Shown: piece by piece, positions 1-64,000 of the stretch | Layout: each line of letters begins with the position of its first letter | Position numbering within the stretch: position 1 is the first letter of the stretch | Assembly: GCA_037132275.1 (NCBI GenBank) | Contig: JBAXPK010000005.1 | Location: 3,122 to 67,121 of the forward strand | Source of the DNA: a bacterium | GTDB taxonomy: Bacteria > Verrucomicrobiota > Kiritimatiellia > CAIKKV01 > CAITUY01 | Reading direction: 5' to 3' | DNA length: 64,000 nucleotides | The notes under the pieces: model-generated | What the model saw: the letters and a program-made list of their open reading frames with translations, nothing else | What the model was told of the DNA's origin: nothing | Databases searched by the model: none | Program-made: the position numbers and the translations under genes

Positions 1-883
1 GTTGCCGCTGGCCCGGCCACCCGCGGCCAGGGAAGGAACGCCGGAGAAGGGGCAGGTACTCATGACCTCGCGGCTGTCGCTGACCCGCTCAGGTCGGCGG
101 CTCGACGTCGAAACCACGATCGACAACCCTTGCCGCGACCACCGCGTGCGGGTCTGTTTTCCCACCGGGATCGTGACCGACACCACCTACGCTGGCGGCC
201 AGTTCAACGTGGACGAGCGGCCCACAAAGCAGCCGGACATGTCCACATGGATCGAGACGGTGGACGGCTATCCGAATTTCGGTTTTGCCGGCCTGTCCGA
301 CGGGCGGTGCGGCCTGGCGATTCTCAATCTCGGTCTGCCCGAGTACTTTGTCGCGGGCGAAAAGAGCGATGTCCTGACCCTGACGCTGTTGCGGGCGATG
401 CAGCTCAGGCGCTGGCCGGAGGGAACCGGCGAGGCGCAGTGGGCTGGCGCCCAGCATCTGGGGCGGTTGACGGTGCGGTATGCGCTCTATCCGCATGCGG
501 GCGGCTGGCAACAAGGAAAACTGTGGCAGGCGTACCGCGACTTCTCGCGGCCGCTGGTCTGTTCAGAGATGATCGGCGCCGTGCGGACGGGTAAGGAGAG
601 CATGGTCGCGCTGAACGCCGCGGACCTGGAGGTGGCCTGCCTGAAGAAGGCGGAGAAAAACGACGGGTTGATCGTGCGGATCTGGAATCCGACGGGCGCG
701 GCGCAGGAAGGCAAACTGACGCTGGGCGTGCCGTTCAAGTCCGTGATCACGACGAATCTGAACGAAGACCCGCAGCCCGAGGCCGCAGTCAAACTACGCG
801 CGGTCGGTCGGCGCACCGCGCGCTTTACGGTTGGCGCCAAAAAGATTGTAACGCTGCTGTTCAGGCTGACTCCTGAACACTGA
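1..883 (+). CDS. 3' fragment (C-terminal ~293 aa) of a glycoside hydrolase, most consistent with the GH38 alpha-mannosidase C-terminal domain; 5' end lies outside the window
   Basis: ORF open from the window edge to TGA at 881-883. Segments 'GGQFNVDERPTKQP' and 'DGLIVRIWNPTGAAQEGKLTL' resemble the C-terminal beta-sandwich of GH38 mannosidases. Downstream genes are mannoside/N-glycan related. Confidence 0.45.
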   Translation, partial: LPLARPPAAREGTPEKGQVLMTSRLSLTRSGRRLDVETTIDNPCRDHRVRVCFPTGIVTDTTYAGGQFNVDERPTKQPDMSTWIETVDGYPNFGFAGLSDGRCGLAILNLGLPEYFVAGEKSDVLTLTLLRAMQLRRWPEGTGEAQWAGAQHLGRLTVRYALYPHAGGWQQGKLWQAYRDFSRPLVCSEMIGAVRTGKESMVALNAADLEVACLKKAEKNDGLIVRIWNPTGAAQEGKLTLGVPFKSVITTNLNEDPQPEAAVKLRAVGRRTARFTVGAKKIVTLLFRLTPEH

Positions 884-914
884 ACATTAAACACTGAACA
901 CTGAATACTGAGCA
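873..914. repeat. Six tandem heptanucleotide units CTGAACA/CTGAACA/TTAAACA/CTGAACA/CTGAATA/CTGAGCA overlapping the stop codon of the upstream gene and preceding the SD (AAGGAG at 917-922) of the next
   Basis: Read directly: 'ctgaacactgaacattaaacactgaacactgaatactgagca'. Five units contain TGA and one TAA, so with 7-nt periodicity stops fall in all three forward frames. Confidence 0.8.
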
Positions 915-930
915 CGGATAAGGAGACAAC

Positions 931-2133
931 ATGGCACATAAGTACGACATCATGGCGGCGGGGCATTTGTGTTTCGATGTGATTCCGAGTTTCCCGGACA
1001 CGGGGATTCTGGACATCGGCCACCTGCTGACGCCCGGCAAAATGCTGAACATGGGCGACGTCACCTTGAGCACCGGCGGGCCGGTATCCAATACGGGCAT
1101 CGGCCTTAAGATCCTGGGCAGCAAGGTGGTCTTCACCGCCCGCGTCGGCGACGACGATTTCGGCCGCATGACAATGGAGCGGCTGCGCCACAGCGGCAAT
1201 GCGGACGGCATCCGCGCGATGAAGAACGCCACCAGTTCCTACACGGTGGCGCTCGCGCCGCCCGGCATTGACCGCATCTTTCTGCACAACCCCGGCACGA
1301 ACGATCTGTTCGGCGCGGATGACCTTCAGCCGAAACTTATTGCCCAATGCCGGCACTTTCATTTCGGCTATCCCCCGCTCATGCGCCGCCTGTACTCCAA
1401 CGAAGGCCGTGAACTGGAGCGGATATTCCGGATCGCCAAGGACGCCGGAGTCACGACGTCGTGCGACATGTCCCTGCCCGACCCGGCAGCGCCCACCGGG
1501 AGAGCGCCCTGGAACAAGATCCTGAAGCGGATTTTGCCCTACGTGGACATGTACCTGCCCTCGGTGGAGGAGACCATGTTCATGCTGGAGCGGGAGGCGT
1601 ATCTTAAACTCAAGGCCAAGCATCGGAGCACGGATCTGCTCGACGTGCTGGGCGGCGCGGATTACTCGCGCCTGGCCGGCAAGGTGCTGGAGCTTGGCGC
1701 CAAAATGACCGCGCTCAAAGCGGGCCGCCGCGGGTTCTATTTCCGGACCCGGGAAAAGAGCGCCTTCAAGGGGTTGGGCGCGGCCCGGCCCGGGAACCCG
1801 GACAACTGGTCCTCGCGCGAGTTGTGGTGTCCGGCCTTCCTGTGCAAGAAGATGGGCAGCGCGACCGGCTCGGGCGACTCGGCCATTGCCGGGTTCCTGC
1901 ACGCCTATCTGAAGGGGATGGACCTCGAGCCGTGCCTCAAGGTCGCCAACTGCCTCGGCTGGCAGAATATCCAGGTGCTCGACGCGATCAGCGGCATCAA
2001 GACCTGGCAAGAGACCCAGGCCTTCCTGCGTCGCAACCCGCCGATGGAGGACTTGATCCTGGACAAGACGCCGGGCTGGACCTGGGACAAGACGTTTAAA
2101 CTGTGGCACGGCCCGAACGACGGGAAGCGGTAG
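931..2133 (+). CDS. PfkB-family carbohydrate kinase (ribokinase-like fold, 400 aa)
   Basis: C-terminal PfkB signature 'TGSGDSAIAGFL' (DTxGAGD-type). Length and overall pattern fit the sugar kinase superfamily. SD AAGGAG lies 9 nt upstream of the ATG. Confidence 0.6.
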   Translation: MAHKYDIMAAGHLCFDVIPSFPDTGILDIGHLLTPGKMLNMGDVTLSTGGPVSNTGIGLKILGSKVVFTARVGDDDFGRMTMERLRHSGNADGIRAMKNATSSYTVALAPPGIDRIFLHNPGTNDLFGADDLQPKLIAQCRHFHFGYPPLMRRLYSNEGRELERIFRIAKDAGVTTSCDMSLPDPAAPTGRAPWNKILKRILPYVDMYLPSVEETMFMLEREAYLKLKAKHRSTDLLDVLGGADYSRLAGKVLELGAKMTALKAGRRGFYFRTREKSAFKGLGAARPGNPDNWSSRELWCPAFLCKKMGSATGSGDSAIAGFLHAYLKGMDLEPCLKVANCLGWQNIQVLDAISGIKTWQETQAFLRRNPPMEDLILDKTPGWTWDKTFKLWHGPNDGKR

Positions 2134-2181
2134 AAAATGCCGTAAGGGCAAGAAGCAGTATCGTAAGCTCCTGGGGAGGGC

Positions 2182-3507
2182 ATGATGGTTAAGATGAAAA
2201 AAGCAGTTGCTGAATTCAAGTCGGCGGGAGCGGACACATCGTGGTTTGTCAGGGACCGGTTCGGGATGTTCATCCATTGGGGGCTCTATTCCATGGCCGC
2301 CCGCCATGAATGGGTCCGGCATAATGAGGCGATTCCCAACGAGGTCTATGATCGCAAGTATTTCAAGCGGTTCGAGCCCGATCTGTATGATCCGGACGCC
2401 TGGGCGGAGGCGGCGGCCGGCGCCGGGATGAAGTACTTTGTGATCACCACCAAGCATCACGAGGGGTTCTGCCTGTGGGACTCGAAGTTGACCAACTACA
2501 AGGCCACCAACACGCTGGCGGGGCGCGACCTGCTCAGGCCCATGATCGACGCCTTCCGGAAGCGGGGCATCCGGGTGGGGCTCTATCACTCGCTGATCGA
2601 CTGGCATCACCCCGATTACATTATCGACCCGCACATCGGCCCGTATAAGTCGCTCCCGGCCGAGGAGCGCGCCAAGATGAATGCAGGCAGGGATATGGCC
2701 CGCTATGCGGAATACCTGCGCGGGCAGACGCGTGAACTGCTCACCCAGTTCGGCGACATTGATATCCTCTGGTACGATTTCAGCTACCCGAAAGACGATG
2801 GCACGGGCAAGGGCCGGAACGACTGGCAGAGCGAGAAGTTGGTGAAGATGATCCGGAAGCTGCAGCCCCGCGTCATTCTTGACGACCGCCTCGACCTGCC
2901 GGGATCGGGCGATGTCAAGACGCCGGAGCAGGTTCAGCCCCGCGAGTGGCCTTGCGTGGACGGCAAGCCGGTCGTGTGGGAGGCCTGCCAGACCTTTTCC
3001 GGGTCCTGGGGGTATCACCGCGACGAACAGTCGTGGCGGGATACCGACGAACTGATCCGCACGCTGATCGACTGCGTGAGCAAGGGCGGCAACCTGCTTT
3101 TGAACGTGGGACCGACCGCGCGCGGGGAGTTCGACGAGCGGGCTGTGGCGCGGCTCAAGGGCATCGGCGAGTGGATGCGCCGCCACAGCCGGAGCATATA
3201 CAGCTGCACTCAGGCGCCTGCCGGGTTCCGGTGTCCTGAAGGCTGCAAACTCACCTACAACCCAGAACGGAAGCGGCTCTATGTGCATATTCTGAACTGG
3301 CCGTACAAGCATCTGTTCCTGGACGGCGGGGACTACGCGAACCGCGTGGAATATGCGCAACTGCTCCACGACGGCTCGGAGGTCCAGATGGGGATCGATG
3401 AGTGGCATGGGCGCCAACTCGGCGTCGGCAAGGAAACGACCTGTCTCATGCTGCCGCAGACCAAGCCCAATGTCCAGATTCCTGTCGTGGAACTGTTTTT
3501 GAAGTAA
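2182..3507 (+). CDS. alpha-L-fucosidase, GH29; no signal peptide, so predicted cytoplasmic
   Basis: 'RFGMFIHWGLYS', 'KYFVITTKHHEGFCLWDS' and 'RVGLYHSLIDWHHPDY' are classic GH29 motifs. Confidence 0.8.
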   Translation: MMVKMKKAVAEFKSAGADTSWFVRDRFGMFIHWGLYSMAARHEWVRHNEAIPNEVYDRKYFKRFEPDLYDPDAWAEAAAGAGMKYFVITTKHHEGFCLWDSKLTNYKATNTLAGRDLLRPMIDAFRKRGIRVGLYHSLIDWHHPDYIIDPHIGPYKSLPAEERAKMNAGRDMARYAEYLRGQTRELLTQFGDIDILWYDFSYPKDDGTGKGRNDWQSEKLVKMIRKLQPRVILDDRLDLPGSGDVKTPEQVQPREWPCVDGKPVVWEACQTFSGSWGYHRDEQSWRDTDELIRTLIDCVSKGGNLLLNVGPTARGEFDERAVARLKGIGEWMRRHSRSIYSCTQAPAGFRCPEGCKLTYNPERKRLYVHILNWPYKHLFLDGGDYANRVEYAQLLHDGSEVQMGIDEWHGRQLGVGKETTCLMLPQTKPNVQIPVVELFLK

Positions 3508-3553
3508 GGATGACCCTCAAGCGGGACTTGGAGATGAGCGTTCCGGTAAAACT

Positions 3554-6052
3554 ATGAAAACGATCAATCTGAATGGCACCTGGCAACTTCTTGAAAAACC
3601 CTTGTCCGTCAACGACGCAACCCGGCCTGCCGCCTTGAACTGGGACGGGGCTCTCGAGGCGGTCGTTCCCGGCGAGGTGCATCTGGATCTGCTGCGCCAC
3701 GGCCGCATTGCCGAGCCCCTGTACGACCGCAATGCCCCGGCCTGCGCCTGGGTTGAGGACCGGTTCTGGTGGTTCCGGCGGAGCTTTACGTTCGAGGGCG
3801 ATACCGGGTCGCGTGTCGAGTTGGTCTGCGAGGGACTGGATCTGAACGCCGTGCTGTGGCTGAATGGCGTGGAAATTGGTCGGTCCTCCAACGCGCTGAT
3901 CGTGCACCGCTTTGAGGTAACCCCGGCCCTGCGCAAGGGCGACAACGAACTGGTCGTCCGGCTCGACGCCGGCGTGGCCGAGGCGAAGAGCAAGCCGTTG
4001 GCGAAATACGGCAAGGGAACCCATGAGAGCATCTGGGTGCGCAAGGCGGCGTTCACCTTCGGATGGGACTGGGCGCCGCGGCTGGTCAATTGCGGCATTT
4101 GGCGCCCCGTGCGGCTGGAAATCCTCGAGGCCGTCACCCTGCGCGATGTGTGGGTCCGTACCCGGCTCACCGGCAAGGGCAGGGGGGCGGTCGTCACCGT
4201 CGTGACCGACGTTGAGAACGTTACGGATACGTCTAGGGAGTCCGCGCTGACGCTCTCCATCCCTGGAATCGGCAAGCGGACTCTGGCCTTGAAGGCGCTT
4301 CGGCCGGGACGCACGCGCGTCGAGGCGGTGTTCAAGGTCGCGCGGCCGCGCCTGTGGTGGCCGCGGCCCATGGGCGAGCCGCATCTCTACACACTCGATG
4401 CACGGCTGACGAGCGGACGGATGCTGGGCGCGACCCGGACCGTGCGTTTCGGCATCCGCGAGATCGCGCTCCTGCAGGAACCGCTCGCCGGTGTGCCCAA
4501 GGGGAAGTCGTTCACGTTCGTGGTCAACGGCGAGAAGTGCTTCGTCAATGGCGCCAACTGGGCGCCGCTCGACGGCATCATTGCGCGCGTGACACCGGAG
4601 AAACGCGAGCGGGTGCTTTCCCTGGTGAAGGATGCCAACCTGAATATGTTGCGCGTGTGGGGCGGCGGCATCTATGAAGAGGATGATTTCTACGACTTCT
4701 GCGACGCCAACGGTATTCTGCTGTGGCACGACTTTATGATGGCCTGCTTCATCTATCCCGGCGACGACGCCGGCTTCCGACGCCGGCTTGCCGATGAAAT
4801 CGAGGCGGCGGTGCCGCGGCTGCGCAACCATCCTTCGATTGCGCTGTGGTGCGGCAGCAACGAATCCGATTGGGCTTTCGACAACAACTGGTATCCCGGG
4901 TGCGAGTCGAACACCAGTCTGGTCCTCGAACACGAGTTGATCCCCCGTTTGCTCAAGGGCCTTGACCCCGACCGGCCCTACCGGCCGACGAGCCCGTGGG
5001 GCGGGGCAGATGTGAACGATGAAGATCAGGGCGACCAGCACTGGTGGTCCATCAGCATTGCCTCGGGCGGCAACGATCAAATCGACTACCGAAATTACCG
5101 GCGCGCACACTGCACGTTCAATTCTGAATATGGCTACTTCGGGATGCCGGCGTTGGAATCCATCGCCGACTACCTGCCCGAAAGCCAGCGCGCGGTTGAC
5201 TCCGAGGGTTTTCGTTTCCACACCAACGCCCACGGCTTCATGGAAAAAGGACGGACCGGCAACCTCAAGGTGCTGGCGGCAATCGATTTGTTGGCCGGGG
5301 ACTCGGCGGCCATGTCGCTGGAGCAGCTTGTGGACGCCTCCCAACTCCTGCAGGCCGAGGCGCTCAAGACGGCCATCGAACAGTCCCGGCGGCGCAAGTT
5401 CGATTGCGGCGGTAGCATGTTCTGGATGTTCCCGGACGCCTGGGGCGAGATCGGCTGGTCGGTCGTGGACTACTACCTGCGCAAGAAGGCCGCCTTTGAG
5501 GCGGTGCGCCTGGCCAGCGCACCGGTGCTGGTGTCCATCAAAGAAGAAGAATGCGGCGTCTCGACCTGGGTCGTCAATGACACGCGCCAGCGGATCCGGG
5601 CGACCCTCGAATGCTCCTTGATGTCGTTCGAGGGAAAGGTCCGTTCACGGACCGGGAAGTCGGTCAATATACCGCCGAACGCCTCGGTGCGCTGTGTCAT
5701 GGAGCGGATGAACCTGATGCGCAGCGGCGACTTCTACCATGCGCGGCTGAGCGGTCCGGACGGTGTGATCACGGAGAACGTCTTCTTCTTCATGAACTTC
5801 AAGTCGGTGAAGATGCCGCCCGCGAAGGTGAGTGTCAGGGTGGTCAAGCGCAACAAGGGGAGGGCAGTGCTGCGGCTGTCCACGGATGTCTTTGCCCACT
5901 TTATCCGGGTTGATCCGCCCGCGGGACTCGATACCGACGACCGCGGCTTCGATCTGTTGCCGGGCGGCTCGCGGGACATTGTTCTGCGGGGCGATCTTGC
6001 AGGGCTGGACGCCGTCCGCGTGCGCTGGCGCAACCGGGACGCCGCGGGTTGA
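3554..6052 (+). CDS. GH2 beta-mannosidase-like glycoside hydrolase (832 aa), no signal peptide
   Basis: GH2 sugar-binding/TIM-barrel hallmarks: 'WWFRRSF', 'NGANWAPLD', 'NMLRVWGGGIYE', 'GILLWHDFMMAC' and 'WCGSNE' (catalytic acid/base region). Confidence 0.7.
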   Translation: MKTINLNGTWQLLEKPLSVNDATRPAALNWDGALEAVVPGEVHLDLLRHGRIAEPLYDRNAPACAWVEDRFWWFRRSFTFEGDTGSRVELVCEGLDLNAVLWLNGVEIGRSSNALIVHRFEVTPALRKGDNELVVRLDAGVAEAKSKPLAKYGKGTHESIWVRKAAFTFGWDWAPRLVNCGIWRPVRLEILEAVTLRDVWVRTRLTGKGRGAVVTVVTDVENVTDTSRESALTLSIPGIGKRTLALKALRPGRTRVEAVFKVARPRLWWPRPMGEPHLYTLDARLTSGRMLGATRTVRFGIREIALLQEPLAGVPKGKSFTFVVNGEKCFVNGANWAPLDGIIARVTPEKRERVLSLVKDANLNMLRVWGGGIYEEDDFYDFCDANGILLWHDFMMACFIYPGDDAGFRRRLADEIEAAVPRLRNHPSIALWCGSNESDWAFDNNWYPGCESNTSLVLEHELIPRLLKGLDPDRPYRPTSPWGGADVNDEDQGDQHWWSISIASGGNDQIDYRNYRRAHCTFNSEYGYFGMPALESIADYLPESQRAVDSEGFRFHTNAHGFMEKGRTGNLKVLAAIDLLAGDSAAMSLEQLVDASQLLQAEALKTAIEQSRRRKFDCGGSMFWMFPDAWGEIGWSVVDYYLRKKAAFEAVRLASAPVLVSIKEEECGVSTWVVNDTRQRIRATLECSLMSFEGKVRSRTGKSVNIPPNASVRCVMERMNLMRSGDFYHARLSGPDGVITENVFFFMNFKSVKMPPAKVSVRVVKRNKGRAVLRLSTDVFAHFIRVDPPAGLDTDDRGFDLLPGGSRDIVLRGDLAGLDAVRVRWRNRDAAG

Positions 6053-6101
6053 CGGAGCAAGCGTCCAGACACAAGCCTACCTATTCCTGATGGATGACCA
6101 G

Positions 6102-7052
6102 TCAGCCCCTGATGGCCCCGCACAACAGGGGTTGGCGATGGACCTTGAGGCCGCGCAGAAACCAGTCCGTGGTCATGTCGGCGCTTCCCTTTGGGGGGAC
6201 CAGGTTCTTCGCATAGCAAGGCTTCACGGGTGGCTTGGCGATGACGAGATCGAGCGGGACGGCTGAGTTCTCGTTTACGGCTGCCATCTCGCGATTGTCG
6301 GTATGCAGGTTCGACCACGCATGCTCGCACGGACCGAAATCCGTCCTTGCGACATAAAGCTTCTCGCCGCGATTGAGCATCACCGGGACCAATCCGTCCA
6401 CTTCACCGGCCAGTCCCGCGGGAATCGTGAACTCGCCCACGTGCCGGTCGCCCCGGGCCCGGGCGGCGGCCAGATACGGGCGCGAGCGGTTGACGGGGTG
6501 GTCGAAGGCGGCCGGGTCGATGAAGGTGCAGAGCCGGCTGATGGTGGGGTCGGAGAGCATGGTAAAGTCCTCGAACTTGGCCGGCACCATGTCAATGTAA
6601 CCCTTCTCGGCCCAGAGGCTGGCGAAGGTCCGCGACGGGTCCGCCACCATGACGTAGGTCCAGGCGCGTGACCATGACGTGTTGGGCGGTTCGAATCCCG
6701 CCAACAAACGCTTGGCATCCCGGGTCCCTGCGGGCACATCCTCGCCGCCCGCATACACCTCTGGATCGAATACGAACACGTTGTTGTGGCCATGCCGAAG
6801 AAGGAACGGCGATACCAGTCCCTTGTTGCAGGCGGCATCGTTGATGCCAAGGTAGATGGCCAGAACCGTCTCCGGGACGGACGGCGCCAGGTGGGCCAAC
6901 TCCAGCGCGTCGATGCCTTCGCTCGGCGCCAGGTACTGCGAATGCCTGCCCAGGACACGGAACGCGTCTTCCATAAACCGCTTATACGCCTCTGCCGTTA
7001 GTGCGGACCCCGCTGGTATTTGCAATGTTCGTCCCAAAGTATTGTCTGTCAT
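6102..7052 (-). CDS. hypothetical protein (316 aa) of unknown function, on the opposite strand inside the glycan-catabolic gene set
   Basis: Long clean ORF with coding-like composition and no recognisable family motif. The in-frame ATG at 7052 faces a relatively AT-rich divergent region (7053-7207). Confidence 0.35.
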   Translation of the reverse strand: MTDNTLGRTLQIPAGSALTAEAYKRFMEDAFRVLGRHSQYLAPSEGIDALELAHLAPSVPETVLAIYLGINDAACNKGLVSPFLLRHGHNNVFVFDPEVYAGGEDVPAGTRDAKRLLAGFEPPNTSWSRAWTYVMVADPSRTFASLWAEKGYIDMVPAKFEDFTMLSDPTISRLCTFIDPAAFDHPVNRSRPYLAAARARGDRHVGEFTIPAGLAGEVDGLVPVMLNRGEKLYVARTDFGPCEHAWSNLHTDNREMAAVNENSAVPLDLVIAKPPVKPCYAKNLVPPKGSADMTTDWFLRGLKVHRQPLLCGAIRG

Positions 7053-7207
7053 GGCTATAGACCTCCTTTAGCGCTTACGTCACCAAGAACTTGGGCAATT
7101 TCCCAGACTTCATCCCGCTTGACAATATCAAAAACGTTCGTGTAACGTTTGAAGATGATTTTATCCGAAGTCCGGGATCGTGACGGAGAGAAAGTTGGCG
7201 CGCCAGT

Positions 7208-9226
7208 ATGACCCCCTGTTTGCTCACGTTTGAAACCGTTGTTCATGATCACAGCAATAGCGCCGCTGTTGCGTACGCCGCGGCCGCGTTGCGGCACGAT
7301 CTGCGCCGTAAACTCGGATGGGAACATGGCGGTGGGCGTGCGGATCGAGCGGGGCGGATTGAATTGGGCTTGGATTCCTCAGGCGGCGTCTTCGACTCCC
7401 ATTCCATCGAAGTGCGGTCCGACCGCGTCACTATTACCGGAACCGATGAACTCGGGCTGATCCACGGCCTCTACGCCTTTAGTGAGCGTTGGCTCGATGC
7501 TGATCCCTGCCGCTATTTCACCGAGATCGTTCCCGCGCTTGCGGAGCGGATCGAGATCCCCTGCGGAACCACAGTCTCCAAGCCCTACACCTTCCGCCAT
7601 CGGGGGTTTTTCTTTAACGACGAGGATCTGCTGGTGGGCTTTCATATGGAGAAGCCCGAGCATGGGTTCTCGATGGAGGTGTGGCGCGAACTATTCGAGC
7701 TGGCCCTGCGCATGCAGTGCACCTGCGTGATCCCGGGTACGAACATCCTTCCCGACGAACCCCAGATCAAACTCGCGTCCGACATGGGGCTCTACATCGC
7801 CCAGCACCACGCCGAGCCGCTCGGGTCCGCGCCGTTCTTCTGGCCGCGCGGCACCCCTTTCTCGTGGTCCACCGACCGCGCCGCGATCATCGCCTACTGG
7901 CGCAAGGCCCTCGAGCGCCAGGCGGGAAAGAAGGTTCTGTGGACCCTCAATTTCCGCGGACTGCTCGACCGCCCGTTCTGGGTGGACGATCCGAACCTGA
8001 CGCCGGACGCGCCGGCGGAACAGAAGGCGCGGATTATCAACGAGGTGCTCGCCGCCCAGTATGAGTTGATTCGCGAGGTCCGCAGGGAAGACAAGCCCGA
8101 GGTATTCGGTTATCTCTGGGGTGAACTCTACGACCTCTACAATGCCGGCCTGCTACGCTACCCCGCGACGACAACGATCGTTCACACGGACGACGGCGAC
8201 GCCTGCCTGCGCCGGAACCTGGAGGATCTGGTGCGTAAGTCGCCGTATACGACCGGTGTCTATGAGCACATTTCAATGTTTAACGGCGCCCAGTCCATGC
8301 GCGTGACCAGTTATGCGCCCCGCGTTTTCGCCCGCGAACTGAAGCGCGCCGTCGATCTGGGTATGAACCGCATCTTCATTCTCAACGTCGGCAACCTGCG
8401 CGAGAAAATCTTCAATCTGCGCCAGGTTATGGGCTATGCCAATGATTATGAGGCCATGACCGCGATTGCCGGCGGGGACGGCGGAGGGTATTTCGACTGG
8501 TATACCCGTTGGGTGCTGGGTACGGAACAGCGGGAGGTGGCGGACGCGTACCGGGCGCTGACCGGAATACCTTTTGCCGCTAACGACGAACGGCCCGACA
8601 ACACGGTGGGCGACAATTTCTACCCGATGGTTGTGCGGTTCACCCTCCAGCGCGTCTATAACCGCGAGGACAAGCCGCTGGGCATCTGGGGCTTGAAACG
8701 GTTCGCCACCTTGCGCGAGTCACTGGCGTGGCTCATCACACATCTGGCCGCCGCCGAACCGAAGTGGGAGATCGCCGCGGAGCGTGCCCGCGATGCCGTG
8801 CGGCACCTGCAAGGCAACCGCCGGACGTTCTTCGAGCACGACGCCGTGGCGCAACTCGACAAGATGCTGTCTCTGACGCGCATGACGCTGGCCTTTTGCC
8901 GCTCGGCGACACATTACCTGGACGGCCGCGGCCATGACGCTTATCTCGAAGCCTGGCAGGCGCTACGCCATGTTGAGGACGCACTGGCGGTCGAGAAGCG
9001 TCTCGAAACCGGGAAATTCAAAGGCTGGCACCGCAACGATCTCAACTGCCGTAACTGGAAGTGCAGGGATTTCCTGACCACGTGGCACGCGATGCTTGAT
9101 GACCAGCGCTGGCTGAATCTCGAAGGCATGGCCGAAGGACCTCAGCCCTGCTACGCGGCCTACAAATACAACCCGAACTTTCCGACCGCCTACCGGTCGG
9201 ATCTGTTCCTGCAGACGGAGCGTTGA
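7208..9226 (+). CDS. putative glycoside hydrolase-like protein (672 aa), family unassigned (GH20/GH115/DUF4838-like TIM-barrel suspected)
   Basis: Long ORF with no signal peptide. Composition and motifs such as 'RGFFFNDEDLL' and 'GMNRIFILNVGNLRE' suggest a TIM-barrel GH. The assignment is by resemblance only; the start codon is uncertain. Confidence 0.3.
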   Translation: MTPCLLTFETVVHDHSNSAAVAYAAAALRHDLRRKLGWEHGGGRADRAGRIELGLDSSGGVFDSHSIEVRSDRVTITGTDELGLIHGLYAFSERWLDADPCRYFTEIVPALAERIEIPCGTTVSKPYTFRHRGFFFNDEDLLVGFHMEKPEHGFSMEVWRELFELALRMQCTCVIPGTNILPDEPQIKLASDMGLYIAQHHAEPLGSAPFFWPRGTPFSWSTDRAAIIAYWRKALERQAGKKVLWTLNFRGLLDRPFWVDDPNLTPDAPAEQKARIINEVLAAQYELIREVRREDKPEVFGYLWGELYDLYNAGLLRYPATTTIVHTDDGDACLRRNLEDLVRKSPYTTGVYEHISMFNGAQSMRVTSYAPRVFARELKRAVDLGMNRIFILNVGNLREKIFNLRQVMGYANDYEAMTAIAGGDGGGYFDWYTRWVLGTEQREVADAYRALTGIPFAANDERPDNTVGDNFYPMVVRFTLQRVYNREDKPLGIWGLKRFATLRESLAWLITHLAAAEPKWEIAAERARDAVRHLQGNRRTFFEHDAVAQLDKMLSLTRMTLAFCRSATHYLDGRGHDAYLEAWQALRHVEDALAVEKRLETGKFKGWHRNDLNCRNWKCRDFLTTWHAMLDDQRWLNLEGMAEGPQPCYAAYKYNPNFPTAYRSDLFLQTER

Positions 9227-9333
9227 TCGTCCCTCTGCGAAAGGAGCGCCATGGTCTATGTTTCGACGCGTGAATTGATGCAGCGGGTCCCGTTGGGTCC
9301 GCTGGCGTAATTGAAGACAGGGAGGAACAAACA

Positions 9334-10611
9334 ATGGATCCAGTGATATCCGGGCACGTCAAGAGAATCGTCCAATTTGTAGGCAAGGATTATCGCCTCA
9401 TGTATCGCGAGCCGGGCGGGGAGATCAGGCACCCCTTTCTGACCCCAGGCAGCGACCAGTACAGCGACATTCTCTGGGACTGGGATTCGTGGCTGACAGA
9501 CATCGCCTTGCGCCAGATCGTGCGGCGGCAGGCCGATTCCGCGACTGAGGCCCGCCAGCTAACGATCTACGAGCAGGGGTGTATCATGAATTGGCTGGAG
9601 TTTGCCAAGAAGAGCTCCTGCGTTGGCTGGGTGCCCATCTGGGTGAACCGGACCGGGAACACCATGCCGGAGGATGTCTATGCTCAGAACATGCACAAAC
9701 CCTGCCTGGTCCAGCACGCCGCGTTCATTGTGCGCGAGAATGGCGGCGATATTGAATGGCTGCGCGAAGGTCTGATGCATCTCCAGTACTTCGTGAACAA
9801 CTACCGCAACCACCACCGCCACGCCTGCGGCCTCTACTTCTGGCAGAACGACACCGCCATCGGTGTCGATAACGACCCCTGCACCTTTGGCCGGCCCCCG
9901 CGCAGCAGCGGCTCAATCTACCTCAACTGCCTGATGTACAAAGAGTTGCTGGCGCTCGTGTACCTGCTGGAACGGGCGGGACTGGACGAGGTTGCCGCGC
10001 AGTACCGGGCCGACGCCGACGCGCTGCTTAAAGCGATCCGGGAGCACTGTTGGGACGAGCGCGACGGCTTCTACTACAGCGTGGACTTGAATCTCACGGC
10101 GCCCGAACTCCAGAAGTGGGCCGCGCATTCCGGGCAGCCGCGGGACTGGCCGTGCCTGATCCAGCGGATCGGCGTCTGGTCGGGTTTCCTCGCCATGTGG
10201 GCGGGCATTGCCACCCCGGAGCAGGCGGAGCGGATGGTACGGGAGCACTACCGGGATCCGCGCACCTTCAATGCGCCGTACGGCGTCCGGACACTTTCGC
10301 GGATGGAGAAGATGTACAACCTCCGCGCTTCCGGCAATCCATCCTCCTGGCTGGGACCCATCTGGGGAATCTCGAACTACATGGTGTTCCGCGGTCTGAT
10401 CCGGTACGGCTTCGTCGAGGAGGCGCGCGAACTGGCCGGCAAGACCATAGCGCTGTTCGGTTCGGACCTGGAGAAAAGCGGTGCTTTGCACGAGTATTAT
10501 CAACCCGAGAATGGCGCCCCTCTGCTCAACATCGGCTTCCAGAACTGGAACTACCTGGTCCTCAACATGATCGCCTGGCTGAACGGTGAACCGGTGGTCG
10601 AGGAATTTTAA
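9334..10611 (+). CDS. (alpha/alpha)6-barrel glycoside hydrolase-like protein (425 aa), GH125/GH63-like; candidate exo-alpha-mannosidase
   Basis: Size and W/Y-rich helical-hairpin pattern ('ILWDWDSWLTD', 'GLYFWQNDTAIGVDND', 'WSGFLAMWAGIA') are typical of six-hairpin GHs. Context has GH38/GH2/GH29 neighbours. Family not verifiable without an HMM. Confidence 0.35.
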   Translation: MDPVISGHVKRIVQFVGKDYRLMYREPGGEIRHPFLTPGSDQYSDILWDWDSWLTDIALRQIVRRQADSATEARQLTIYEQGCIMNWLEFAKKSSCVGWVPIWVNRTGNTMPEDVYAQNMHKPCLVQHAAFIVRENGGDIEWLREGLMHLQYFVNNYRNHHRHACGLYFWQNDTAIGVDNDPCTFGRPPRSSGSIYLNCLMYKELLALVYLLERAGLDEVAAQYRADADALLKAIREHCWDERDGFYYSVDLNLTAPELQKWAAHSGQPRDWPCLIQRIGVWSGFLAMWAGIATPEQAERMVREHYRDPRTFNAPYGVRTLSRMEKMYNLRASGNPSSWLGPIWGISNYMVFRGLIRYGFVEEARELAGKTIALFGSDLEKSGALHEYYQPENGAPLLNIGFQNWNYLVLNMIAWLNGEPVVEEF

Positions 10612-10640
10612 CGGAGTTGATTTAGTAAAGGAGCACAGGG

Positions 10641-13016
10641 ATGGCGAAATACGGACGGTTCGACGAGCAAGCGCGAGAGTATGTGATCACCCGGCCCGAT
10701 ACGCCGGCACCGTGGATCAACTATCTCATGGGCCGGGACGTGAATGCGATCGTGTCGCAGGCTGCCGGCGGGTTGGCATTTTACAAGGAGCCTTCCGAGG
10801 GCCGGCTTACGCGGTACCGGTTCAACGGCCTGCCCGTGGACAGCCCGGGATTCTACCTCTACATCCAGGACGGCGAGACCACGTGGAACCCGTCATTCCG
10901 GCCCACCTGCACGCCGCTCGACCGGTTCGAGTGCCGGCACGGGCTCGGATACACCCGGTTCGACTCCGAGCGGAACGGCATTCGAGCGGACGTGACCTAC
11001 CTGGCGCCGCTCGAGGACGACGTCCTGTTGTGGTCCGTCCGGCTGACCAACAACAGCCGGTCGCCGCGCCGGCTCAAACTGACGAGCTACATGGAGTTCT
11101 CGCTCCATGAATACGTCAAGGATGCGCTGTGGTACCTGGTCTGCGGCAACCAGTGGCGGTTGACGTTCGACCGGAAGGCGAACGGCATCAAGTCCCGGTA
11201 TTTCGCGTTCCAGAGTGTTTTCAAGGGGCAGTGCATCTTCGCCTCCACTGCTCCGGTGCGGGCATTTGAAATTGACCGGGACCGGTTCATCGGTTTTGGC
11301 CGTTCGGAAGCCAATCCGGTTGGACTGGAGCGCGGTCTGTGCAATTCCGAGATTCCCGATGGCGGACGCCACGCCTGCGGCGCACTGCAAAGCGCGATTG
11401 TGCTGGCTCCGGGCCAGACCCGTCACGTGCTCTACCGCTACGCGGTGAGCAAGACGTTCGCCGAGAGCGCGCGGATCCTGGCCCGGTATCGGACCGAGCG
11501 GGACGTCGAGCGGGCGAAGGCCGGAATCGCCCGATTCTGGGATGGGGCCTTGGGAAGCGCCCAGGTGCGGACCCCGGATCGGGCCGCCAACGTGATGCTG
11601 AACACCTGGCTGCCCTATAACATTCGCGTCACGTTCCGTTTGGGCCGTTCGGTTTCGAGCCGCCATACCGGCACGGCCGGCGCGCTGCGCTATCGCGACT
11701 CCATGCAGGATGCCATGCCGGCGCCCCAATTGTTCCCGGTCGACGCCCGCGAGCGGATCGAGCGGATCCTGCACACCATGTACGCCGACGGCCACTGCGC
11801 CATGGGCGTCAATCCGGAAACGCTCAAGCCGTCCCCTGAAGAAAAAGACCTCAACCGCAGCGATGCCGCCGTGTGGGGCGTGTTTACGGTGTACCAGTAT
11901 CTCGCCGAGTCCGGCGACCTGGCGTTTCTTAACCGCGTCCTGCCGTATCTGGACAAGGGCGAGGGGAGCGTGTTCGAGCATCTTCTCCGCAGCCTGACGT
12001 TCATCGCCGAACACACCGGCAAGGACGGACTGCCGCAACTTTTCACCGTGGACTGGAACGACTTCCTGCAAATCTTCACGGTGTCCTACACGGGGTGCCA
12101 GAGCGTGATGGTGGCCCAGCAGTTCATCTACGCCACGCGCCTGCTGACGGAAATGGCGGAACAACTCGGGCGCGGGAAGGACGTCGCGAAACTGCGCGCG
12201 GCCTGCACCCGGTTCACCCGGGTTCTCGAGTCGAAGAAATGCTGGGACGGCGATTGGTATCGCCGGCTTCTCGGGGACAATCTGGTCATGGGATCCAAGC
12301 AGAACCGGGATGCCAAGATATTCCTCAATACGCAGTCGTGGGCGGTGATCGCGGGGACGCTTGACGGTAAGCGTGTGACCCGGGCCATGAACTCTGCGTA
12401 CAAGCGCCTCAACACGGAATTCGGCCTGCGTATCTTTTCTCCCGCCTTCTGGACCATGCCCGACGGCAAGACTGAGGTTCCGTCGAACACGCCTGGCGCC
12501 GGCGAGAATGGCGGAATCTTTGTGCATGCCAACATGTGGGCGATCATGGCCGAAGCGCTGTTGGGCCGGGGTGACAGGGCATGGCAGTACTTCTCGCAGG
12601 TTCTGCCGCCGAAGCAATCGGAGCGGGATCCGGATCGCTATGCCAACGAACCGTACGCGTTTACCTCGTGGATCTATGGGCCGGATCACGAACGCTATGG
12701 GACCGCACAGCTCTCCTGGCTGACCGGCGGGACGGCGTGGATGTACCTGGTGGGGCTGGAGTACATTCTCGGCGTACGGCCGACCCTGGCGGGGCTCCGG
12801 ATAGACCCCTGCATTCCGGCGCGGTGGAAACGGTACTCGGTCCGCAGGCGTTGGCGGGGTACGCTTTACGACATTACGGTCGAAAATCCGTCCGGGATCT
12901 GCAAGGGCGACGTGGCCTTGCAGGTCGATGGCGAGCCCATCGAGGGCAACCTCCTCGCGCCCACGGAATCCCGGTATGTGAAGGTGCGGGCAGTGCTTCG
13001 CCGGCGTGAAGTCTGA
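10641..13016 (+). CDS. GH94-family glycoside phosphorylase (cellobiose/N,N'-diacetylchitobiose phosphorylase-like, 791 aa)
   Basis: N-terminus 'GRFDEQAREYVITRPDTPAPWINYL' matches the characteristic GH94 N-terminal motif (MKFGYFDD..EYVIT.P.TP.PWINYLG). Length of about 790 aa fits. The (alpha/alpha)6 region carries 'WNDFLQ'. Confidence 0.65.
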   Translation: MAKYGRFDEQAREYVITRPDTPAPWINYLMGRDVNAIVSQAAGGLAFYKEPSEGRLTRYRFNGLPVDSPGFYLYIQDGETTWNPSFRPTCTPLDRFECRHGLGYTRFDSERNGIRADVTYLAPLEDDVLLWSVRLTNNSRSPRRLKLTSYMEFSLHEYVKDALWYLVCGNQWRLTFDRKANGIKSRYFAFQSVFKGQCIFASTAPVRAFEIDRDRFIGFGRSEANPVGLERGLCNSEIPDGGRHACGALQSAIVLAPGQTRHVLYRYAVSKTFAESARILARYRTERDVERAKAGIARFWDGALGSAQVRTPDRAANVMLNTWLPYNIRVTFRLGRSVSSRHTGTAGALRYRDSMQDAMPAPQLFPVDARERIERILHTMYADGHCAMGVNPETLKPSPEEKDLNRSDAAVWGVFTVYQYLAESGDLAFLNRVLPYLDKGEGSVFEHLLRSLTFIAEHTGKDGLPQLFTVDWNDFLQIFTVSYTGCQSVMVAQQFIYATRLLTEMAEQLGRGKDVAKLRAACTRFTRVLESKKCWDGDWYRRLLGDNLVMGSKQNRDAKIFLNTQSWAVIAGTLDGKRVTRAMNSAYKRLNTEFGLRIFSPAFWTMPDGKTEVPSNTPGAGENGGIFVHANMWAIMAEALLGRGDRAWQYFSQVLPPKQSERDPDRYANEPYAFTSWIYGPDHERYGTAQLSWLTGGTAWMYLVGLEYILGVRPTLAGLRIDPCIPARWKRYSVRRRWRGTLYDITVENPSGICKGDVALQVDGEPIEGNLLAPTESRYVKVRAVLRRREV

Positions 13017-13017
13017 T

Positions 13018-16000
13018 TTACATCCCGGGGTTCATAATGGGAAATGAACCCAGGTTCTGATTCTTCGGGGGTGGAACAAGGGCTTTAAAGGGCGGGGCGT
13101 CGCGCAGGGGTGTGAATCGCGGGTCATCCCGGAGAAGTGCCCGCGCCACTTCGCCGCCCACTTCGATGGCCTTCCGCAGGGATCCGAATGCCTCTTGAGG
13201 TTTATTGATCATGAATTGGGTATAAGCCAGATCAATCCAGCTCTTAAAGGCATTGGGGTCGCGCGTCAGGTACTTCTGAAGCGCATAGACGCGCAGATCC
13301 CAACGTTTGTTCGCCTCAAATAACCGGGCGACCGCCAGACAGGTTTCAGGCGGAAGGTTGGTGCTGTCCACCAAACCGCGGGTCAGCCCCTGGAACGGCC
13401 CTTCCATCCCAAGGCGGAGATAGACGGTGGCCAATTCCATGGCGTTTCCGAAATCCAACTTCCCGCTGGCCATCTGTTTTTCAAGATCGGTTCGGCGGGT
13501 GTTGTCTCGCTCCGCGCTCTTGATGGACTCGAGAAAATTGGCGGCATTGGCGTTGAGGGGATCGAGTTTTTTGTACGCCGTCATGACCACGGCGGCGTCG
13601 GCGTAGCGCTGCTGGCGCATGTAGAGATCAGCCAACCGGAAGCAGGCCTCGGGACTCTCGGGGCATAACTCGCGTGATTGCTTGAAGGCATATTCTGCCT
13701 CGGAAACCAGCCCGCGCGCCGCATACAGGCCGGCAATGGCTGACCGCATTTTCGAGAAGGATTTCTTGGCATCGGAGTTGCGCAGGAAGTCCTCGCGGGC
13801 AATAAACTCCCGTGTGAGTTTGTCCCAGTAACCGCGATCCCGCGCTATGATATCGGTCCATAGTTGTGGATTCTCCTGCGGGGACGGCACGGGATCTTTT
13901 TCGATCTTCATGATCACCCCGTAGGGGGTCAGGAAGGCATACATCCAGGGGATGACATAACTTTCCTCCACATAGAAGGCATGTTTGTCCTTGTTGCGGT
14001 CGAAGATCCAGCGGGCCAGGATGCCGTTGATGGTCATCACGCCGCCCACGCCCTGGACACTGACCCGTCCGTTTTCGATCTTGATGTCGGCGCTGGCGGG
14101 GATTTTCCCGGTTTGAACGTCGCGGACATATTCCTGGAACGCCCGGTTGTTGTCCTCGGCGCTGGGGATATAAATGGGCTGAACCGGATAGGTATGATCA
14201 CGGTGGAGAAGGCGTTGGAAGGGACCGTTATTGGCCGGCCGCGAGTAGTCGTAATGATCGCGGATATAACTCATGTAGGTGTTGTCGGCCAGGGCGTTCT
14301 GGGTAATGATATACACGTCGGAACGGTCAAAGTCTTTGTCGCGGAAGCGATCCTTGGGCGCCACGCGGCTTTCGCAGAAGATCATGTAGGTCGGCACGAA
14401 ACGGCCCGGGTCGGTGCCGCCGTAAAGAACCGAGTCTTTTTCCATAGGCTGATAGCCGTTGCCCGGGTTGAACATCAGGTACCCGAAAAGGTACCCGAAA
14501 TCATAGCCGCGCAGGTTGCACAGCGACCAGTTCTGTTTCCAGGTCACGAGGGGCATGGCGAGGAGGGCGATACAGGCCACGCGAACCACGATGGGGCCGA
14601 TGATCTTGTTTTTCCAGGCCAGGATGCTGAACAGAACGGCGAGTCCGTAGCCGATCAGCATGGCGTAGAATCCATGGGCGGGGGCGAAGAACTTGATGTT
14701 GATCTCCTGATCCTGCCGATCCAACTTCGGATTGATGATCGTCAGAAGACCCAGGCTGGTGATCAGGAAGGCAACCCAGATAAACGCCAGCCAAGCGCGG
14801 CCGCGGGGTTTGAATCCTTTCCACCAGTACAGGATCACCACAGGAGTGAGCAGACCCATGCTCAGTATTGTGATCGCGAAAAACACAATCCATTCAAGGG
14901 TACTAGGTTGGGTGCGCATCCAGAGCAGGGACATGAATATCGCAATGAGCAGGACAAGTCCCAGCAAGGGAAGTGACCAGGCGTTGATGGTTTCCAAGAG
15001 AGGGCGTAAGGCGGCGGGAAAGTGATTGAAGACGGTATCAGGGAACGAGTACTGATTGATCAGCGCCTGAATGAACAGCTTGATCTTGATGAAAAACTCC
15101 TCGCTGAAAAAACTGGCCGTGTGGATTTTTTCGTATTGGCCCCGGGTGACGGCGTGGACAAAGCCCTCCTTGGTAGCGGCGTAGCCCCAATTCATGGGCG
15201 GATTGGTGGCGGCGGCGAACGGCATATAGATGTACACACTGACCCCGGCCATGAAGCACGCCGCGCAGGTGAGCGCCCGGCGGGTATCCCACCAGCCGGT
15301 CATTCTTGCGATGATGACTGCGGCAATTCCGAGTGCCCCGCAGGCGATTCCCTGCCAGAAGGTGGAACTGTTGAACATGGCCGATGTGGTGGGTTCGGTA
15401 AGCCAGGCCCAGATGAGGAGACCCACCAGCAGACTGAAGAAGCCGGCCGTGGCCAGTTCAAGGAAATTGAACTGGGTTTTCATGAACAGGCTCACCTGAT
15501 TCGGGGCCGTCGGAGATTTCTGGCGCGCGGCCAGGAATTGCTCGAGACCAACTAGAAAAACACCGATCGCAATAGGCGCGCCCATGACGACAATAGTCTG
15601 GTGATTGGAGAGGCTGAGCCCGAAGATCAGCAGCATTGCGTAAAGGAAGCCACGGCGGTGGGGTTGCATCATCCAGGCGAAGAAGATGCAACTGATCAGG
15701 ACAAAGGAAAAGACGTTGAGCACGCGCATTTCCGAAACGCAGGCCCACAGCCAGACCCCGCGATTGAAGCCGAAGAGAAGCGCGCAGCTTGAGCCGATAA
15801 ATAAGGCCATCCAGTGCTGAAGTCGTTCGCTGAGGGAGTCGCCCCAGGGAAGCGAATGAAGCAGCAACCGCAAGCTTCGGGTCATGATGATGGTGGTAAA
15901 ACCAACCGTTAGGGCGCCTGTGACGACGGACATCAAAGCCATACGCCAGGCAGGATTACCGAAAGGCACAATAAAATGGCACCAGATATAGCCCAGCAAC

Positions 16001-16263
16001 GCCCAGAGGGGGTAACCGGGCGGATGCGGGACCCCGAAGGAAAAGGCGCCGGTGACTAATTCGCCGGAATCCTGCAAGGTGACTTCCGGGGCCATGTAAT
16101 AGAAGAAGGCCAGGCCGGAGATGAGTGTTGTGAGCACCGCGGCAATCCAATCTTCCGGCTTGAAGAAGTGTTGGAGGCTCTCGGTGGGTTCTTCGATGAT
16201 GTCAGGAGCCGACACGCCGGATCCTGTTTTGTTTACGGTTTGAGATACGGTATTGGATGACAT
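13018..16263 (-). CDS. DUF2723/PMT-like (GT-C fold, protein O-mannosyltransferase-related) polytopic membrane protein with C-terminal TPR repeats (~1080 aa)
   Basis: N-terminal 'PPGYPLWALLGYIW' loop motif as in PMT/ArnT-type GT-C enzymes, followed by at least 15 predicted TM helices. The C-terminal ~250 aa have TPR-like repeats ('ACFRLADLYMRQQRYADA', 'LATVYLRLGM'). Start chosen at the ATG at 16263, which has a GGGAGAG SD-like element upstream. An alternative upstream ATG lies at 16371. The stop is 1 nt from the stop of the convergent GH94 gene. Confidence 0.6.
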   Translation of the reverse strand: MSSNTVSQTVNKTGSGVSAPDIIEEPTESLQHFFKPEDWIAAVLTTLISGLAFFYYMAPEVTLQDSGELVTGAFSFGVPHPPGYPLWALLGYIWCHFIVPFGNPAWRMALMSVVTGALTVGFTTIIMTRSLRLLLHSLPWGDSLSERLQHWMALFIGSSCALLFGFNRGVWLWACVSEMRVLNVFSFVLISCIFFAWMMQPHRRGFLYAMLLIFGLSLSNHQTIVVMGAPIAIGVFLVGLEQFLAARQKSPTAPNQVSLFMKTQFNFLELATAGFFSLLVGLLIWAWLTEPTTSAMFNSSTFWQGIACGALGIAAVIIARMTGWWDTRRALTCAACFMAGVSVYIYMPFAAATNPPMNWGYAATKEGFVHAVTRGQYEKIHTASFFSEEFFIKIKLFIQALINQYSFPDTVFNHFPAALRPLLETINAWSLPLLGLVLLIAIFMSLLWMRTQPSTLEWIVFFAITILSMGLLTPVVILYWWKGFKPRGRAWLAFIWVAFLITSLGLLTIINPKLDRQDQEINIKFFAPAHGFYAMLIGYGLAVLFSILAWKNKIIGPIVVRVACIALLAMPLVTWKQNWSLCNLRGYDFGYLFGYLMFNPGNGYQPMEKDSVLYGGTDPGRFVPTYMIFCESRVAPKDRFRDKDFDRSDVYIITQNALADNTYMSYIRDHYDYSRPANNGPFQRLLHRDHTYPVQPIYIPSAEDNNRAFQEYVRDVQTGKIPASADIKIENGRVSVQGVGGVMTINGILARWIFDRNKDKHAFYVEESYVIPWMYAFLTPYGVIMKIEKDPVPSPQENPQLWTDIIARDRGYWDKLTREFIAREDFLRNSDAKKSFSKMRSAIAGLYAARGLVSEAEYAFKQSRELCPESPEACFRLADLYMRQQRYADAAVVMTAYKKLDPLNANAANFLESIKSAERDNTRRTDLEKQMASGKLDFGNAMELATVYLRLGMEGPFQGLTRGLVDSTNLPPETCLAVARLFEANKRWDLRVYALQKYLTRDPNAFKSWIDLAYTQFMINKPQEAFGSLRKAIEVGGEVARALLRDDPRFTPLRDAPPFKALVPPPKNQNLGSFPIMNPGM

Positions 16264-16439
16264 GAAAACACTCTCCCTGGAAACAATGACTGCTCCAAAT
16301 ATCTTGCGGAATCTATCAGAATCGCCTTGTGATGCGCAATGACTAAGAGTCTGCAATAAATGGCGGGACAACCCGTGAACTCAATGGACAGTTATTTCGC
16401 CATCCGTTATAACTTCAGCCCTATCAAGGAGCATAGGTT

Positions 16440-16697
16440 ATGGATGTCAGATCAGTTATTGACGTTGAGCAGAGGTTAATTCAGGAGGTGGCACTCATCT
16501 TGTGCAAGGAGCCTGCCGCCATCAAGCCGGATGTTTCCCTGCCGTCGCTGGGGTTGGACTCCATGGGATTTGTGGAATTGCTGGTGGTGATTGAAAAAGC
16601 TTTTGGCCTCCGCCTGATCGAATCCGGACTCACCCGCGAGGATTTTGAGACCATTCATGCGCTTGCCGCCCGTATCAGCAAGGAAGCCCCGGGATGA
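16440..16697 (+). CDS. acyl carrier protein (85 aa, stand-alone)
   Basis: Phosphopantetheine-attachment motif 'LGLDSMGFVELL'. The stop overlaps the next start (ATGA). Confidence 0.7.
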   Translation: MDVRSVIDVEQRLIQEVALILCKEPAAIKPDVSLPSLGLDSMGFVELLVVIEKAFGLRLIESGLTREDFETIHALAARISKEAPG

Positions 16698-18013
16698 GGG
16701 TCAGTCTTCCGTATTCCAAAAACCGGCGCTACCTGACAGGCATCGACTGGACCATCGGCGCGCTCGATGCCATGACTCGTCGCGCCACCGGCGGAAGCAA
16801 TACCTTTCAGATAGTTCTGGAAATTAAGGGACCCCTTGAGCCAGCCCGATTTCAGGAGGTGATCGCAGCGTTTGTCCGGCAGTTCCCGGTGTTGGGGGGG
16901 CGCCCGTCGCGGGATTGGACGCTGGCGCCGTATTGGAAAATGCCGAGACCGGGCAGTCGGGTTCCTGTTTCCGTAGAGTTCACCCAGGTTGAGGGACAAG
17001 ATAGTGCCGCTCTTCTCGAAGAAAGCGCCAACCGGTGTCTGCCTGATCGTCAGTCGCATGTGGCGTTCCGGGTATTCCATGTCAACGTCTCCCATCATTT
17101 CATTGCCGTACAATTTGATCACCGGCTGTTTGATGCGACCGGCGCGGAAACCTTCCTTGGGCTTCTCCACCGCTGGGCCATCGGAGAAGACTGCAGTGCG
17201 CAAATCCGGCAAATTTCGCTCAAAGAGCCGGCGCATCTCTGTGATTGGATGAAAAAATTCGAGGCGGGGAAATTGCTGGTCCGGCTGTTGCGCAAATTTG
17301 CGGAGTCGCCACTGGCTGTGCTTCCACGTCCGGCGGCCTTGAAAGGGCGTCGTACCCGGTTCAGCATCATGGAGTTCAGCGCGGAAGAGACGAAGGCGAT
17401 TTCCATGCGGGCCTCGCAGGAGGCGGGATTCCTGATGTTCATGCCCTACACGCTGGCGGTTTCTCTTGAGGCGCTCGCGCCAGCCTTTGCCCGGCGGGGC
17501 ACCGGGGGAGGCGATTATCTGGTTTCGGTCTCGGTTGATCTGCGCCCGCCTGAAGCGGCGCCCGCCTGTATGTTCTTCAATCATGTGTCGTTTATCTTTT
17601 TCCAGATTCCTGCGGCGATCCTCCCGGATCGGAAGGCCTTGCTGAAGGCCCTGCGACTGCAGATGTACGAGCAGATTCAATGCGGATTCCCCAAAGCCTT
17701 GTATGAATCCAGTATGGTGATGCGTATTCTGCCCCTGAGCGTGTTGAGCCGCTTGATGTTGAAACCGCTTCGCGGCGAATTTGCCTCACTGGGCTTTACC
17801 TGTGTGGGGAAGAGCGGTTATGCTTTTGACCGTTTTATGGGGGCTGAACTGGTGAACCTGATTCACATGCCGCTGGTTCCCGTTCCGCCCGGCATCGGCT
17901 TTTTTATCAGTCAGTCCGGCCCGAAAATGAATGCCGTGCTGTCTTTTGTGGAGGGCATGTTGACCGATGAGGAGGCGCGGCGCTTTCAGGATGATGTGCG
18001 GCGTCTACTGTAA
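16694..18013 (+). CDS. condensation-domain/PapA/WS-DGAT-like (CAT superfamily) acyltransferase, 439 aa
   Basis: Size and region 'VSHHFIAVQFDHRLFDATGAE' resemble the HHxxxDG catalytic motif of C-domain/PapA5/WS-DGAT acyltransferases, in a degenerate form. Translationally coupled to the ACP. Confidence 0.4.
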   Translation: MRVSLPYSKNRRYLTGIDWTIGALDAMTRRATGGSNTFQIVLEIKGPLEPARFQEVIAAFVRQFPVLGGRPSRDWTLAPYWKMPRPGSRVPVSVEFTQVEGQDSAALLEESANRCLPDRQSHVAFRVFHVNVSHHFIAVQFDHRLFDATGAETFLGLLHRWAIGEDCSAQIRQISLKEPAHLCDWMKKFEAGKLLVRLLRKFAESPLAVLPRPAALKGRRTRFSIMEFSAEETKAISMRASQEAGFLMFMPYTLAVSLEALAPAFARRGTGGGDYLVSVSVDLRPPEAAPACMFFNHVSFIFFQIPAAILPDRKALLKALRLQMYEQIQCGFPKALYESSMVMRILPLSVLSRLMLKPLRGEFASLGFTCVGKSGYAFDRFMGAELVNLIHMPLVPVPPGIGFFISQSGPKMNAVLSFVEGMLTDEEARRFQDDVRRLL

Positions 18014-18015
18014 CG

Positions 18016-19191
18016 ATGAAGTTCACCTGTGATGTGTTGATTGTGGGCGGCGGTGTGGCTGGTGTTCCGGCCGCCGTGGCGGCGGCCAGGGCTGGCGCGG
18101 ATACCCTGTTATTGGAGAAGCGGGACTTTCCGGGCGGAACCGGGGTAATCGGTCTCCATAGGACGATTTGCGGCCTCTATTGGAATGGCGAAGCCGTGGG
18201 GACACCTCTCCCGTTACTCAACGGTGGGCTGGTGCGGGAAGTGTGTGTGCGTCTGCATGACCTCGCGCCGGAACGGCGGCCGGTCAGGCTCGGTAAAGTC
18301 GACGTGCTGCCCTATGACTCCGAGCACCTCCGGGCGATCTATAGTCAATTGATGGGCGCCGAGGCCCGGTTGCGCGTCTTGTTGGGTGTTGAAGTCACCG
18401 GCGTTTGCCTTGAAGGGGGGCGCGTGTTGACCGTGGCGGCGGGGGAGCACACGATCATTCCGCAGGTCGTGGTGGATGGTTCGGGCGACGGGGTTGTCAT
18501 TCGGGGCGATCCGGCCTTGCATGAGCCGCCGCCGCTAATCGGGCGTCAATTGGCGGGTTACGTTATTCATTTGGACGGGCTCAGCGGCAGCGACGATATG
18601 CTGCCCATCAAGGTGCCCTATGCCATCCGGCAGGGGGTTGACGCGAAGACCCTTCCTGCGTGTCTTCGGTTTACAACGTTTGTGGCGGGAGGGGGCCGGA
18701 ATGAGGGCTGGTGCAAGTTGAGTGTTCCTTCGGGAACGCCCCTTGCGACGGCGCAGGAACTGGCGCAGCGGTTGCATGACGCGCTTCAGGAGGCCTTGCC
18801 TTCGGCCCGGGAGTCGCGGATCATCGGCAGTTCACCGGACGTGCTCGAGCGTGAGGGCGCGCGGCTCAAGGGGCTGTATACCCTTACGGCGGAGGATGTA
18901 TTAGGGGCGCGTCAATTCCCGGATGCTATTGCCCGGAGCGCCTGGCCGATTGAATTATGGGATCCGGAACGGGGGCCCACATATCGTTATCTTGAACCGG
19001 GAAAGGCCTGCGGCATTCCTGCGGGGTGCCTGAAAGCGGCGGCTGCCAGTAATTTATATTGTGCTGGACGCTGTATTTCGGCTACGCATGAGGCCTTGGC
19101 GGCAACCCGTGTGATGGGAACCTGCATGGCGCTCGGTGAAGCGGCCGGCCGGGAAGCGGCTTTGCAAAGTGGTGGCGGTGAACAGAGTTAA
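18016..19191 (+). CDS. FAD-dependent oxidoreductase (FAD_oxidored/PF12831-like)
   Basis: N-terminal dinucleotide-binding motif 'DVLIVGGGVAGVPAAVAAARAGADTLLLEK'. Confidence 0.6.
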   Translation: MKFTCDVLIVGGGVAGVPAAVAAARAGADTLLLEKRDFPGGTGVIGLHRTICGLYWNGEAVGTPLPLLNGGLVREVCVRLHDLAPERRPVRLGKVDVLPYDSEHLRAIYSQLMGAEARLRVLLGVEVTGVCLEGGRVLTVAAGEHTIIPQVVVDGSGDGVVIRGDPALHEPPPLIGRQLAGYVIHLDGLSGSDDMLPIKVPYAIRQGVDAKTLPACLRFTTFVAGGGRNEGWCKLSVPSGTPLATAQELAQRLHDALQEALPSARESRIIGSSPDVLEREGARLKGLYTLTAEDVLGARQFPDAIARSAWPIELWDPERGPTYRYLEPGKACGIPAGCLKAAAASNLYCAGRCISATHEALAATRVMGTCMALGEAAGREAALQSGGGEQS

Positions 19192-20620
19192 CATAGTTGA
19201 TGTCATCCGTCGGGAGACGGGGGCGGTTCATGGAAACGTGGCGATCGTGGATGGTGCGATCGAGCTTTCCTATGGGCGGCTTCTGGATGCTGTAGACGGG
19301 GTTGTGGCGGCTTTGAAGCAGCAGGGTGTCCAGCCCCTGGATCGTGTCGCTTTCCTGTGTGAGGACTGCGCCGATTATATCATCGGCAGCCTCGCCATTC
19401 TCCAGTTGGGCGCCGTGGTGGTTCCGGTGTCGCCTTCCCTGATGGGGGACGAATTGGCGGAGTTGCTCGAACGCATGGATGTGACGGCTGTGCTGAGCGA
19501 CGCGTCGGTCGATCAAGAAAAGGGCGGTATTCTGTTGACCGGTTGCGGCTTTATGGCCCGTGAGTTTGTGATGCATGGTCGTGTGGCCCGGAACGATTTT
19601 CCGGAAGACTATAAAAGCCTGAATCCGGCCTTTATCCGCTTCTCTTCCGGGACCACCGGCTCAAGCAAAGGGGTGTTGCTGTCGCATGAAACGATCCTGG
19701 CTCGCACGGAAGCCGCTGACCAGGGACTTCGGATTACCAGCGTCGATACCGTGATCTGGGTGCTCTCGATGAGTTTTCATTTTGTCGTCACTATTCTACT
19801 CTACCTGCGCCGGGGGGCGACGGTGGTGATTTGCCGCCAACCCTTTCCTGAATCATTTCTTGAGGCGGCCAAGGGACGGAAGGGGACCGTATTTTATGCC
19901 GCTCCTTTCCACTACCATGTTCTTGCCACATCGCCGTTGGTGTCGGCAGATTGTCTCAATGGGGTCCGGTTGGCGGTCTCGACGGCGATGAAACTGTCGC
20001 GCGAGACGGCGGTGGCGTTCAAGACAAAGTTCGGGTTTGATCTGGCCGAGGCCTATGGGATCATTGAGCTCGGATTGCCCTTTATCAATACGGAGGACCG
20101 CCCGAAGAAGCCGGGTTGTGTCGGGCATCTCCAGCGGGGCTATGAGGTCAGGATTGAGTCGCCTGGCACAGATGGCGCGGGGGTGATTTTGATCCGTGGG
20201 CCGGGGCTGTTTGATGCCTATGTATCGCCTTGGAAAAGCCGTCGGGATGCGGTGCAGGACGGCTGGTTCAATACCGGGGATGTGGGGCGGCTGGATGCCG
20301 ATGGCGATTTGACCCTCCTTGGACGTGAGAAAAACGTCATCAACTTTGTTGGCATGAAAATATTCCCTTATGAAGTTGAGGATGTGCTGGCCTCCCATCC
20401 GGCGATTCAGGAATGCCGGGTGTACGGCGAGGCTCATCCGCTTTTTGGGCAGATGCCGTGTGTGGATGTGGTGGTGAAACCAGGCTTGGCGGCGCCCGGC
20501 GCGACGGATCTGCGGCGATATTGTTATCAGCGGCTGGCCGCGCATAAAGTTCCCAAGGAATTCCGGTTTGTCGGGCATCTGGCTCGAACAGTGAGCGGCA
20601 AAATCAAGAGGGCCGGGTGA
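19136..20620 (+). CDS. AMP-binding (adenylate-forming) enzyme, fatty-acyl-AMP/CoA ligase-like
   Basis: AMP-binding motif I 'FSSGTTGSSKGVLLSHE'. The C-terminal 'GWFNTGD' and 'GREKNVINFVGMKIFPYEVE' fit the ANL superfamily. The track start at 19136 overlaps the upstream gene by 56 nt. An in-frame GTG at 19238 (after the upstream stop at 19189-19191) is a more likely start. Confidence 0.75.
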   Translation: MKRPAGKRLCKVVAVNRVNIVDVIRRETGAVHGNVAIVDGAIELSYGRLLDAVDGVVAALKQQGVQPLDRVAFLCEDCADYIIGSLAILQLGAVVVPVSPSLMGDELAELLERMDVTAVLSDASVDQEKGGILLTGCGFMAREFVMHGRVARNDFPEDYKSLNPAFIRFSSGTTGSSKGVLLSHETILARTEAADQGLRITSVDTVIWVLSMSFHFVVTILLYLRRGATVVICRQPFPESFLEAAKGRKGTVFYAAPFHYHVLATSPLVSADCLNGVRLAVSTAMKLSRETAVAFKTKFGFDLAEAYGIIELGLPFINTEDRPKKPGCVGHLQRGYEVRIESPGTDGAGVILIRGPGLFDAYVSPWKSRRDAVQDGWFNTGDVGRLDADGDLTLLGREKNVINFVGMKIFPYEVEDVLASHPAIQECRVYGEAHPLFGQMPCVDVVVKPGLAAPGATDLRRYCYQRLAAHKVPKEFRFVGHLARTVSGKIKRAG

Positions 20621-21342
20621 ACATGAAGCCGACGCTCACACAAGACGAGGAGCAGGTCACCGCGCATGAATACGACCAATGGCTTGCCCGGGATTCGCTG
20701 AGCGCGCGATGGGTCAGATTCTGGTTTTCACCCAAGCGGACGCTCTGGCTAAACACACAAATCCCCAAACTTCCTGCCGCCATTTCACTCAAACCCGGGG
20801 ATTCCATACTGGATATTGGTTGTGGATATGGGGGATTGCTGATCTATCTGCATCGGCGGCTCGCGGCGACCGCAGGCAGGCTTCAGTTAGAGGGGGTGGA
20901 TAGTTCCCCGTTGATGGTCCAGCGAGCCAGAGACGAGATTCAGCAGCGTGGACTGGAGTCCGCCATTCGTATCGAGCAGGGAGTCGCAACGCAACTGCCT
21001 TATGAAGACCATTCCTTTGACGTTATTTTATGTGCCTATGTGATCAAGCACCTGTCTGATGAGTCACTCCGGCACATGCTACGGGAGGTAAAGCGGGTTC
21101 TGAAGCCCGGGGGCAGGTTCTGCCTTTGGGAGGCGACGCCCTCCCGATTCGGGTTCATGAATGTGTGGAATCTGATGCTGTTACGAATCGGGATTTCAGT
21201 GATTCATTTGCGCTCCGCTGAGGACGTCGGTAGAATTCTGGAAGAAGAGGGCTGGGTGATTCAGCAACCCTTTGGCCACGGCCTGTATTATTTCTATCCG
21301 CCGCTCCCCCGCGCGGGGTTCATTGTGAGACGTAAGGCGTGA
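20617..21342 (+). CDS. class I SAM-dependent methyltransferase (241 aa)
   Basis: Motif I 'ILDIGCGYGGL', post-I acidic 'LEGVDSS' and motif 'LKPGGRF'. The start overlaps the ligase stop (ATGA). Confidence 0.7.
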   Translation: MNMKPTLTQDEEQVTAHEYDQWLARDSLSARWVRFWFSPKRTLWLNTQIPKLPAAISLKPGDSILDIGCGYGGLLIYLHRRLAATAGRLQLEGVDSSPLMVQRARDEIQQRGLESAIRIEQGVATQLPYEDHSFDVILCAYVIKHLSDESLRHMLREVKRVLKPGGRFCLWEATPSRFGFMNVWNLMLLRIGISVIHLRSAEDVGRILEEEGWVIQQPFGHGLYYFYPPLPRAGFIVRRKA

Positions 21343-21436
21343 GACGCAAGAGGTGAGACGTAAGACGTAAGACATTTCGAATTTCACGTTTCACATCTTG
21401 CGTCTCACGTCTTACCTCTCACGTCTCACCTCTTAC
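21325..21436. repeat. ~110-bp imperfect palindrome built from heptanucleotide units: 7 forward units (GTGAGAC/GTAAGGC/GTGAGAC/GCAAGAG/GTGAGAC/GTAAGAC/GTAAGAC), a 28-nt spacer, then 5 reverse-complement units (GTCTCAC/GTCTTAC/CTCTCAC/GTCTCAC/CTCTTAC). Likely a bidirectional terminator or REP-like element.
   Basis: Read directly. The stop codons of both convergent genes (methyltransferase TGA 21340-21342; XRE regulator stop at 21426-21428) lie inside the repeat arms. The last residues of both proteins (..VRRKA, ..GKRKR) are encoded by the repeat units. Confidence 0.8.
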
Positions 21437-21782
21437 GCTTTCCTCCCCATCCGGTGGGGCCGTCGGCGGCTTTGAGTGCCCCGTACTGATTTTGGCTGTG
21501 TGAGGACAGGTTGGTTACGACCAAATCCAGACCCTTGGAGGGATCCAGGCCGAGGGCGAAACAAAGGCTCACGAAATCGATAACCTCAAGGCGGCGTTCA
21601 CCATTTTCGGTTTTGGCGACCCAGGTATGCGATACGCGCAAACGGGCCGCTACGGTGCGCATGGAAAGATGTCTGGCAAGGCGATTGGTTCGTAGCCAGT
21701 TCCGCAGGGAATCCCTCGCCTCGCTCTGGAGTGTTTTATCCATGACTTGAAGACAATACCGCACCAAGCGCCTATTCTCCAA
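21426..21782 (-). CDS. XRE-family helix-turn-helix transcriptional regulator (118 aa)
   Basis: HTH_3-like segment 'LRNWLRTNRLARHLSMRTVAARLRVSHTWVAKTENGER'. Confidence 0.6.
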   Translation of the reverse strand: MENRRLVRYCLQVMDKTLQSEARDSLRNWLRTNRLARHLSMRTVAARLRVSHTWVAKTENGERRLEVIDFVSLCFALGLDPSKGLDLVVTNLSSHSQNQYGALKAADGPTGWGGKRKR

Positions 21783-21944
21783 AACGGGAACACTATGATT
21801 AAGTCATAACTGCATCGTGATAAGGATCATAAAAAAGTTATCATGATATTAAAGCGTTCCCAAAACAGGAACATCAATTAGAGCGCAGCGGCCCGTTAAT
21901 AAAGGATACTTGCTTAGTAAAGGCATCTTTGTCATGTTCCCGAT
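21783..21944. promoter_or_regulatory. AT-rich divergent promoter/operator region between the XRE regulator and the ABC transporter operon, with several short palindromes
   Basis: Markedly AT-rich in a GC-rich genome. Palindromes: 'GTTCCcaaaacaGGAAC' and flanking 'GGGAACA...TGTTCCC' copies; 'TGATAAGGATCA' and 'TTATCATGATA'. Confidence 0.4.
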
Positions 21945-23024
21945 ATGGTTGAAAACAGAACGAAAAGAGATGCCCAGTCCGGTCCGACGGCAATTGAGAT
22001 CCGTAATGTGAGCAAGCGGTTTGGCGCGGTAGCCGCGCTCGATGAAGTGTCGTTTGCGGTGCAGCCGGGCGAAATGTTTTTTCTCATCGGGCCGTCAGGC
22101 TGCGGGAAAACCACGCTGCTTCGTATTCTGGCCGGCTTGGAGACGCCGGATTCCGGGACGGTTTTTTTTAATGGCCGGGATGTGGCCTCGCTTCCGGCGC
22201 ATGAGCGCGGGGCGCCGATGGTGTTTCAGAATTATGCCCTTTGGCCACACCTGAATGTCCGCGACAACGTGGCCTTTGGGTTGGTGGAGCGACATGTTTC
22301 CAAAAGCGAGGTTTCGACCAGAGTTGAGGATGTTCTGAAGCGAGTGGGACTTGAGGGGATGGGAACACGCCTGCCAGGGCAACTCTCCGGAGGACAGCAG
22401 CAGCGGGTGGTTTTGGCGCGTGCCCTGGTTCTGAATCCCTCCGTGATCCTGCTTGATGAACCGCTCTCCAACCTCGACGCCAAATTGCGCGTCGAGATGC
22501 GGCAGGAGATTGAAAAACTCCGGCGCGATACCGGCATCACGTTTGTCTATGTGACCCATGACCAGACGGATGCGCTGGCCCTGGCTGACCGGATGGCGGT
22601 GATGGTGGCGGGAAAGGTGTCCGCCATCGGAACCCCGCTTGACCTTTATGCCCGCCCGCCGAATCTTTTTTGCGCTGATTTTCTGGGAGAGGCGAATTTT
22701 ATCGAGGGTCTGGCGAATGAGGGGACGGTTCAGACGAAGCTGGGCACGTGGAGGGTGGGAGAGTACTCCTTGTCTGGTTCGGTTGTCTGTCTGGTGCGGC
22801 CGGAGAATATCCAAGGCGTGGAGGGGGATGGTTCCGGGATGAATGTATTTGAGGCGGACGTGACCGGGGTGCGGATCAATGGCGCCACGGTGACGGTATC
22901 GTTGGCAGTGGCCGGGCAGGCCCTGAAGGCGACCCTCCTGACGCAGCGTAGTCTGGGGATCAGGTCGGGAGATCGCCGCATGTGGGGGATTGCGCCGGAG
23001 AATGTGGTGCTGTTGCATCCATGA
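21945..23024 (+). CDS. ABC transporter ATP-binding protein (PotA/FbpC/MalK-type importer ATPase with a C-terminal TOBE-like domain)
   Basis: Walker A 'GPSGCGKTT', signature 'LSGGQQQRVVLARAL', Walker B 'ILLDEPLSNLD', H-loop 'YVTHDQ'. Confidence 0.85.
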   Translation: MVENRTKRDAQSGPTAIEIRNVSKRFGAVAALDEVSFAVQPGEMFFLIGPSGCGKTTLLRILAGLETPDSGTVFFNGRDVASLPAHERGAPMVFQNYALWPHLNVRDNVAFGLVERHVSKSEVSTRVEDVLKRVGLEGMGTRLPGQLSGGQQQRVVLARALVLNPSVILLDEPLSNLDAKLRVEMRQEIEKLRRDTGITFVYVTHDQTDALALADRMAVMVAGKVSAIGTPLDLYARPPNLFCADFLGEANFIEGLANEGTVQTKLGTWRVGEYSLSGSVVCLVRPENIQGVEGDGSGMNVFEADVTGVRINGATVTVSLAVAGQALKATLLTQRSLGIRSGDRRMWGIAPENVVLLHP

Positions 23025-24715
23025 AAGCTCGCTTCGGAACATCCGTCATCGTCGCGCTCATTGTGGCCACGCTGGGAGTTTTTCTGGTTTGGCCGATGGC
23101 TCATGTATTCTCCCGGTCGTTTTGGGATCCGCAGGGCTTTACTCTGGTCTATGTTGCCGGACTTTTCACCCATGCCGTTCACCTGGAGTCGGCCTTCACG
23201 AGTTTTATCATCGCCACCAGTGTCACGGCCTGTTGTGTATTGGTCTCCCTGCCGATGGCCTGGCTGTTTGCCCGCCGGTCGTTCCCCGGCAAGGCGGTCT
23301 GGTCGGGGCTGCTTCTGCTTCCCATGATCCTTCCGCCCTTTGTAAGCGCGGTCGGTATGAAAATCATCTTTTCGCGTGCCGGGGCCTTGAGCACCCTCTT
23401 GATGAACCTTGGGCTGGTGGACGGGCCGGTGGACTGGCTGGGGCATTTTCCCCTGTTCGGGATTGTGCTGCTTGAGACGCTGCATCTCTTTCCGATTCTT
23501 TTCCTGAATCTGGTGGCCTCGCTGGCAAATATTGATCCCTCGCTTGAAGAGGCGGCCATGAATCTCGGGGCTTCCCCGGCGCGTGTCTTTCGTCGCGTTA
23601 CGTTACCGCTGGCGATGCCCGGATTGTTTGCGGGAATGACGCTGGTGTTCATCTGGTCTTTCACGGAACTGGGGACGCCCCTGGTTTTCGGGTTGCGACG
23701 GGTGTTACCGGTGGCGATCTACGACAGCGTGGCCGAGATCGGCACCAATCCCTCGGGTTATGCGATGGTCACGTTCGTTTTGGTGATTTCGGCCATCGGG
23801 TTCTGGATCAGTAAACGCCTGTTGTCCCGCCAGCGATCGGTCGCCACGCTGGGCCGGTTAAGCCAGGCCCGCCGGGAAATTCCCTTATCGTTCCGCGGTT
23901 CCCTCCTGGTCTATCTGTTGGTGGGCGGGGTATTGTTTGCGGCCATTCTTCCCCAGCTTAGCGTGGTGCTGTTATCGGTCAGTCACCGTTGGTTTCTTAC
24001 GGTTTTACCCCAGGGCTTCACGGTGGAGTTCTTTGGCCGGGCGCTCAATTCCGAACTCACCCGGACGGCGTTGGTGAACAGCCTCTCATTTTCCTTGTGT
24101 GCGACCGTCCTGGATCTTCTGCTCGGCTTTGGCATTGCGTGGCTGTGCGTCCGGAAGCGGATCTGGGGAAGCGACTGGCTGGATGCGCTGGCGATGCTGC
24201 CGTTGGCGGTGCCGGGGCTGGTGATTGCGTTTGGCTACATGGGGTGTTTTTCAGGGACGTTTCCGAATACCCTGCTCGACCCGCGCATGAATCCGATGAT
24301 TCTGCTGTCGGTCAGTTATGCCATACGCCGGCTGCCCTACATGGTGCGTGCGGCGCATGCCGGGCTGGAGCAGGTCAGTTCCACCTACGAGGAAGCCGCG
24401 GCCAATCTTGGGGCCACACCGTTCCGGGTGGTCTGGCGCGTCACGCTTCCTTTGATTTCAGCCAACTTGCTGGCGGGCGCCATCCTGTGTTTCTCCTTTT
24501 CCATGCTGGAGGTGTCGGACAGTCTTATCCTGGCACAATCCGAAAACTTCTATCCCATCACCAAAGCCATTTATGTGCTTCTGGAGAGTCTGGAAAACGG
24601 GTTGAATGTGGCCTCGGCACTCGGGGTGTGGGCCATGGCGCTGTTAGGCGCGGGTATCCTGCTCGCCGCCGCCCTAATGGGAAAGCGACTGGGGCAGATG
24701 TTCCGGGCCGGGTAA
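23021..24715 (+). CDS. ABC transporter permease with two fused transmembrane domains (FbpB/ThiP-like iron(III)/thiamine-type importer permease)
   Basis: About 565 aa with duplicated BPD-transporter EAA-like loops ('EEAAMNLGASPARVFRRVTLP' and 'EEAAANLGATPFRVVWRVTLP'). The ATG overlaps the ATPase stop (ATGA at 23021-23024). Confidence 0.75.
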   Translation: MKARFGTSVIVALIVATLGVFLVWPMAHVFSRSFWDPQGFTLVYVAGLFTHAVHLESAFTSFIIATSVTACCVLVSLPMAWLFARRSFPGKAVWSGLLLLPMILPPFVSAVGMKIIFSRAGALSTLLMNLGLVDGPVDWLGHFPLFGIVLLETLHLFPILFLNLVASLANIDPSLEEAAMNLGASPARVFRRVTLPLAMPGLFAGMTLVFIWSFTELGTPLVFGLRRVLPVAIYDSVAEIGTNPSGYAMVTFVLVISAIGFWISKRLLSRQRSVATLGRLSQARREIPLSFRGSLLVYLLVGGVLFAAILPQLSVVLLSVSHRWFLTVLPQGFTVEFFGRALNSELTRTALVNSLSFSLCATVLDLLLGFGIAWLCVRKRIWGSDWLDALAMLPLAVPGLVIAFGYMGCFSGTFPNTLLDPRMNPMILLSVSYAIRRLPYMVRAAHAGLEQVSSTYEEAAANLGATPFRVVWRVTLPLISANLLAGAILCFSFSMLEVSDSLILAQSENFYPITKAIYVLLESLENGLNVASALGVWAMALLGAGILLAAALMGKRLGQMFRAG

Positions 24716-24803
24716 ATTCCGCCTGAGCGTCCCTTGTGACTAATCGCTCGACATAAGGCGGTGTTTAATGAGAATAAGAGACATTTAGGAGGATGCAAGA
24801 ATC

Positions 24804-25370
24804 ATGGCGTTACAGGTTATTTCCCAGGCGATTCCCGAGGTCAAATTGATCATTCCGGATGTGTTCGGCGATTCCCGGGGGTTCTTCCAGGAAACCTTTC
24901 ATAGGGAGAAATACAGTGCCGCCGGTATTGCCGTGCCATTTGTCCAGGATAACTGGTCCCGCTCCATAAAAGGAACCCTGCGCGGGCTCCATTACCAGCT
25001 CGACAATCCGCAGGATAAACTGGTCTGGGTGGTTCGCGGTGAAATTTATGATGTCGCCGTGGACATTCGGCGTGACTCGCCCACCTTCGGAAAATGGGTG
25101 GGCGCCGTATTGTCCGAAACCAATCACCACCGCTTTTTTATTCCCGTCGGCTTCGCGCACGGGTTCTGTGTGTTGAGTGATGGGGCCGATTTCATGTATA
25201 AGTGCAGCAACTATTATTCCCCCAAGGATGAGAAGGGAATACTATGGTCCGATCCGGCCCTGGCCATTCCCTGGCCGATCGAGAGCCCGATCCTCTCGAA
25301 ACGGGACATCGGCCTGCTCCCTCTTAAGGATATGAGGCCGGAAGATCTTCCCGTCTATCCGACGTCATGA
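24804..25370 (+). CDS. rfbC: dTDP-4-dehydrorhamnose 3,5-epimerase
   Basis: 'RGFFQETF', 'LRGLHYQ' and 'KLVWVVRGEIYDVAVDIR' are RmlC cupin hallmarks. No rfbA/B/D nearby. Confidence 0.8.
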   Translation: MALQVISQAIPEVKLIIPDVFGDSRGFFQETFHREKYSAAGIAVPFVQDNWSRSIKGTLRGLHYQLDNPQDKLVWVVRGEIYDVAVDIRRDSPTFGKWVGAVLSETNHHRFFIPVGFAHGFCVLSDGADFMYKCSNYYSPKDEKGILWSDPALAIPWPIESPILSKRDIGLLPLKDMRPEDLPVYPTS

Positions 25371-26332
25371 ACTATTATCCTACAGCGTCCCTTTCTCCCG
25401 AGGCCCGAAAGCGGCTGGAGGAGCGGGTGGGGAGGGCGCTTCTGGCACATCGGCTTCACATGGAAGCCCATTGGGTATCCCGGGCGAGGAGAGTCGGGGT
25501 AACCACTTTCCATATCGGGGGCTTGCTGTGGTACCACTGGTTCATGAGGGTGGGATTCAAGATGCTGGGACTGTATGGGTGGGGTCAACACAATACGCTT
25601 AAGATAAGGGTGCGGCTTAACCGGCTTCCCCTTCATGGACTACCCCCTGAATTTGAAGGCTTCACGATTCTTCAACTATCCGATCTGCATCTCGATGCGA
25701 ATCCCAAATTGGTGGACGCCGTGGTGGCGGCCATCCAGCCGCTGGCGTACGACATCGCGGTCATTACCGGCGATTTCCGGGTCAGCACGTTTGGCGGAAC
25801 CGATCCCGTCCTGGCCGCCCTCGCGCGGCTTCGCCCGGCGATTAAAGGCGACGTGTATGCCGTCATGGGTAACCATGATTTTATTGAGATGTTGCTCCCG
25901 GTGGAGGCCCTGTCCATCCGATTCCTGATGAATGAGCATGTGATGCTGCGGCGCGGGAACGGGTCGCTTTGCCTCGCCGGCGTGGATGATCCCCATTACT
26001 ATGAGACTGACAACATTCAGGCGGCCGCGGCGCACTTGAACCATGATGTGCCGTCGATTCTGTTGTCCCACTCTCCTGAGATATACAAGAAGGCGGCGGC
26101 ATGCGGGTTTGATGCCCTGCTGTGCGGTCACACGCATGGCGGCCAGATTTGTCTGCCCGTCGGCATTCCCGTTTTGCAGAATTCCCGGGCCCCGTGGCGA
26201 ATGGCGCAAGGCGCCTGGGACTACCAGGGGATGCGGGGCTACACCTCTTCAGGGACCGGCAGTTCAGGCGTGGATGTCCGCTTCTGGTGCCCCCCGGAGA
26301 TCACGCTGCATACGCTGACGGCAAACAGGTAG
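25367..26332 (+). CDS. membrane-anchored calcineurin-like metallophosphoesterase (YkuE-like)
   Basis: N-terminal hydrophobic segment 'VTTFHIGGLLWYHWFMRVGFKMLGLYGW'. MPE motifs 'QLSDLHLD', 'ITGDFRV', 'VMGNHDF' and 'LCGHTHGG'. The start overlaps the rfbC stop (ATGA). Confidence 0.65.
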   Translation: MNYYPTASLSPEARKRLEERVGRALLAHRLHMEAHWVSRARRVGVTTFHIGGLLWYHWFMRVGFKMLGLYGWGQHNTLKIRVRLNRLPLHGLPPEFEGFTILQLSDLHLDANPKLVDAVVAAIQPLAYDIAVITGDFRVSTFGGTDPVLAALARLRPAIKGDVYAVMGNHDFIEMLLPVEALSIRFLMNEHVMLRRGNGSLCLAGVDDPHYYETDNIQAAAAHLNHDVPSILLSHSPEIYKKAAACGFDALLCGHTHGGQICLPVGIPVLQNSRAPWRMAQGAWDYQGMRGYTSSGTGSSGVDVRFWCPPEITLHTLTANR

Positions 26333-26374
26333 GGCGCTCGCGGCGGCCAGCGGCGTGGCCGCCCTACCCTCCTA
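26330..26374. terminator. GC-rich hairpin between convergent genes (stem GGCGGCCA / loop gcggcg / TGGCCGCC, extended by TAGGGC...GCCCTA); bidirectional terminator candidate
   Basis: Read directly: 'tagggcgctcgcggcggccagcggcgtggccgccctaccctccta'. Both convergent stop codons flank or lie in the stem. Confidence 0.5.
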
Positions 26375-29300
26375 TTCCAGATCCGTGCGCGGCTTGAAGA
26401 ACTTGTCCTGAACCTTCTCCATGTAGAGATAGATTCCAGGGGTGACGAAGAGGGTGATAACCTGCGCGAAAATCATGCCGCCGACGATGACCAGGCCGAG
26501 GGGTTTTCGGCTGGACGCATCGGCGCCGAAGCCCATGGCGATCGGCATGGCGCCCAGGATGGCGCACAGACCAGTCATCAGGATCGGGCGGAACCGCACC
26601 ACGCAGGCGTTGTGAATGGCATCATAACTGTTCATCCCCTCCACTTTCCGTTGCAGGGCAAAATCCACCATCAGAATGCCATTCTTGGTAATCAATCCGA
26701 GCAGGACGAAGACTCCAATGTAGGCATAAAGCGAAAGTTGACTGCCGAAAATGAAGAGCGTCAGAAACCCGCCGAAGAGCGCCACTGGCAGGGTGGTAAG
26801 AATGGTGAACGGGTGGATATAACTCTCATAAAGCATGCCCAGCACGATGTATTTCAGGAAAATGGCAATCAATAGCAGAATGCCGAGACTGGCGATGGAT
26901 TTTTTGAACTCCACGGCATCCCCGATGAAGGAGCCTTGCACGGTGGGGGGGAGTACGGCGGCGGCCTTCGCCTCGATCACAGCCGTGACAACACCGAGCG
27001 GAACCCCGGGAAAGGGGCTGAATGAAATGGTGGCGGCTTCATGCTGTTGGGCATGGGGAATATTCTGGGGACCGGCTTCCTCGGTCCATTTGATGAGCGA
27101 TTTAACGGGAACCAAAGGCCCATACGTGGATCGCAGGAAGAGCAGCGCCAGGTCGTCAGGAAGGCGCTGGTTGGATTTCTGAATTTCAGGGATTACCTGG
27201 TATTGATCCTGGTCGGTGGTGAACTGGGTCGCATAGCCACCGGCAAAAGAAAGAGCCAGTGCCTGTTCAATGGACGTGGCTGTGACGCCCAGCGCCGAGG
27301 CGCGGGTACGGTCAATGGTCACGTTCAAGCGGGGCATGTTCAGTTTAACGCTGTTCTGGGTGTTGAACGGATTCAGGAAGGGGATCGTCCGGATTTCCCG
27401 CTCCAGAAGAAAGGCTGTTTTATAGACCGTCTCCCGGTCCAATCCCTTGAGGAGATATCCATAATCGCTTCCCTGGGCCGTGGAGTCGACGCCGGAACTG
27501 ATCTTGAGAACCGGCATCGCCTTCATGGCGCAGAGTCCATCGGGGATCATCATCGCTTTCATCATTAGCTTGAAGGAAATTTGGTCAATAGGTTCGCGGG
27601 GTTCACGTTCACGCGGTGATTTCAGGCGGACGAAGACAAATCCCATGCTCTGGTCCGCACCCGGGAAAATGCCGGTGACGCTACCCACGCGGGCGACCGC
27701 AGGTTCCTTCCGTAACAAGCCCATGACCTTGGTCTGATAGGCCTGCATCTGTTCCGTGGAGGATCCTTGCGGCATGATCATGGCGCCGAAGATGAAACTG
27801 CTGTCGCCGGGCGGCAGAAAGTCCCCTGGCAGCACAAAATAGAGGATGCCGGCGCCGAGAATGCAGACGACCCAGGCGACAAGCGCCAACCATTTGTGGC
27901 GGAGTTGGAAGTGCAGTGCCCTGGCGTATTGCCTGATCATGCCCTGGATAAAGGTGGTGATGCCGCGTTGGACAGCATTGGGGGCCTTTTCGTGGTGGAG
28001 GATGCGGGCGCACATCATGGGGGAAAGCGTCAGGGCGAGCAGGGTGGAGACAATAATGGCAAAGATGACGGTAAGCGCGAATTCCCGCAAATTGCGGCCA
28101 ACGGCCCCGCTCATGAATACCAGCGGCAGGAAGACGATGATCAGCGCGGCGCTGGTCGACAGAACGGTGAACGAAATTTCCTTCATGCTTTGCAGGGCGG
28201 CAGGGATGGGCTTTTTTCCTTCCTCGAGATGGCGCACGGTGTTTTCCAGAACCACGATGGCGTCATCCACCAGAAAGCCAACCGCCAGAATGATTCCCAT
28301 CAGGGACAGGATATCGAGGCTGAAGTTGGAGGGCAGCATCAGGAGGAAGGTGCCCAGCAGGGAGATGGGGAGGACGATACTGGGAACGACAGTTTCACGG
28401 ATGCGGCCCAGGAAGAAGAAAATAACCAGAATCACCATCAGAAGGGCAATGCCCACGGTGAGTTGCACGTCGCGAAGGGACTCTTTGATGGGTTCAGAGC
28501 CATTGTACATGGTCACCATGGTGATTGTGGAGGGAAGTTCACGGCGGGATTCCTCCAACGCCTGGGTGACCCGGTTTGCGACGGCAACAGTATTGGCGCC
28601 GCTGACACGCGAGAGGCGCATCACGACGCACTGGCTGTGGATGGGTTCGTCCGCAGTTGTATACCGGATATTCACCAGGTCGTTCGCGATGCTATCCACG
28701 CACCGGGCCACATCCTTTACCCGGATGGGGGCATTGTTGCGGGTGGTAATGATGAGTTCACCGTATTCCCGGGCCGTACGCAGTTGCCCCTGAGGTTCAA
28801 TCACAAACGTGCGTTGGGCTCCATTTAAACTGCCCCCGGGGATATTGGCGGTACCGGCTTTCAGCACCAGGGCCAGTTCATCAACCCCGATTTGATAAGC
28901 GGCCAGTTTCTCGGGGCTGAATTGAATGCGCACGGCGTTCTTGGCGCCAAAGGCCTCAACCTTGGAGACCCCCTCAATCATGCTTAATTTCCGGGCGACC
29001 ACGTGGTTCGCATAGTCGTACAGTTCGCCATGCGGCATAATATCGGAATAGAGGAGCACATAATAAATGGGGGCGTCCGAGGGGTTGAACTTCTGATAGG
29101 TGGGGGGGCTCGGCAAATCGGTAGGCAGGTTTCGCGTAGCCCGGGTGATGGCCGCCTGGACATCCGGTGCCACCAGGTCCACATTGCGATTCAGGCTGAA
29201 TGACAACGTGAGGGTGCTGATACCCTGCCGGTTGTCCGAATACATGGATTCCAGTCCGCTGATCTGGGTGAATTCATTCTCGAGCGGGGTGGCAACCGTG

Positions 29301-29482
29301 GAGGCCATGGTGGCCGGGCTGGCGCCCGGATAGGCGACGGTCACCTGGATGACGGGATAATCCACGGTGGGCAGGCTGTTTACAGGAAGTTGGAAATAAG
29401 CCCACACGCCGCCGACCACCATCAGGGTGGTGAGCAGAATCGTCATAACAGGACGCCGGATAAATACTTCTGAAAAGCTCAT
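26372..29482 (-). CDS. RND efflux transporter permease, HAE1/AcrB-CusA family (1036 aa)
   Basis: 12-TM RND architecture, N-terminus 'MSFSEVFIRRPVMTILLT...', two large periplasmic loops, length ~1036 aa. Confidence 0.9.
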   Translation of the reverse strand: MSFSEVFIRRPVMTILLTTLMVVGGVWAYFQLPVNSLPTVDYPVIQVTVAYPGASPATMASTVATPLENEFTQISGLESMYSDNRQGISTLTLSFSLNRNVDLVAPDVQAAITRATRNLPTDLPSPPTYQKFNPSDAPIYYVLLYSDIMPHGELYDYANHVVARKLSMIEGVSKVEAFGAKNAVRIQFSPEKLAAYQIGVDELALVLKAGTANIPGGSLNGAQRTFVIEPQGQLRTAREYGELIITTRNNAPIRVKDVARCVDSIANDLVNIRYTTADEPIHSQCVVMRLSRVSGANTVAVANRVTQALEESRRELPSTITMVTMYNGSEPIKESLRDVQLTVGIALLMVILVIFFFLGRIRETVVPSIVLPISLLGTFLLMLPSNFSLDILSLMGIILAVGFLVDDAIVVLENTVRHLEEGKKPIPAALQSMKEISFTVLSTSAALIIVFLPLVFMSGAVGRNLREFALTVIFAIIVSTLLALTLSPMMCARILHHEKAPNAVQRGITTFIQGMIRQYARALHFQLRHKWLALVAWVVCILGAGILYFVLPGDFLPPGDSSFIFGAMIMPQGSSTEQMQAYQTKVMGLLRKEPAVARVGSVTGIFPGADQSMGFVFVRLKSPREREPREPIDQISFKLMMKAMMIPDGLCAMKAMPVLKISSGVDSTAQGSDYGYLLKGLDRETVYKTAFLLEREIRTIPFLNPFNTQNSVKLNMPRLNVTIDRTRASALGVTATSIEQALALSFAGGYATQFTTDQDQYQVIPEIQKSNQRLPDDLALLFLRSTYGPLVPVKSLIKWTEEAGPQNIPHAQQHEAATISFSPFPGVPLGVVTAVIEAKAAAVLPPTVQGSFIGDAVEFKKSIASLGILLLIAIFLKYIVLGMLYESYIHPFTILTTLPVALFGGFLTLFIFGSQLSLYAYIGVFVLLGLITKNGILMVDFALQRKVEGMNSYDAIHNACVVRFRPILMTGLCAILGAMPIAMGFGADASSRKPLGLVIVGGMIFAQVITLFVTPGIYLYMEKVQDKFFKPRTDLE

Positions 29483-29527
29483 AGTCGTCTCACTTTTTGC
29501 ATCTCACATTTCACGTCTCACGTCTTA
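29483..29527 (-). repeat. GTGAGAC-family heptanucleotide tandem array filling the 42-nt intercistronic spacer between the MFP and RND genes
   Basis: Minus-strand reading: GTAAGAC GTGAGAC GTGAAAT GTGAGAT GCAAAAA GTGAGAC GACT then the ATG of the RND gene. The MFP stop codon TAA is inside the first unit. Confidence 0.7.
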
Positions 29528-30658
29528 CTTTTTCGATGCGCCTTGTGGCGGTAGTTTCGAGGCATCCATGACGGTGGCGCCGGGCCGCATCATCACCAGC
29601 CCAGTGGTGATAACTGATTCGCCAGCGCCAACTCCCTCGGTAAGTTGGAGCAGGGTGTTGTGGCGCAGTCCCGCCTTTACGTGGCGGAGTTCCGACACAT
29701 TGTTCGAATTGACGACATACAGGTAGGCGCCATCTTTCCCAAACTGAACGGCGCTTTCCGGAACGAGAATGGCATTGGGGATGAAGTTCACAACGATCCG
29801 GATATCGATGAACTGTTTTGCCCAAAGCGCCCGATTGGGATTCGGCGCCTCGCCGCGGAGCAGGATGGTGCCGGTCATCGGATCCACGGCGTTGTCTATG
29901 AATGAGAGGGTTCCCGGGTAGCTGTTGGTGTCGCCGCGCGGCGTGATCTCGACCGGAATGGGGCCAGCCGACAGGGCGCTCCGGATTGCGGGGAGGTATT
30001 GCTCCGAGAGGGTACACTCCAGCCGGAGCGGGTTATTGTTCCGGATATTGGTCAGGCGCGTCATGCCCGCTGCCACCAGGTTCCCGGCATCCACATAACG
30101 CTTGGAACAAATTCCCTCGATGGGCGACACGAGCGTACAGCGGGACAAGTTGAGCAGCGCCTGCTCAAGGGCCGCCTGGTCAATGGCCAGTTGCGCCTCA
30201 AGGGCGGTGACCTTGTTTTTGATGGTATCAAACAGCTCCTGTGAGATGAGCCGTTTTTCCAGCAGTGGCTGGTTGCGATCGAGGGTGATCCGGGCGAGTT
30301 CCAAGGAGGATTTGTCAGCCGCGATCATGCCTCCGGCCTGTTGGACGCGCGTTTGGTAATCCCGCGGATCGATTTGGAAGAGCGGCTGGCCATTGGTGAC
30401 AATCGCGCCTTCCTGGAACAGCACATGGGTCAGTTGGCCCGAGACTTGGGGAACCATGTCCACGCTCTCTTTGTCCTGTGTCGTTCCATAGGTGGTGATA
30501 ACGACGGGTAAATCCGCCTTGATGGCAGGCGCCATCAAGACCATGAGCGGGGGTGCGGAAGGGGGGCCGCCCGCCTGTTTCTTACCGCAGGCGCTGGCGA
30601 AAAGCGCAAGGGCGGTGAGGGTGAAGAGTGTGGTGGTGAAACGTGTGCTGCTATTCAT
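29525..30658 (-). CDS. RND efflux periplasmic adaptor (membrane fusion protein, AcrA/HlyD-like), lipoprotein
   Basis: Start set at 'MNSSTRFTTTLFTLTALALFASACGK' (lipobox-like 'FASAC') rather than the upstream ATG at 30736. Coiled-coil/lipoyl/beta-barrel pattern typical of MFPs. Confidence 0.75.
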   Translation of the reverse strand: MNSSTRFTTTLFTLTALALFASACGKKQAGGPPSAPPLMVLMAPAIKADLPVVITTYGTTQDKESVDMVPQVSGQLTHVLFQEGAIVTNGQPLFQIDPRDYQTRVQQAGGMIAADKSSLELARITLDRNQPLLEKRLISQELFDTIKNKVTALEAQLAIDQAALEQALLNLSRCTLVSPIEGICSKRYVDAGNLVAAGMTRLTNIRNNNPLRLECTLSEQYLPAIRSALSAGPIPVEITPRGDTNSYPGTLSFIDNAVDPMTGTILLRGEAPNPNRALWAKQFIDIRIVVNFIPNAILVPESAVQFGKDGAYLYVVNSNNVSELRHVKAGLRHNTLLQLTEGVGAGESVITTGLVMMRPGATVMDASKLPPQGASKK

Positions 30659-32078
30659 GTTGTGGTCCTTTTTCGATTGCTCCCGTGGCATGCGCCAACT
30701 GCGCCAATGCCGTGAATACGTCTTGTCGTGCAACAATATGTTGGCCGCGGGCTTGCGCCAGTTGGGTTTCGGCGGTCAAGACATCGAGGATGCTTTTGAC
30801 GCCGGCCTTGTAGCTGTCCAAGGCCAGTTGCCAGGCGGCGGTGGCGCTCGTGAGGGCGGAGAGGCTGAAGTCGTATTTGTGCAAGGCCGTCTCGTAGTTC
30901 TGGAATCGTGACCAGATTTCGGCGCTGGCGCCCAGTTCAACCAGTTTAACCTGGGCCCGCATGGCCTCGGCCTGAGCTTCAGCGATGCGCTTGGAACTCA
31001 AAGTCTGAAAGCCGTCAAAAAGATTCCATTTCAAACTGAGGCCGCCCGTGTACGCCCAATCGTTGGCGGCGGCGGCGCGGTTGTTCAGTCCGTAGAGTTC
31101 GTAGTAGTCGCGGGCCACCGAACCGTTAAGATAAAGGGAAGGCCAGCGGGTGGCATTGGCCACCTTGATGGCAGCCTCGCGGGCGGCCAGCGTAGACCGC
31201 AACGCGGAGAGATCCGGACGCCGTGCCAGGGCGGCGTCGATGAAACGCCGCAAATCTGTCTTGGAGAGCGAGGCGGGCATGTTGGTTGCGGGCATGGCGA
31301 TTTGGAGTTGGGTGTCGGCCGGCAGTCCCACGGCTTGGGCCAGCAAGCCCCAGCCGATTTGCTGCTGGCCCTGGGCGCTGGCCAAGGCGTAGAGGGATTG
31401 ATCGTAAATGGTCCGGGCCTGGAGCACGTCCAGATCCACGCCGACGCCCGCGTTGCGGCGCTCGGTGGCAGCGTCAAGAATCACCCTGGCATCCAGGGAA
31501 TTCGTGGCGGCGGTTTCCACGCCAGCCTGGGCGCTGATGACGTTATAGTAAGCCAGTTGCGCTGAAAGGAGCGTGTCTTGCACCGCCTGGTTGAAGGCAA
31601 AGTTGGCGGCATACACGGTTTGGAGCGCCTGTTCCACGGCGGCGCTGCGGCCGCCGCCGAAGTTACAAACCAGATAGCTCAACTGCAGACCGGGGCCGTA
31701 GGTCAGGCTGTTCTGGTCAAAACTGTCCGGGTGTGCCGCCGTGGTGACGCGGGTCATACCGACACCGGCGGTGAGATTGGGTATGAAATAACCTTCTGTG
31801 AAACGAACCTGCTCCGAGGCGGCGCGAGCTTCGTGCCAGGCCCTGCGGGTGGCGGCATTGTTTTGTAGCGCAAGATCGGCAAGCTCGAAGAGGGTTAACG
31901 GTTTCGTAAGATCCGGCTTCTCAGCCCGGACTGTGTCCCAGACTCGATCCTGCTTTTTTGCGTCATTTGGCGCGTTCCATTGGGTTGTCAGAGAAGACGG
32001 TGGCGGCGCCTCCACGCAGCCGGCCATCAGGAGAACCAGCGTGGCGAAGGAGAGGAGTTGTAGTGCGGCTATTTTCAT
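30651..32078 (-). CDS. outer-membrane efflux protein (TolC/NodT-family OMF lipoprotein)
   Basis: Start set at 'MKIAALQLLSFATLVLLMAGC' (lipobox LMAGC). Two OEP repeats with 'LDV..A...Y' patterns. Overlaps the MFP start by 8 nt. Confidence 0.75.
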   Translation of the reverse strand: MKIAALQLLSFATLVLLMAGCVEAPPPSSLTTQWNAPNDAKKQDRVWDTVRAEKPDLTKPLTLFELADLALQNNAATRRAWHEARAASEQVRFTEGYFIPNLTAGVGMTRVTTAAHPDSFDQNSLTYGPGLQLSYLVCNFGGGRSAAVEQALQTVYAANFAFNQAVQDTLLSAQLAYYNVISAQAGVETAATNSLDARVILDAATERRNAGVGVDLDVLQARTIYDQSLYALASAQGQQQIGWGLLAQAVGLPADTQLQIAMPATNMPASLSKTDLRRFIDAALARRPDLSALRSTLAAREAAIKVANATRWPSLYLNGSVARDYYELYGLNNRAAAANDWAYTGGLSLKWNLFDGFQTLSSKRIAEAQAEAMRAQVKLVELGASAEIWSRFQNYETALHKYDFSLSALTSATAAWQLALDSYKAGVKSILDVLTAETQLAQARGQHIVARQDVFTALAQLAHATGAIEKGPQHE

Positions 32079-32680
32079 GCTTTGGACCTCGGTCGATGGG
32101 GGTTGGTTGCCTTCACAAGGGTGTCCACAACATTGCGGACATACGCATCCGGGGATGAGGGTTTGTATTTGAATAGGATTTCGCACCAGGCGTAGTGGGA
32201 GAGCGCCCCGAGAAAAGCCTGGGCCTGGATTTCAGGAGACGTCATCACCATCCGGCCCGCCTTGATTTCCTGTTTAAAAAAGCGGCACATCACCTCCATG
32301 TTCTGGATGGGGGGAGGCCGCCGGCCCGGGTGATGATGCTTGGGGATGGTAACCCCGCTCGAGGTTACCATCATGATGCACGGCAAAATCAGGCGGAGCC
32401 GGTTGAGCAAAAGGATGCCCGCCGATTCCAGGGTGTCGCGGATATTACCGGCGCCGATCGACGCCATGAGGAGATCTTCCCAGGATTGTTTTCCCGCCTC
32501 CACGTCCATGGCGGCGAGGAAAAGGTTGCATTTGCTTTTGTAATGCTTGAACAGCGAGCCTTCCGAAACCCCCGCTTCCCGGGCAATCAGGGCGGTGCCG
32601 GCCTTGTAGCCATGTTTGATGAACACCCGGCGGGCCGCCTTCAGGATAGCGTCAGGTTGTATGGATGCCGGTCTTGCCAC
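32075..32680 (-). CDS. TetR/AcrR-family transcriptional regulator, first gene of the RND efflux operon
   Basis: N-terminal HTH 'ILKAARRVFIKHGYKAGTALIAREAGVSEGSLFKHYKSK'. The stop overlaps the OMF start. Confidence 0.75.
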   Translation of the reverse strand: MARPASIQPDAILKAARRVFIKHGYKAGTALIAREAGVSEGSLFKHYKSKCNLFLAAMDVEAGKQSWEDLLMASIGAGNIRDTLESAGILLLNRLRLILPCIMMVTSSGVTIPKHHHPGRRPPPIQNMEVMCRFFKQEIKAGRMVMTSPEIQAQAFLGALSHYAWCEILFKYKPSSPDAYVRNVVDTLVKATNPHRPRSKA

Positions 32681-32700
32681 GTGAAAATCCTATTCCCCGA

Positions 32701-32724
32701 ATAAGTAAGTGCTCACTCATTAAT
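32701..32724. promoter_or_regulatory. imperfect palindrome 'ATAAGTAAGTGctCACTCATTAAT' immediately upstream of the tetR start; candidate TetR operator
   Basis: 8 of 11 symmetric positions around the central 'ct'. Position is typical of TetR autoregulatory operators. Inference only. Confidence 0.3.
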
Positions 32725-32805
32725 AAATCGCCGGGGAATTGTCAAGGGGAAGGTTGCTTCTGTGTCCCCGCGCCGTTGCGTTGCGGGACGCAGAAATTTG
32801 AGGCG

Positions 32806-32826
32806 CCTGCCGCCCAAGGCGGCAGG
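32806..32826 (-). terminator. perfect 9-bp stem hairpin (CCTGCCGCC-caa-GGCGGCAGG) 12 nt downstream of msrB stop; terminator candidate
   Basis: Read directly. Only a weak T-tract follows on the minus strand. Confidence 0.4.
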
Positions 32827-32837
32827 GAGCCCCCGCG

Positions 32838-33371
32838 TCAGCGACCTCCTGCCTGCTGCGCCGTGAACACCAGAGCCGCCGAATTCAGACAGTAGCGGAG
32901 GCCTGTGGGTTTGGGACCATCCTCGAAGACGTGGCCGAGATGGGCGTCGCAGCGGGCGCAGAGAATCTCGGTGCGGGTCATTCCTAAGCTTGTGTCCTTG
33001 TGCTCGATGATGTTCTCAGGGGCGATGGCCTTGAAGAAGCTCGGCCACCCGGTGCCGGAATGGAATTTGGCATCGGAACTGAAAAGAGGCAGTCCGCAGC
33101 AGAGGCAGGAATAATGGCCGGGTTCCTTTTGATCCGTCAACAGGCCGCAGAATGGCGATTCGGTCCCTTTCCCGCGGGTGATCCGATACTGTTCGGGGGT
33201 GAGCTGTTTCTTCCATTCCGTATCGGTCTTGATTATCTTGTTCATAAGGGTTGCCTCTTTCAGCGTGCTATTTTTATCGAATTCACGGACGCGAACAATG
33301 GGAACCGGTTCAGCGGCCAGTAATGCCATGCTGGTTGCCAGCAGGCAGGGAAGGATGATGTGTTTCTTCAT
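32838..33371 (-). CDS. msrB: peptide-methionine (R)-S-oxide reductase MsrB with N-terminal signal peptide (secreted/periplasmic)
   Basis: '[27 protein letters not shown]' and '[30 protein letters not shown]' (SelR Zn-Cys4 and catalytic Cys). Start set at '[22 protein letters not shown]'. Confidence 0.8.
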
Positions 33372-33416
33372 ACTGGTGACTTTATCGCAATTCTGTACAA
33401 TGCGCGACCCAATATC

Positions 33417-35222
33417 ATGAGCGCTGTAAAGACCCATAACTATGACGAGAGCAAGATCAAGACGCTCTCCTCGCTGGAGCATATCCGCAAGCGGACCGGG
33501 ATGTACATCGGCCGCATTGGGGATGGCTCCCATTACGACGACGGCCTCTATGTGCTGGTCAAGGAAGTGGTCGATAACGCCATCGATGAGTTTATCATGG
33601 GGTACGGGGATCGTGTGGTGGTGGCCGTGGAGGGAGCGCGGGTGACGGTGCGGGACTTCGGGCGCGGCATCCCGCTCGGCAAGGTCGTGGAATGTGTGTC
33701 ACGCATCAATACCGGTGCCAAGTATAATGACGATGTCTTTCAGTTCAGCGTCGGGCTGAACGGAGTGGGCACCAAGGCGGTGAACGCGCTGTCCTCGGCG
33801 TTCCGGGTGTGCAGTCACCGGGGCGGTGAATTTTCTGCCGCCGAGTTCAAGCGCGGCAAACTGACCCATGAATCCAAGGGGAAAACCGATGAGCCCGACG
33901 GGACGCTAGTCGTGTTTGAGCCGGACGCCGGCATCTTCGGCGCAGCGGCATTTCTTCCTGAACACCTGAAGCGACGGTTTCAACTCTATACGTTTCTCAA
34001 TGCCGGTCTGAAAATCGAGTTTAACGGGGTGGCCTTCCATTCCAAGGATGGGCTTAAGGATCTGGTGGATGACGAGGTCGGCGATGAGGCGCTTTATCCC
34101 ATTCTTCACTATCGTTCCAAGACGCTGGAACTGGCTTTCACGCATACCAACCGGTTCGAGGAAGTGTTCATGTCTTTCGCGAACGGCCAATACACCAGCG
34201 ATGGCGGAACGCACCTGAGCGCCTTTCGGGAAGGCCTGGTCAAGGCGTTTAACGAATATTCCAAGGGCAAGTTTGAGGGGGATGATGTCCGGGAAGGCAT
34301 GGCTGGCGCCATGGCGATCCGATTGAAAGATCCGGTCTTCGAGTCGCAGACGAAGAATAAGCTTGGGAATACCGAAATTCGGAGCGACCTGGTTCAGCAC
34401 GTAAGGGAGGTGGTGGTGGATTTATTGCACCGCGATCCCAGGGCGGCCGAAAAGGCGATCCTGAAGATTGAGGAAACGGTCAAACTGCGCAAGGAGTTGC
34501 AATCCATCAAGAAGATGGCCCGCGAGCGTTCCCGCGCCACCTCCATCAGGGTGCCGCAGTTGAAGGATTGCAAGATTCATTTTGACAAGAGCGATGGAAT
34601 CGGCGAAGGCTCGATGTTGTTCATTACCGAAGGGCAGTCGGCGGCGGGCTCGATCACCAGTTGCCGCGATGTGTCCAATCAGGCCGTCTTTACGCTGCGT
34701 GGTAAACCGCTCAATACCTGGGGGCTCAACCGCGACGTGATGTATAAGAACGAGGAACTCTACAACCTCATGCGCAGCTTGGACGTCGAGGAGTCGGTTG
34801 AGCGGATCCGCTATAACAAGGTGATCCTGGCCACCGATGCCGACGTGGATGGGCTCCATATCCGCAACCTGTTGCTGACCTTCTTCCTCCGGTTCTTCGA
34901 GCCAATCGTGCATGGCGGGCATATCCACATCCTGGAAACACCCTTGTTTCGAGTGCGCAATGCCAAGCGGACGGTGTACTGCTACTCCGAGCAGGAGCGG
35001 GACGCTATGGTAAAGGAGATCGGGCGCGGGGCGGAAGTGACCCGGTTCAAGGGCCTGGGCGAAATCTCGCCGGGCGAATTCAAGCAGTTTATCGGGCCGG
35101 ACATGCGGTTGACCCCGGTCGAGGTGGAGAATCGGCACAGCATTCCCGCCATCCTGAGTTTCTATATGGGGAGGAATACGCCCGAGCGCCGGCAGTACAT
35201 CATGGACAACTTGACCCTCTAG
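33417..35222 (+). CDS. parE: type IIA topoisomerase B subunit (ParE/GyrB-like, 601 aa, short form lacking the GyrB insertion)
   Basis: GHKL ATPase '[12 protein letters not shown]', '[14 protein letters not shown]', TOPRIM '[12 protein letters not shown]' and '[13 protein letters not shown]'. Start set at '[17 protein letters not shown]'. Confidence 0.8.
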
Positions 35223-35247
35223 CCGGATTTCGGCATAATTTCGGAAA

Positions 35248-38200
35248 TTGAACACTACCCCGCGCATCGATAATTGGGCTCGATTTTCCGTGATGGCCTG
35301 TACGATCATGACGGGCCTAGTGGCCTTGTTTATAGCAGGGGCTTGGGCCGTTGGCCGGTGGTCTCTTGCCACCTTTGGGGCCGGATACATCCCGATGGCA
35401 CCCACCACGGCTTGGTTGTTTGTCCTGTTCAGCACCGCATTGTTCGCCCGGGTTTTCCGTTCCGAACACCCCGCAACCCGCCTCGTCACCGTCCTCGCCG
35501 CATCCCTTCCCTGCCTGATCGGCTTGTTTGTGATCTGGAATAGCGATATGGGCGTTGGCGCGATCGAGACAAACGGGGTGTACCCCGTGATCAACGGGAC
35601 CGTGAATCCGGGCGAGGGCAGGATGTCGTTCCTGACGGCCGTCGCGTTTATCGTATGTTCCGTCGCCTTGGGTCTGCCCCTGGTCGCCGGAACGCGGTAC
35701 CCGTGGATGCGGCAGGTCGCCTCGCGATTGGGAGCGGCCGTGAGCCTGTTGGGTCTGACCGTGCTGCTGGGCTACATGGTCGGGGCTCCATTGTTTTACG
35801 GAACCTCCATCATTCCCATGGCGCTCCCGACGGCCATCGAGTTTATCCTGCTGGGCTGGGTCTTGGCGGTTACTCCGAACCCGCTGGACTGGATGTTCCG
35901 GGGCATCGTCGGTGAGAGGACTCTTCAGGACGATGCCAGCACCCGTACCATAAGGCTGACCCGCATCACGTTGGTGCTGGTTGTGTTCGCGGTAATCGCG
36001 ATTGTCGGCGTGATGTTTATGAAGCGTGAGATCATGTCCGCCAAAACAACCGCCGGGAACGAGCTGCAGACCATTGCACAGGTCAAGTCCGACCAAATTT
36101 CCGCATGGTATCGCGAACGGCTGGTCGATGCCGATCTCTGTTCGACGATGGCGCCCTTGTTTCTCGGGTTTGTTCCCCCCGGCGAAAAACAGGATCACCT
36201 CCAAGTCTGGATGGACATACTTCAACGACACGGATTTTATGGCAGGGTTGTGTTGATGGACTCGAACTTGAACGTGATCTCGTCGTCCCCGGTGGGTGAG
36301 ACCCAACTGGGCAGTTTGACGCTAACTCGATCCGCCGAGGCGCTTCAATCAGGGAAAAGCATTGTGTCGGATCTGCACTTGAGCAGTGTGAAAGCGGACT
36401 TTCCGCACATGGATATAATCATCCCGCTGTCCCTGCCGGGCCGCCCGCCCCGGGGGGTGATGCTTATGGAAATTTCCGCCGCGTTGAGCTTGTACCCCGT
36501 GGTGGATATATGGCCGATCTTCAGCCAGACGGCCGAAACGCTTCTCATTCGGGCCGAGGGTAAAGAGGTGCTCTTTCTCAACAGGCTGCGGCACCGCCCG
36601 GATGCGGCCCTCAAATTCAAACTTCCGCTCGATACCCCGGGTTTGCCGGCGGCGGTGGCGTTGCGCGGGAAACCGGGCATCATTGAGGGTTTGGACTATC
36701 GGAGGGTTCCCGTATTGGCGGCATTCCAACCCGTGCCGGGGACTCCCTGGACCATGGTGGTAAAAATAGATCAGGCGGAAGTGTATGGGGCGGCCCAGCG
36801 ACAAACATGGCTTCTGACCCTTATCCTCATGATCCTGTCCATGACGGTGTATTTGGGATTGGGCCTGATCTGGCAACGCCACTCCACCCATCTCCTCCGT
36901 GCCCGCCTGGCTGCCGAGGAATCTCAACGCCGTAGCGAATTTCTTGTCACCAGCATTATCGAAAACACCGCCGCCGTGGTGTTTGTCAAGGATCTCGCCG
37001 GGCGCTATATGATGGTTAATCGTCGTTATGCGGATTTGTTTCACGTTACCCAGGAAGGCGTCATCGGAAAAACGGACTATGACATCTTCCCCGCCGAGTA
37101 TGCTCGCCGATTCCAGAAAGCCGATCAGCGGGCGATTGCCTCGGACAGTCATATCGAGACCGAGGAGCGTGTGCCCCATGATGACGGGATCCACACCTAT
37201 CTTGACGTTAAATTCCCGATACCGGGATCTGACGGAAAACCCTGCGCCGTCTGCGGGATCTCCACCGACATCACGGAGATCAAGCGGCTGCAGGAAGATT
37301 TGGACCAGGCTCATAAAATGGAGACCGTTGGTCAACTCGCCGGCGGTATCGCCCACGACTTCAACAATCTCCTGCAGATCCTGTTCGGCCACACCGAGAT
37401 GCTGCTGGAACAGTTGACCCCGGGGAAGCCGCAGCACGAGTCAGTTTCAGAAATCCAGCGTATCGGGAAACGCGCTGCGGCCCTGACCCGGCAACTACTG
37501 GCCTTCGGCCGCCGGCAAGTCCTGACGCCGACGGTAATGGATTTGAACGAATTGGTGTCCAATGTGTCATCCATGCTCGTCCGCTTGATCGGGGAAAACA
37601 TACGGCTCACATTCGAGCCGGTACCCGGCTTGTGGCGGGTAAAAGCCGATGTCTCCCAGATTGAACAAGTTCTCATCAATCTGGTCGTCAATTCCCGCGA
37701 CGCCATGCCCAGCGGCGGTACGATTTTTATCCGGGCCGAGAACATTGAAAGGGCGGAAGGGGATCCGGCGCTTCAATCTGACCGACATGCCGGGCGGGTC
37801 GTCCGCCTCTCCGTAGCCGACACCGGCATCGGCATGGCGCCCGACATCCGGGCTAGAATTTTCGAGCCGTTTTTCACCACGAAGGAACGGGGTAAGGGAA
37901 CCGGCATGGGTCTGGCCTCCGTCTACGGCATCATCAAGCAACACGGGGGGGTGATCACCGTGGACAGTGAGCCGGGAAAGGGTACTGTTTTCACGATCGA
38001 CCTGCCCGCCGCGGATGGGGAGGCCGTGACGTTCGCTCCCGCCTTTGTCGTTCCGGCTTCAGGGGGGCGCAATGAGCGTATTCTTGTTGTTGAGGACGAG
38101 ATATCGGTATGCCGCCTGATTACGCAGACGCTGGTACGGAACGGATATCGGGTAACGGCCGTGGAAACGTGCGCCGAGGCGGAAGCCCTGAACGCCGGGA

Positions 38201-38427
38201 ACTTTGATTTGGTGTTGAGCGACGTCGTGCTATCCGACGGGAACGGCGTGGATCTCGTCCGGTCGCTTAGACGGAAGCACCCCCTGTTGCGTTGCGTGCT
38301 GACCAGCGGCTACGCTGATATTCATGCGCGGCGCCCGGAAATTACGCAGCAGCCATTCCTGGTCAAACCGTTCAGCAGCGCCGATCTCCTTAACACCCTT
38401 GCGGCCGCGTTGGGGCACTCCTCGTGA
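35248..38427 (+). CDS. hybrid sensor histidine kinase/response regulator (multi-TM N-terminal sensor, PAS, HisKA, HATPase_c, C-terminal REC; 1059 aa)
   Basis: About 8 N-terminal TM helices. PAS '[23 protein letters not shown]'. H-box '[14 protein letters not shown]'. G-boxes '[22 protein letters not shown]' and '[11 protein letters not shown]'. REC '[13 protein letters not shown]...[14 protein letters not shown]'. Confidence 0.8.
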
Positions 38428-40478
38428 GCGATCAACCGGAATTGTTTGGCGATGAGGAGTTGGTGACGCCCATCCCTTCAGAGGCGCGGGGTGGGGCCAA
38501 GGATAGCCTTGTGATCCGGGATATCGCCGCCGTGGCCGATGGCCCGCTCAAGGGGCTGGTGAACGGAAACTTCCTGACGTATGCGTCCTATGTTATTCGC
38601 GACCGAGCCATCCCCGATATCGAAGACGGCTTGAAACCGGTTCAGCGCCGTATCCTTCATTCGCTGGGCGAAAACGATGACGGGAAGTTTATCAAGGTGG
38701 CCAACATCGTCGGGTATACCATGCAGTTTCATCCGCACGGGGATGCCTCCATCGCGGACGCCCTGGTCACGCTGGCGAACAAGCAGTACCTGATTGAAGG
38801 ACAGGGGAACTTTGGAAATCTCTTTACCGGCGACCCGGCGGCGGCGTCCCGCTATATCGAATGCCGCCTGACGTCACTGGCCCGGGATGAGATATTCGAT
38901 TCCGATCTGACCGACTATGTTCCTTCCTATGATGGGCGCAAAGAAGAGCCCGTAACGCTGCCTGCCCGCATTCCCCTGCTGTTGCTTCTTGGCGCGGAGG
39001 GCATTGCCGTGGGGTTGTCCACCCGCATTCTGCCGCACAACTTTAACGAATTGCTGGAAGCCCAGGTAGCGATCCTCCAGAAGCGGCCTTGCGAGGTCTA
39101 TCCCGATTTCATACAGGGCGGGATGATGGATGTGACTGGCTACGACAAGGGCAGGGGATATGTCCGGGTGCGGGCTGCCATCGAGATCCGCGACGTCCAG
39201 ACACTGGTGGTGCGTTCAGCCCCCTTCGGCACGACCACCGATTCCCTGATCGCGTCCATTGAGGAGGCGGGACGCAAGGGAAAGGTCAAACTTCGCGGCA
39301 TCAGCGACTACACGGCGGAGGCGGTTGAGGTGGAGGTTCAACTGCAGCCTGACGAGGACGCCGCGCGGGCTGTTGAGACCCTTTACGCCTTTACCCAGTG
39401 CGAGGTGCAGGTGGCGAGCCGAATCATGGTTATTCGCGCCGGTCGACCGACCGAGATGAATGTGGAAGAAGTACTGCAGTATAACACCGATCGGCTTCTG
39501 GAGTTACTCAAGCGCCGGTTGAAGGTTCAGCAGAAGCGGCTGACCGAAGATCTGCATCGCAAGACACTGATCCAGATTTTTGTGCAGAACCGGCTCTATA
39601 CGCCCATCGAGGCCTGTCAATCCCATGACGAAGTCGAGCAGGTGGTGCGAACGGGACTGGGCCCCTTTCTCACGCAACTTCAACGTGATATCACGAATGG
39701 TGACATCGAACTGCTGCTAGGTATTCCCATCCGGCGTATTTCGCTGTTCGATGTGGCGAAGAATCAGCAGGAGATGGAGTCGCTACGGACGGAACTGGCT
39801 GAGTCCCGCGAGAATATGGCCAACTTAACCGGCTATGCCGTACGGTATCTGCGTCAGCTCCAAAAGAAATACGGCCCGAACTTTCCGCGCCGGACGCAAA
39901 TGGCCCGGTTCCAGGCGGTCGGGGTTCGTGAACTGACGGCCTCTGAACTCACCATCAACCAGGATCGCGCCAAGGGATACCTGGGGTATAAGATCGCCGG
40001 AACGACTCTGTTCGAATGTTCCTCGCTCGACAAACTCCTGCTGGTCTGGAAGGACGGCCGGTACAAGGGCGTGCCGCCGCCCGAGAAACTATTCGTGGAC
40101 TCCACCCTGATCCACTGCGCCATCCTGGATCGGGAGCGGGTTCTGACGGTGGTGTATCATGAGGACGGCTTTACGCGCATCAAGCGGTTTTCCGGCGCCC
40201 TGGTGACAAACCGCGAGTACCACTGTATCCCGCGCGGGGCGCATATCCTGTTCTTTTCCGATCAGGATGTGCCAACCCTGTACGTGCAGTATGATGTGCC
40301 CGAGACGGCGGCCATCCGGCAACAGGAATTCGACACCACCACTCTGCCCATAGGCGTGCGGGAGGGGAAAGCCTCCCTGATGTCCTCCAAGAAAATCGCC
40401 AGCATCGGTTCATCAAAGCCCAAAAAATGGGATGACGCCCAGACTGGCCCCAAGGGCGTCTACATGAACTTTGGGTAA
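38424..40478 (+). CDS. parC: type IIA topoisomerase A subunit (ParC/GyrA-like, 684 aa, short C-terminal domain)
   Basis: 'LKPVQRRILHSL', 'GKFIKVANIVGYTMQFHPHGDASIADALVTLA' and catalytic-Tyr region 'RYIECRLT'. GTG start overlapping the stop of the sensor kinase (GTGA). Confidence 0.8.
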   Translation: MSDQPELFGDEELVTPIPSEARGGAKDSLVIRDIAAVADGPLKGLVNGNFLTYASYVIRDRAIPDIEDGLKPVQRRILHSLGENDDGKFIKVANIVGYTMQFHPHGDASIADALVTLANKQYLIEGQGNFGNLFTGDPAAASRYIECRLTSLARDEIFDSDLTDYVPSYDGRKEEPVTLPARIPLLLLLGAEGIAVGLSTRILPHNFNELLEAQVAILQKRPCEVYPDFIQGGMMDVTGYDKGRGYVRVRAAIEIRDVQTLVVRSAPFGTTTDSLIASIEEAGRKGKVKLRGISDYTAEAVEVEVQLQPDEDAARAVETLYAFTQCEVQVASRIMVIRAGRPTEMNVEEVLQYNTDRLLELLKRRLKVQQKRLTEDLHRKTLIQIFVQNRLYTPIEACQSHDEVEQVVRTGLGPFLTQLQRDITNGDIELLLGIPIRRISLFDVAKNQQEMESLRTELAESRENMANLTGYAVRYLRQLQKKYGPNFPRRTQMARFQAVGVRELTASELTINQDRAKGYLGYKIAGTTLFECSSLDKLLLVWKDGRYKGVPPPEKLFVDSTLIHCAILDRERVLTVVYHEDGFTRIKRFSGALVTNREYHCIPRGAHILFFSDQDVPTLYVQYDVPETAAIRQQEFDTTTLPIGVREGKASLMSSKKIASIGSSKPKKWDDAQTGPKGVYMNFG

Positions 40479-40483
40479 GCGTC

Positions 40484-41581
40484 CTAGTCGTCCAGCACGC
40501 CCGGAGGCAACCCTTGCGGAAAGGGTTTGGGCTGGGCGCACGGGTTCTTGATGTCCACCCAGGACCGTGTTTGGCCGGATTCCTCAAATGCCAGCATCAC
40601 TTCCAGTGCGTGTAACGCCAGGCTCACATCGCATCGATGCGGCCGCCCTGATTGGATCGCATAGGCCATATCGGCTACGCCGATTCCCCTCGAGTTGTCA
40701 TGATATCCGTACGCAAAAGGCATCTCCCGCCATGCCTCATTGCCAGGCCTGAAAACCGAGACTGGCCCGCCAAAGGTGTTTGGATCCGGTACAGCCAGAC
40801 TGCCTTCCGTCCCGTAAATCTCGATCGGGCTGTGGTGATGCCGTTGCACGTCAAAACTGACAACCAAGGTGACAATAGCCCCGCTTTCAAAAAGCAGACT
40901 CCCGCTGTTGTGGGTCGGGATCTCCACGGGAATCATCTCGCCGAAATGTTCCTTACACGTCGCCAACCGCTGTTCAAGTCCCTTGCCTGTCATCGCTGAG
41001 ACAGCCTTGATCGGCCCCAGCAAATGAACGAGCGCGGTAATGTAATAGGGTCCCATGTCGAGCATGGGTCCGGCACCCCGTTGATAGAAGAAAGCCGGAT
41101 TGGGATGCCAGGACTCGGGCCCCTGTGACATCATGAATGCAGTTCCCGACAGCGGGCGCCCGATCCACCCGTCGTCTATGAGTTTGCGGCAGGTCTGGAG
41201 CCCCGCCCCCAGGAACGTATCCGGAGCGCAGCCCATACGGAGTCCCCTTTTTTTGGCATAATCCAAAACCTTCCGGCCCTCGCCCACATCCAGCGCCAGC
41301 GGTTTTTCGCTGTACACATGCTTCCCGGCCCGGAGCGCCTTCAGGCTTACCTCGGCGTGGACTTTGGGTACGGTCAGATTGATGACAAAGTCAATGGACG
41401 GATCCGCCAGCAACTTGTCAACCGTCATGGCCTTGAGCTTGAATTCCGTCGCCTTGGCCTTGGCAACATCCATGTTAATATCAGCACAGGCCACAACTTT
41501 GACTGCCCGGAACATCGCGCAGCCTTTGATGTAGGCGCTGAAAATATTACCACACCCGATAATTCCTATATTTTTTGTCAT
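40484..41581 (-). CDS. Gfo/Idh/MocA-family NAD(P)-dependent oxidoreductase
   Basis: Rossmann 'IGIIGCGNIFSAYIKG' and 'EKPLALD' motif. Confidence 0.8.
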   Translation of the reverse strand: MTKNIGIIGCGNIFSAYIKGCAMFRAVKVVACADINMDVAKAKATEFKLKAMTVDKLLADPSIDFVINLTVPKVHAEVSLKALRAGKHVYSEKPLALDVGEGRKVLDYAKKRGLRMGCAPDTFLGAGLQTCRKLIDDGWIGRPLSGTAFMMSQGPESWHPNPAFFYQRGAGPMLDMGPYYITALVHLLGPIKAVSAMTGKGLEQRLATCKEHFGEMIPVEIPTHNSGSLLFESGAIVTLVVSFDVQRHHHSPIEIYGTEGSLAVPDPNTFGGPVSVFRPGNEAWREMPFAYGYHDNSRGIGVADMAYAIQSGRPHRCDVSLALHALEVMLAFEESGQTRSWVDIKNPCAQPKPFPQGLPPGVLDD

Positions 41582-41590
41582 TGTCCTGCC

Positions 41591-42421
41591 TCACTTTCTA
41601 TTTCCCACCGCCAGCCCGTTTTCAATCAGGTAGCGATAACTTTTCTCGACACATTCAAGCATATCGGTGTCACTATTGTCCTGTTCCACCACCAGCCACT
41701 CGGTCACGGCCGGATCCATGGCGCCGATCACGCCTTTGATGTCCATCTTGCCGCTTCCCACCGCCAGAAGCGAGGCGCTCTGAGCGCCTGCCTTCAGTTC
41801 CAAAGTACTTGTGGCAGCATTATAAACCTCTATCGGTCGAACCAGTGGGCCGTCCTTGATATGAAGGAGGGGAGACCGCTGGGCAAAACGGCGCACCATT
41901 TCAATGGCGTTGTTCTCCCCGAAATTGGCCGCCCAATAGGTGTCGAGCTCGAATTTCACCTTTGGGCAGAGTTCGGCGAAAATCTCGTGTTTGATCCGCC
42001 CGTTCAGTTTTTCGAATTCCCAGGCGTGGTTGTGAAGGGTGAGAGTGATCCCGGCCTTCGAGAGCGTCGCCTCCATCCCGGCGGTAATGGCGGCGGTTTG
42101 CTTGATGGCGTCCAGATCCTTGAATTCATTCCGGCTCCAGCCGCCCGCGACCTTGTTCACACCCAACTCTTCGCAGGTCGCAATCGTCGCCTCAAGATTG
42201 TCAGGTTTCGCCCAAGGGCTATGGGTCGAGGAAATCACCATGCCCAGATCTTCAACCGCCTTGCGAAACTCCAGCGGCGTATAATTATAAAACCCTGCCG
42301 GTTCCACCCCCTTGTAGCCGATTGCGGCCACCCGCTTTAACACCGCTGCAAAATCCTTTTTCGACGCTTCCCTCAGCGTGAATAACTGAATGGCAATGGG
42401 CTTCATCGTAACACTCCTCAT
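41591..42421 (-). CDS. sugar phosphate isomerase/epimerase (xylose-isomerase-like TIM barrel, AP_endonuc_2)
   Basis: 276 aa; 'IAIQLFTLRE', 'LTLHNHAWEF', 'LHIKDG'. Located 10 nt from the oxidoreductase, a common pairing. Confidence 0.7.
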   Translation of the reverse strand: MRSVTMKPIAIQLFTLREASKKDFAAVLKRVAAIGYKGVEPAGFYNYTPLEFRKAVEDLGMVISSTHSPWAKPDNLEATIATCEELGVNKVAGGWSRNEFKDLDAIKQTAAITAGMEATLSKAGITLTLHNHAWEFEKLNGRIKHEIFAELCPKVKFELDTYWAANFGENNAIEMVRRFAQRSPLLHIKDGPLVRPIEVYNAATSTLELKAGAQSASLLAVGSGKMDIKGVIGAMDPAVTEWLVVEQDNSDTDMLECVEKSYRYLIENGLAVGNRK

Positions 42422-42488
42422 CGATTAACGTTTTCCAAAGGCATGCCTATCACTCTTCGCCGTGGATCGAGCCCCATCCACTCCCCGA

Positions 42489-43565
42489 TCACTTCATCCA
42501 GATAGGCAGGAGCGCCCGCTCGATCCAGTAGGACAATACGGCTGTGATCGGGATAGTGAGCACCCATGCCCAGACGATGCGGCCCACAATACCCCATTTT
42601 ACGGCGCTGAGGCGTTTGGTGGCTCCGACCCCCATAATGGAGGTTGAGATGACGTGGGTGGTGGAGAGCGGGATGCCCCAATGGGTGGCTAGGGAAATCA
42701 CGGCGGCCGCCGTCGTTTGTGCCGCAAATCCGTGAATGGGCTGCATCCGCACAATCTTGTGTCCCATAGTTCGTATGATCCGCCAGCCGCCCGCAGCGGT
42801 TCCGGCCGCCATGGTCAGGGCGCATGTCACCTTGATCCAGGTGGCCACGGTAAACTCGGGGGTTCTCAGGAACTCCAGCCAAGGTGGTAGGGCCCCGAAG
42901 GAAGTGCTTTTGGTTGTGGCGGTGAAGAGGATGAGGGCGATGATCCCCATGGTCTTCTGGGCATCGTTTGTGCCATGACTGAAACTGATCCACGCGGCGC
43001 TCACCAGTTGGAGTTTGGAAAACACCTTGTTGATCAGCAGGGGGCGCATCTTGTGAAGCAGCACGACCAGCAGCGCCATCAGCAGGGCGCCAAAAACAAA
43101 CCCGACGGCGGGCGAGATAAACATAGGCATGATCACCTTGGGCCAGAGGCCTTCCATGTGCCCCGAGGCGGTGTTGGGAACGGCCCACCGGATGACGTGC
43201 CAGTTATCATGGGAGGACGCCAGGGTGGCGCCGCAGAGTCCGCCAATCAGGGCATGACTCGAACTGGATGGCAAACATAACCACCAGGTCAGCAGGTTCC
43301 ACACGATGGCGCCCAGCAGCGCGGCCAGAATGGTGTCAATGCCCACAAACTGGGTATCCACCAGTCCCTGGCCGATGGTCTTGGCCACAGCCACCCCAGC
43401 CATGGCGCCCAGCAGGTTGAAGCAGGTGGCCATGGCCACCGCCTGGCGCGGCGTTAACACTTTGGTTGAAACGGTGGTGGCGATAGAGTTGGCGGTGTCG
43501 TGGAAGCCGTTGATATACTCGAAGGCTAACGCGATCAGCAGCACTGTCAGGATAAGGATCAGCAT
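42489..43565 (-). CDS. pitA: inorganic phosphate transporter, PiT family
   Basis: PHO4 signature repeats 'GFHDTANSIATTV' and 'SFSHGTNDAQKTMGII'. Confidence 0.85.
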   Translation of the reverse strand: MLILILTVLLIALAFEYINGFHDTANSIATTVSTKVLTPRQAVAMATCFNLLGAMAGVAVAKTIGQGLVDTQFVGIDTILAALLGAIVWNLLTWWLCLPSSSSHALIGGLCGATLASSHDNWHVIRWAVPNTASGHMEGLWPKVIMPMFISPAVGFVFGALLMALLVVLLHKMRPLLINKVFSKLQLVSAAWISFSHGTNDAQKTMGIIALILFTATTKSTSFGALPPWLEFLRTPEFTVATWIKVTCALTMAAGTAAGGWRIIRTMGHKIVRMQPIHGFAAQTTAAAVISLATHWGIPLSTTHVISTSIMGVGATKRLSAVKWGIVGRIVWAWVLTIPITAVLSYWIERALLPIWMK

Positions 43566-43596
43566 GCGTGTATTTTTCGGGGTGCGGGTTTAAGCG

Positions 43597-44247
43597 TCAG
43601 GAATACTTGAGCACGACCTGGAAAATGATGTTGCCGACATCCCGGCAACGGTCGATGATTTTCTCCAGGGTTTCGTGGAGGTCAAGGATGATAATCACCT
43701 TCAAGGGATCATGTTTTCCACTATAGAGATCCTTGACAAGATCAAGCATCAGTTTGTCGGCCTCGCCCTCGAGATAATGGAGGCGGATATTGTATTCCTT
43801 CATTTCTTCGAGATGCGCCCGGGTTCGCAGTTTGGTCACCATTTGGGACACGGTCTCGGTGGTTTGCTCGAGAATGGTCGCCTGATCCAGGAAATTGGCG
43901 TCCTTCAGCATATCGGTGCAGAGCATGTACTTTTCGCTGAATTTCTCGGCGGTTTTCGGGATTTTGTAGAGTGCCAGGGAGAGGGACTCGATGTCCTCGC
44001 GCTCCAGCGGGGTCACGAAAGTTTTGCAAAGTTCTTCCGTGATCTGCTCCGTGATCCGCTTATCTTTCCGGCGGGAATGAATGAAATCGCCCATGGAGGT
44101 GATCCCCTCCGGCTTTTTTAGCAAGGTCAGCAGAAGCTGAACACTGGCTTTGGCCTCATCGGCACTGGCTTCAAGGAGGTCGAAAAACTTGTCGTCATAC
44201 CCGAGTAGTCGTCTGATAGCAGTTATCATGGGAAGAATTAATGCCAT
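43597..44247 (-). CDS. DUF47/TIGR00153-family protein (PhoU-like Pit accessory protein)
   Basis: 216-aa helical protein directly upstream of pit (31-nt gap), the canonical DUF47-PiT pairing. Confidence 0.7.
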   Translation of the reverse strand: MALILPMITAIRRLLGYDDKFFDLLEASADEAKASVQLLLTLLKKPEGITSMGDFIHSRRKDKRITEQITEELCKTFVTPLEREDIESLSLALYKIPKTAEKFSEKYMLCTDMLKDANFLDQATILEQTTETVSQMVTKLRTRAHLEEMKEYNIRLHYLEGEADKLMLDLVKDLYSGKHDPLKVIIILDLHETLEKIIDRCRDVGNIIFQVVLKYS

Positions 44248-44344
44248 AGAGCGTCAAAATAATCACGTCAATTCCGTGAATGAAAACGAAATTCTCATCA
44301 AACGCTCATTTTCCCCTTACAAAGATTGGTGATTATTCTGGAGT
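44248..44344. promoter_or_regulatory. AT-rich divergent promoter region (DUF47-pit <-> PHP-GT4) containing 11-bp-spaced direct repeats 'CTCATCAaacgCTCATTT' (44294-44311) and 'CGTCAA..CGTCAA'; weak Pho-box-like candidate
   Basis: Read directly. Two 7-nt half-sites separated by 4 nt mimic Pho-box geometry (CTGTCAT-N4-CTGTCAT), 34-51 nt upstream of the ATG at 44345. Sequence similarity to the consensus is partial. Confidence 0.3.
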
Positions 44345-46750
44345 ATGAAGCCAACATCATCAGGTTACACAAGCTCCATGAAGGCGGATCTTCATGTGCA
44401 CAGTAAGTATTCCGACCGGCCGACCGAATGGTTTCTGCGGCGGATCGGTGCGCCGGAATGTTTTGCCGAGCCGGAGGATGTGTATCGTGTCTGTCGGGAA
44501 AAGGGGATGGATTACGTTACCATATCGGATCACAACTGTATTGACGGAGCTCTTGAAATCGCCCATCTTCCGGGTACCTTTATCTCGGCGGAGTTGACCA
44601 CGTATTTCCCCGAGGATGGGTGCAAAATCCATTGCCTGGTACAGGATATCACCGAGCGGCAGTTTTCGGACTTACAGATCATCCGGAAGAATATCTACGA
44701 CCTGCGGAAATATCTGGCCGATGAAGCCATCCTCCATGTTATTGCGCATCCGTTGTTTCGGGTGAACGACGTGCTGACCGTCGAGCATGTTGAAAAACTG
44801 CTTTTGCTATTCGAGCGCTTTGAAGCCATCAACGGGTCACGCCACCCCAGGGCAGGGGATTTGACTGTAGCGCTGTTTTCCCAGCTTACCGAGGAGCAGA
44901 TTTGGGCCATGTCTGACCGGCATGGAATCCAGCCCTATGGCAAGACTACGTGGGTGAAACGTTTCACGGGAGGCAGCGATGATCACAGTGGTCTATACGC
45001 CGCCAGCGCTTATACGGTCACCCCCCCTGCCGATTCGGTGCAGGAATTCCTGGCGCATTTGCGTGCGGGGCGTCATGAACCCCGTGGAACTCCGGGCACC
45101 AGTTTACGCCTGGCACATAGTCTCTATCACATCGCTTACCAATATTATCGCAGCCGCCTTTTGAACCATGGGGCGGGATCCTCGGTACTTGGCGAATTAT
45201 TTAAGCGCCTGTTGAGCGGTTACGAAGAGCCGGAAAAAACGTCCGGGCCGGTCCGCGCCTGGGCGGAACGGGTCATCAAGAAATATCGTGTCCGAAAACT
45301 GAGTCCTGGGGAGCGGTTGATGGTGGAGTCATTTTCGAAATTGCGTGGGAATTCGGCTCCGGGTGGAGGATTGGTAGGTCGGCGTGTGGGGCCTGACGTC
45401 GAAAACTTTGCCACGGCCAGCCGGATCAGCCACGAACTCGGGTATGCGTTCCTGCAACAATTCCTCGGTCATGTGGAGGAAGGACGCCTGGTTGACGGAT
45501 TCCAGTCGCTGGCGTCGATGGGCACCGTGATGCTGGGGATCGCCCCCTATTTAACGGCGTTCGGGGTTCAGCATAAGGACGAGCGATTTCTGCAGGAAGC
45601 CGCCACCCGTCTCGGGGGAGGTCTCGTCTGTCCCGAGCGCAGTCATCGTCGCGCGTGGGTCACGGATACCTTCAGCGATGTGAACGGGGTGTCCCACACC
45701 ATCCGGATGCTCACTGAAAAAGCCCGTGGCCGCGGCTGGCCCATCACCGTCATGACAGCCATGGAATCCCCGCCCGACACCGGGACGGAAGCGGTCAATT
45801 TTCCTCCTTTGGGAACGTTTTCCCTGCCGGAGTATGATTCCCAAAAAATGGTATTCCCTCCCTTTCTGGATGTGATCGAAGCCTTGGAGCGGGGAAACTA
45901 TTGCGAGGTGATCATCTCGACTCCCGGCCCCATGGGGTTGACGGCGTTGATGGCCGCTCGACTTTTAGGCATCAAGTCTGCGGGTATCTACCACACGGAT
46001 TTTCCGAAATATGTCAAGTGCCTCACTCAGGATGAGTCGCTTGAGCAACTGGCCTGGAGATACATGGTGTGGTTTTATGGACAGATGGATCGGATTCATG
46101 TCCCGAGCGAGTATTACAGGAATCTTCTGGCCGAAAATGGCTTTGACAAGGCCCGGCTTAAAGTGTTGCCGAGAGGTGTGGATCTGACCCGTTTTAACCC
46201 CGGGAAACGCGATGGGAATTTCTGGAAGCGATATGGCCTCAATGGGAACCTCAAATTGCTGTATGTGGGGCGCGTCTCGAGAGAGAAGAACATCAAGACC
46301 CTGATCGACGCCTTCCAGATTGCGCGGACCACTACGCCCAATCTGGATTTGATCGTGGTTGGGGATGGCCCTGAACTCGCGACGTTCCGCCATCAACACA
46401 AGGACAGCAATATTTGTTTCACGGGTGTTCTTCACGGGGAGGAGCTGGCCACCGCGTACGCGAGCGCAGACCTGTTTGTGTTTCCGAGCGCGAGCGATAC
46501 CTTCGGCAACGTGGTGCTGGAAGCCCATGCGTCCGGTTTGCCGGCCATCGTTTCAACGCAGGGTGGTCCCGCCGAGATTGTTGCGCGAAATGGATCGGGC
46601 CTTGCCGTGGATGTGAGAACCCCGGCTCCCCTATGTGCCGGTATCCGGGATCTCGTTTGGGACGGCAATCGACGGGCTGATATGGGGCGAAGCGCTTTGA
46701 AAACGGCGCTTGAGATGAGTTGGGACAAGGCTCTCGATCAATTATTCTGA
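44345..46750 (+). CDS. fusion protein: N-terminal PHP (polymerase/histidinol-phosphatase family) phosphoesterase domain + C-terminal GT4 glycosyltransferase (801 aa)
   Basis: PHP motifs 'ADLHVHSKYSD', 'ISDHN', 'HPLF' and 'GGSDDHSG' in the first ~250 aa. GT4/GT-B motifs 'LLYVGRVSREKNIKTLIDAF', 'LIVVGDGPE' and 'FVFPSASDTFGNVVLEAHASGLPAIVS' in the last ~330 aa. Confidence 0.6.
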   Translation: MKPTSSGYTSSMKADLHVHSKYSDRPTEWFLRRIGAPECFAEPEDVYRVCREKGMDYVTISDHNCIDGALEIAHLPGTFISAELTTYFPEDGCKIHCLVQDITERQFSDLQIIRKNIYDLRKYLADEAILHVIAHPLFRVNDVLTVEHVEKLLLLFERFEAINGSRHPRAGDLTVALFSQLTEEQIWAMSDRHGIQPYGKTTWVKRFTGGSDDHSGLYAASAYTVTPPADSVQEFLAHLRAGRHEPRGTPGTSLRLAHSLYHIAYQYYRSRLLNHGAGSSVLGELFKRLLSGYEEPEKTSGPVRAWAERVIKKYRVRKLSPGERLMVESFSKLRGNSAPGGGLVGRRVGPDVENFATASRISHELGYAFLQQFLGHVEEGRLVDGFQSLASMGTVMLGIAPYLTAFGVQHKDERFLQEAATRLGGGLVCPERSHRRAWVTDTFSDVNGVSHTIRMLTEKARGRGWPITVMTAMESPPDTGTEAVNFPPLGTFSLPEYDSQKMVFPPFLDVIEALERGNYCEVIISTPGPMGLTALMAARLLGIKSAGIYHTDFPKYVKCLTQDESLEQLAWRYMVWFYGQMDRIHVPSEYYRNLLAENGFDKARLKVLPRGVDLTRFNPGKRDGNFWKRYGLNGNLKLLYVGRVSREKNIKTLIDAFQIARTTTPNLDLIVVGDGPELATFRHQHKDSNICFTGVLHGEELATAYASADLFVFPSASDTFGNVVLEAHASGLPAIVSTQGGPAEIVARNGSGLAVDVRTPAPLCAGIRDLVWDGNRRADMGRSALKTALEMSWDKALDQLF

Positions 46751-46751
46751 C

Positions 46752-48470
46752 ATGGATCTCTTCATGATTGACGGGATCGGGCCCTTCTTTCTAGGGCATC
46801 CCAAGCGAACTGTAAACTGGTCCAAGATTCCCTTTTCCGCCCTGGAACGCAATGGCCATGTCAAAGCGGACGTGTTCAGGGAGATCCGGGAAGCCTTCAC
46901 CCGTTTTGCAGGCACGGCGGCCTCCCTTGGGTTCAATGCCATCTCGCTCGATGACCTGGCGCACTTGACCGACTCTTTCGCCTACCCGCCGCCCCTCCGG
47001 GACAGGATCGCCGCCTATCGGTATGAATTCGCGGCCCTTTTTGAAATTGCCCGGGCAGCGGGACTCCAGGTCTACATGACCACCGATATCTCGTTCTTTA
47101 ACCGGGAGTTGGATGAGCGACTGGGACGGGATGACAGCAAGATCATTCGGTTTCTGGGCGATGCTGTCGATGCCTTATTCCGGGATTTCCCCTCAGTCCA
47201 GGGGATTATCGCCCGTTTCGGGGAATCCGACGGACTGGATGTCCATGGCGATTTTCTGAGTCGGCAGATCTTGAGGACTCCCCGTCAGGCCCGCTGTTAT
47301 GTGGAGGCGCTATTGGCGGTGTGTGAAACCCGTCGCCGCACCCTGATCATGCGCACCTGGAGTCTGGGGGCCTATCGCATCGGAGATTTGATGTGGAACA
47401 GGAAAACCTACGAGGCGGTATTCACAGGGCTTGAACATCCCCGGTTGATTCTTTCCCTGAAATACGGGGAGACGGATTTTTTCAAATACGTTCCCCTCAA
47501 TCGCCATTTTCACGATGATTCCCGACACAACAAAATGATCGAACTTCAGGCCCGCCGCGAATACGAGGGGGGCGGGGAATACCCTTCTTTCATCGGCTGG
47601 GATTATGAGCGGTACGAAAAGGAACTGGCTTCCTGTCGCAATGTGGTGGGGGCTTGGATCTGGTGCCAGACGGGAGGATGGACGACATCGCGCCGGATTA
47701 CCTTTGTGAAGGATTCATCCCTCTGGAATGAGATCAATGTGGCGGTGACCATCAGGGTGTTCAAGGAGCACCAGGGGGTGGAGTCGGCGGTGCGGCAGTA
47801 TTGCGCCATTCATATGCCCGGTGTCCCTGCCGTGTCCCTGCTCGAATTACTCCGCCTTTCCTCTGAAGTGGTGTCCGAGTTACTATATGTGGATGACTAC
47901 GCCCGTTGTGCGGTCTATTTCAGGCGATTGAGGTTGCCTCCCCTCATGCATGTCTTGTGGGACGCCGTGTTCATCACTGATACGATGCGCATCTTTTTGC
48001 GTCACTTTGTGCGGGATTTGGAAGGGAAAATAAGTCAGGGGTACGAGGCTCTCCGCAAAATTCAGAGGATGATCGCGCTGGCGGAGGAGATGGGACTCCC
48101 TGCGGAGGGATTGAAAGCCCAGTATGCAGTCTATGAGGTTCTTGCGGTGGCGCGCGAATACTTCTTCAGGCCCGCCAATCCGGCGGTTGAAAGCCGGTTG
48201 CGCGGGCTCATCCGACGAATCCATCAATCCCCGGCGGAGAACCATTATGTGTTTGTCGTACGGTTCAACAGATCCTGGATGGGCGCCGGACTGATCCGCT
48301 TTGTTTTAAGGCATTTGCTTCGGCACCGACGGGCCTATCGTCTTGCAGATCGGCTTGTGCTGCTGCGGGTGCTGGCTTGGGTGGGGTGGGGACTCAAGTT
48401 TGTCCCGGCACACCGGCTTCCCCGGGTGGCGGTTTCGCAAGGGATGGGTCTTCGTCATTTCCTGAAATAG
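46752..48470 (+). CDS. conserved hypothetical protein (572 aa), function unknown; cytoplasmic
   Basis: Starts 1 nt after the PHP-GT4 stop (tight coupling). No recognisable family motif and no TM segment. Arg/Trp-rich C-terminus. Confidence 0.45.
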   Translation: MDLFMIDGIGPFFLGHPKRTVNWSKIPFSALERNGHVKADVFREIREAFTRFAGTAASLGFNAISLDDLAHLTDSFAYPPPLRDRIAAYRYEFAALFEIARAAGLQVYMTTDISFFNRELDERLGRDDSKIIRFLGDAVDALFRDFPSVQGIIARFGESDGLDVHGDFLSRQILRTPRQARCYVEALLAVCETRRRTLIMRTWSLGAYRIGDLMWNRKTYEAVFTGLEHPRLILSLKYGETDFFKYVPLNRHFHDDSRHNKMIELQARREYEGGGEYPSFIGWDYERYEKELASCRNVVGAWIWCQTGGWTTSRRITFVKDSSLWNEINVAVTIRVFKEHQGVESAVRQYCAIHMPGVPAVSLLELLRLSSEVVSELLYVDDYARCAVYFRRLRLPPLMHVLWDAVFITDTMRIFLRHFVRDLEGKISQGYEALRKIQRMIALAEEMGLPAEGLKAQYAVYEVLAVAREYFFRPANPAVESRLRGLIRRIHQSPAENHYVFVVRFNRSWMGAGLIRFVLRHLLRHRRAYRLADRLVLLRVLAWVGWGLKFVPAHRLPRVAVSQGMGLRHFLK

Positions 48471-48502
48471 AGGCGGTCACATTATTCTAACCAACCGCTC
48501 GC

Positions 48503-50371
48503 ATGGTTTTAACAGAAGCCGTCTATGATGACGGCATTATGCAAACTACTCATGCCCTTGACTGTCAGGTTATTCCGTCTGCCGCGTGGCCGTTGCCCGG
48601 CAGGGGAATAGCTCCAATGGCCAACCGTATTCTGGGAGGTGTTTTCCAGTTGGACAGGTTGGCCGGCCTGTATGAGGAAATCCGGGAGGACAATACGTCC
48701 CAGTCCTTTGTTGATCGGGCATTGGCCTGCCTTGACGTAAGCCACAACATTGTCCATGGCGGCCTTGAGGCCATTCCCCGGGAAGGCCCCCTTCTGGTGA
48801 TAGCCAATCACCCCTTTGGCGGAGTTGAGGGCCTGGTGTTGCTGAGCCTTCTGGCGGCCGTTCGACCGGATGTCAAAGTAATGGCCAACCAGCTGCTATC
48901 GGCCATTCCAGAGCTTCACAAGCATATGATCCTGGTGGATCCTTTTGGTGGTTCCAGGGCGACGGGAAATAATCTAGCCCCTGTACGGCAGAGTTTGCGA
49001 TGGCTCAAAAACGGCGGCGCGCTGGGCGTGTTTCCCTCGGGCGAAGTGGCGCATTTCGATTTGGCCCGAAGGCGGATTTGCGAATCCGAGTGGTCTCTGA
49101 CTATTGCCCGTCTGATGCGGCATAGCGGGGCGGCCGTGCTTCCCGTCTTTTTCGACGGGGCGAATGGCCCGCTCTTCCAGATGGCAGGCCTCATTCATCC
49201 CCGGTTGCGGACGGCAATGCTCATCCGGGAGATGGTCAACAAGACGGGCCACTCGCTGAAGGTGAGTATTGGCAGGGTTCTTCCGCATGCCAAATTGGAA
49301 ACTATTCAGGATGATGCGGAACTTACCCGTTACCTGAGGATGCGTGTCCAATTGCTCGGGCAGGTCGGGGTGGTGACCCGTATCCGGAAGACTGGGCGGG
49401 CATGGGGTGGGCGCACGGCGCCCGTGGCCTCTGCCGGAGCGGCCGGAGATCTAGCGCGGGAAGTGGCCTGGCTTTCGCCGGAACAGAAATTAGCGGAAAC
49501 GAGCGGTTACCAGGTGTATATCGCCGGTGCCAACCAGATTCCCGGCGTGCTCCGCGAAATCGCGCGTTTACGCGAGGTGACGTTCAGGGCTGTCGGGGAG
49601 GGAACAGGGCACGCCCAAGATATGGATGTATTCGACAGGTTCTACCAGCACTTGTTTGTATGGAACGAAAATAAATCAGAAGTGGTTGGGGCGTATCGCC
49701 TGGGTCTGACAGATAAAATTCTTTCCCAATTCGGAGTGGATGGGCTCTATACCAGCACCCTTTTCAAGTATAAATGGAATACGATCGAAGCGTTGAGTCC
49801 CGCGATTGAAATCGGGCGATCCTTTGTCCGCCAGGAATACCAACGCAAACATCTTCCCCTCCTTCTGCTTTGGAAGGGGATTGGCGCGTATGTGGCCAGG
49901 AATCCGAAATACCGGAACCTGTTCGGAACGGTCAGCATGAGTAATCAGTATAACGAGACCTCGCGTCAATTGGTGGCCCATTTCTTCGAGCAGGAGAAGC
50001 TCAACCAACCCATCCAATTGTCGGTGCGTCCGAGAAATCCATTAAGAATGAAAGGGACGCCTGTGGGGGACGCGAGGGGGCCTGTCTGTCGTATCCCCGG
50101 TTTGGAAGCCCTCTCCGAGATGGTAAGCGAAATCGAGGAGGATGGAAAAGGAATCCCCGTGCTGATGCGGCAGTATATGAAACTGGGGGGGCGGGTATTG
50201 GCCTGCAATGTGGATCCCAAATTTAACATGGCGCTCGATGCGCTTCTGGTGGTGGATTTGACCCGCACCGATCCCCGGTTTCTTGAACTCTACATGGGGA
50301 CGATGGCGGCAGGGTATCTCCGCCATCATGGGGTGGGGGCCAGCGAGGAAAGGCAGGCCCAATGTGCCTGA
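48503..50371 (+). CDS. OlsF-like bifunctional acyltransferase: N-terminal lysophospholipid-acyltransferase (PlsC/LPLAT) domain + C-terminal OlsB-like GNAT (Acetyltransf_5) N-acyltransferase domain; candidate aminolipid (ornithine/lysine/glycine lipid) synthase
   Basis: LPLAT motifs 'LVIANHPFGGVEG' (block I-like) and 'GVFPSGEV' (FPEGT-like block III). C-terminal ~250 aa ('YRLGLTDKIL...YTSTLFKY...IEIGRSFVRQEYQRK..LLLLWKGIGAYV') resembles OlsB/hemolysin-like GNATs. The combination equals the OlsF architecture. Confidence 0.5.
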   Translation: MVLTEAVYDDGIMQTTHALDCQVIPSAAWPLPGRGIAPMANRILGGVFQLDRLAGLYEEIREDNTSQSFVDRALACLDVSHNIVHGGLEAIPREGPLLVIANHPFGGVEGLVLLSLLAAVRPDVKVMANQLLSAIPELHKHMILVDPFGGSRATGNNLAPVRQSLRWLKNGGALGVFPSGEVAHFDLARRRICESEWSLTIARLMRHSGAAVLPVFFDGANGPLFQMAGLIHPRLRTAMLIREMVNKTGHSLKVSIGRVLPHAKLETIQDDAELTRYLRMRVQLLGQVGVVTRIRKTGRAWGGRTAPVASAGAAGDLAREVAWLSPEQKLAETSGYQVYIAGANQIPGVLREIARLREVTFRAVGEGTGHAQDMDVFDRFYQHLFVWNENKSEVVGAYRLGLTDKILSQFGVDGLYTSTLFKYKWNTIEALSPAIEIGRSFVRQEYQRKHLPLLLLWKGIGAYVARNPKYRNLFGTVSMSNQYNETSRQLVAHFFEQEKLNQPIQLSVRPRNPLRMKGTPVGDARGPVCRIPGLEALSEMVSEIEEDGKGIPVLMRQYMKLGGRVLACNVDPKFNMALDALLVVDLTRTDPRFLELYMGTMAAGYLRHHGVGASEERQAQCA

Positions 50372-50414
50372 GTTGCGTCACAGGCGAAATCGTGATCTAC
50401 GCAATCTGACAGGC

Positions 50415-50906
50415 TTGCTGGCAACGCTCGGTGTGTTGGCGACGGTTTTCGCGAAAGTTGAAATTCAGATTGAAGGAGCTGCAGGGTGGGCGGCCAACCT
50501 GCCCACATGGCGGCTTGAACACCATTGGGTGCTCGATCTTATCTGGGGTGGACGTCCTTTGACCGGGTATCACGTTTGGGTTTTTCTGTTCATGGCCCTG
50601 GTTTTTCACCTGATGTTTTTTATTCATGGCCGCTATGCCATTCGTCTTGAACTCCGGGTGCTGGGGAGTTTGGCGGTATTCTGGATATTGGAAGATTTTC
50701 TCTGGTTTGTGATGAATCCCGCCTACGGTTTGTCAAGATTCAACCCGCAGTGCATTCCTTGGCACCACCATTGGATGTTGGGTATTCCTGTGGATTATGT
50801 CGTGTATCTGGCCGTGGGGATCCTGATGCTCTGGCTTTCCATCCGGCGGCGCAAGCTGGCGTCACGCCCTGTAGCGGTTCGTGATGCCATTCCGGGGAAA
50901 TTATGA
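50415..50906 (+). CDS. small polytopic membrane protein (about 4 TM, unknown function), translationally coupled to the downstream GT28
   Basis: The track ORF (50283) overlaps the upstream gene by 89 nt, and the first in-frame ATG would delete TM1. Start placed tentatively at in-frame TTG 50415 (alternatives GTG 50433, TTG 50436). Hydrophobic, W/H-rich helices. Stop overlaps the next ATG (ATGA). Confidence 0.35.
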   Translation: MLATLGVLATVFAKVEIQIEGAAGWAANLPTWRLEHHWVLDLIWGGRPLTGYHVWVFLFMALVFHLMFFIHGRYAIRLELRVLGSLAVFWILEDFLWFVMNPAYGLSRFNPQCIPWHHHWMLGIPVDYVVYLAVGILMLWLSIRRRKLASRPVAVRDAIPGKL

Positions 50907-52024
50907 AGATCCTGATTCTCCATGCCTCGGCCGGGGCCGGGCATCGGCGTGCGGCGGAGGCCCTCGCGGCAGCCTGTCTACAGGAAGGGATTCAGCCTAT
51001 CGTGCATGACATTTTGGAATTCACCCCACCGCTCTTTCGGACCACTTATGCTGCGGGATATTTGAACATGGTGCGATCCGCCCCTGAGCTTTGGGGCTAC
51101 CTCTATTCGCTGACGGATCGGAAAAGCCAGACACCTTGGCACCGGCGAATCCGAACCACATTCAATAAGCTAAACACCAAGTCATTTGAACGCTTCCGCC
51201 GGGAACTCCAGGCGGATGCGGTGATCTGTACCCATTTTCTCCCCTTGGAAATACTGGGGCGGCGTCGTCCGAAGGACGCAGGTAAGGTGCCTCTGTTTGG
51301 GGTGGTCACGGATTTTGCGGCCCATTCATTGTGGTCATGCCCAAACGTGGACGGATATTTTACTGGATGCGAAGAGGCACGTCGGCAGTTAATTCGGATG
51401 GGCCAGCCGCCTGGACGTGCCTGGGTGACAGGGATTCCGATTTCCCCCGAGTTCGTCCCCCCGGCCGATGTCGTTAATTTGCGTATTCGCATGGGCTTGG
51501 CTCCCGATCTCCCGGTCATCCTAATATTGTGCGGCGGATTCGGTGTCGGAGCGATTGTGGATGTATTGGGTGCTTTTGCCAAAGAGCCGCTTCAGGCACA
51601 ACTGGTGGTGGTGACCGGCAATAATGAAGCGTTACGGGATCGGGCGGCCCGGAAGGCCAGGGAGTTGACGATGCCAGTGATGTTGCATGGATTCGTCTCG
51701 AATATTCATGAATTGATCGGTGTGGCCGATGTGGTCATCAGCAAGCCGGGCGGTTTGACTTCGGCGGAGGTTCTGGTGATGGGGTGCCCGCTTGTGATCA
51801 TGGATCCCATTCCCGGACAGGAGCAGAGGAATGGGGAATATCTGCTTGAAAACGGGGCGGCGGTTCGATTGGTGGATCCCTGGGATGCCCCGTTCAAGGT
51901 TTGGCCGATTCTGGAAAATCATGAACGCCGCCGCTCTATAAGTGCGGCCGCCCTACGTCTGGCCAAGCCGGATGCCGCCCGGGTGATTGTGCGGGAGGTG
52001 GCGAGGCAGGTTGGCAGAGTCTAA
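50903..52024 (+). CDS. MGDG-synthase-like GT28 glycosyltransferase (diacylglycerol glycosyltransferase; UgtP/MGD-type)
   Basis: N-terminal 'KILILHASAGAGHRRAAEAL' (MGDG_synth) and C-terminal GT28 'VISKPGGLTSAEVLVMGCPLVIM.PIPGQEQRN'. Confidence 0.7.
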   Translation: MKILILHASAGAGHRRAAEALAAACLQEGIQPIVHDILEFTPPLFRTTYAAGYLNMVRSAPELWGYLYSLTDRKSQTPWHRRIRTTFNKLNTKSFERFRRELQADAVICTHFLPLEILGRRRPKDAGKVPLFGVVTDFAAHSLWSCPNVDGYFTGCEEARRQLIRMGQPPGRAWVTGIPISPEFVPPADVVNLRIRMGLAPDLPVILILCGGFGVGAIVDVLGAFAKEPLQAQLVVVTGNNEALRDRAARKARELTMPVMLHGFVSNIHELIGVADVVISKPGGLTSAEVLVMGCPLVIMDPIPGQEQRNGEYLLENGAAVRLVDPWDAPFKVWPILENHERRRSISAAALRLAKPDAARVIVREVARQVGRV

Positions 52025-52104
52025 GGATTTACGCCTGGTTCGTCTCACCAATTTCTAACAATAAATCCGTTTCCTTTTCGCTGACGGTTGCTTACGATGA
52101 GGCC

Positions 52105-52791
52105 ATGGTCAAGAAACATATCGTGTTCGTTGAAGATGAGCCGGATATTGCCGATTTGCTTTCCTATAACCTGACCCGGGATGGGTATGAGGTTACGGGG
52201 CTTTCCAATGGGGAACAGGCGATGCAAATCATTCCCCGGAAGAAGCCCCATCTTGTTTTGCTGGATCTGATGTTACCCGGTATGAGCGGCTTGGAAATTT
52301 GCCGCTTGCTCAAGGCCAAGCCTGAAACGGCAACGATCCCCATTATCATGGTCACCGCCAGGGGCGAGGAAACGGATGTGGTGGTCGGATTGGAGATGGG
52401 GGCGGACGATTATGTTGCCAAGCCTTTCAGCATGAAGGTGCTCCTGGCCCGGATTCACAGCGTGCTTCGGCGGCGCGAAAAGGGACCCGCCAAGACAGAT
52501 GATGTGCTTAAAGTTCATGACATCATGATCAATCCCGGGCGTCACGAGGTCGTGTGCGGGAAAGCCTCGATCGAGTTGACGGCCTCGGAATTCCGGCTGC
52601 TCCATTTCCTGGCGCAGCGGCCGGGATGGGTGTTTACCCGCGAACAGATTGTAGATGGCGTGAAGGGGGAGGATTATGCGGTGACCGATCGGGCGGTGGA
52701 TGTTCAGGTGGTTTCCCTGCGGCGCAAGCTCGGGAAACGCGGGGATTATGTCGAGACGGTGCGCGGGGTGGGGTATCGCTTCAAGGAGTGA
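52105..52791 (+). CDS. phoB: OmpR/PhoB-family response regulator (REC + winged-helix)
   Basis: REC 'IVFVEDEPDIADLL...LDLMLPGMSGLE...ARGEETD...GADDYVAKPFS' and wHTH '...VGYRF'. Assignment as PhoB is by context (PiT/DUF47 upstream, PhoR-like kinase downstream). Confidence 0.7.
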   Translation: MVKKHIVFVEDEPDIADLLSYNLTRDGYEVTGLSNGEQAMQIIPRKKPHLVLLDLMLPGMSGLEICRLLKAKPETATIPIIMVTARGEETDVVVGLEMGADDYVAKPFSMKVLLARIHSVLRRREKGPAKTDDVLKVHDIMINPGRHEVVCGKASIELTASEFRLLHFLAQRPGWVFTREQIVDGVKGEDYAVTDRAVDVQVVSLRRKLGKRGDYVETVRGVGYRFKE

Positions 52792-54581
52792 TGATGCGGT
52801 CTAAACGTTTATTCTGGCGAATCTATGCTTATTTTTTGATGGCGACCCTCGGTGCCTTGGTGGCGACCGCCTGGTATGCCGACCATTTATTGTACACCTT
52901 TCATCAAAATCAGGTTACCGCTGATCTTCTGGCCCGCGCCCAGATCATCGCGCGGGAACTGACGCCTCCCTTGGATCATGGCGATGATCCGGTTGCCTTG
53001 GATAAAATGTTCAAGGAGTTGGGGCGGCTGACGATGTCTCGTATCACGATCATCCTGCCCGATGGCCGGGTTATCGCGGATTCTTCGGAGAATCCGGCGA
53101 CGATGGAAAATCATCGTAACCGGCCTGAAGTCGATGCCGCGCTGGCCGGGAGGACGGGGCAATCCTTGAGGTATAGCGATACGCTTCGGCGGCGGTTGAT
53201 GTATCTGGCCATTCCGGTATGGAAAGACGGGTCAGTGGCTGGCGTGGTACGCGTCTCGCTTCCGCTGGCGGTTGTGGATGAAACCATCAGAACCCTGTAT
53301 CGCGACATTGCCCTTGGCGGCCTTGTGGTGGCCGGGGTGTTTGCCGTGTTGGCTCTGGCCATTTCCCGCCGGATCACCCGGCCGTTGGAATATATGCGGC
53401 AGGTTTCCGAGCAATTTGCACAGGGGGAGTTGGCGGCCCGTATCCCTGTGCCTGATACGGACGAAATGGCGTCTCTGGCGCGCACGATGAACCAGATGGC
53501 GGCGCAGCTTCATGAAAGGGTGCGTACCGTGGCCCTTCAGCACAACGAGCAGCGCGCCGTTCTGGCCAACATGGTCGAGGGGGTTCTGGCGGTGGATGTG
53601 GCGGAACATATCCTGCACATCAATCCCGCCGCCTGCCGGTTGCTGGGCCTCAAGCCGGACGAGGGCCGGGGGCGCCATATCCTCGAAATAGTGCGCAATA
53701 TAGACCTGCAGGAGTTCCTGGTTGAAACCTTGAGCGCCGCCGGTCCCACGGAGCGGGAAATTGTGCTTCGCGGCGATGCCGAACTGGTTATCCAACTGCA
53801 TGGTGCCGTCCTGAAAAATGCGGATGGCGCCAACATTGGGGCGCTGGTGGTGATGAACGATATCACCCGCATGAAGCGGTTGGAATCGATGCGCCGTGAT
53901 TTTGTCGCCAACGTTTCGCATGAACTCAAGACCCCGATCACAACCTTGAAGGGCTGTGTCGAGACCCTGTCCGAGGGGGCGGTGCATAACCCTGAGGAAT
54001 CAAGGCATTTTCTGGAGATGATGGGCCGCCATGTGCATCGCCTGGAAGCCATGGTCGAGGATCTCCTGGTTCTATCGCGTCTGGAGTATGAGTCGGAGCG
54101 CGGCGACATTGTGTTGGAACCCGGAGCCATTCAAGATGTTTTGGCGCGTGCCGTTCAGGCTTTTGCGAAGCGGGCGGAGGCCCGGGGGATTCTGCTGGTC
54201 ATGGATTGCCCGGATTCCTTGAGGGCCTTGATCAATGCGCCGCTCCTGGAGCAGGCGGTTGGAAATCTGTTGGATAACGCGATCAAGTACAGTTCAGAAG
54301 AGACGCGTATCAACGTGACAGCGGTTCAGGCGGATACCTGTATTGAGATTCGCGTAGCCGACCAGGGACCGGGTATCGAGAAGAAACACTGGGGCCGAAT
54401 TTTTGAGCGATTCTACCGCGTGGATCAGGCCCGCAGTCGCGCCATGGGTGGCACCGGCCTCGGACTGGCGATCGTAAAACATATTGCCATTGCCCATCAC
54501 GGTAGCGTTTCCTTGGAAAGTGTTCCCGGGCAGGGCAGTACATTCATGCTGCGCGTGCCGACCCACGCCGCTCCGTCATGA
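52791..54581 (+). CDS. phoR: PhoR-like sensor histidine kinase (2 TM, HAMP, PAS, HisKA, HATPase_c)
   Basis: Start at 'MMRSKRLFWRIYAYFLMATLGALVA' overlapping the phoB stop by 1 nt. H-box 'FVANVSHELKTPITTLKG'. N/G-boxes 'LLDNAIKYS', 'DQGPGIEKKHWGRIFERFYRVD' and 'GTGLGLAIVKHIA'. Confidence 0.75.
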   Translation: MMRSKRLFWRIYAYFLMATLGALVATAWYADHLLYTFHQNQVTADLLARAQIIARELTPPLDHGDDPVALDKMFKELGRLTMSRITIILPDGRVIADSSENPATMENHRNRPEVDAALAGRTGQSLRYSDTLRRRLMYLAIPVWKDGSVAGVVRVSLPLAVVDETIRTLYRDIALGGLVVAGVFAVLALAISRRITRPLEYMRQVSEQFAQGELAARIPVPDTDEMASLARTMNQMAAQLHERVRTVALQHNEQRAVLANMVEGVLAVDVAEHILHINPAACRLLGLKPDEGRGRHILEIVRNIDLQEFLVETLSAAGPTEREIVLRGDAELVIQLHGAVLKNADGANIGALVVMNDITRMKRLESMRRDFVANVSHELKTPITTLKGCVETLSEGAVHNPEESRHFLEMMGRHVHRLEAMVEDLLVLSRLEYESERGDIVLEPGAIQDVLARAVQAFAKRAEARGILLVMDCPDSLRALINAPLLEQAVGNLLDNAIKYSSEETRINVTAVQADTCIEIRVADQGPGIEKKHWGRIFERFYRVDQARSRAMGGTGLGLAIVKHIAIAHHGSVSLESVPGQGSTFMLRVPTHAAPS

Positions 54582-54670
54582 TAAATATGTAGGTGAGCGC
54601 CCCGCCAAGGGCTTTTGGGGACAAACCCGGCTTGCCCAATCCCTGTCCACCCTATATTCTGCCCTGTGTG

Positions 54671-55615
54671 ATGACTGTAGAACAGACAGGTGAAGACAGC
54701 TTAATCCGCCGGCTGAAACGTCTGGCGCCCGGGCGTGGCGATATCGTTGCCGGAATCGGGGATGATTGTGCCGTGGTCCGCACAGGACGGCGCGACGCTT
54801 TTGATCTCCTATTGAAAAGCGATCCTGTCATTGAGGGGATTCATTTTCGCCCGGATGCGACGGCCTCTGCAATCGGGCATAAAGCCGTGGGGCGGGTATT
54901 GAGTGACCTGGCCGCCATGGGCGGCGAGCCGTTGTGGATTCTGGTTGATCTTGTGTCGCCGCCGGAAACACAGGTGGCCCATATCGAGGCGATCTACCGG
55001 GGAATAGCGCGGCTGTCCCGCCGTTATGGCGCAGCCATTGTCGGTGGAGATACTTGTTGCGGAAACGTCCTTGAGTTGCATGTCTTTGCTGTGGGCCGTG
55101 TGAAACGCGGAAACGCCGTCCTCCGGTCGGGCGCCAGGCCCGGCGACGGGATCTACGTGACGGGTGCCCTGGGAGGCAGCGGGCTGGGCCGCCATTTGCG
55201 GTTTGAGCCCCGATTGGCTGAGGGACAATGGCTATCCGGTCAGGGCTGGGTGACCGCGATGATGGATGTTAGTGACGGTCTCGCCACGGATTTGCGACGC
55301 CTGAATACTGCGAGTGGAACGGGATCGGTGTTGGATATTGGTAAAATTCCCATCGCGGCTGCGATCCGCCGGTTGCGGGACGGTAAATCGGCGCTGGAAC
55401 ATGCGCTTGCCGATGGCGAGGATTTTGAATTATTGTTCACCGTTCCGAGTCGGAAAACAGCGGCATTTGAAACCGCATGGCGGAAGGCCTTCAGTCTGCG
55501 CTGTACCCGGATCGGGGAGATGACGGAGAAGACGGGTGAGGTAAAGCTGCGTGACGGACTGTGCTGTCATGAATTGACGTTCCATGGTTATGAACACTTT
55601 CGAACTGACCCTTGA
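54671..55615 (+). CDS. thiL: thiamine-monophosphate kinase
   Basis: AIR-synthase-related fold: 'GIGDDCAVV', 'GIHF', 'AIGHKAVGRVLSDLAAMGGEP', 'IVGGDT'. Start set at 'MTVEQTGEDSLI' rather than the Pro-rich upstream extension. Confidence 0.7.
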   Translation: MTVEQTGEDSLIRRLKRLAPGRGDIVAGIGDDCAVVRTGRRDAFDLLLKSDPVIEGIHFRPDATASAIGHKAVGRVLSDLAAMGGEPLWILVDLVSPPETQVAHIEAIYRGIARLSRRYGAAIVGGDTCCGNVLELHVFAVGRVKRGNAVLRSGARPGDGIYVTGALGGSGLGRHLRFEPRLAEGQWLSGQGWVTAMMDVSDGLATDLRRLNTASGTGSVLDIGKIPIAAAIRRLRDGKSALEHALADGEDFELLFTVPSRKTAAFETAWRKAFSLRCTRIGEMTEKTGEVKLRDGLCCHELTFHGYEHFRTDP

Positions 55616-56036
55616 ATCCCACAGCGTGGGTGATACCCACAAGCTGGCGCGGCATCTTCTTAAGCAGGTGCCAGGATCTATGGTGCTGGCCCTGCATGGA
55701 GACTTAGGAAGTGGGAAAACCTGCTTTGTCCAGGGCTTGGCGGCGGCGTTGGGTATTGACCGCCCGGTAACCAGTCCCACATTTACACTGGTGCATGAAT
55801 ACAAGGGCACCCGCCCGCTGGTTCATGTCGATCTCTATCGCTTGCGCGATTCGCTCGATGCCCTGATGCTGGGCCTTGAGGAATATTTCGATTCCAGCGG
55901 CATCACCGCCATCGAATGGGCCGAACGGGCCGATGATATATTCCCGGCGCAGACGATCCATATTTTCTTCGAAACGATGGCCGCGTCCCATTCCCGGCGG
56001 ATAACAATCAAATCGCCAATGACGTTGTGCGAATGA
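55590..56036 (+). CDS. tsaE: tRNA threonylcarbamoyladenosine biosynthesis ATPase TsaE (YjeE)
   Basis: P-loop 'LHGDLGSGKTCFVQG', 'SPTFTLVHEY' and 'HVDLYRL'. Confidence 0.7.
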   Translation: MNTFELTLESHSVGDTHKLARHLLKQVPGSMVLALHGDLGSGKTCFVQGLAAALGIDRPVTSPTFTLVHEYKGTRPLVHVDLYRLRDSLDALMLGLEEYFDSSGITAIEWAERADDIFPAQTIHIFFETMAASHSRRITIKSPMTLCE

Positions 56037-56047
56037 GCAGACGGGCA

Positions 56048-56076
56048 TTGCATCCCGCCATGGGCTTCGCTAGCAT
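56048..56076 (+). promoter_or_regulatory. candidate sigma70-type promoter for serS: -35 TTGCAT (56048-56053), 17-nt spacer, -10 TAGCAT (56071-56076)
   Basis: Read directly, 37 nt upstream of the serS ATG. Consensus match is partial. Confidence 0.3.
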
Positions 56077-56112
56077 GACTCCACTTTTATGAACCAACCT
56101 GCGGGGTGAGTT

Positions 56113-57387
56113 ATGCTGGATATCAAATTGATTCGGGATCATGAGGAAACAGTGCGGCAGGGGCTGACAGCTCGTGGCGCCAGTATGGAATTCCTGGATG
56201 CGGTGGTGGCGGATGACGGCGTGCGCCGCAGGCTGGTCACCGAAGTCGAGAACCTGAAAAACCAGCGCAATGTGGTTTCAAAGGAAATCGGCATGCTCAA
56301 GAGCAAGGGGCAGGATACCGCAGCGACGCAGAAATCCATGCGCGAACTGGGCGACTTGATCGTTCAGAAGGATAATGAGGTGCGAGAGTTGGAGTCGCGT
56401 CTCAAGGATAATCTGCTCCGTATCCCGAATCTTCCTCACTCGAGCCTCCCGGACGGCCTGGATGCCGCGGCAAATGTTGTCGCCCGTGTCCATGGCGAGC
56501 CGCGGTCATTTGTCTTCCAGCCGAAGGGACATGTCGAGGTGGGAGAGCGGCTGGGAATTTTTGACTTCACCCGTGCGGCCCGCATGACCGGATCCGGCTT
56601 TCCGCTGTATCTCGGCATGGGCGCCAAACTTCAGCGTGCGCTTATCCAATTCATGCTCGATCTCCACACGACCAAGCATGGCTATACCGAAATGCTGCCC
56701 CCGTTTGTGGTGAATACGGCCTCCATGACCGGTACCGGCCAGTTGCCGAAAATGGCGGAGGATATGTATCACGCCACCGATGATCTCTGGCTGATCCCCA
56801 CGGCTGAGGTGCCGGTCACAAATTATTATCGGGACGATATCATTGATAAACCCCTGCCTGTTTACCTGACGGCCTATACTCCCTGTTTCCGCCGCGAGGC
56901 GGGCGCCGCCGGCAAGGAAACCCGTGGCATCATTCGCGTCCACCAGTTCGATAAGGTTGAGATGGTGAAGTTTGTCGAGCCCTCCACCTCCTATGCCGAA
57001 CTGGAGTCGCTGGTTGTGAATGCCGAGGAGGTGCTCAAGCGGCTGGGGCTGCATTACCGAGTCTTGTCGCTCTGCAAGGGGGATATCAGTTTTGCGGCGG
57101 CGAAATGTTATGATTTGGAATTGTGGGCCCCGGGCCAGAACGGGTGGCTTGAAGTATCGTCTTGCAGTAATTTTGAATCGTTCCAGGCGCGGCGTGCGAA
57201 TATCCGGTACCGTCGTGCGGATGGTAAACTCGACTTTGTCCACACCCTGAACGGCTCCGGTGTTGCCTTGCCACGGTTAATGGTCGCCATCCTTGAGAAC
57301 GGCCAGGAAGCCGACGGTTCGGTGACCCTGCCGGAAGCCATCGTGCCCTACATGGGCGGCATCCGGCGTATTGAACCAGTGGGGTGA
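56113..57387 (+). CDS. serS: seryl-tRNA synthetase
   Basis: N-terminal coiled-coil arm 'MLDIKLIRDHEETVRQGL'. Class II motifs 'FRREAG...TRGIIRVHQFDKVE' and 'GSGVALPRLMVAILENGQ'. Confidence 0.9.
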   Translation: MLDIKLIRDHEETVRQGLTARGASMEFLDAVVADDGVRRRLVTEVENLKNQRNVVSKEIGMLKSKGQDTAATQKSMRELGDLIVQKDNEVRELESRLKDNLLRIPNLPHSSLPDGLDAAANVVARVHGEPRSFVFQPKGHVEVGERLGIFDFTRAARMTGSGFPLYLGMGAKLQRALIQFMLDLHTTKHGYTEMLPPFVVNTASMTGTGQLPKMAEDMYHATDDLWLIPTAEVPVTNYYRDDIIDKPLPVYLTAYTPCFRREAGAAGKETRGIIRVHQFDKVEMVKFVEPSTSYAELESLVVNAEEVLKRLGLHYRVLSLCKGDISFAAAKCYDLELWAPGQNGWLEVSSCSNFESFQARRANIRYRRADGKLDFVHTLNGSGVALPRLMVAILENGQEADGSVTLPEAIVPYMGGIRRIEPVG

Positions 57388-57418
57388 GATGTGAGATGTG
57401 AGGCGTGAGACGTGAGTT
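57384..57418 (+). repeat. five tandem heptanucleotide units GTGAGAT/GTGAGAT/GTGAGGC/GTGAGAC/GTGAGTT spanning the serS stop codon and the tilS start codon
   Basis: Read directly: 'gtgagatgtgagatgtgaggcgtgagacgtgagtt'. The serS TGA (57385-57387) and the GTG start of tilS (57405) are both inside the array. The first tilS residues (M-R-R-E-L) are encoded by the units. Confidence 0.75.
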
Positions 57419-58838
57419 AGCCATTAACCAGGCTTCCCTCCCGACGGGGGGGCATATCCTTGTGGCCGTGTCTGGCGGGGCGGATTCGGTGGCGCTGCTT
57501 CATGGTCTTCACTCGGTGGCGAAACGCAACCGGTGGCGGTTGACGGTGGCACATCTTGAGCATGGCATTCGGGGACAGGCTTCCCTGGCAGATGCCGCAT
57601 TTGTACGGGCATTGGCCCGGCGCTTGAAAATTTCCTGCATTGTGGGGAAGGTTAAAGTACCCGCATTGGCGAATAAAAAGGGAATTTCGCTTGAGATGGC
57701 CGCCCGGCAGGCTCGGTATGCCTTTCTGGCGCGGACGGCTCGCCGGGTAAGTGCGGACGTGATGGCAACGGCCCACACGGCCGATGATCAAGTTGAAACG
57801 ATGTTGATCAAGTTTCTTCGCGGGGCGGGACGGGGTGGCCTCTCCGGAATGGAGGCGACGGCATCTGTTTCCGGAATACCGATTATCCGGCCCCTGCTTC
57901 ACTCCACACGCGCTGAAATCGAGACGTATCTGCGTGCCCGGAAATGCCCTTGGCGTGAGGATGAAACGAACACCGACAGGGCTTTCCTGCGAAATCGCAT
58001 CCGGCATGAATTGCTTCCCCAACTGGAGCGGGATTTCAATCCGGGAATCCGCCAGACGTTACTGCGCACCCGTGATGTGCTGGCGACGGAAGACGAGTGG
58101 ATGGATGCCGTGGCGAGGGGAATCATGGCGGAGTGCCTTGACGAGGGGGATTCCAGGGCCGTGACGTTAAGAAGTGAGCGCTTAAAGGGATACCCCCTGG
58201 CCGCCAGGCGGCGAGTGGTTCGTCTATGGCTGTTTGGGCAGGGTGTCCCGGAACTGTGTCTGGACTTTGATGCCGTGTCGCGAGTGGAACGGCTTGCGGG
58301 AAAAACTTCAGGAAGTGGAACCGTCGTGTTGTCGGCTGGCTGGCGTGTGAGGCGGCACTATGGGTGCTTAACGGTTAGCGAGGATACACGTTTAGCGGAT
58401 GCCGTTATACGAGTGCCGTTGAAAATCCCCGGAATAACGGTGATTCCGGAATGGGGGATAGTGATGACAACGACGCTGGGGCCGGGGGTTGAAAAAGAAA
58501 GGGGCGGCGGCCCGGGAATATATCCGGCGAAGGCCAGCTTGAATGCCGCCATATGGGCGAAACGGACGATGTGGATCCGGGGTTGGCAGCCTGGTGACAA
58601 GATGATTCCATTTGGTATGAAGGGATCCCGAAAGGTGCAGGATATTCTGGGGGATGCGAAAATTCCGCGTTCAGAGCGCGTCAAAGTTCCGGTTGTGGAG
58701 TGTAACGGGGAGATCGTCTGGATTCCCGGATACCGGATTGCCGCCAGGTGGGCCATTGAGAAACCCGGCCAGATGAATGTGCAGGCGACTGTTGCTCCCC
58801 TGCATAATCCACTTGTGCGGAATAGGGGGCGGGGATAG
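57405..58838 (+). CDS. tilS: tRNA(Ile)-lysidine synthetase
   Basis: PP-loop 'ILVAVSGGADSVALLH' and TilS C-terminal domain. GTG start. Confidence 0.75.
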   Translation: MRRELAINQASLPTGGHILVAVSGGADSVALLHGLHSVAKRNRWRLTVAHLEHGIRGQASLADAAFVRALARRLKISCIVGKVKVPALANKKGISLEMAARQARYAFLARTARRVSADVMATAHTADDQVETMLIKFLRGAGRGGLSGMEATASVSGIPIIRPLLHSTRAEIETYLRARKCPWREDETNTDRAFLRNRIRHELLPQLERDFNPGIRQTLLRTRDVLATEDEWMDAVARGIMAECLDEGDSRAVTLRSERLKGYPLAARRRVVRLWLFGQGVPELCLDFDAVSRVERLAGKTSGSGTVVLSAGWRVRRHYGCLTVSEDTRLADAVIRVPLKIPGITVIPEWGIVMTTTLGPGVEKERGGGPGIYPAKASLNAAIWAKRTMWIRGWQPGDKMIPFGMKGSRKVQDILGDAKIPRSERVKVPVVECNGEIVWIPGYRIAARWAIEKPGQMNVQATVAPLHNPLVRNRGRG

Positions 58839-58880
58839 ACTTTATGTCGGTGATTTCAAACCTTAGTACGAGGAGTTAGC

Positions 58881-59477
58881 ATGAATATGATGCGTTCGAT
58901 TGTGGGTGCGGTAACGGTGTCTTTGTCGGCGATCATGGCGCATGCCGCCGGGGAAGCGGCTTATTTGGTGAAGATCACCGGTTTTGATCGAAAGCCGGAG
59001 GTGCAAGTGATGTCGGCGGCGGATTACAAGGCGTTCGAAAAGACGATCAAGGCCGAGCAAAGATACTTCTCTGAGGCCGTCTCTCAGGTTGCCAAAGAAT
59101 GGCGTGCTGATGAACTCAATAAGGGCATACCTTTCGCGGGAAACAAGTTGGTGCCTCGCGCCATTGTGGGGACCGCCGAAAAGTATATTTCATTGGACAG
59201 GGCAAACGAGGCTCTTTCGAAGATTGAGGAGCAGCAGGCAAAGCGAGAAGAGCGCGAGCTTAAAACCAAAAAGAATAAAACGCCATCCAAAGATCAGTTA
59301 AAGAAAGACTCTGAGTTAAGCCAGGCGGCGGAGTTGGTTAAAGTGAAATTGGATGATATGATCGCCAAAGGAACTACCCCTGGGACCGGAGTCCAAAATG
59401 CGGCCCCCGGCGCTAATAATATGGAGGCTGGCGGCGTCAAGTTGAATGCCGCAGCAAACAAAGCCGGAAATAAATGA
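58881..59477 (+). CDS. secreted lysine/glutamate-rich hypothetical protein (198 aa) with signal peptide
   Basis: Signal peptide 'MNMMRSIVGAVTVSLSAIMAHAAG'. Low-complexity charged C-terminal half. The stop overlaps the next start (ATGA). Confidence 0.4.
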   Translation: MNMMRSIVGAVTVSLSAIMAHAAGEAAYLVKITGFDRKPEVQVMSAADYKAFEKTIKAEQRYFSEAVSQVAKEWRADELNKGIPFAGNKLVPRAIVGTAEKYISLDRANEALSKIEEQQAKREERELKTKKNKTPSKDQLKKDSELSQAAELVKVKLDDMIAKGTTPGTGVQNAAPGANNMEAGGVKLNAAANKAGNK

Positions 59478-60796
59478 ATCCCCTTGTTTTTGATGCGATT
59501 CTCGCCGCCGCGATATTTCTTGGGGTGTTAGTCGTCCTGAAATGTATTGATGTGCTTCTTTTTGACCTGATGGCCAAGTGGCGAAAGAGGCCGCAGGTTC
59601 CTCGACTTTTGCGGGATATCGGGCGTTGGGGGCTGTCGCTGCTCGCGCTCGTATTGATTGTTCGCGGGTTTTTTCCCGGAGTGAACCTCAATATTCTGGC
59701 CATGTCTTCCCTGGTCGTGGGATATATCCTCGGGAATGCGACACAGGATACCCTTGGCAACCTGATTGCCGGCCTGGCGTTGAATACGGAGCGGCCGTTT
59801 TACATCGGGGACTGGGTGACGGTCAGCGGAAACACCGGGGTGGTGGTGGATACCACCTGGCGTGCGACGCGTTTGCGAACCAAGACCGAGGATTACATTG
59901 TCATCCCGAATGCCTCGATCGCCCGCGAACCGATTGTGAATTATTCGCGCCCTACTGCCTGCCATGGCTGTAATCTTCCCATCGGCGTGGATTATGAGAC
60001 TCCCCCCAACGTTGTTCGCAACGCCATCAAGGGGGTCTTGGCCGATGCGCCCGATGTGTTGAAAGATCCCCCGCCGATGGTCTATCTCACCGGCTACGGC
60101 GATTTTTCAATGAACTTCACCATGAAGTTTTTCATTGAGGATTATGCGAAGTTGGATCTGATTCAGAGTACGGTTCTGGACCGTCTCTGGTATGTGTTCA
60201 AACGCGAGGGGATCGGGATTCCCTATCCGATTCAAGATGTACGGGTCAGCAACCGGTTGGCCTGTGAACGGCGCGTCCTTGAATCGAATCGGGAGGCCGT
60301 GGCGGCGCTGTTCAAACGGGTGGATATATTTCAGTCGTTGTCCGATGCCGAATGCGAGCGTCTGGTGTCAGTTGTGAATACGGTGCCCTATGCCGCGGGT
60401 GAAATCCTCTGTCGTGAAGGCGAGCCGGGCGATTCGTTTTATGTCATTCGGTCCGGCACGGTTGAGGTGCGGATCCGGGGCGCCGATGGGGCCTTGGCAA
60501 CGGTGGCGCGGCTTTCAAGTGGCCAATTTTTCGGCGAAATGTCCCTCCTCACGGGCGAACGGCGTTCGGCGACGGTGGTGGCGGAAGGCGATGTGGAAGT
60601 GGTGCGGGTCGCGAAGCAGGATTTTGCCGCCTTGTTGCAGGCAGATGCCGAACTGGCGGGACAACTGGCCATTGTGCTCGAAAAGAGACTGGCGCAACGG
60701 AAGGAGCTTAGCGCGACTTTGACGACAGAGGGGGTCGTCCCTGAAAATCGTTCCATACTGGCCATGCGTATCCGCCGTTTTTTTGGACTTGCGTAG
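59474..60796 (+). CDS. MscS-family mechanosensitive channel with C-terminal cyclic-nucleotide-binding (cNMP) domain
   Basis: MscS core 'NLIAGLALNTERPFYIGDWVTVSGNTGVVVDTTWRATRLRT'. cNMP domain 'FFGEMSLLTGERRSATVVA' with the canonical GE..L..R.A motif. Confidence 0.75.
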   Translation: MNPLVFDAILAAAIFLGVLVVLKCIDVLLFDLMAKWRKRPQVPRLLRDIGRWGLSLLALVLIVRGFFPGVNLNILAMSSLVVGYILGNATQDTLGNLIAGLALNTERPFYIGDWVTVSGNTGVVVDTTWRATRLRTKTEDYIVIPNASIAREPIVNYSRPTACHGCNLPIGVDYETPPNVVRNAIKGVLADAPDVLKDPPPMVYLTGYGDFSMNFTMKFFIEDYAKLDLIQSTVLDRLWYVFKREGIGIPYPIQDVRVSNRLACERRVLESNREAVAALFKRVDIFQSLSDAECERLVSVVNTVPYAAGEILCREGEPGDSFYVIRSGTVEVRIRGADGALATVARLSSGQFFGEMSLLTGERRSATVVAEGDVEVVRVAKQDFAALLQADAELAGQLAIVLEKRLAQRKELSATLTTEGVVPENRSILAMRIRRFFGLA

Positions 60797-60819
60797 TTTA
60801 AGGATAGAAGAGCTGCCTT

Positions 60820-63800
60820 ATGATGATCGTATGGATCGTTTGCCTGGCCATGCTGGCCGCCCCCTTCTCCCGTGCCGACGGCTTTCTAAGCCAGGCTTCC
60901 CAGCGCGGTGTTTTTCAGATCGCTGGCGCTCAAGCCACGCTCCTTCAATCCAATCAGACGTGGCAGTTGCGGTTTTCCCTGCCCCCCGGTGCGGCGGCGG
61001 GAGTGTGGGCGAAATACGGGCACGCCGATGGTCTTCCCGCGCAGGCACAGGCTCTGCGCTATGATTTTGAACTGGCGCCTGAAACGCCGGTTCCGCTTTC
61101 CGTGAGTTGGGAGATAAAGGGCGAATCGGGTGTCCAAGCCGTTCCTCTGGTCCTGCGCGCGAGAAGCGGACGAGGGGAAGTCTTTCTCGATGAGTCACGC
61201 CTTGGCGTTTGGCACGAAACGGTGCTGGTGGTGGCCCATCCCGGCGGTGTCGCCAACCTTTCCGGGCAACTCGATATCAGGGCGGAGTTTGTGCAGTGGG
61301 CTCCGTGGCGTCGGGTCGTTTTCAGCCCCTGGGGCCGCTGGCTCGGTCTGCTGGTTGCCGCGTTTCTGTCGGCGGCCGTGGCCGGCAGGGCATGCCGAAG
61401 ACCGGTAAGGGTGGCGATGACGGGATGGGCTCGTGATCTGGCCGCAGGCTTTGCCTGCGTCCTGGGCGTGGGGTCGGTCTTGGCCATTTTGGGAACGGCG
61501 GAGACAAGTCCGGGCCGGTTCCCATTCACTCCCATGCTGGCCGCGCTGGCGGGCGCGTGGATGGCGGGGATATTCACCCGCCTTTGGGCCGGTCGTGGCC
61601 CGACGGTCTCGGAAACTTTCCAGCATGCCTTGCTTCCCGGTGTTCTGGCGATGGCGGCCGGTGATGTGGCTATTTGGACTGCGGCTGGCCAATGGACAGC
61701 TTTGGGCCAGATGACCCGTTTGGGCGCTGTCGTGTTCTGGGCGCTGTATCATGTTGCGAATGCGCGTCGTCTGGCCACGGCGCGGCGGCCGCTGGAAGCC
61801 GCCGTGGGGGCGCGGATGGTGGCGATCCCCTTTATATTCGGCATTCTGCTCCTGCTGCCGAATCGCGACTTGATGCTGCAAGCCGGCGCGATTCTCGTGC
61901 CCCGCGCTTGGGCGGCACCGGAACTTCTGGTGTTCACGGGGCGGGCTCTGATATTGGTGGTTTTTAATCTGGCGGCAGCGTTGGCGTGTGGCGGACGATG
62001 GACTGTAGGACATATCAAAGTGTTGATCCCGGTCGCGGTGGCCGCCGTGGGTTCGCCCCTGATCGCCAATGCAGGGTCAGGGACGTTCGCCGTGCCGGCC
62101 TTATTGCAGCCGCTGGTTGCCATCGTTGCCACGATGCTCTCGCAAGGTCTTCTATGGGCCGAGGCTTACCTGTTAACCGGCATGATGCTGGATGCGATGC
62201 ACGGCAGGCAGTTTCAGAGTACGACGCTGTCTGATTATGCGCGGAAGGGATTGCGTAACGGCGTGGTGTTCAGCGGCTGGTTCATGGGTTTGTTGCATGC
62301 GGGCCTTTTACTTTATAGCTCCCCGCTCTGGATACAGGCCTATAAGACTGCTCCACTTCTGGCATGGGCCTGTCTCGGTGCCATGATTTTCCCGCTCATC
62401 AAAACTATCATTGAAAGTTTCGATGGAAGCCCTGCCTTTGACCAGCGGTTGCTCCGCAATTACCGCCGACCCACCCTGGCGCTCAGGGGCGCTATCGCCG
62501 GTGCCTGCATGGCTTGGGCTTGGAACCATCACTTTATTGAATGGACGCTGCCGGATCGAGCGGGATGGGGGTTTGCGGCGGGCGTGGCGATTTATGCCGG
62601 GATGAGTTGGGTGAGCGACGCCGCACGGGCGGTGACCGGGCATGGACGAGTGGCTGGCTGGCGACTCTATGCGGTAGAGGCGTTGCTGGGCGGGATGGTG
62701 GGTGCGGCCTTGGGATTTTATTTCGATGCGTCCCAAACGCCGGTGGTGGCGAATAAACTAACGGTTTATCTGGGTTTCGGGTTGCCCCCGTTGCCCTACG
62801 ATGTCACGCCGCTGTTGAGCCGCTGGGGGTTGCTCAGTCTCGGCCATTACACCGGGGGGGCGCGGCTATTATGGAACGAGGCGTTGGCGGGCGTTATTTC
62901 GTGGGGTGTGGCGGCATGGCTGTTCGCGCTTAACAAGTCGTTCCTGATGGCCTTGTTTCAACGGGAGTGGGCGCCTGTCCGCCGCCTGTTCTCCCGGGAT
63001 GGCATGGCGGAGTTGGCGGATGGCACGATCTTCGTCCTGCGCTGGGGATTATGGATGGCCCCGATCATCTTCACGTTTCTCCGCCAGATGTCGGTGCCCA
63101 CCTGGTACAATCAGGATGGCGCGATTCACACACTCTGTTGCATCGTACAAAACGGGTTTTCGGATGCCCATGCCTTTGAAGCGTGGAGCCTGAAGGTGTT
63201 CATGTGGGTGCTGGCATACGATGCTTTCCGCACGCTGATCTGGCTGGACCACATGGGTTTACGGGTGGCCACGCTGGTCAATCTCAGCTTTCTCGGCATG
63301 GACCGTCTTGATGATCGTGTGGCCCGTTTTCTGGGGCCCCATGCCGCTGCCCGTTTCATTCCCGAGGGAATCAAGCGCTTCACTACCTGGGCTCCATTGC
63401 TGCTGCCGTTCTATATTCCCGCCGGTGCGGCGTGGAATCAGGTGTGGGATGAATCGAAAGCCGTTCAATTGGCTACCGCACCCTGGATTGAGCGGGTATG
63501 GGCGCAATCCCTGGCCTGGGGTGTGAGCGAGGCGGTAGGGCTGTTGCTGGGGGTGACTCTGATCGCGGCTTTGGTACGGCAGCGGGGGCGGCGGGGCGGG
63601 GCGGCCGCGGTGGAATTGCGGAATAGCGTCTATGCGTTTTCCCTGCAACCCGGTGGGGCGCCCCGCGCCGAGTTCCTGCCGCAACGGTTAGATGTCCACC
63701 GCCGTTCGTATGAGGGACGGGACCCCGCGGGCCGCGCCTTGTTTCTGGCCGAGGCCGATCCGGTGCAGGCCGGGCGATGGAACGTCTGGCCGGTGCTGGG

Positions 63801-64000
63801 GAACTTCCCCGCCGAAATCGGGCCGCAACCCACCGTGGTGGCGGAAGGGGATGGTCTGAGGGCGAAGCACAACCTTGCCGGCATCGAAACGGATATTCAT
63901 ATCGCGTTGCCCGAGGCGGGACTGGCGCTTGAGGCTTGGACAGTGACGCTGCGCAATACCGGATCCCAGGCCCGTTCATTGTGCATGGCCCCCTATGTCG
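60820..64000 (+). CDS. 5'-complete, 3'-truncated ORF of more than 1060 aa, absent from the supplied ORF track: signal peptide + large polytopic membrane domain (~900 aa) + beginning of a GH94-like glycoside-phosphorylase domain (continues beyond the window)
   Basis: Translated manually codon by codon in frame 1 from the ATG at 60820 ('MMIVWIVCLAMLAAPFSRADG...') to position 64000 with no stop. An in-frame TAG at 60805 closes the frame upstream. The last ~100 aa ('GIETDIHIALPEAGLALEAWTVTLRNTGSQARSLCMAPYV') align with the GH94 N-terminal region of the gene at 10641 ('GIRADVTYLAPLEDDVLLWSVRLTNNSRSPRRLKLTSYME'). Confidence 0.65.
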   Translation, partial: MMIVWIVCLAMLAAPFSRADGFLSQASQRGVFQIAGAQATLLQSNQTWQLRFSLPPGAAAGVWAKYGHADGLPAQAQALRYDFELAPETPVPLSVSWEIKGESGVQAVPLVLRARSGRGEVFLDESRLGVWHETVLVVAHPGGVANLSGQLDIRAEFVQWAPWRRVVFSPWGRWLGLLVAAFLSAAVAGRACRRPVRVAMTGWARDLAAGFACVLGVGSVLAILGTAETSPGRFPFTPMLAALAGAWMAGIFTRLWAGRGPTVSETFQHALLPGVLAMAAGDVAIWTAAGQWTALGQMTRLGAVVFWALYHVANARRLATARRPLEAAVGARMVAIPFIFGILLLLPNRDLMLQAGAILVPRAWAAPELLVFTGRALILVVFNLAAALACGGRWTVGHIKVLIPVAVAAVGSPLIANAGSGTFAVPALLQPLVAIVATMLSQGLLWAEAYLLTGMMLDAMHGRQFQSTTLSDYARKGLRNGVVFSGWFMGLLHAGLLLYSSPLWIQAYKTAPLLAWACLGAMIFPLIKTIIESFDGSPAFDQRLLRNYRRPTLALRGAIAGACMAWAWNHHFIEWTLPDRAGWGFAAGVAIYAGMSWVSDAARAVTGHGRVAGWRLYAVEALLGGMVGAALGFYFDASQTPVVANKLTVYLGFGLPPLPYDVTPLLSRWGLLSLGHYTGGARLLWNEALAGVISWGVAAWLFALNKSFLMALFQREWAPVRRLFSRDGMAELADGTIFVLRWGLWMAPIIFTFLRQMSVPTWYNQDGAIHTLCCIVQNGFSDAHAFEAWSLKVFMWVLAYDAFRTLIWLDHMGLRVATLVNLSFLGMDRLDDRVARFLGPHAAARFIPEGIKRFTTWAPLLLPFYIPAGAAWNQVWDESKAVQLATAPWIERVWAQSLAWGVSEAVGLLLGVTLIAALVRQRGRRGGAAAVELRNSVYAFSLQPGGAPRAEFLPQRLDVHRRSYEGRDPAGRALFLAEADPVQAGRWNVWPVLGNFPAEIGPQPTVVAEGDGLRAKHNLAGIETDIHIALPEAGLALEAWTVTLRNTGSQARSLCMAPYV

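Follow-up and report, generated by a model that had tools for sequence, protein, structure and literature searches.

A PHP phosphoesterase–GT4 glycosyltransferase fusion in a Pho-linked lipid operon: a candidate single-chain enzyme for phosphate-starvation lipid remodelling

Our analysis of a 64,000-nucleotide stretch of DNA from a bacterium of the class Kiritimatiellia (the window) identified a gene whose product joins an N-terminal PHP phosphoesterase domain, a helical middle domain, and a complete GT4 glycosyltransferase. The fusion architecture is real, and the gene lies within a Pho-linked membrane-lipid operon. We read the fusion as a cytoplasmic, membrane-peripheral two-enzyme protein of phosphate-starvation lipid remodelling, with a probability of about one half. 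The two enzymatic halves merit different degrees of confidence: homology and the genetics of a protein with the same architecture indicate that the GT4 half is very probably a glycolipid synthase, while the proposal that the PHP half acts on a lipid to release diacylglycerol has at best an even chance of being right. The replacement of phospholipids by glycolipids is a major bacterial answer to phosphorus scarcity, and in anoxic waters and sediments the abundance of glycolipids is read as a sign of phosphorus stress; to our knowledge, no bacterial source of the diacylglycerol precursor other than the phospholipase C PlcP is established. Anaerobes and soil phyla are rich in this fusion family, and in a model sulfate reducer one of its members is genetically needed for all glycolipids. 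If the PHP half does supply diacylglycerol, a pathway gap in these organisms would be closed, the PHP superfamily would gain a new substrate class, and environmental transcriptomics would gain a single-gene marker. The features of the region are the following, in coordinates of the window:

42489..44229, minus strand: divergent pair of DUF47 (PhoU_div) and PiT phosphate transporter genes (PF01865, PF01384)
44294..44309, plus strand: Pho-box-like direct repeat CTCAT-N6-CTCAT (TTCTCAT caaa CGCTCAT, 11-bp period)
44378..46750, plus strand: PHP-helical-GT4 fusion gene, 790 aa (801 aa from an alternative in-frame upstream ATG at 44345)
44378..45127, plus strand: PHP phosphoesterase domain (residues 1-250, 790-aa numbering)
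45128..45649, plus strand: helical middle domain (residues ~250-424, ~175 aa; from secondary structure)
45680..46192, plus strand: GT4 N-terminal Rossmann half (PF13439, residues 446-616, 75.2 bits; cut-off 28.5)
46247..46699, plus strand: GT4 C-terminal, nucleotide-sugar half (PF00534, residues 635-785, 109 bits; cut-off 26.4)
46764..48470, plus strand: ORF2, 568 aa, predicted GH67 alpha-glucuronidase-like fold (AF2 model and Foldseek)
48617..50371, plus strand: OlsF-like bifunctional aminolipid (ornithine lipid) synthase (top match NF052615 OlsF, 400.8 bits; cut-off 620)
50559..50906, plus strand: hydrophobic ORF of 115 aa, overlapping the GT28 start by 4 nt
50903..52024, plus strand: GT28 MGDG_synth-type diacylglycerol glycosyltransferase, UgtP/YpfP-like (PF06925, 95 bits)
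52105..52791, plus strand: phoB-like response regulator (top match TIGR02154 PhoB, 257 bits; cut-off 296)
52794..54581, plus strand: phoR/pnpS-like sensor kinase (NF046044 PnpS, 370 bits, cut-off 400; TIGR02966 PhoR, 299 bits, cut-off 334)

The genomic context described in the initial annotation, with PiT/DUF47 divergent and an OlsF-like synthase, a GT28 enzyme, and phoB/phoR downstream, was borne out in every element. The OlsF-like gene carries the Pfam domains Acetyltransf_5 and Acyltransf_2, and the GT28 gene scores 212.7 bits against the diglucosyl-diacylglycerol synthase model NF010135 (cut-off 500). Two genes had been left out of that annotation, namely ORF2, between the fusion and olsF, and the 115-aa hydrophobic ORF 5' of the GT28 gene, for which no family match was obtained. 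The 801-aa open reading frame at 44345..46750 (plus strand) is also genuine, and the motifs HVHSKYSD, ISDHN, and GGSDDHSG were all found in its translation. The translation start is, however, likely to be the methionine at 44378, because homologues open with MK(A/S)DLHVHS, the annotation of the source contig places the start there, and nucleotide conservation with an 85%-identical relative sets in at this position. In an exact-protein look-up, the 790-aa version was matched, whereas the 801-aa version was not.

The link to phosphate was also observed around other members of the family. In about 10 separate lineages, they adjoin phoBR, pst, phoU, ppx, CHAD, olsF, dgkA, or PAP2 genes; one locus combines phoU-pstBACS with a GT4 and a PAP2 gene, Ppx-PhoB-PhoR occurs in Acidobacteriota, and single loci have a GT4 with a diacylglycerol kinase (L025), an OlsF (L082), or a CHAD protein (L017). 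Counting any neighbouring response regulator or kinase as PhoBR proved too loose and was dropped; strict marker criteria were adopted because the kinases next to the genes of Chthoniobacterales, L082, and L019 are CckA/TorS-like and not PhoR. Among loci of at least 15 kb, a strict phosphate marker was present in 14 of 50, and most had neither a phosphate nor a lipid neighbour. In the window, the Pho-box-like repeat lies about 70-85 nt 5' of the start at 44378, in the divergent promoter region common to DUF47/PiT. It is the sole exact match in the window (expectation 0.10), and since 10 of 100 shuffles contained at least one match, it is not significant alone. No block of the intergenic alignment with the relative L006 is better conserved than the repeat, and a generalised Pho-box-like pattern was found 9 times upstream of family genes, against 1.2 expected; the repeats of Acidobacteriota read CTGTCAC. 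We predict, from the adjacent phoBR and the upstream repeats, that the fusion is under PhoB control.

For the PHP half, the Pfam evidence and the residue evidence differ. The PHP::GT4 architecture proposed in the initial annotation is recovered by Pfam on its GT4 side, while the PHP models stay under threshold: PF02811 gave 14.6 bits (gathering threshold 26.4) and PHP_C (PF13263) gave 16.6 bits (threshold 21.3), and at E<=0.01 they matched 8 and 21 of 68 family members, respectively. The metal-ligand residues, by contrast, are present. The N-terminal domain has the distorted (beta/alpha)7 barrel common to solved PHP enzymes, and the proposed ligands are H6, H8, D13, H52, E72, H85, H124, D201, and H203, in a register that agrees with that of RNase AM. 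Across the 68 family members, H52, E72, H85, H124, and H203 are conserved in all, D201 in 67, and H6 and H8 in 61 of 62; the ninth position, D13, is D, N, S, or E. Such conservation indicates a functional metal site maintained by selection. Three further residues, E149, N152, and D202, are specific to the family and vary little, if at all, between phyla. A family profile had no match among PDB sequences at E<=1, and a single-sequence phmmer search returned only noise. The domain resembles the TrpH/YciV-type PHP enzymes (RNase AM, 7ug9/9etk; BAD_1165, 3o0f; TM0559, 2anu; Cv1693, 2yb1; 3e38; and PsfC, 7rty) in fold and in the metal-ligand motifs HxH, DH, E, H, AHP, and GSDxH. It differs from them in sequence (14-19% identity), in the extra invariant E149, N152, and D202, and in being always accompanied by a helical domain and a GT4 half. 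The known substrates of these relatives are nucleotides or RNA and not lipids, and some of the closest structures are uncharacterised. In the literature searched, we found no lipid-acting enzyme of the PHP superfamily, nor any PHP-lipid link or PHP-GT4 fusion beyond the study of Bosak et al. (2016).

At E<=1e-30, 460 clusters belong to the fusion family, which occurs in no fewer than 585 species genomes of Desulfobacterota, Planctomycetota, Verrucomicrobiota, Acidobacteriota, and Lentisphaerota. Most members in reference genomes have 760-845 aa, orthologues of ~800 aa are general in Desulfovibrionales, and 63 of 135 new family representatives are long and 46 of mid-length. The impression that short forms (~620 aa) are the dominant type was rejected, since it arose from how the nearest metagenomic relatives were sampled. 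The short forms of ~600 aa consist of the PHP domain, the helical domain, and only the N-terminal half of the GT4 (one of them, L003, aligns to residues 2-602 of the fusion), often adjoin a separate complete GT4 gene, and conserve the PHP ligand residues though they have no functional transferase. In GT-B enzymes, the N-terminal half is the acceptor, or lipid, side. The existence of proteins that retain only the lipid-acceptor half of the GT4 gives indirect support to a role of the PHP half as supplier of diacylglycerol.

The helical domain, which the initial annotation had not described between the PHP and GT4 parts, contains a basic helix at 291-306 and a conserved, moderately hydrophobic helix at 377-397 with the consensus APYLAAFxTQHKDE. 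Its hydropathy (KD19 1.38) is under the transmembrane threshold, and a structural search with this domain gave no specific match. We infer that it sits at the membrane interface.

It is important to consider that a GT4 acting as a phosphate-starvation diacylglycerol glycosyltransferase could also be accompanied by a PHP half that makes no diacylglycerol and salvages phosphate as a phosphatase or phosphodiesterase of soluble substrates. Candidates would be phosphoethanolamine and glycerol-3-phosphate (headgroups freed by another phospholipase), UDP or nucleotides from the transferase, and glycerophosphodiesters. The nearest PHP structures are indeed nucleotide or RNA phosphoesterases (RNase AM, the nucleotide-bound Cv1693, and TM0559), and the co-location of Ppx, CHAD, PiT, and Pst suits a general theme of phosphate salvage. 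Diacylglycerol might also come from elsewhere, such as the PAP2 lipid phosphatase in L003 or a PF00149 metallophosphoesterase gene at 25367-26332 of the window, 18 kb from the fusion. The latter is closest to YaeI/LpxG, at sub-threshold scores, and could be the PlcP-type enzyme of the organism; with it present, PHP need not have replaced PlcP here. Salvage leaves unexplained, however, why the short forms, while losing the sugar-nucleotide half, keep the GT4 acceptor half along with the helical domain, and why the covalent fusion persists across many phyla. We consider it less likely than the production of diacylglycerol by the PHP half, which is the preferred reading.

In the GT4 half, both Pfam halves score well above their thresholds, in accordance with the complete GT4 domain claimed initially, and PF13692 scores 98 bits. 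The C-terminal half contains GRVSREKN, a GRxxxxK phosphate-binding motif, and the D-x7-E motif FPSASDTFGNVVLEA (DTFGNVVLEA); among 90 long forms, conservation of its second E and of the residues beside it is 95% or higher. A match to PF20706, 'GT4-conflict' (37.9 bits), raised the candidate of a defence system, which was rejected: the match was attributed to the kinship of GT4 models with one another because much stronger general GT4 matches overlie it and the neighbours observed are phosphate- or lipid-related. The top-scoring curated GT4 model was GpgS (NF053787), with 133 bits over residues 526-800, far short of the equivalog cut-off of 480. GpgS, the GlcNAc-phosphatidylglycerol synthase of P. 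aeruginosa (PMC12713373), is likewise a GT4 with a glycerolipid acceptor, but it has no PHP domain.

The initial annotation knew of no characterised member of this architecture; our study identified a probable one in Dde_3613 of Desulfovibrio (Oleidesulfovibrio) alaskensis G20, for which mutant genetics are available and the same two domains, PHP and GT1, are annotated (PMC5193443). This protein, named 'Agt', is needed for the synthesis of both MGDG and GADG under phosphate limitation only; its transposon mutant then makes no glycolipids, and the mutant loses fitness solely when phosphate is scarce (Bosak et al. 2016, PMC5193443). That study treated Dde_3613 as a plain Agt homologue, with no discussion of its PHP half or of where the diacylglycerol comes from (PMC5193443). 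We placed Dde_3613 in the family by its annotation and its orthologues in related genera. The G20 genetics favour diacylglycerol over phosphatidylglycerol as the acceptor, in which the family would differ from GpgS. Unlike the cluster in the window, Dde_3613 lies apart from olsF (Dde_3661) and phoR (Dde_3782) in G20.

An enzyme that does not act on lipids at all appears improbable to us. It would make a soluble glycoside via a phosphorylated intermediate (sucrose-phosphate, trehalose-phosphate, or MshA-type), or be a transferase for capsule/EPS paired with a PHP tyrosine phosphatase of the CpsB type. The source annotations read 'cell wall biosynthesis', the capsule-locus PHP tyrosine phosphatases are the sole PHP-glycan link in the literature searched, and the NCBIfam matches of the GT4 include MshA (89 bits) and a domain of sucrose-phosphate synthase (44 bits), each far short of its cut-off. 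Sucrose-phosphate synthase with its SPP-like domain and TPS-TPP are fusions of a GT-B transferase and a phosphatase of the same pathway and, like the present protein, hold both in a single chain. Their phosphatase, however, is of the HAD type and follows the transferase, with a soluble sugar phosphate as its substrate, whereas the phosphoesterase of our fusion is a PHP domain, is N-terminal, and is proposed to precede the transferase, on a lipid. Least probable of all, the PHP half might be a relic without catalysis, left with only a structural, membrane-targeting, or metal-/phosphate-sensing regulatory role in the transferase, as the drifted D13 position and the sub-threshold Pfam PHP model would allow, but the eight other ligands together with E149, N152, and D202 show the near-invariance across phyla that is typical of an active site, and the same residues are kept even in short forms that lack a functional transferase.

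Under the preferred reading, low phosphate would activate the adjacent PhoR/PhoB pair, and PhoB would bind the repeat at 44294-44309 and switch on the fusion, the GH67-like protein, OlsF, GT28, and phoBR. The PHP domain, as a metal-dependent phosphoesterase, would convert a phospholipid (by phospholipase-C-type cleavage) or phosphatidate to diacylglycerol, which the GT4 would then glycosylate with a hexose or hexuronic acid taken from a UDP-sugar; the helical domain and the N-terminal GT4 half would tether both the protein and the lipid on which it acts to the membrane. The predicted products are monoglycosyl- and/or glucuronosyl-diacylglycerol, in place of phospholipids. Such a system would follow the logic of PlcP and Agt with an unrelated phosphoesterase fold and in one chain. 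In Alphaproteobacteria, SAR11, and Pseudomonas, PlcP is a phospholipase C of the PF00149 metallophosphoesterase family and Agt is a GT4. The proposed likeness lies in a Pho-controlled phosphoesterase that yields diacylglycerol and a GT4 that turns it into glucosyl- or glucuronosyl-diacylglycerol; in both cases phosphoesterase and GT4 are genetically coupled. The differences are the PHP fold and the joining of both parts through a helical domain. Since Pfam gives no PF00149 match in the fusion protein and the N-terminus is PHP, the fusion is at most a functional analogue of PlcP and not a member of its family.

We tentatively extend this reading, as a proposal that we hold less firmly than its parts. 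The PHP half may be the first lipid-active member of its superfamily, a phospholipase C or phosphatidate phosphatase, which with the helical membrane module and a co-opted lipid-binding GT4 acceptor half would form a PlcP-independent route from phospholipid to glycolipid, as a single chain in the long forms or with a separate GT4 in the short ones. It may be the main route in sulfate reducers, Planctomycetota, Verrucomicrobiota, and Acidobacteriota, and the co-transcribed GH67-like protein may be a cytoplasmic glucuronosyl-lipid enzyme of the same system.

With regard to this last protein, ORF2 matched no Pfam (E<=0.01) or NCBIfam model, and one of its homologues reaches 19.9 bits against PF07488 (threshold 23.5); its 1174 homologues, of ~570 aa, are all unnamed. 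Its AF2 model has a pLDDT of 87.8, and the 11 best Foldseek matches in the PDB are all GH67 (E 7e-14 to 2e-10, TM about 0.5), so that ORF2 is predicted from the model to have the fold of the GH67 catalytic TIM barrel plus helical domain. The possibility that ORF2 is a paralogue of the N-terminal module of the fusion was rejected, given that they share no similarity. ORF2 has no signal peptide, and its C-terminus is hydrophobic/basic. A homologue of ORF2 adjoins the fusion in L002 and L006 too, and is found nearby in four further loci.

The fusion gene (44378..46750, + strand) falls into an established functional class, that of the Pho-linked glycolipid synthases, and has a relative that has been studied genetically. 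In Desulfovibrio alaskensis G20, a transposon mutant of Dde_3613 (agt), a gene annotated with PHP and glycosyltransferase domains, is without any monoglycosyl- and glucuronosyl-diacylglycerol under phosphate limitation, and the gene affects fitness solely at low phosphate (Bosak et al. 2016, PMC5193443); PHP, phosphoesterase and phospholipase are absent from the main text of that report. Orthologues of ~800 aa occur throughout the cultured Desulfovibrionales, one of them named 'alpha-monoglucosyldiacylglycerol synthase', and we are highly confident that Dde_3613 is a family member, placed by annotation and orthologues and not by alignment. The interpretation in the initial annotation is supported in part, but its statement that the architecture has no characterised member is, given this glycolipid-null mutant, wrong for the transferase function and correct only for the PHP function.

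The open reading frame first proposed (44345..46750, + strand) is present in the window with an uninterrupted translation, its three quoted PHP motifs are all found in the protein, and the GT4 described as complete is a GT-B transferase occupying the C-terminal 355 residues (PF13439, 75 bits; PF00534, 109 bits). Sequence comparison makes the Met at 44378 the more likely start, with a product of 790 aa rather than 801 aa, because the homologues begin with MK(A/S)DLHVHS, the exact 790-aa product is recorded on a 74-kb ENA metagenome contig, and the nucleotide alignment with a relative of 85% identity is conserved from 44378 onward; look-up found no record of the exact 801-aa product. Residue numbers refer to the 790-aa form. 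An in-frame upstream ATG (44345-44377) would add 11 residues; L006, a locus with a relative of the gene in another genome, also has one, and since its peptide is unrelated to the window's and there is a 3-nt indel, the extension is probably untranslated or functionless.

An exhaustive search with the PHP and helical parts, clustered at 50% identity, identified 460 clusters at E<=1e-30 and 1066 at E<=1e-10, and the family is present in at least 585 species genomes. The taxa include Verrucomicrobiota, Planctomycetota, Lentisphaerota/Kiritimatiellales, Acidobacteriota and Desulfobacterota (Desulfovibrio, Geobacter and Syntrophobacter relatives). Long forms (~760-845 aa), the majority in reference genomes, carry the entire GT4; short forms (~560-650 aa) keep the PHP and helical domains and end exactly behind the GT4 N-terminal half, for example at these loci in other genomes:

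L003:8007-9833, short form
L027:9992-11737, short form
L025:9992-11845, short form

A separate complete GT4, 31-34% identical to the fused one, follows the short form in L003, L007 and L025. In L057 and L061, a match to the GT4 C-terminal half lies directly after the short form, which may reflect a split gene or a frameshift.

The phosphate and lipid context claimed for the window was confirmed, with six same-strand genes separated by short gaps downstream of the fusion gene:

divergent from the fusion gene, DUF47-PiT
46764-48470, + strand, 568-aa gene (ORF2), first downstream
+ strand, OlsF-like aminolipid synthase (400 bits against the OlsF model, cut-off 620)
50559-50906, + strand, hydrophobic 115-aa ORF
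+ strand, GT28 transferase, MGDG_synth type
52105-52791, + strand, regulator, best model PhoB
+ strand, kinase, best model PhoR/PnpS

The 115-aa ORF, which shares 4 nt with the start of the GT28 gene, encodes a very hydrophobic, Trp/His-rich protein that matches no Pfam or NCBIfam model; it may work with the glycolipid enzymes as a small membrane partner. The PhoB-like regulators beside family members (window 52105-52791; L027, L029, L033, L049) score 257-268 bits against TIGR02154, just below its cut-off of 296, with PhoB still clearly the best model; the model seems tuned to Proteobacteria.

Elsewhere, the neighbours of short forms vary with lineage: phoU-pstBACS, a phosphate porin, a GT4 and a PAP2 phosphatase in L003 (and beside the family member of L004), a GT4 and diacylglycerol kinase in L025, and, in several Acidobacteriota, Ppx exopolyphosphatase with PhoB-best and PhoR-best genes after it. 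Family members also adjoin pstSCAB (L012), a CHAD protein (L017) and an OlsF-like gene (L082). Under strict criteria, a phosphate-homeostasis marker lies within 10 kb in 14 of 50 loci of at least 15 kb, from about ten lineages, the baseline for a random gene being roughly estimated at a few percent. In many loci, those of Chthoniobacterales among them, no phosphate-type neighbours occur, and the kinases there are not PhoR. Four Acidobacteriota loci have an ORF of ~730-780 aa divergent from the PHP gene, that of L027 having no Pfam match:

L027:7472-9769, - strand, divergent ORF
L031:7668-9977, - strand, divergent ORF
L033:7656-9854, - strand, divergent ORF
L032:7522-9873, - strand, divergent ORF

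The promoter region of the fusion gene contains a candidate regulatory site:

44294-44309, DUF47/fusion intergenic region, Pho-box-like repeat TTCTCAT-caaa-CGCTCAT

This single match is not significant alone (reached by 10 of 100 shuffles); the alignment with L006 shows it as the most conserved block. Generalised to TCAY-N7-TCAY, with an 11-bp period, the repeat has 9 occurrences, spread over 7 of the 78 independent upstream regions (shuffles 1.2 +/- 1.2, maximum 5 in 200; coding control 0); among them are sites of the CTGTCAC type in Acidobacteriota and, in a planctomycete, one next to pstSCAB. This enrichment is supportive of putative Pho regulation, not decisive, because the pattern was picked after the window's site was known. 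An inverted repeat with 5-bp arms nearby (TCACG-tcaattc-CGTGA, 44263-44279), not conserved in L006, was flagged by a terminator scan, but a terminator would be senseless in this divergent promoter region.

Pfam models do not reach threshold on the N-terminus (PF02811, 14.6 bits against 26.4; PHP_C, 16.6 against 21.3), so the PHP assignment fails the HMM test that the initial annotation had set but holds by fold and metal-site residues. At E<=0.01, PF02811 detects 8 and PHP_C 21 of 68 family members, and the family profile has no match among PDB sequences. H52, E72, H85, H124 and H203 are invariant, D201 (67/68) and H6 and H8 (61/62) nearly so, and D13 is the sole variable ligand position (D, N, S or E). 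Because these positions are conserved, the domain appears to be a divergent, catalytically competent PHP. The ~175-aa helical domain between PHP and GT4, for which no specific structural relative was found, has one basic helix and one conserved, moderately hydrophobic helix under the transmembrane threshold; the protein has no signal peptide, and we infer that it is cytoplasmic, on the membrane surface.

Beside the strongly supported elements (complete conserved GT4, PHP fold with conserved metal site, Pho/lipid context, glycolipid-null gene of the same architecture), the PHP half would act on a phospholipid or phosphatidate and so supply the diacylglycerol acceptor. The short forms give the strongest indirect argument: GT-B enzymes bind the acceptor through their N-terminal half, and these proteins drop the nucleotide-sugar half and keep this one beside PHP and the helical domain, which suggests that PHP depends on a partner that binds lipid. 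The dgkA and PAP2 genes clustered with family members also suggest that the metabolites shared are diacylglycerol and phosphatidate. By sequence, a putative phospholipase C cannot be told apart from a phosphatidate phosphatase. Counting against diacylglycerol production, the literature searched holds no lipid-active PHP enzyme, and the closest solved structures have nucleotides or RNA as substrates. A candidate PlcP-type phospholipase in the window also counts against it and bears on whether PHP replaces PlcP: a PF00149 (calcineurin-like) metallophosphoesterase adjoining rmlC (25367-26332, + strand; best NCBIfam matches YaeI, 85 bits, cut-off 188, and LpxG, 76 bits, cut-off 350). It is possible, if rather doubtful, that PHP is a soluble phosphate-salvage phosphatase joined to a bona fide glycolipid synthase. 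A non-catalytic relic is very improbable, being contradicted by the invariance of the PHP ligands. In the fusion, the transferase is joined to a conserved but so far unstudied phosphoesterase whose fold had no earlier tie to lipids in the literature searched.

ORF2 belongs to a family of 1174 matches, all ~570 aa; the proteins listed have no Pfam domain, and those named are 'hypothetical protein'. Its structure model is confident (pLDDT 87.8), its best 11 PDB matches are all GH67 alpha-glucuronidases (E 7e-14 to 2e-10), with GH138, GH20 and GH84 next, and the predicted fold is confidently GH67-like. The protein has a basic/hydrophobic C-terminal tail and no signal peptide. Relatives adjoin the fusion gene in L002 and L006 and lie nearby in L011, L014, L019 and L020; in the window, ORF2 is co-oriented with the fusion gene and olsF on either side. 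Because Agt-type enzymes make glucuronosyl-diacylglycerol, it is an attractive idea that ORF2 might act on glucuronosyl lipids.

Elsewhere in the window, a 1117-aa TMEM260-like O-mannosyltransferase with TPR repeats (13018-16371, - strand) lies beside a 439-aa ORF (16694-18013, + strand) with no Pfam or NCBIfam match. Carbohydrate genes at 931-13016 (+ strand) encode a PfkB kinase, a GH29 fucosidase, GH2, GH115 (another alpha-glucuronidase family), a GH63/MGH1-like enzyme and GH94, which suggests that the organism degrades polysaccharides. An ABC ATPase and a fused double permease (21945-24715, + strand) match models of a putative 2-aminoethylphosphonate transporter, PhnT2 (355 bits) ranking first and, for the permease, PhnU2 (164 bits) third behind molybdate-type permease models, all under cut-off; they may form a further phosphorus-acquisition system.

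Follow-up and report, generated by a model that had tools for sequence, protein, structure and literature searches.

The window analysed here is a stretch of 64,000 nucleotides from an uncultured PVC bacterium, Verrucomicrobiota/Kiritimatiellia-like, in which scans for Rfam families and tRNAs came back empty; the placement draws on SerS and on the names of neighbouring MAGs. At 48503..50371 on the + strand lies an ORF of 622 aa with an ATG start, which an earlier note on this DNA had read as a fusion of a lysophospholipid acyltransferase (LPLAT) domain with an OlsB-like GNAT domain, as in the ornithine-lipid synthase OlsF. The ORF is real and carries both of the motifs quoted for it, IANHPFGGVEG at residues 100-110 and GVFPSGEV at residues 175-182 in 622-aa numbering. 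The gene order around it is PHP-like/GT4, GH67-like, OlsF, four-TM protein and MGDG-synthase-like glycosyltransferase, flanked by PhoU/Pit genes and by a PhoB/PhoR-like pair. The GT4, GH67-like, OlsF and MGDG-synthase-like genes are kept together in five full related loci; L002 and L003 retain the PhoU/Pit and response regulator/histidine kinase genes as well, and L006 and L022 show partial traces of them.

On the - strand are a PHO4/PitA-type phosphate transporter gene (42489-43565; PF01384, PitA E 1e-44) and a PhoU_div-like gene (43597-44247; PF01865), a pair (42489..44247) conserved in L002, L003, and L022. Divergent from the latter, the first gene of the cluster (44345..46750, +) encodes an 801-aa glycosyltransferase with a divergent PHP-like N-terminal region followed by GT4 Pfam domains at residues 446-785. 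The N-terminal region belongs to a family of 1583 representatives in which Pfam PHP was matched by 15 of 23 members (best E 1.7e-5); the match of the window copy was marginal, and a profile of the region run against PDB gave a marginal PHP match only (3e0f, E 0.71). Its PHP identity is putative and derives from the Pfam matches to family members. The adjacent gene (46752..48470, +) encodes a 572-aa conserved protein with 1380 homologues and no Pfam or NCBIfam match, the model of which (pLDDT 87) has a GH67 alpha-glucuronidase-like fold (1gql/1l8n, E 4e-14, TMq 0.50-0.56, 12% identity). This GH67-like protein always accompanies the GT4, and the pair also occurs in a cultured relative, Pontiella desulfatans. 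Downstream of the OlsF-like gene, a His-rich membrane protein of ~180 aa with four TM segments (50364..50906, +) has no assigned family, a Pfam scan returning nothing even at E 10. Two starts are in question for it: GTG 50364, which has an 8-nt overlap with the OlsF stop, and 50559, where the database call begins. The protein is conserved in L002, L003, L005, and L007; searches of L004 and L008 gave no match to it, and in these two loci ~86 bp separate OlsF from the MGDG-synthase-like gene downstream. That gene (50903..52024, +) encodes an MGDG-synthase-like/UgtP-like GT28 glycolipid glycosyltransferase (PF06925 E 7e-27, PF04101), which scored 212.7 bits against the diglucosyl-DAG synthase model, below the cutoff.

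Three starts compete for the OlsF-like gene. PGAP and the maximal ORF give 48503 (622 aa), and JGI/ENA gives 48617 (584 aa). The NCBI record MEI6562983.1 is the identical 622-aa product, named 'GNAT family N-acyltransferase [bacterium]'; an exact-sequence lookup with the 622-aa ORF gave no match in a collection that carries the 584-aa call. When related sequences were aligned, ATG 48539 was kept in 6/6 of them and ATG 48503 was not conserved. Variable columns 3' of ATG 48539 were enriched at the third codon position (12/10/22 by codon position, 26 columns each), and no third-position periodicity was seen in 48503-48538 (9/12, 7/11, and 8/11 columns variable). This pattern points to 48539 as the true start, rather than 48503 or 48617, and the predicted CDS is 48539..50371 (+, 610 aa).

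The product consists of two domains. The N-terminal half is an LPLAT/PlsC-like O-acyltransferase domain (48755..49342, +), matched by Acyltransf_2 (PF19576, E 1.6e-9, residues 85-280 of the 622-aa ORF), by Acyltransferase (PF01553, E 6e-6) and by the GlsA model (55-282; E 2.7e-19, 69.4 bits, cutoff 260). The C-terminal half is an OlsB/GlsB-like GNAT N-acyltransferase domain (49484..50191, +), matched by Acetyltransf_5 (PF13444, E 2e-22, residues 356-457), by the GlsB model (E 3.5e-38, 131.4 bits, residues 328-563, cutoff 300) and by two OlsB models (E 4.5e-15 and 8.4e-12; 56.1 and 45.1 bits, cutoffs 320-350). The earlier note would have given up its reading had the C-terminal domain failed to align with OlsB-family GNATs by profile; the GlsB and OlsB matches therefore leave that reading in place. 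An AlphaFold model (pLDDT 85.3, pTM 0.82) shows two domains joined by a linker of low confidence. Foldseek compared the N-terminal half to PlsC (5kym, E 1.4e-5), GPAT (1k30/1iuq), and PatA, and the C-terminal half to FeeM (2g0b, TMt 0.62), MesI (6wns), an AHL synthase, and other GNATs. A PDB sequence search with the protein found nothing even at E 1, and structural relatives came from fold comparison only. Pfam, NCBIfam, AlphaFold, and Foldseek all place an LPLAT O-acyltransferase ahead of an OlsB-like N-acyltransferase in a single polypeptide, and the fusion proposed from the letters of the DNA held up in every profile and fold test.

The NCBIfam OlsF model (NF052615) covers both domains co-linearly (profile positions 36-568 of 570, E 9.8e-120), a full-length match far above chance. 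The score, 400.8 bits, is below the curated equivalog cutoff of 620. Of the homologues scored, the gammaproteobacterial ones alone reach it (791 and 809 bits); those of Bacteroidota (360 and 402), Desulfovibrionaceae (389), Acidobacteriota (387), and Balneolales (416) fall short, all non-gammaproteobacterial lineages examined scoring 360-430 bits, and the cutoff therefore does not discriminate function here. We considered excluding the protein from OlsF for missing the cutoff and rejected this, given that the Bacteroidota and Desulfovibrionaceae homologues miss it too. Judged by profile and conserved blocks, the product is best classed as an ordinary member of the already known OlsF family. 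That it is instead a lysophospholipid acyltransferase or a hemolysin-type protein acyltransferase, making no aminolipid, is very improbable. The N-terminal fold does resemble PlsC and GPAT, and many homologues are labelled 'putative hemolysin' or 'lysophospholipid acyltransferase family protein', but such labels are legacy annotations known on OlsF homologues (PMC4484230). Also against this alternative are the co-linearity of the OlsF profile across both domains, the fold of the C-domain, which is that of an N-acyl amino acid synthase of the OlsB/GlsB/FeeM type, and the lack of any toxin or hemolysin gene near the OlsF-like gene.

The block HPFGGVE (48809..48829, +) has the spacing H-x5-E (His91 and Glu97 in 610-aa numbering, H103 and E109 in 622-aa numbering) rather than the H-x4-D that is canonical for LPLAT/PlsC enzymes, including OlsA, a classical LPLAT. 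The earlier note had singled this out for scrutiny, but within the family it is no anomaly. Alignment of the protein, column by column, against 19 homologues of five lineages showed NHPxGxx[D/E]G in every OlsF-family member examined, with the spacing one residue longer than H-x4-D in all of them. The His is invariant, and the acidic position is Glu in 115 of the 120 nearest homologues and Asp in the homologues of Gammaproteobacteria and Bacteroidota. Among the nearest homologues with Glu is a Fundidesulfovibrio protein (P0049, 51% identity) of the Desulfovibrionaceae, a family with a genetically validated olsF (PMC5193443). The LPLAT block III equivalent FP[AS]GEV, here FPSGEV (49031..49048, +), is a column kept in 20/20 sequences, and the protein carries the further OlsF blocks FRxVGEGT, AYR, and ELGRSF alongside NHPxGxx[D/E]G and FPxGEV. 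It matches all 68 invariant columns of a 49-sequence alignment, among them N90, H91, P92, G94, and G98 as well as F165, P166, G168, and V170. In the AlphaFold model, strand 85-89 leads into the His, and the first turn of helix 95-108 contains Glu97, a placement as would be expected for the dyad. An inactive or aberrant N-domain, read from H-x5-E, was considered and rejected, both the spacing and the Glu being normal among homologues. In the OlsF/GlsA acyltransferase family, H-x5-[D/E] is the usual form of the catalytic block, and this helps annotation because the NCBI name reads only 'GNAT family N-acyltransferase'.

By analogy with characterised OlsF, from which we take the reaction order and the domain roles, the amino acid substrate, most likely ornithine and possibly lysine too, would be converted to a lyso-aminolipid, onto the 3-hydroxyl of which the N-terminal PlsC-like domain, via His91/Glu97 of NHPFGGVEG, would esterify a second fatty acid. 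The end product would be a membrane lipid without phosphorus, and the same conserved cluster would also make glycolipids through its two glycosyltransferases. No set of residues is known to predict the headgroup from sequence, and the earlier note did not assign one. We infer ornithine. Ornithine lipid is a product of all OlsF enzymes characterised to date (PMC5193443, PMC12971839), and the Dde_3661 olsF mutant is without ornithine lipids under phosphate limitation (PMC5193443). Within the PVC group, Akkermansia is known to contain ornithine lipids (PMC12710885), and whole-cell hydrolysates of Kiritimatiella glycovorans contain ornithine, the organism also having an aminolipid, two glycolipids, and C16:0 3-OH (PMC5148204); both records speak against a different headgroup. 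It is unlikely that the same family and chemistry yield a lysine, glycine, glutamine, or serine-glycine lipid as the main product. The OlsF of F. johnsoniae makes lysine lipids along with ornithine lipids (PMC4484230), and reviews hold that OlsB/OlsF homologues may take other amino acids (PMC12971839, PMC12493201). The C-domain alone also scores higher on GlsB than on OlsB (131 against 56 and 45 bits), but this GlsB score is far under the cutoff of 300, and the gammaproteobacterial homologues above the OlsF cutoff score higher still on GlsB (173 and 157 bits); it therefore reflects shared ancestry, not specificity.

Downstream of the cluster are an OmpR-family response regulator gene (52105..52791, +) and a sensor histidine kinase gene (52794..54581, +). 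PhoB was the top-scoring among 104 families for the regulator, at 257.3 bits against a cutoff of 296.2 (TIGR02154). The kinase is PhoR/PnpS-like, with HAMP, PAS, HisKA, and HATPase_c domains, and scores below both cutoffs (PnpS 370.5 bits versus 400; PhoR 299.2 versus 334.2). Pho-box-like direct repeats were found on the + strand at three places: TTCTCAT-CAAA-CGCTCAT (44292..44309) in the divergent PhoU-like/GT4 intergenic region, TTCTAAC-CAAC-CGCTCGC followed by TAACAG (48485..48502) upstream of the OlsF-like gene, and TCTCAC-CAATT-TCTAAC (52043..52059) upstream of the PhoB-like regulator. Their architecture is that of a Pho box, with 7-bp direct repeats, 11-bp periodicity, and a TCAY core. 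The intergenic repeat is conserved across 7 loci, including those that differ in the DNA upstream of it, and the repeat upstream of OlsF is conserved in 6/6 aligned sequences, with a perfect KCTMAY-N5-KCTMAY in L002, L005, and L022 and one mismatch in the window. The window holds four KCTMAY-N5-KCTMAY sites against 0.17 expected, a count reached in 0/100 shuffles; two precede the GT4 gene and the regulator gene, and the other two (29477 and 57405) adjoin unrelated genes. The strict repeat motif, allowing 2 mismatches, was not enriched in the window (6 versus 7.1 expected). Only the generalised half-site pattern and the conservation across loci carry weight for these predicted operators. Scans for sigma-70 promoters and intrinsic terminators gave matches at chance level and thus set no operon boundaries.

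Pho control of the cluster is what we infer from this arrangement: most likely, the adjacent PhoB/PhoR-like pair would induce it at phosphate limitation via the predicted Pho-box-like repeats. In Serratia and Vibrio, olsF is Pho-regulated or has a Pho box upstream (PMC12971839). The enzyme could be OlsF all the same and the cluster be constitutive or responsive to another stress (temperature, pH, or salinity), with the repeats bound by a non-Pho OmpR-family regulator. The regulator and kinase do fall under the PhoB/PhoR equivalog cutoffs, the kinase bears a likeness to WalK and PnpS as well, low salinity induces a second olsF of Vibrio, and marine Desulfovibrio are reportedly rich in ornithine lipids without phosphate limitation (PMC5193443, PMC12971839). 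We nevertheless consider this improbable in view of the regulator's top-scoring family, the Pho-box architecture of the repeats, and the PhoU-like and Pit genes, which are divergently adjacent and have the first repeat site in common with the cluster; the cluster, moreover, unites both classic phosphorus-free substitute lipid classes. Overall, we put at roughly three in four the probability that the gene product is a bifunctional acyl-oxyacyl aminolipid synthase of the OlsF family, most likely for ornithine, in a Pho-controlled glycolipid cluster.

The earlier note had expected an extended distribution of the route for a host outside Proteobacteria/Bacteroidota. The host is indeed outside both, but the known range of OlsF is hardly widened, because a 2026 review already catalogues homologues in Lentisphaerales, Tepidisphaerales, Verrucomicrobiales, Puniceicoccales, Terriglobales, and others (PMC12971839). 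None of the PVC homologues has functional evidence (PMC12971839), and in the PVC superphylum ornithine lipids or aminolipids have been seen chemically (Akkermansia, Kiritimatiella), yet no biosynthetic gene is validated. The gene described here is a concrete candidate for the synthesis of an aminolipid, probably ornithine lipid, in Kiritimatiellia-like PVC bacteria, and from the cluster with its operator-like repeats comes a testable model of how polysaccharide degraders abundant in freshwater may remodel their membranes to spare phosphate. Greater novelty lies in the neighbours: the PHP-GT4 fusion, the 4-TM protein, and the GH67-like protein represent three uncharacterised families and are candidate lipid-remodelling factors. 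A broader proposal, which we regard as possible but doubtful, is that the OlsF-like gene belongs to a module of PVC bacteria, not described before and controlled by PhoB, for a 'phosphorus-free membrane'. The PHP-GT4 fusion would then play the role of PlcP plus Agt, freeing diacylglycerol from phospholipid and then glycosylating it, and the cytoplasmic GH67-like protein and the His-rich 4-TM protein would perform new headgroup-remodelling or lipid-modifying steps. If so, the OlsF product would explain the ornithine in whole-cell hydrolysates of Kiritimatiella/Lentisphaerae, which has been tentatively ascribed to peptidoglycan.

Several known systems resemble this one in part. OlsB and OlsA of Sinorhizobium meliloti carry out the same chemistry in a PhoB-regulated pathway (PMC12971839), as two enzymes; the C-domain here is a distant OlsB homologue, and its 56.1 bits against a cutoff of 350, for the C-domain only, do not make the protein a stand-alone OlsB. 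The glycine-lipid pathway of Bacteroides likewise proceeds by N-acylation and then O-acylation (PMC12971839). GlsB and GlsA, homologous to the C-terminal and N-terminal domains, respectively, are two separate proteins, whereas the domains are fused here and score far under the 300/260 cutoffs for membership. PlcP is a calcineurin-like metallophosphoesterase and a separate protein; the cluster here instead has a putative phosphoesterase in the form of a divergent PHP domain joined to GT4, beside an MGDG-synthase-like glycosyltransferase, and it adds the GH67-like protein and OlsF. Common to it and to the Pho-box-associated PlcP-Agt operons of marine heterotrophs would be a phosphoesterase-type function alongside a GT4 glycolipid glycosyltransferase (PMC4796936). 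The closest likeness is to OlsF itself (Serratia proteamaculans, Flavobacterium johnsoniae, Vibrio cholerae VC0489/VCA0646, and Desulfovibrio alaskensis Dde_3661), with the same two-domain order and the blocks NHPxGxx[D/E]G, FP[AS]GEV, FRxVGEGT, AYR, and ELGRSF in common. Identity to OlsF of Gammaproteobacteria and Bacteroidota, the two groups with heterologously characterised enzymes, is 31-36%, measured to homologues of these groups rather than to the characterised enzymes themselves, and the Asp that these groups have in the H-x5 block is Glu here. A Pho box is reported upstream of Serratia olsF (PMC12971839), and a Pho-box-like element lies upstream here. In D. alaskensis, agt (Dde_3613) and olsF (Dde_3661) have distant locus tags (PMC5193443), whereas here the OlsF gene is clustered with glycolipid genes.

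The maximal open reading frame at 48503..50371 on the plus strand (622 aa), which contains the IANHPFGGVEG and GVFPSGEV blocks, appears from its sequence to belong to the known OlsF family, as a new member from a PVC host. Pfam placed Acyltransf_2 and Acyltransferase at residues 85-280 and the GNAT family Acetyltransf_5 at residues 356-457 of this reading frame. The best NCBIfam model was bifunctional ornithine lipid synthase OlsF (profile positions 36-568 of 570, E 9.8e-120, 400.8 bits); the N-terminal half also matched the GlsA model and the C-terminal half the GlsB and OlsB models. An AlphaFold model built from a 49-sequence alignment (pLDDT 85.3, pTM 0.82) showed two domains and a low-confidence linker at residues ~284-300. 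When these were compared with the PDB using Foldseek, the fold neighbors of the N-terminal half were PlsC (5kym), plant GPATs, and PatA, and those of the C-terminal half were GNATs, among them an acyl-homoserine-lactone synthase and FeeM (2g0b, TMt 0.62), which synthesizes N-acyl amino acids. A plain sequence search of the PDB with the OlsF-like protein returned zero matches. The earlier note had proposed a fusion of an LPLAT domain with an OlsB-like GNAT; Pfam, NCBIfam, the structural model, and Foldseek all bear this out, and the C-terminal domain does align with OlsB-family GNATs by profile methods.

The reading frame with both blocks, as first described, is likewise real apart from a small correction of its start. 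Three start codons are in use for this one gene: 48503 (622 aa; exactly the product MEI6562983.1, labeled 'GNAT family N-acyltransferase [bacterium]' by NCBI PGAP), 48539 (~610 aa), and 48617 (584 aa; the JGI/ENA version). Most close OlsF homologs have ~610 aa and begin MQTTH.... We aligned the upstream DNA of the window and five related loci. In all six sequences the ATG at 48539 was kept, and downstream of it the variable columns numbered 12, 10, and 22 at the three codon positions (26 columns each), a third-position excess, whereas 48503-48538 lacked codon periodicity in this alignment and its ATG was not conserved. For these reasons we favor the 610-aa frame 48539..50371 as the gene. Directly 5' of its ATG, after a TAACAG hexamer, is a perfect 6-bp inverted repeat, GCCGTC-TATGAT-GACGGC (48518-48535), and the related locus L002 has a comparable repeat, GGCGC...GCGCC. 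At the other end, most homologs at least 59% identical, plus a few distant ones, terminate in Cys-Ala (e.g., ERQAQCA; window 50360-50371 and homologs P0001-P0038, P0086, P0107, and P0115), and several Desulfovibrionaceae-like homologs terminate in SA.

The score of 400.8 bits falls short of the curated OlsF equivalog cutoff of 620. When ten relatives were scored on the same NCBIfam model, only gammaproteobacterial proteins exceeded it (Opacimonas 809.5, Psychromonas 791.4); those below were from Odoribacter (402), a Cryomorphaceae MAG (361), Fundidesulfovibrio (389), Terriglobia (387), Balneolales (416), and a Phycisphaerales MAG (430), together with the homologs P0006, a close one from a lake MAG (388), and P0115 (427). 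Because Bacteroidota and Desulfovibrionales, in which OlsF function has been demonstrated via expression or mutants (PMC4484230, PMC5193443), also fail, the cutoff is a product of model construction and not a functional boundary.

The textbook acyltransferase block is H-x4-D. The earlier note had marked H-x5-E in this protein as worth a closer look; the motif is indeed present, but it is no anomaly. NHPxGxx[D/E]G was found in 20/20 aligned family members, and the spacing, one residue longer, is a trait of the whole OlsF/GlsA-type family. In that alignment the acidic residue is Asp in Gammaproteobacteria and Bacteroidota and Glu in the window's clade and Acidobacteriota. Among the 120 nearest database homologs, 115 carry Glu, including a Desulfovibrionaceae protein (P0049, 51% identical), four carry Asp, and one lacks the region. 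In the AlphaFold model of the 610-aa protein, the first turn of helix 95-108 holds Glu97, and His91 comes after strand 85-89, a predicted placement matching the topology expected for the dyad. Judged by its conservation, H-x5-E is a conservative lineage variant and gives no sign of lost or changed function; the features noted as unusual are normal within the OlsF family.

The window belongs to the 74-kb ENA metagenome contig ERZ27300037 k141_507748. The closest genomes with the gene are lake MAGs (65-77% identity), some labeled 'uncultured Verrucomicrobiota bacterium', and the nearest named relatives of the window's SerS (70-72%) are in 'Verrucomicrobia' and 'Kiritimatiellae/Kiritimatiellia' MAGs. 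The host is therefore outside Proteobacteria and Bacteroidota; the extension of range is marginal, since a 2026 review already lists OlsF homologs, 'without functional evidence', in Lentisphaerales, Tepidisphaerales, Verrucomicrobiales, Puniceicoccales, Terriglobales, Balneolales, and others (PMC12971839). Within the first 13 kb, a carbohydrate-utilization region (931-13016) encodes a PfkB kinase, a GH29 alpha-L-fucosidase, GH2 and GH115 enzymes, a GH63/MGH1-like hydrolase, and a GH94 phosphorylase; such abundance of glycoside hydrolases is typical of PVC polysaccharide degraders.

PHO4/Pit and PhoU_div genes on the minus strand adjoin plus-strand genes for an 801-aa GT4 protein, a 572-aa protein, the OlsF-like protein, a small membrane protein, a GT28 resembling MGDG synthase, an OmpR-family regulator (top family PhoB, 257 bits versus a cutoff of 296), and a sensor kinase (top families PnpS and PhoR). 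Five full related loci keep GT4, the 572-aa protein, OlsF, and GT28; of these, L002 and L003 also have PhoU/Pit and the regulator-kinase pair, of which L006 and L022 show partial traces. By analogy, a phosphate-starvation lipid-remodeling cluster is plausible.

We consider the uncharacterized neighbors, rather than the OlsF-like gene, the more novel lead. The 572-aa protein (46752-48470, +) matched neither a Pfam nor an NCBIfam family, has neither signal peptide nor TM segment, and has ~1380 'hypothetical' homologs. Its AlphaFold model (pLDDT 87) most resembled GH67 alpha-glucuronidases (E 4e-14, TMq 0.50-0.56, 12% identity). It is consistently paired with a ~795-aa GT4 in distant PVC genomes, Pontiella desulfatans (L026) and a Spartobacteria MAG (L028), and a further contig has the order GT4-unknown-OlsF. 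The four-TM membrane protein after OlsF (50364-50906, +) has predicted helices with conserved His clusters (GYHVW, FHL, IHGR, WHHHW) and an EIQIEGAAGWAANLPTWR motif, and had no family match even at E 10. It seems to extend beyond the database call (115 aa from 50559): a start at GTG 50364, preceded by AGGAAAGG, would give an 8-nt overlap with the OlsF stop. L002, L003, L005, and L007 also have the protein, and searches of L004 and L008 found no match. Other sizeable ORFs without a Pfam family at the thresholds used lie at 6102-7052 (-), 16694-18013 (+), 58881-59477 (+), 61195-62013 (-), and 63473-63979 (-).

At 25367-26332 (+), ~19 kb from the lipid cluster, the window encodes a metallophosphoesterase of the calcineurin-like type (Pfam Metallophos, E 2e-10), whose superfamily includes the phospholipase PlcP. 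The N-terminal ~430 residues of the GT4 protein (44345-45640, +; DLHVHSKYSD..., GGSDDH) define a family of 1583 representatives, mostly GT4-fused, of which 15/23 matched Pfam PHP and 9/23 PHP_C (best E 1.7e-5); the window copy gave only a marginal PHP match, and the profile of the region had a weak PDB match. The family's Pfam matches point to a divergent, metal-dependent phosphoesterase joined to a glycosyltransferase of glycolipid type. Set in a Pho-like cluster, such a fusion is reminiscent of PlcP paired with Agt (PMC4796936), a resemblance we offer as a hypothesis.

Upstream of the GT4 gene, TTCTCAT-CAAA-CGCTCAT forms two 7-bp direct repeats with 11-bp periodicity, kept in seven loci, even those with different upstream DNA. 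TTCTAAC-N5-SCTCAY lies 37-54 bp 5' of the OlsF start (6/6 aligned sequences), a TAACAG-like hexamer follows each of these two sites by ~7 nt, and the regulator gene has a third copy in front of it. The generalized KCTMAY-N5-KCTMAY occurred four times in 64 kb (0.17 expected; 0/100 shuffles reached four), and related loci carried it at the same two positions. Two further perfect matches at 29477-29493 (+) and 57405-57421 (-), one where an AcrB-like RND pump gene begins and the other between serS and tilS, stand beside unrelated genes and may be chance. The repeats in the cluster have the architecture of a Pho box. A Pho box precedes Serratia olsF, and Vibrio VC0489 needs PhoBR (PMC12971839); by this likeness we infer phosphate regulation of the cluster.

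By homology with characterized OlsF (PMC12971839), the N-terminal domain would catalyze O-acylation of the 3-hydroxyl, second in order. We consider ornithine the likeliest headgroup (probability about 0.6), because it is found in the product of every characterized OlsF, Akkermansia contains ornithine lipids (PMC12710885), and Kiritimatiella glycovorans has ornithine in whole-cell hydrolysates, an aminolipid, two glycolipids, and C16:0 3-OH (PMC5148204). The headgroup may instead be lysine or another amino acid (PMC4484230). An ornithine lipid, or its equivalent with another headgroup, would be phosphorus-free and, with glycolipids from the two neighboring glycosyltransferases, would substitute for phospholipids when phosphate is scarce. 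D. alaskensis makes such a replacement at low phosphate via olsF and agt (PMC5193443).
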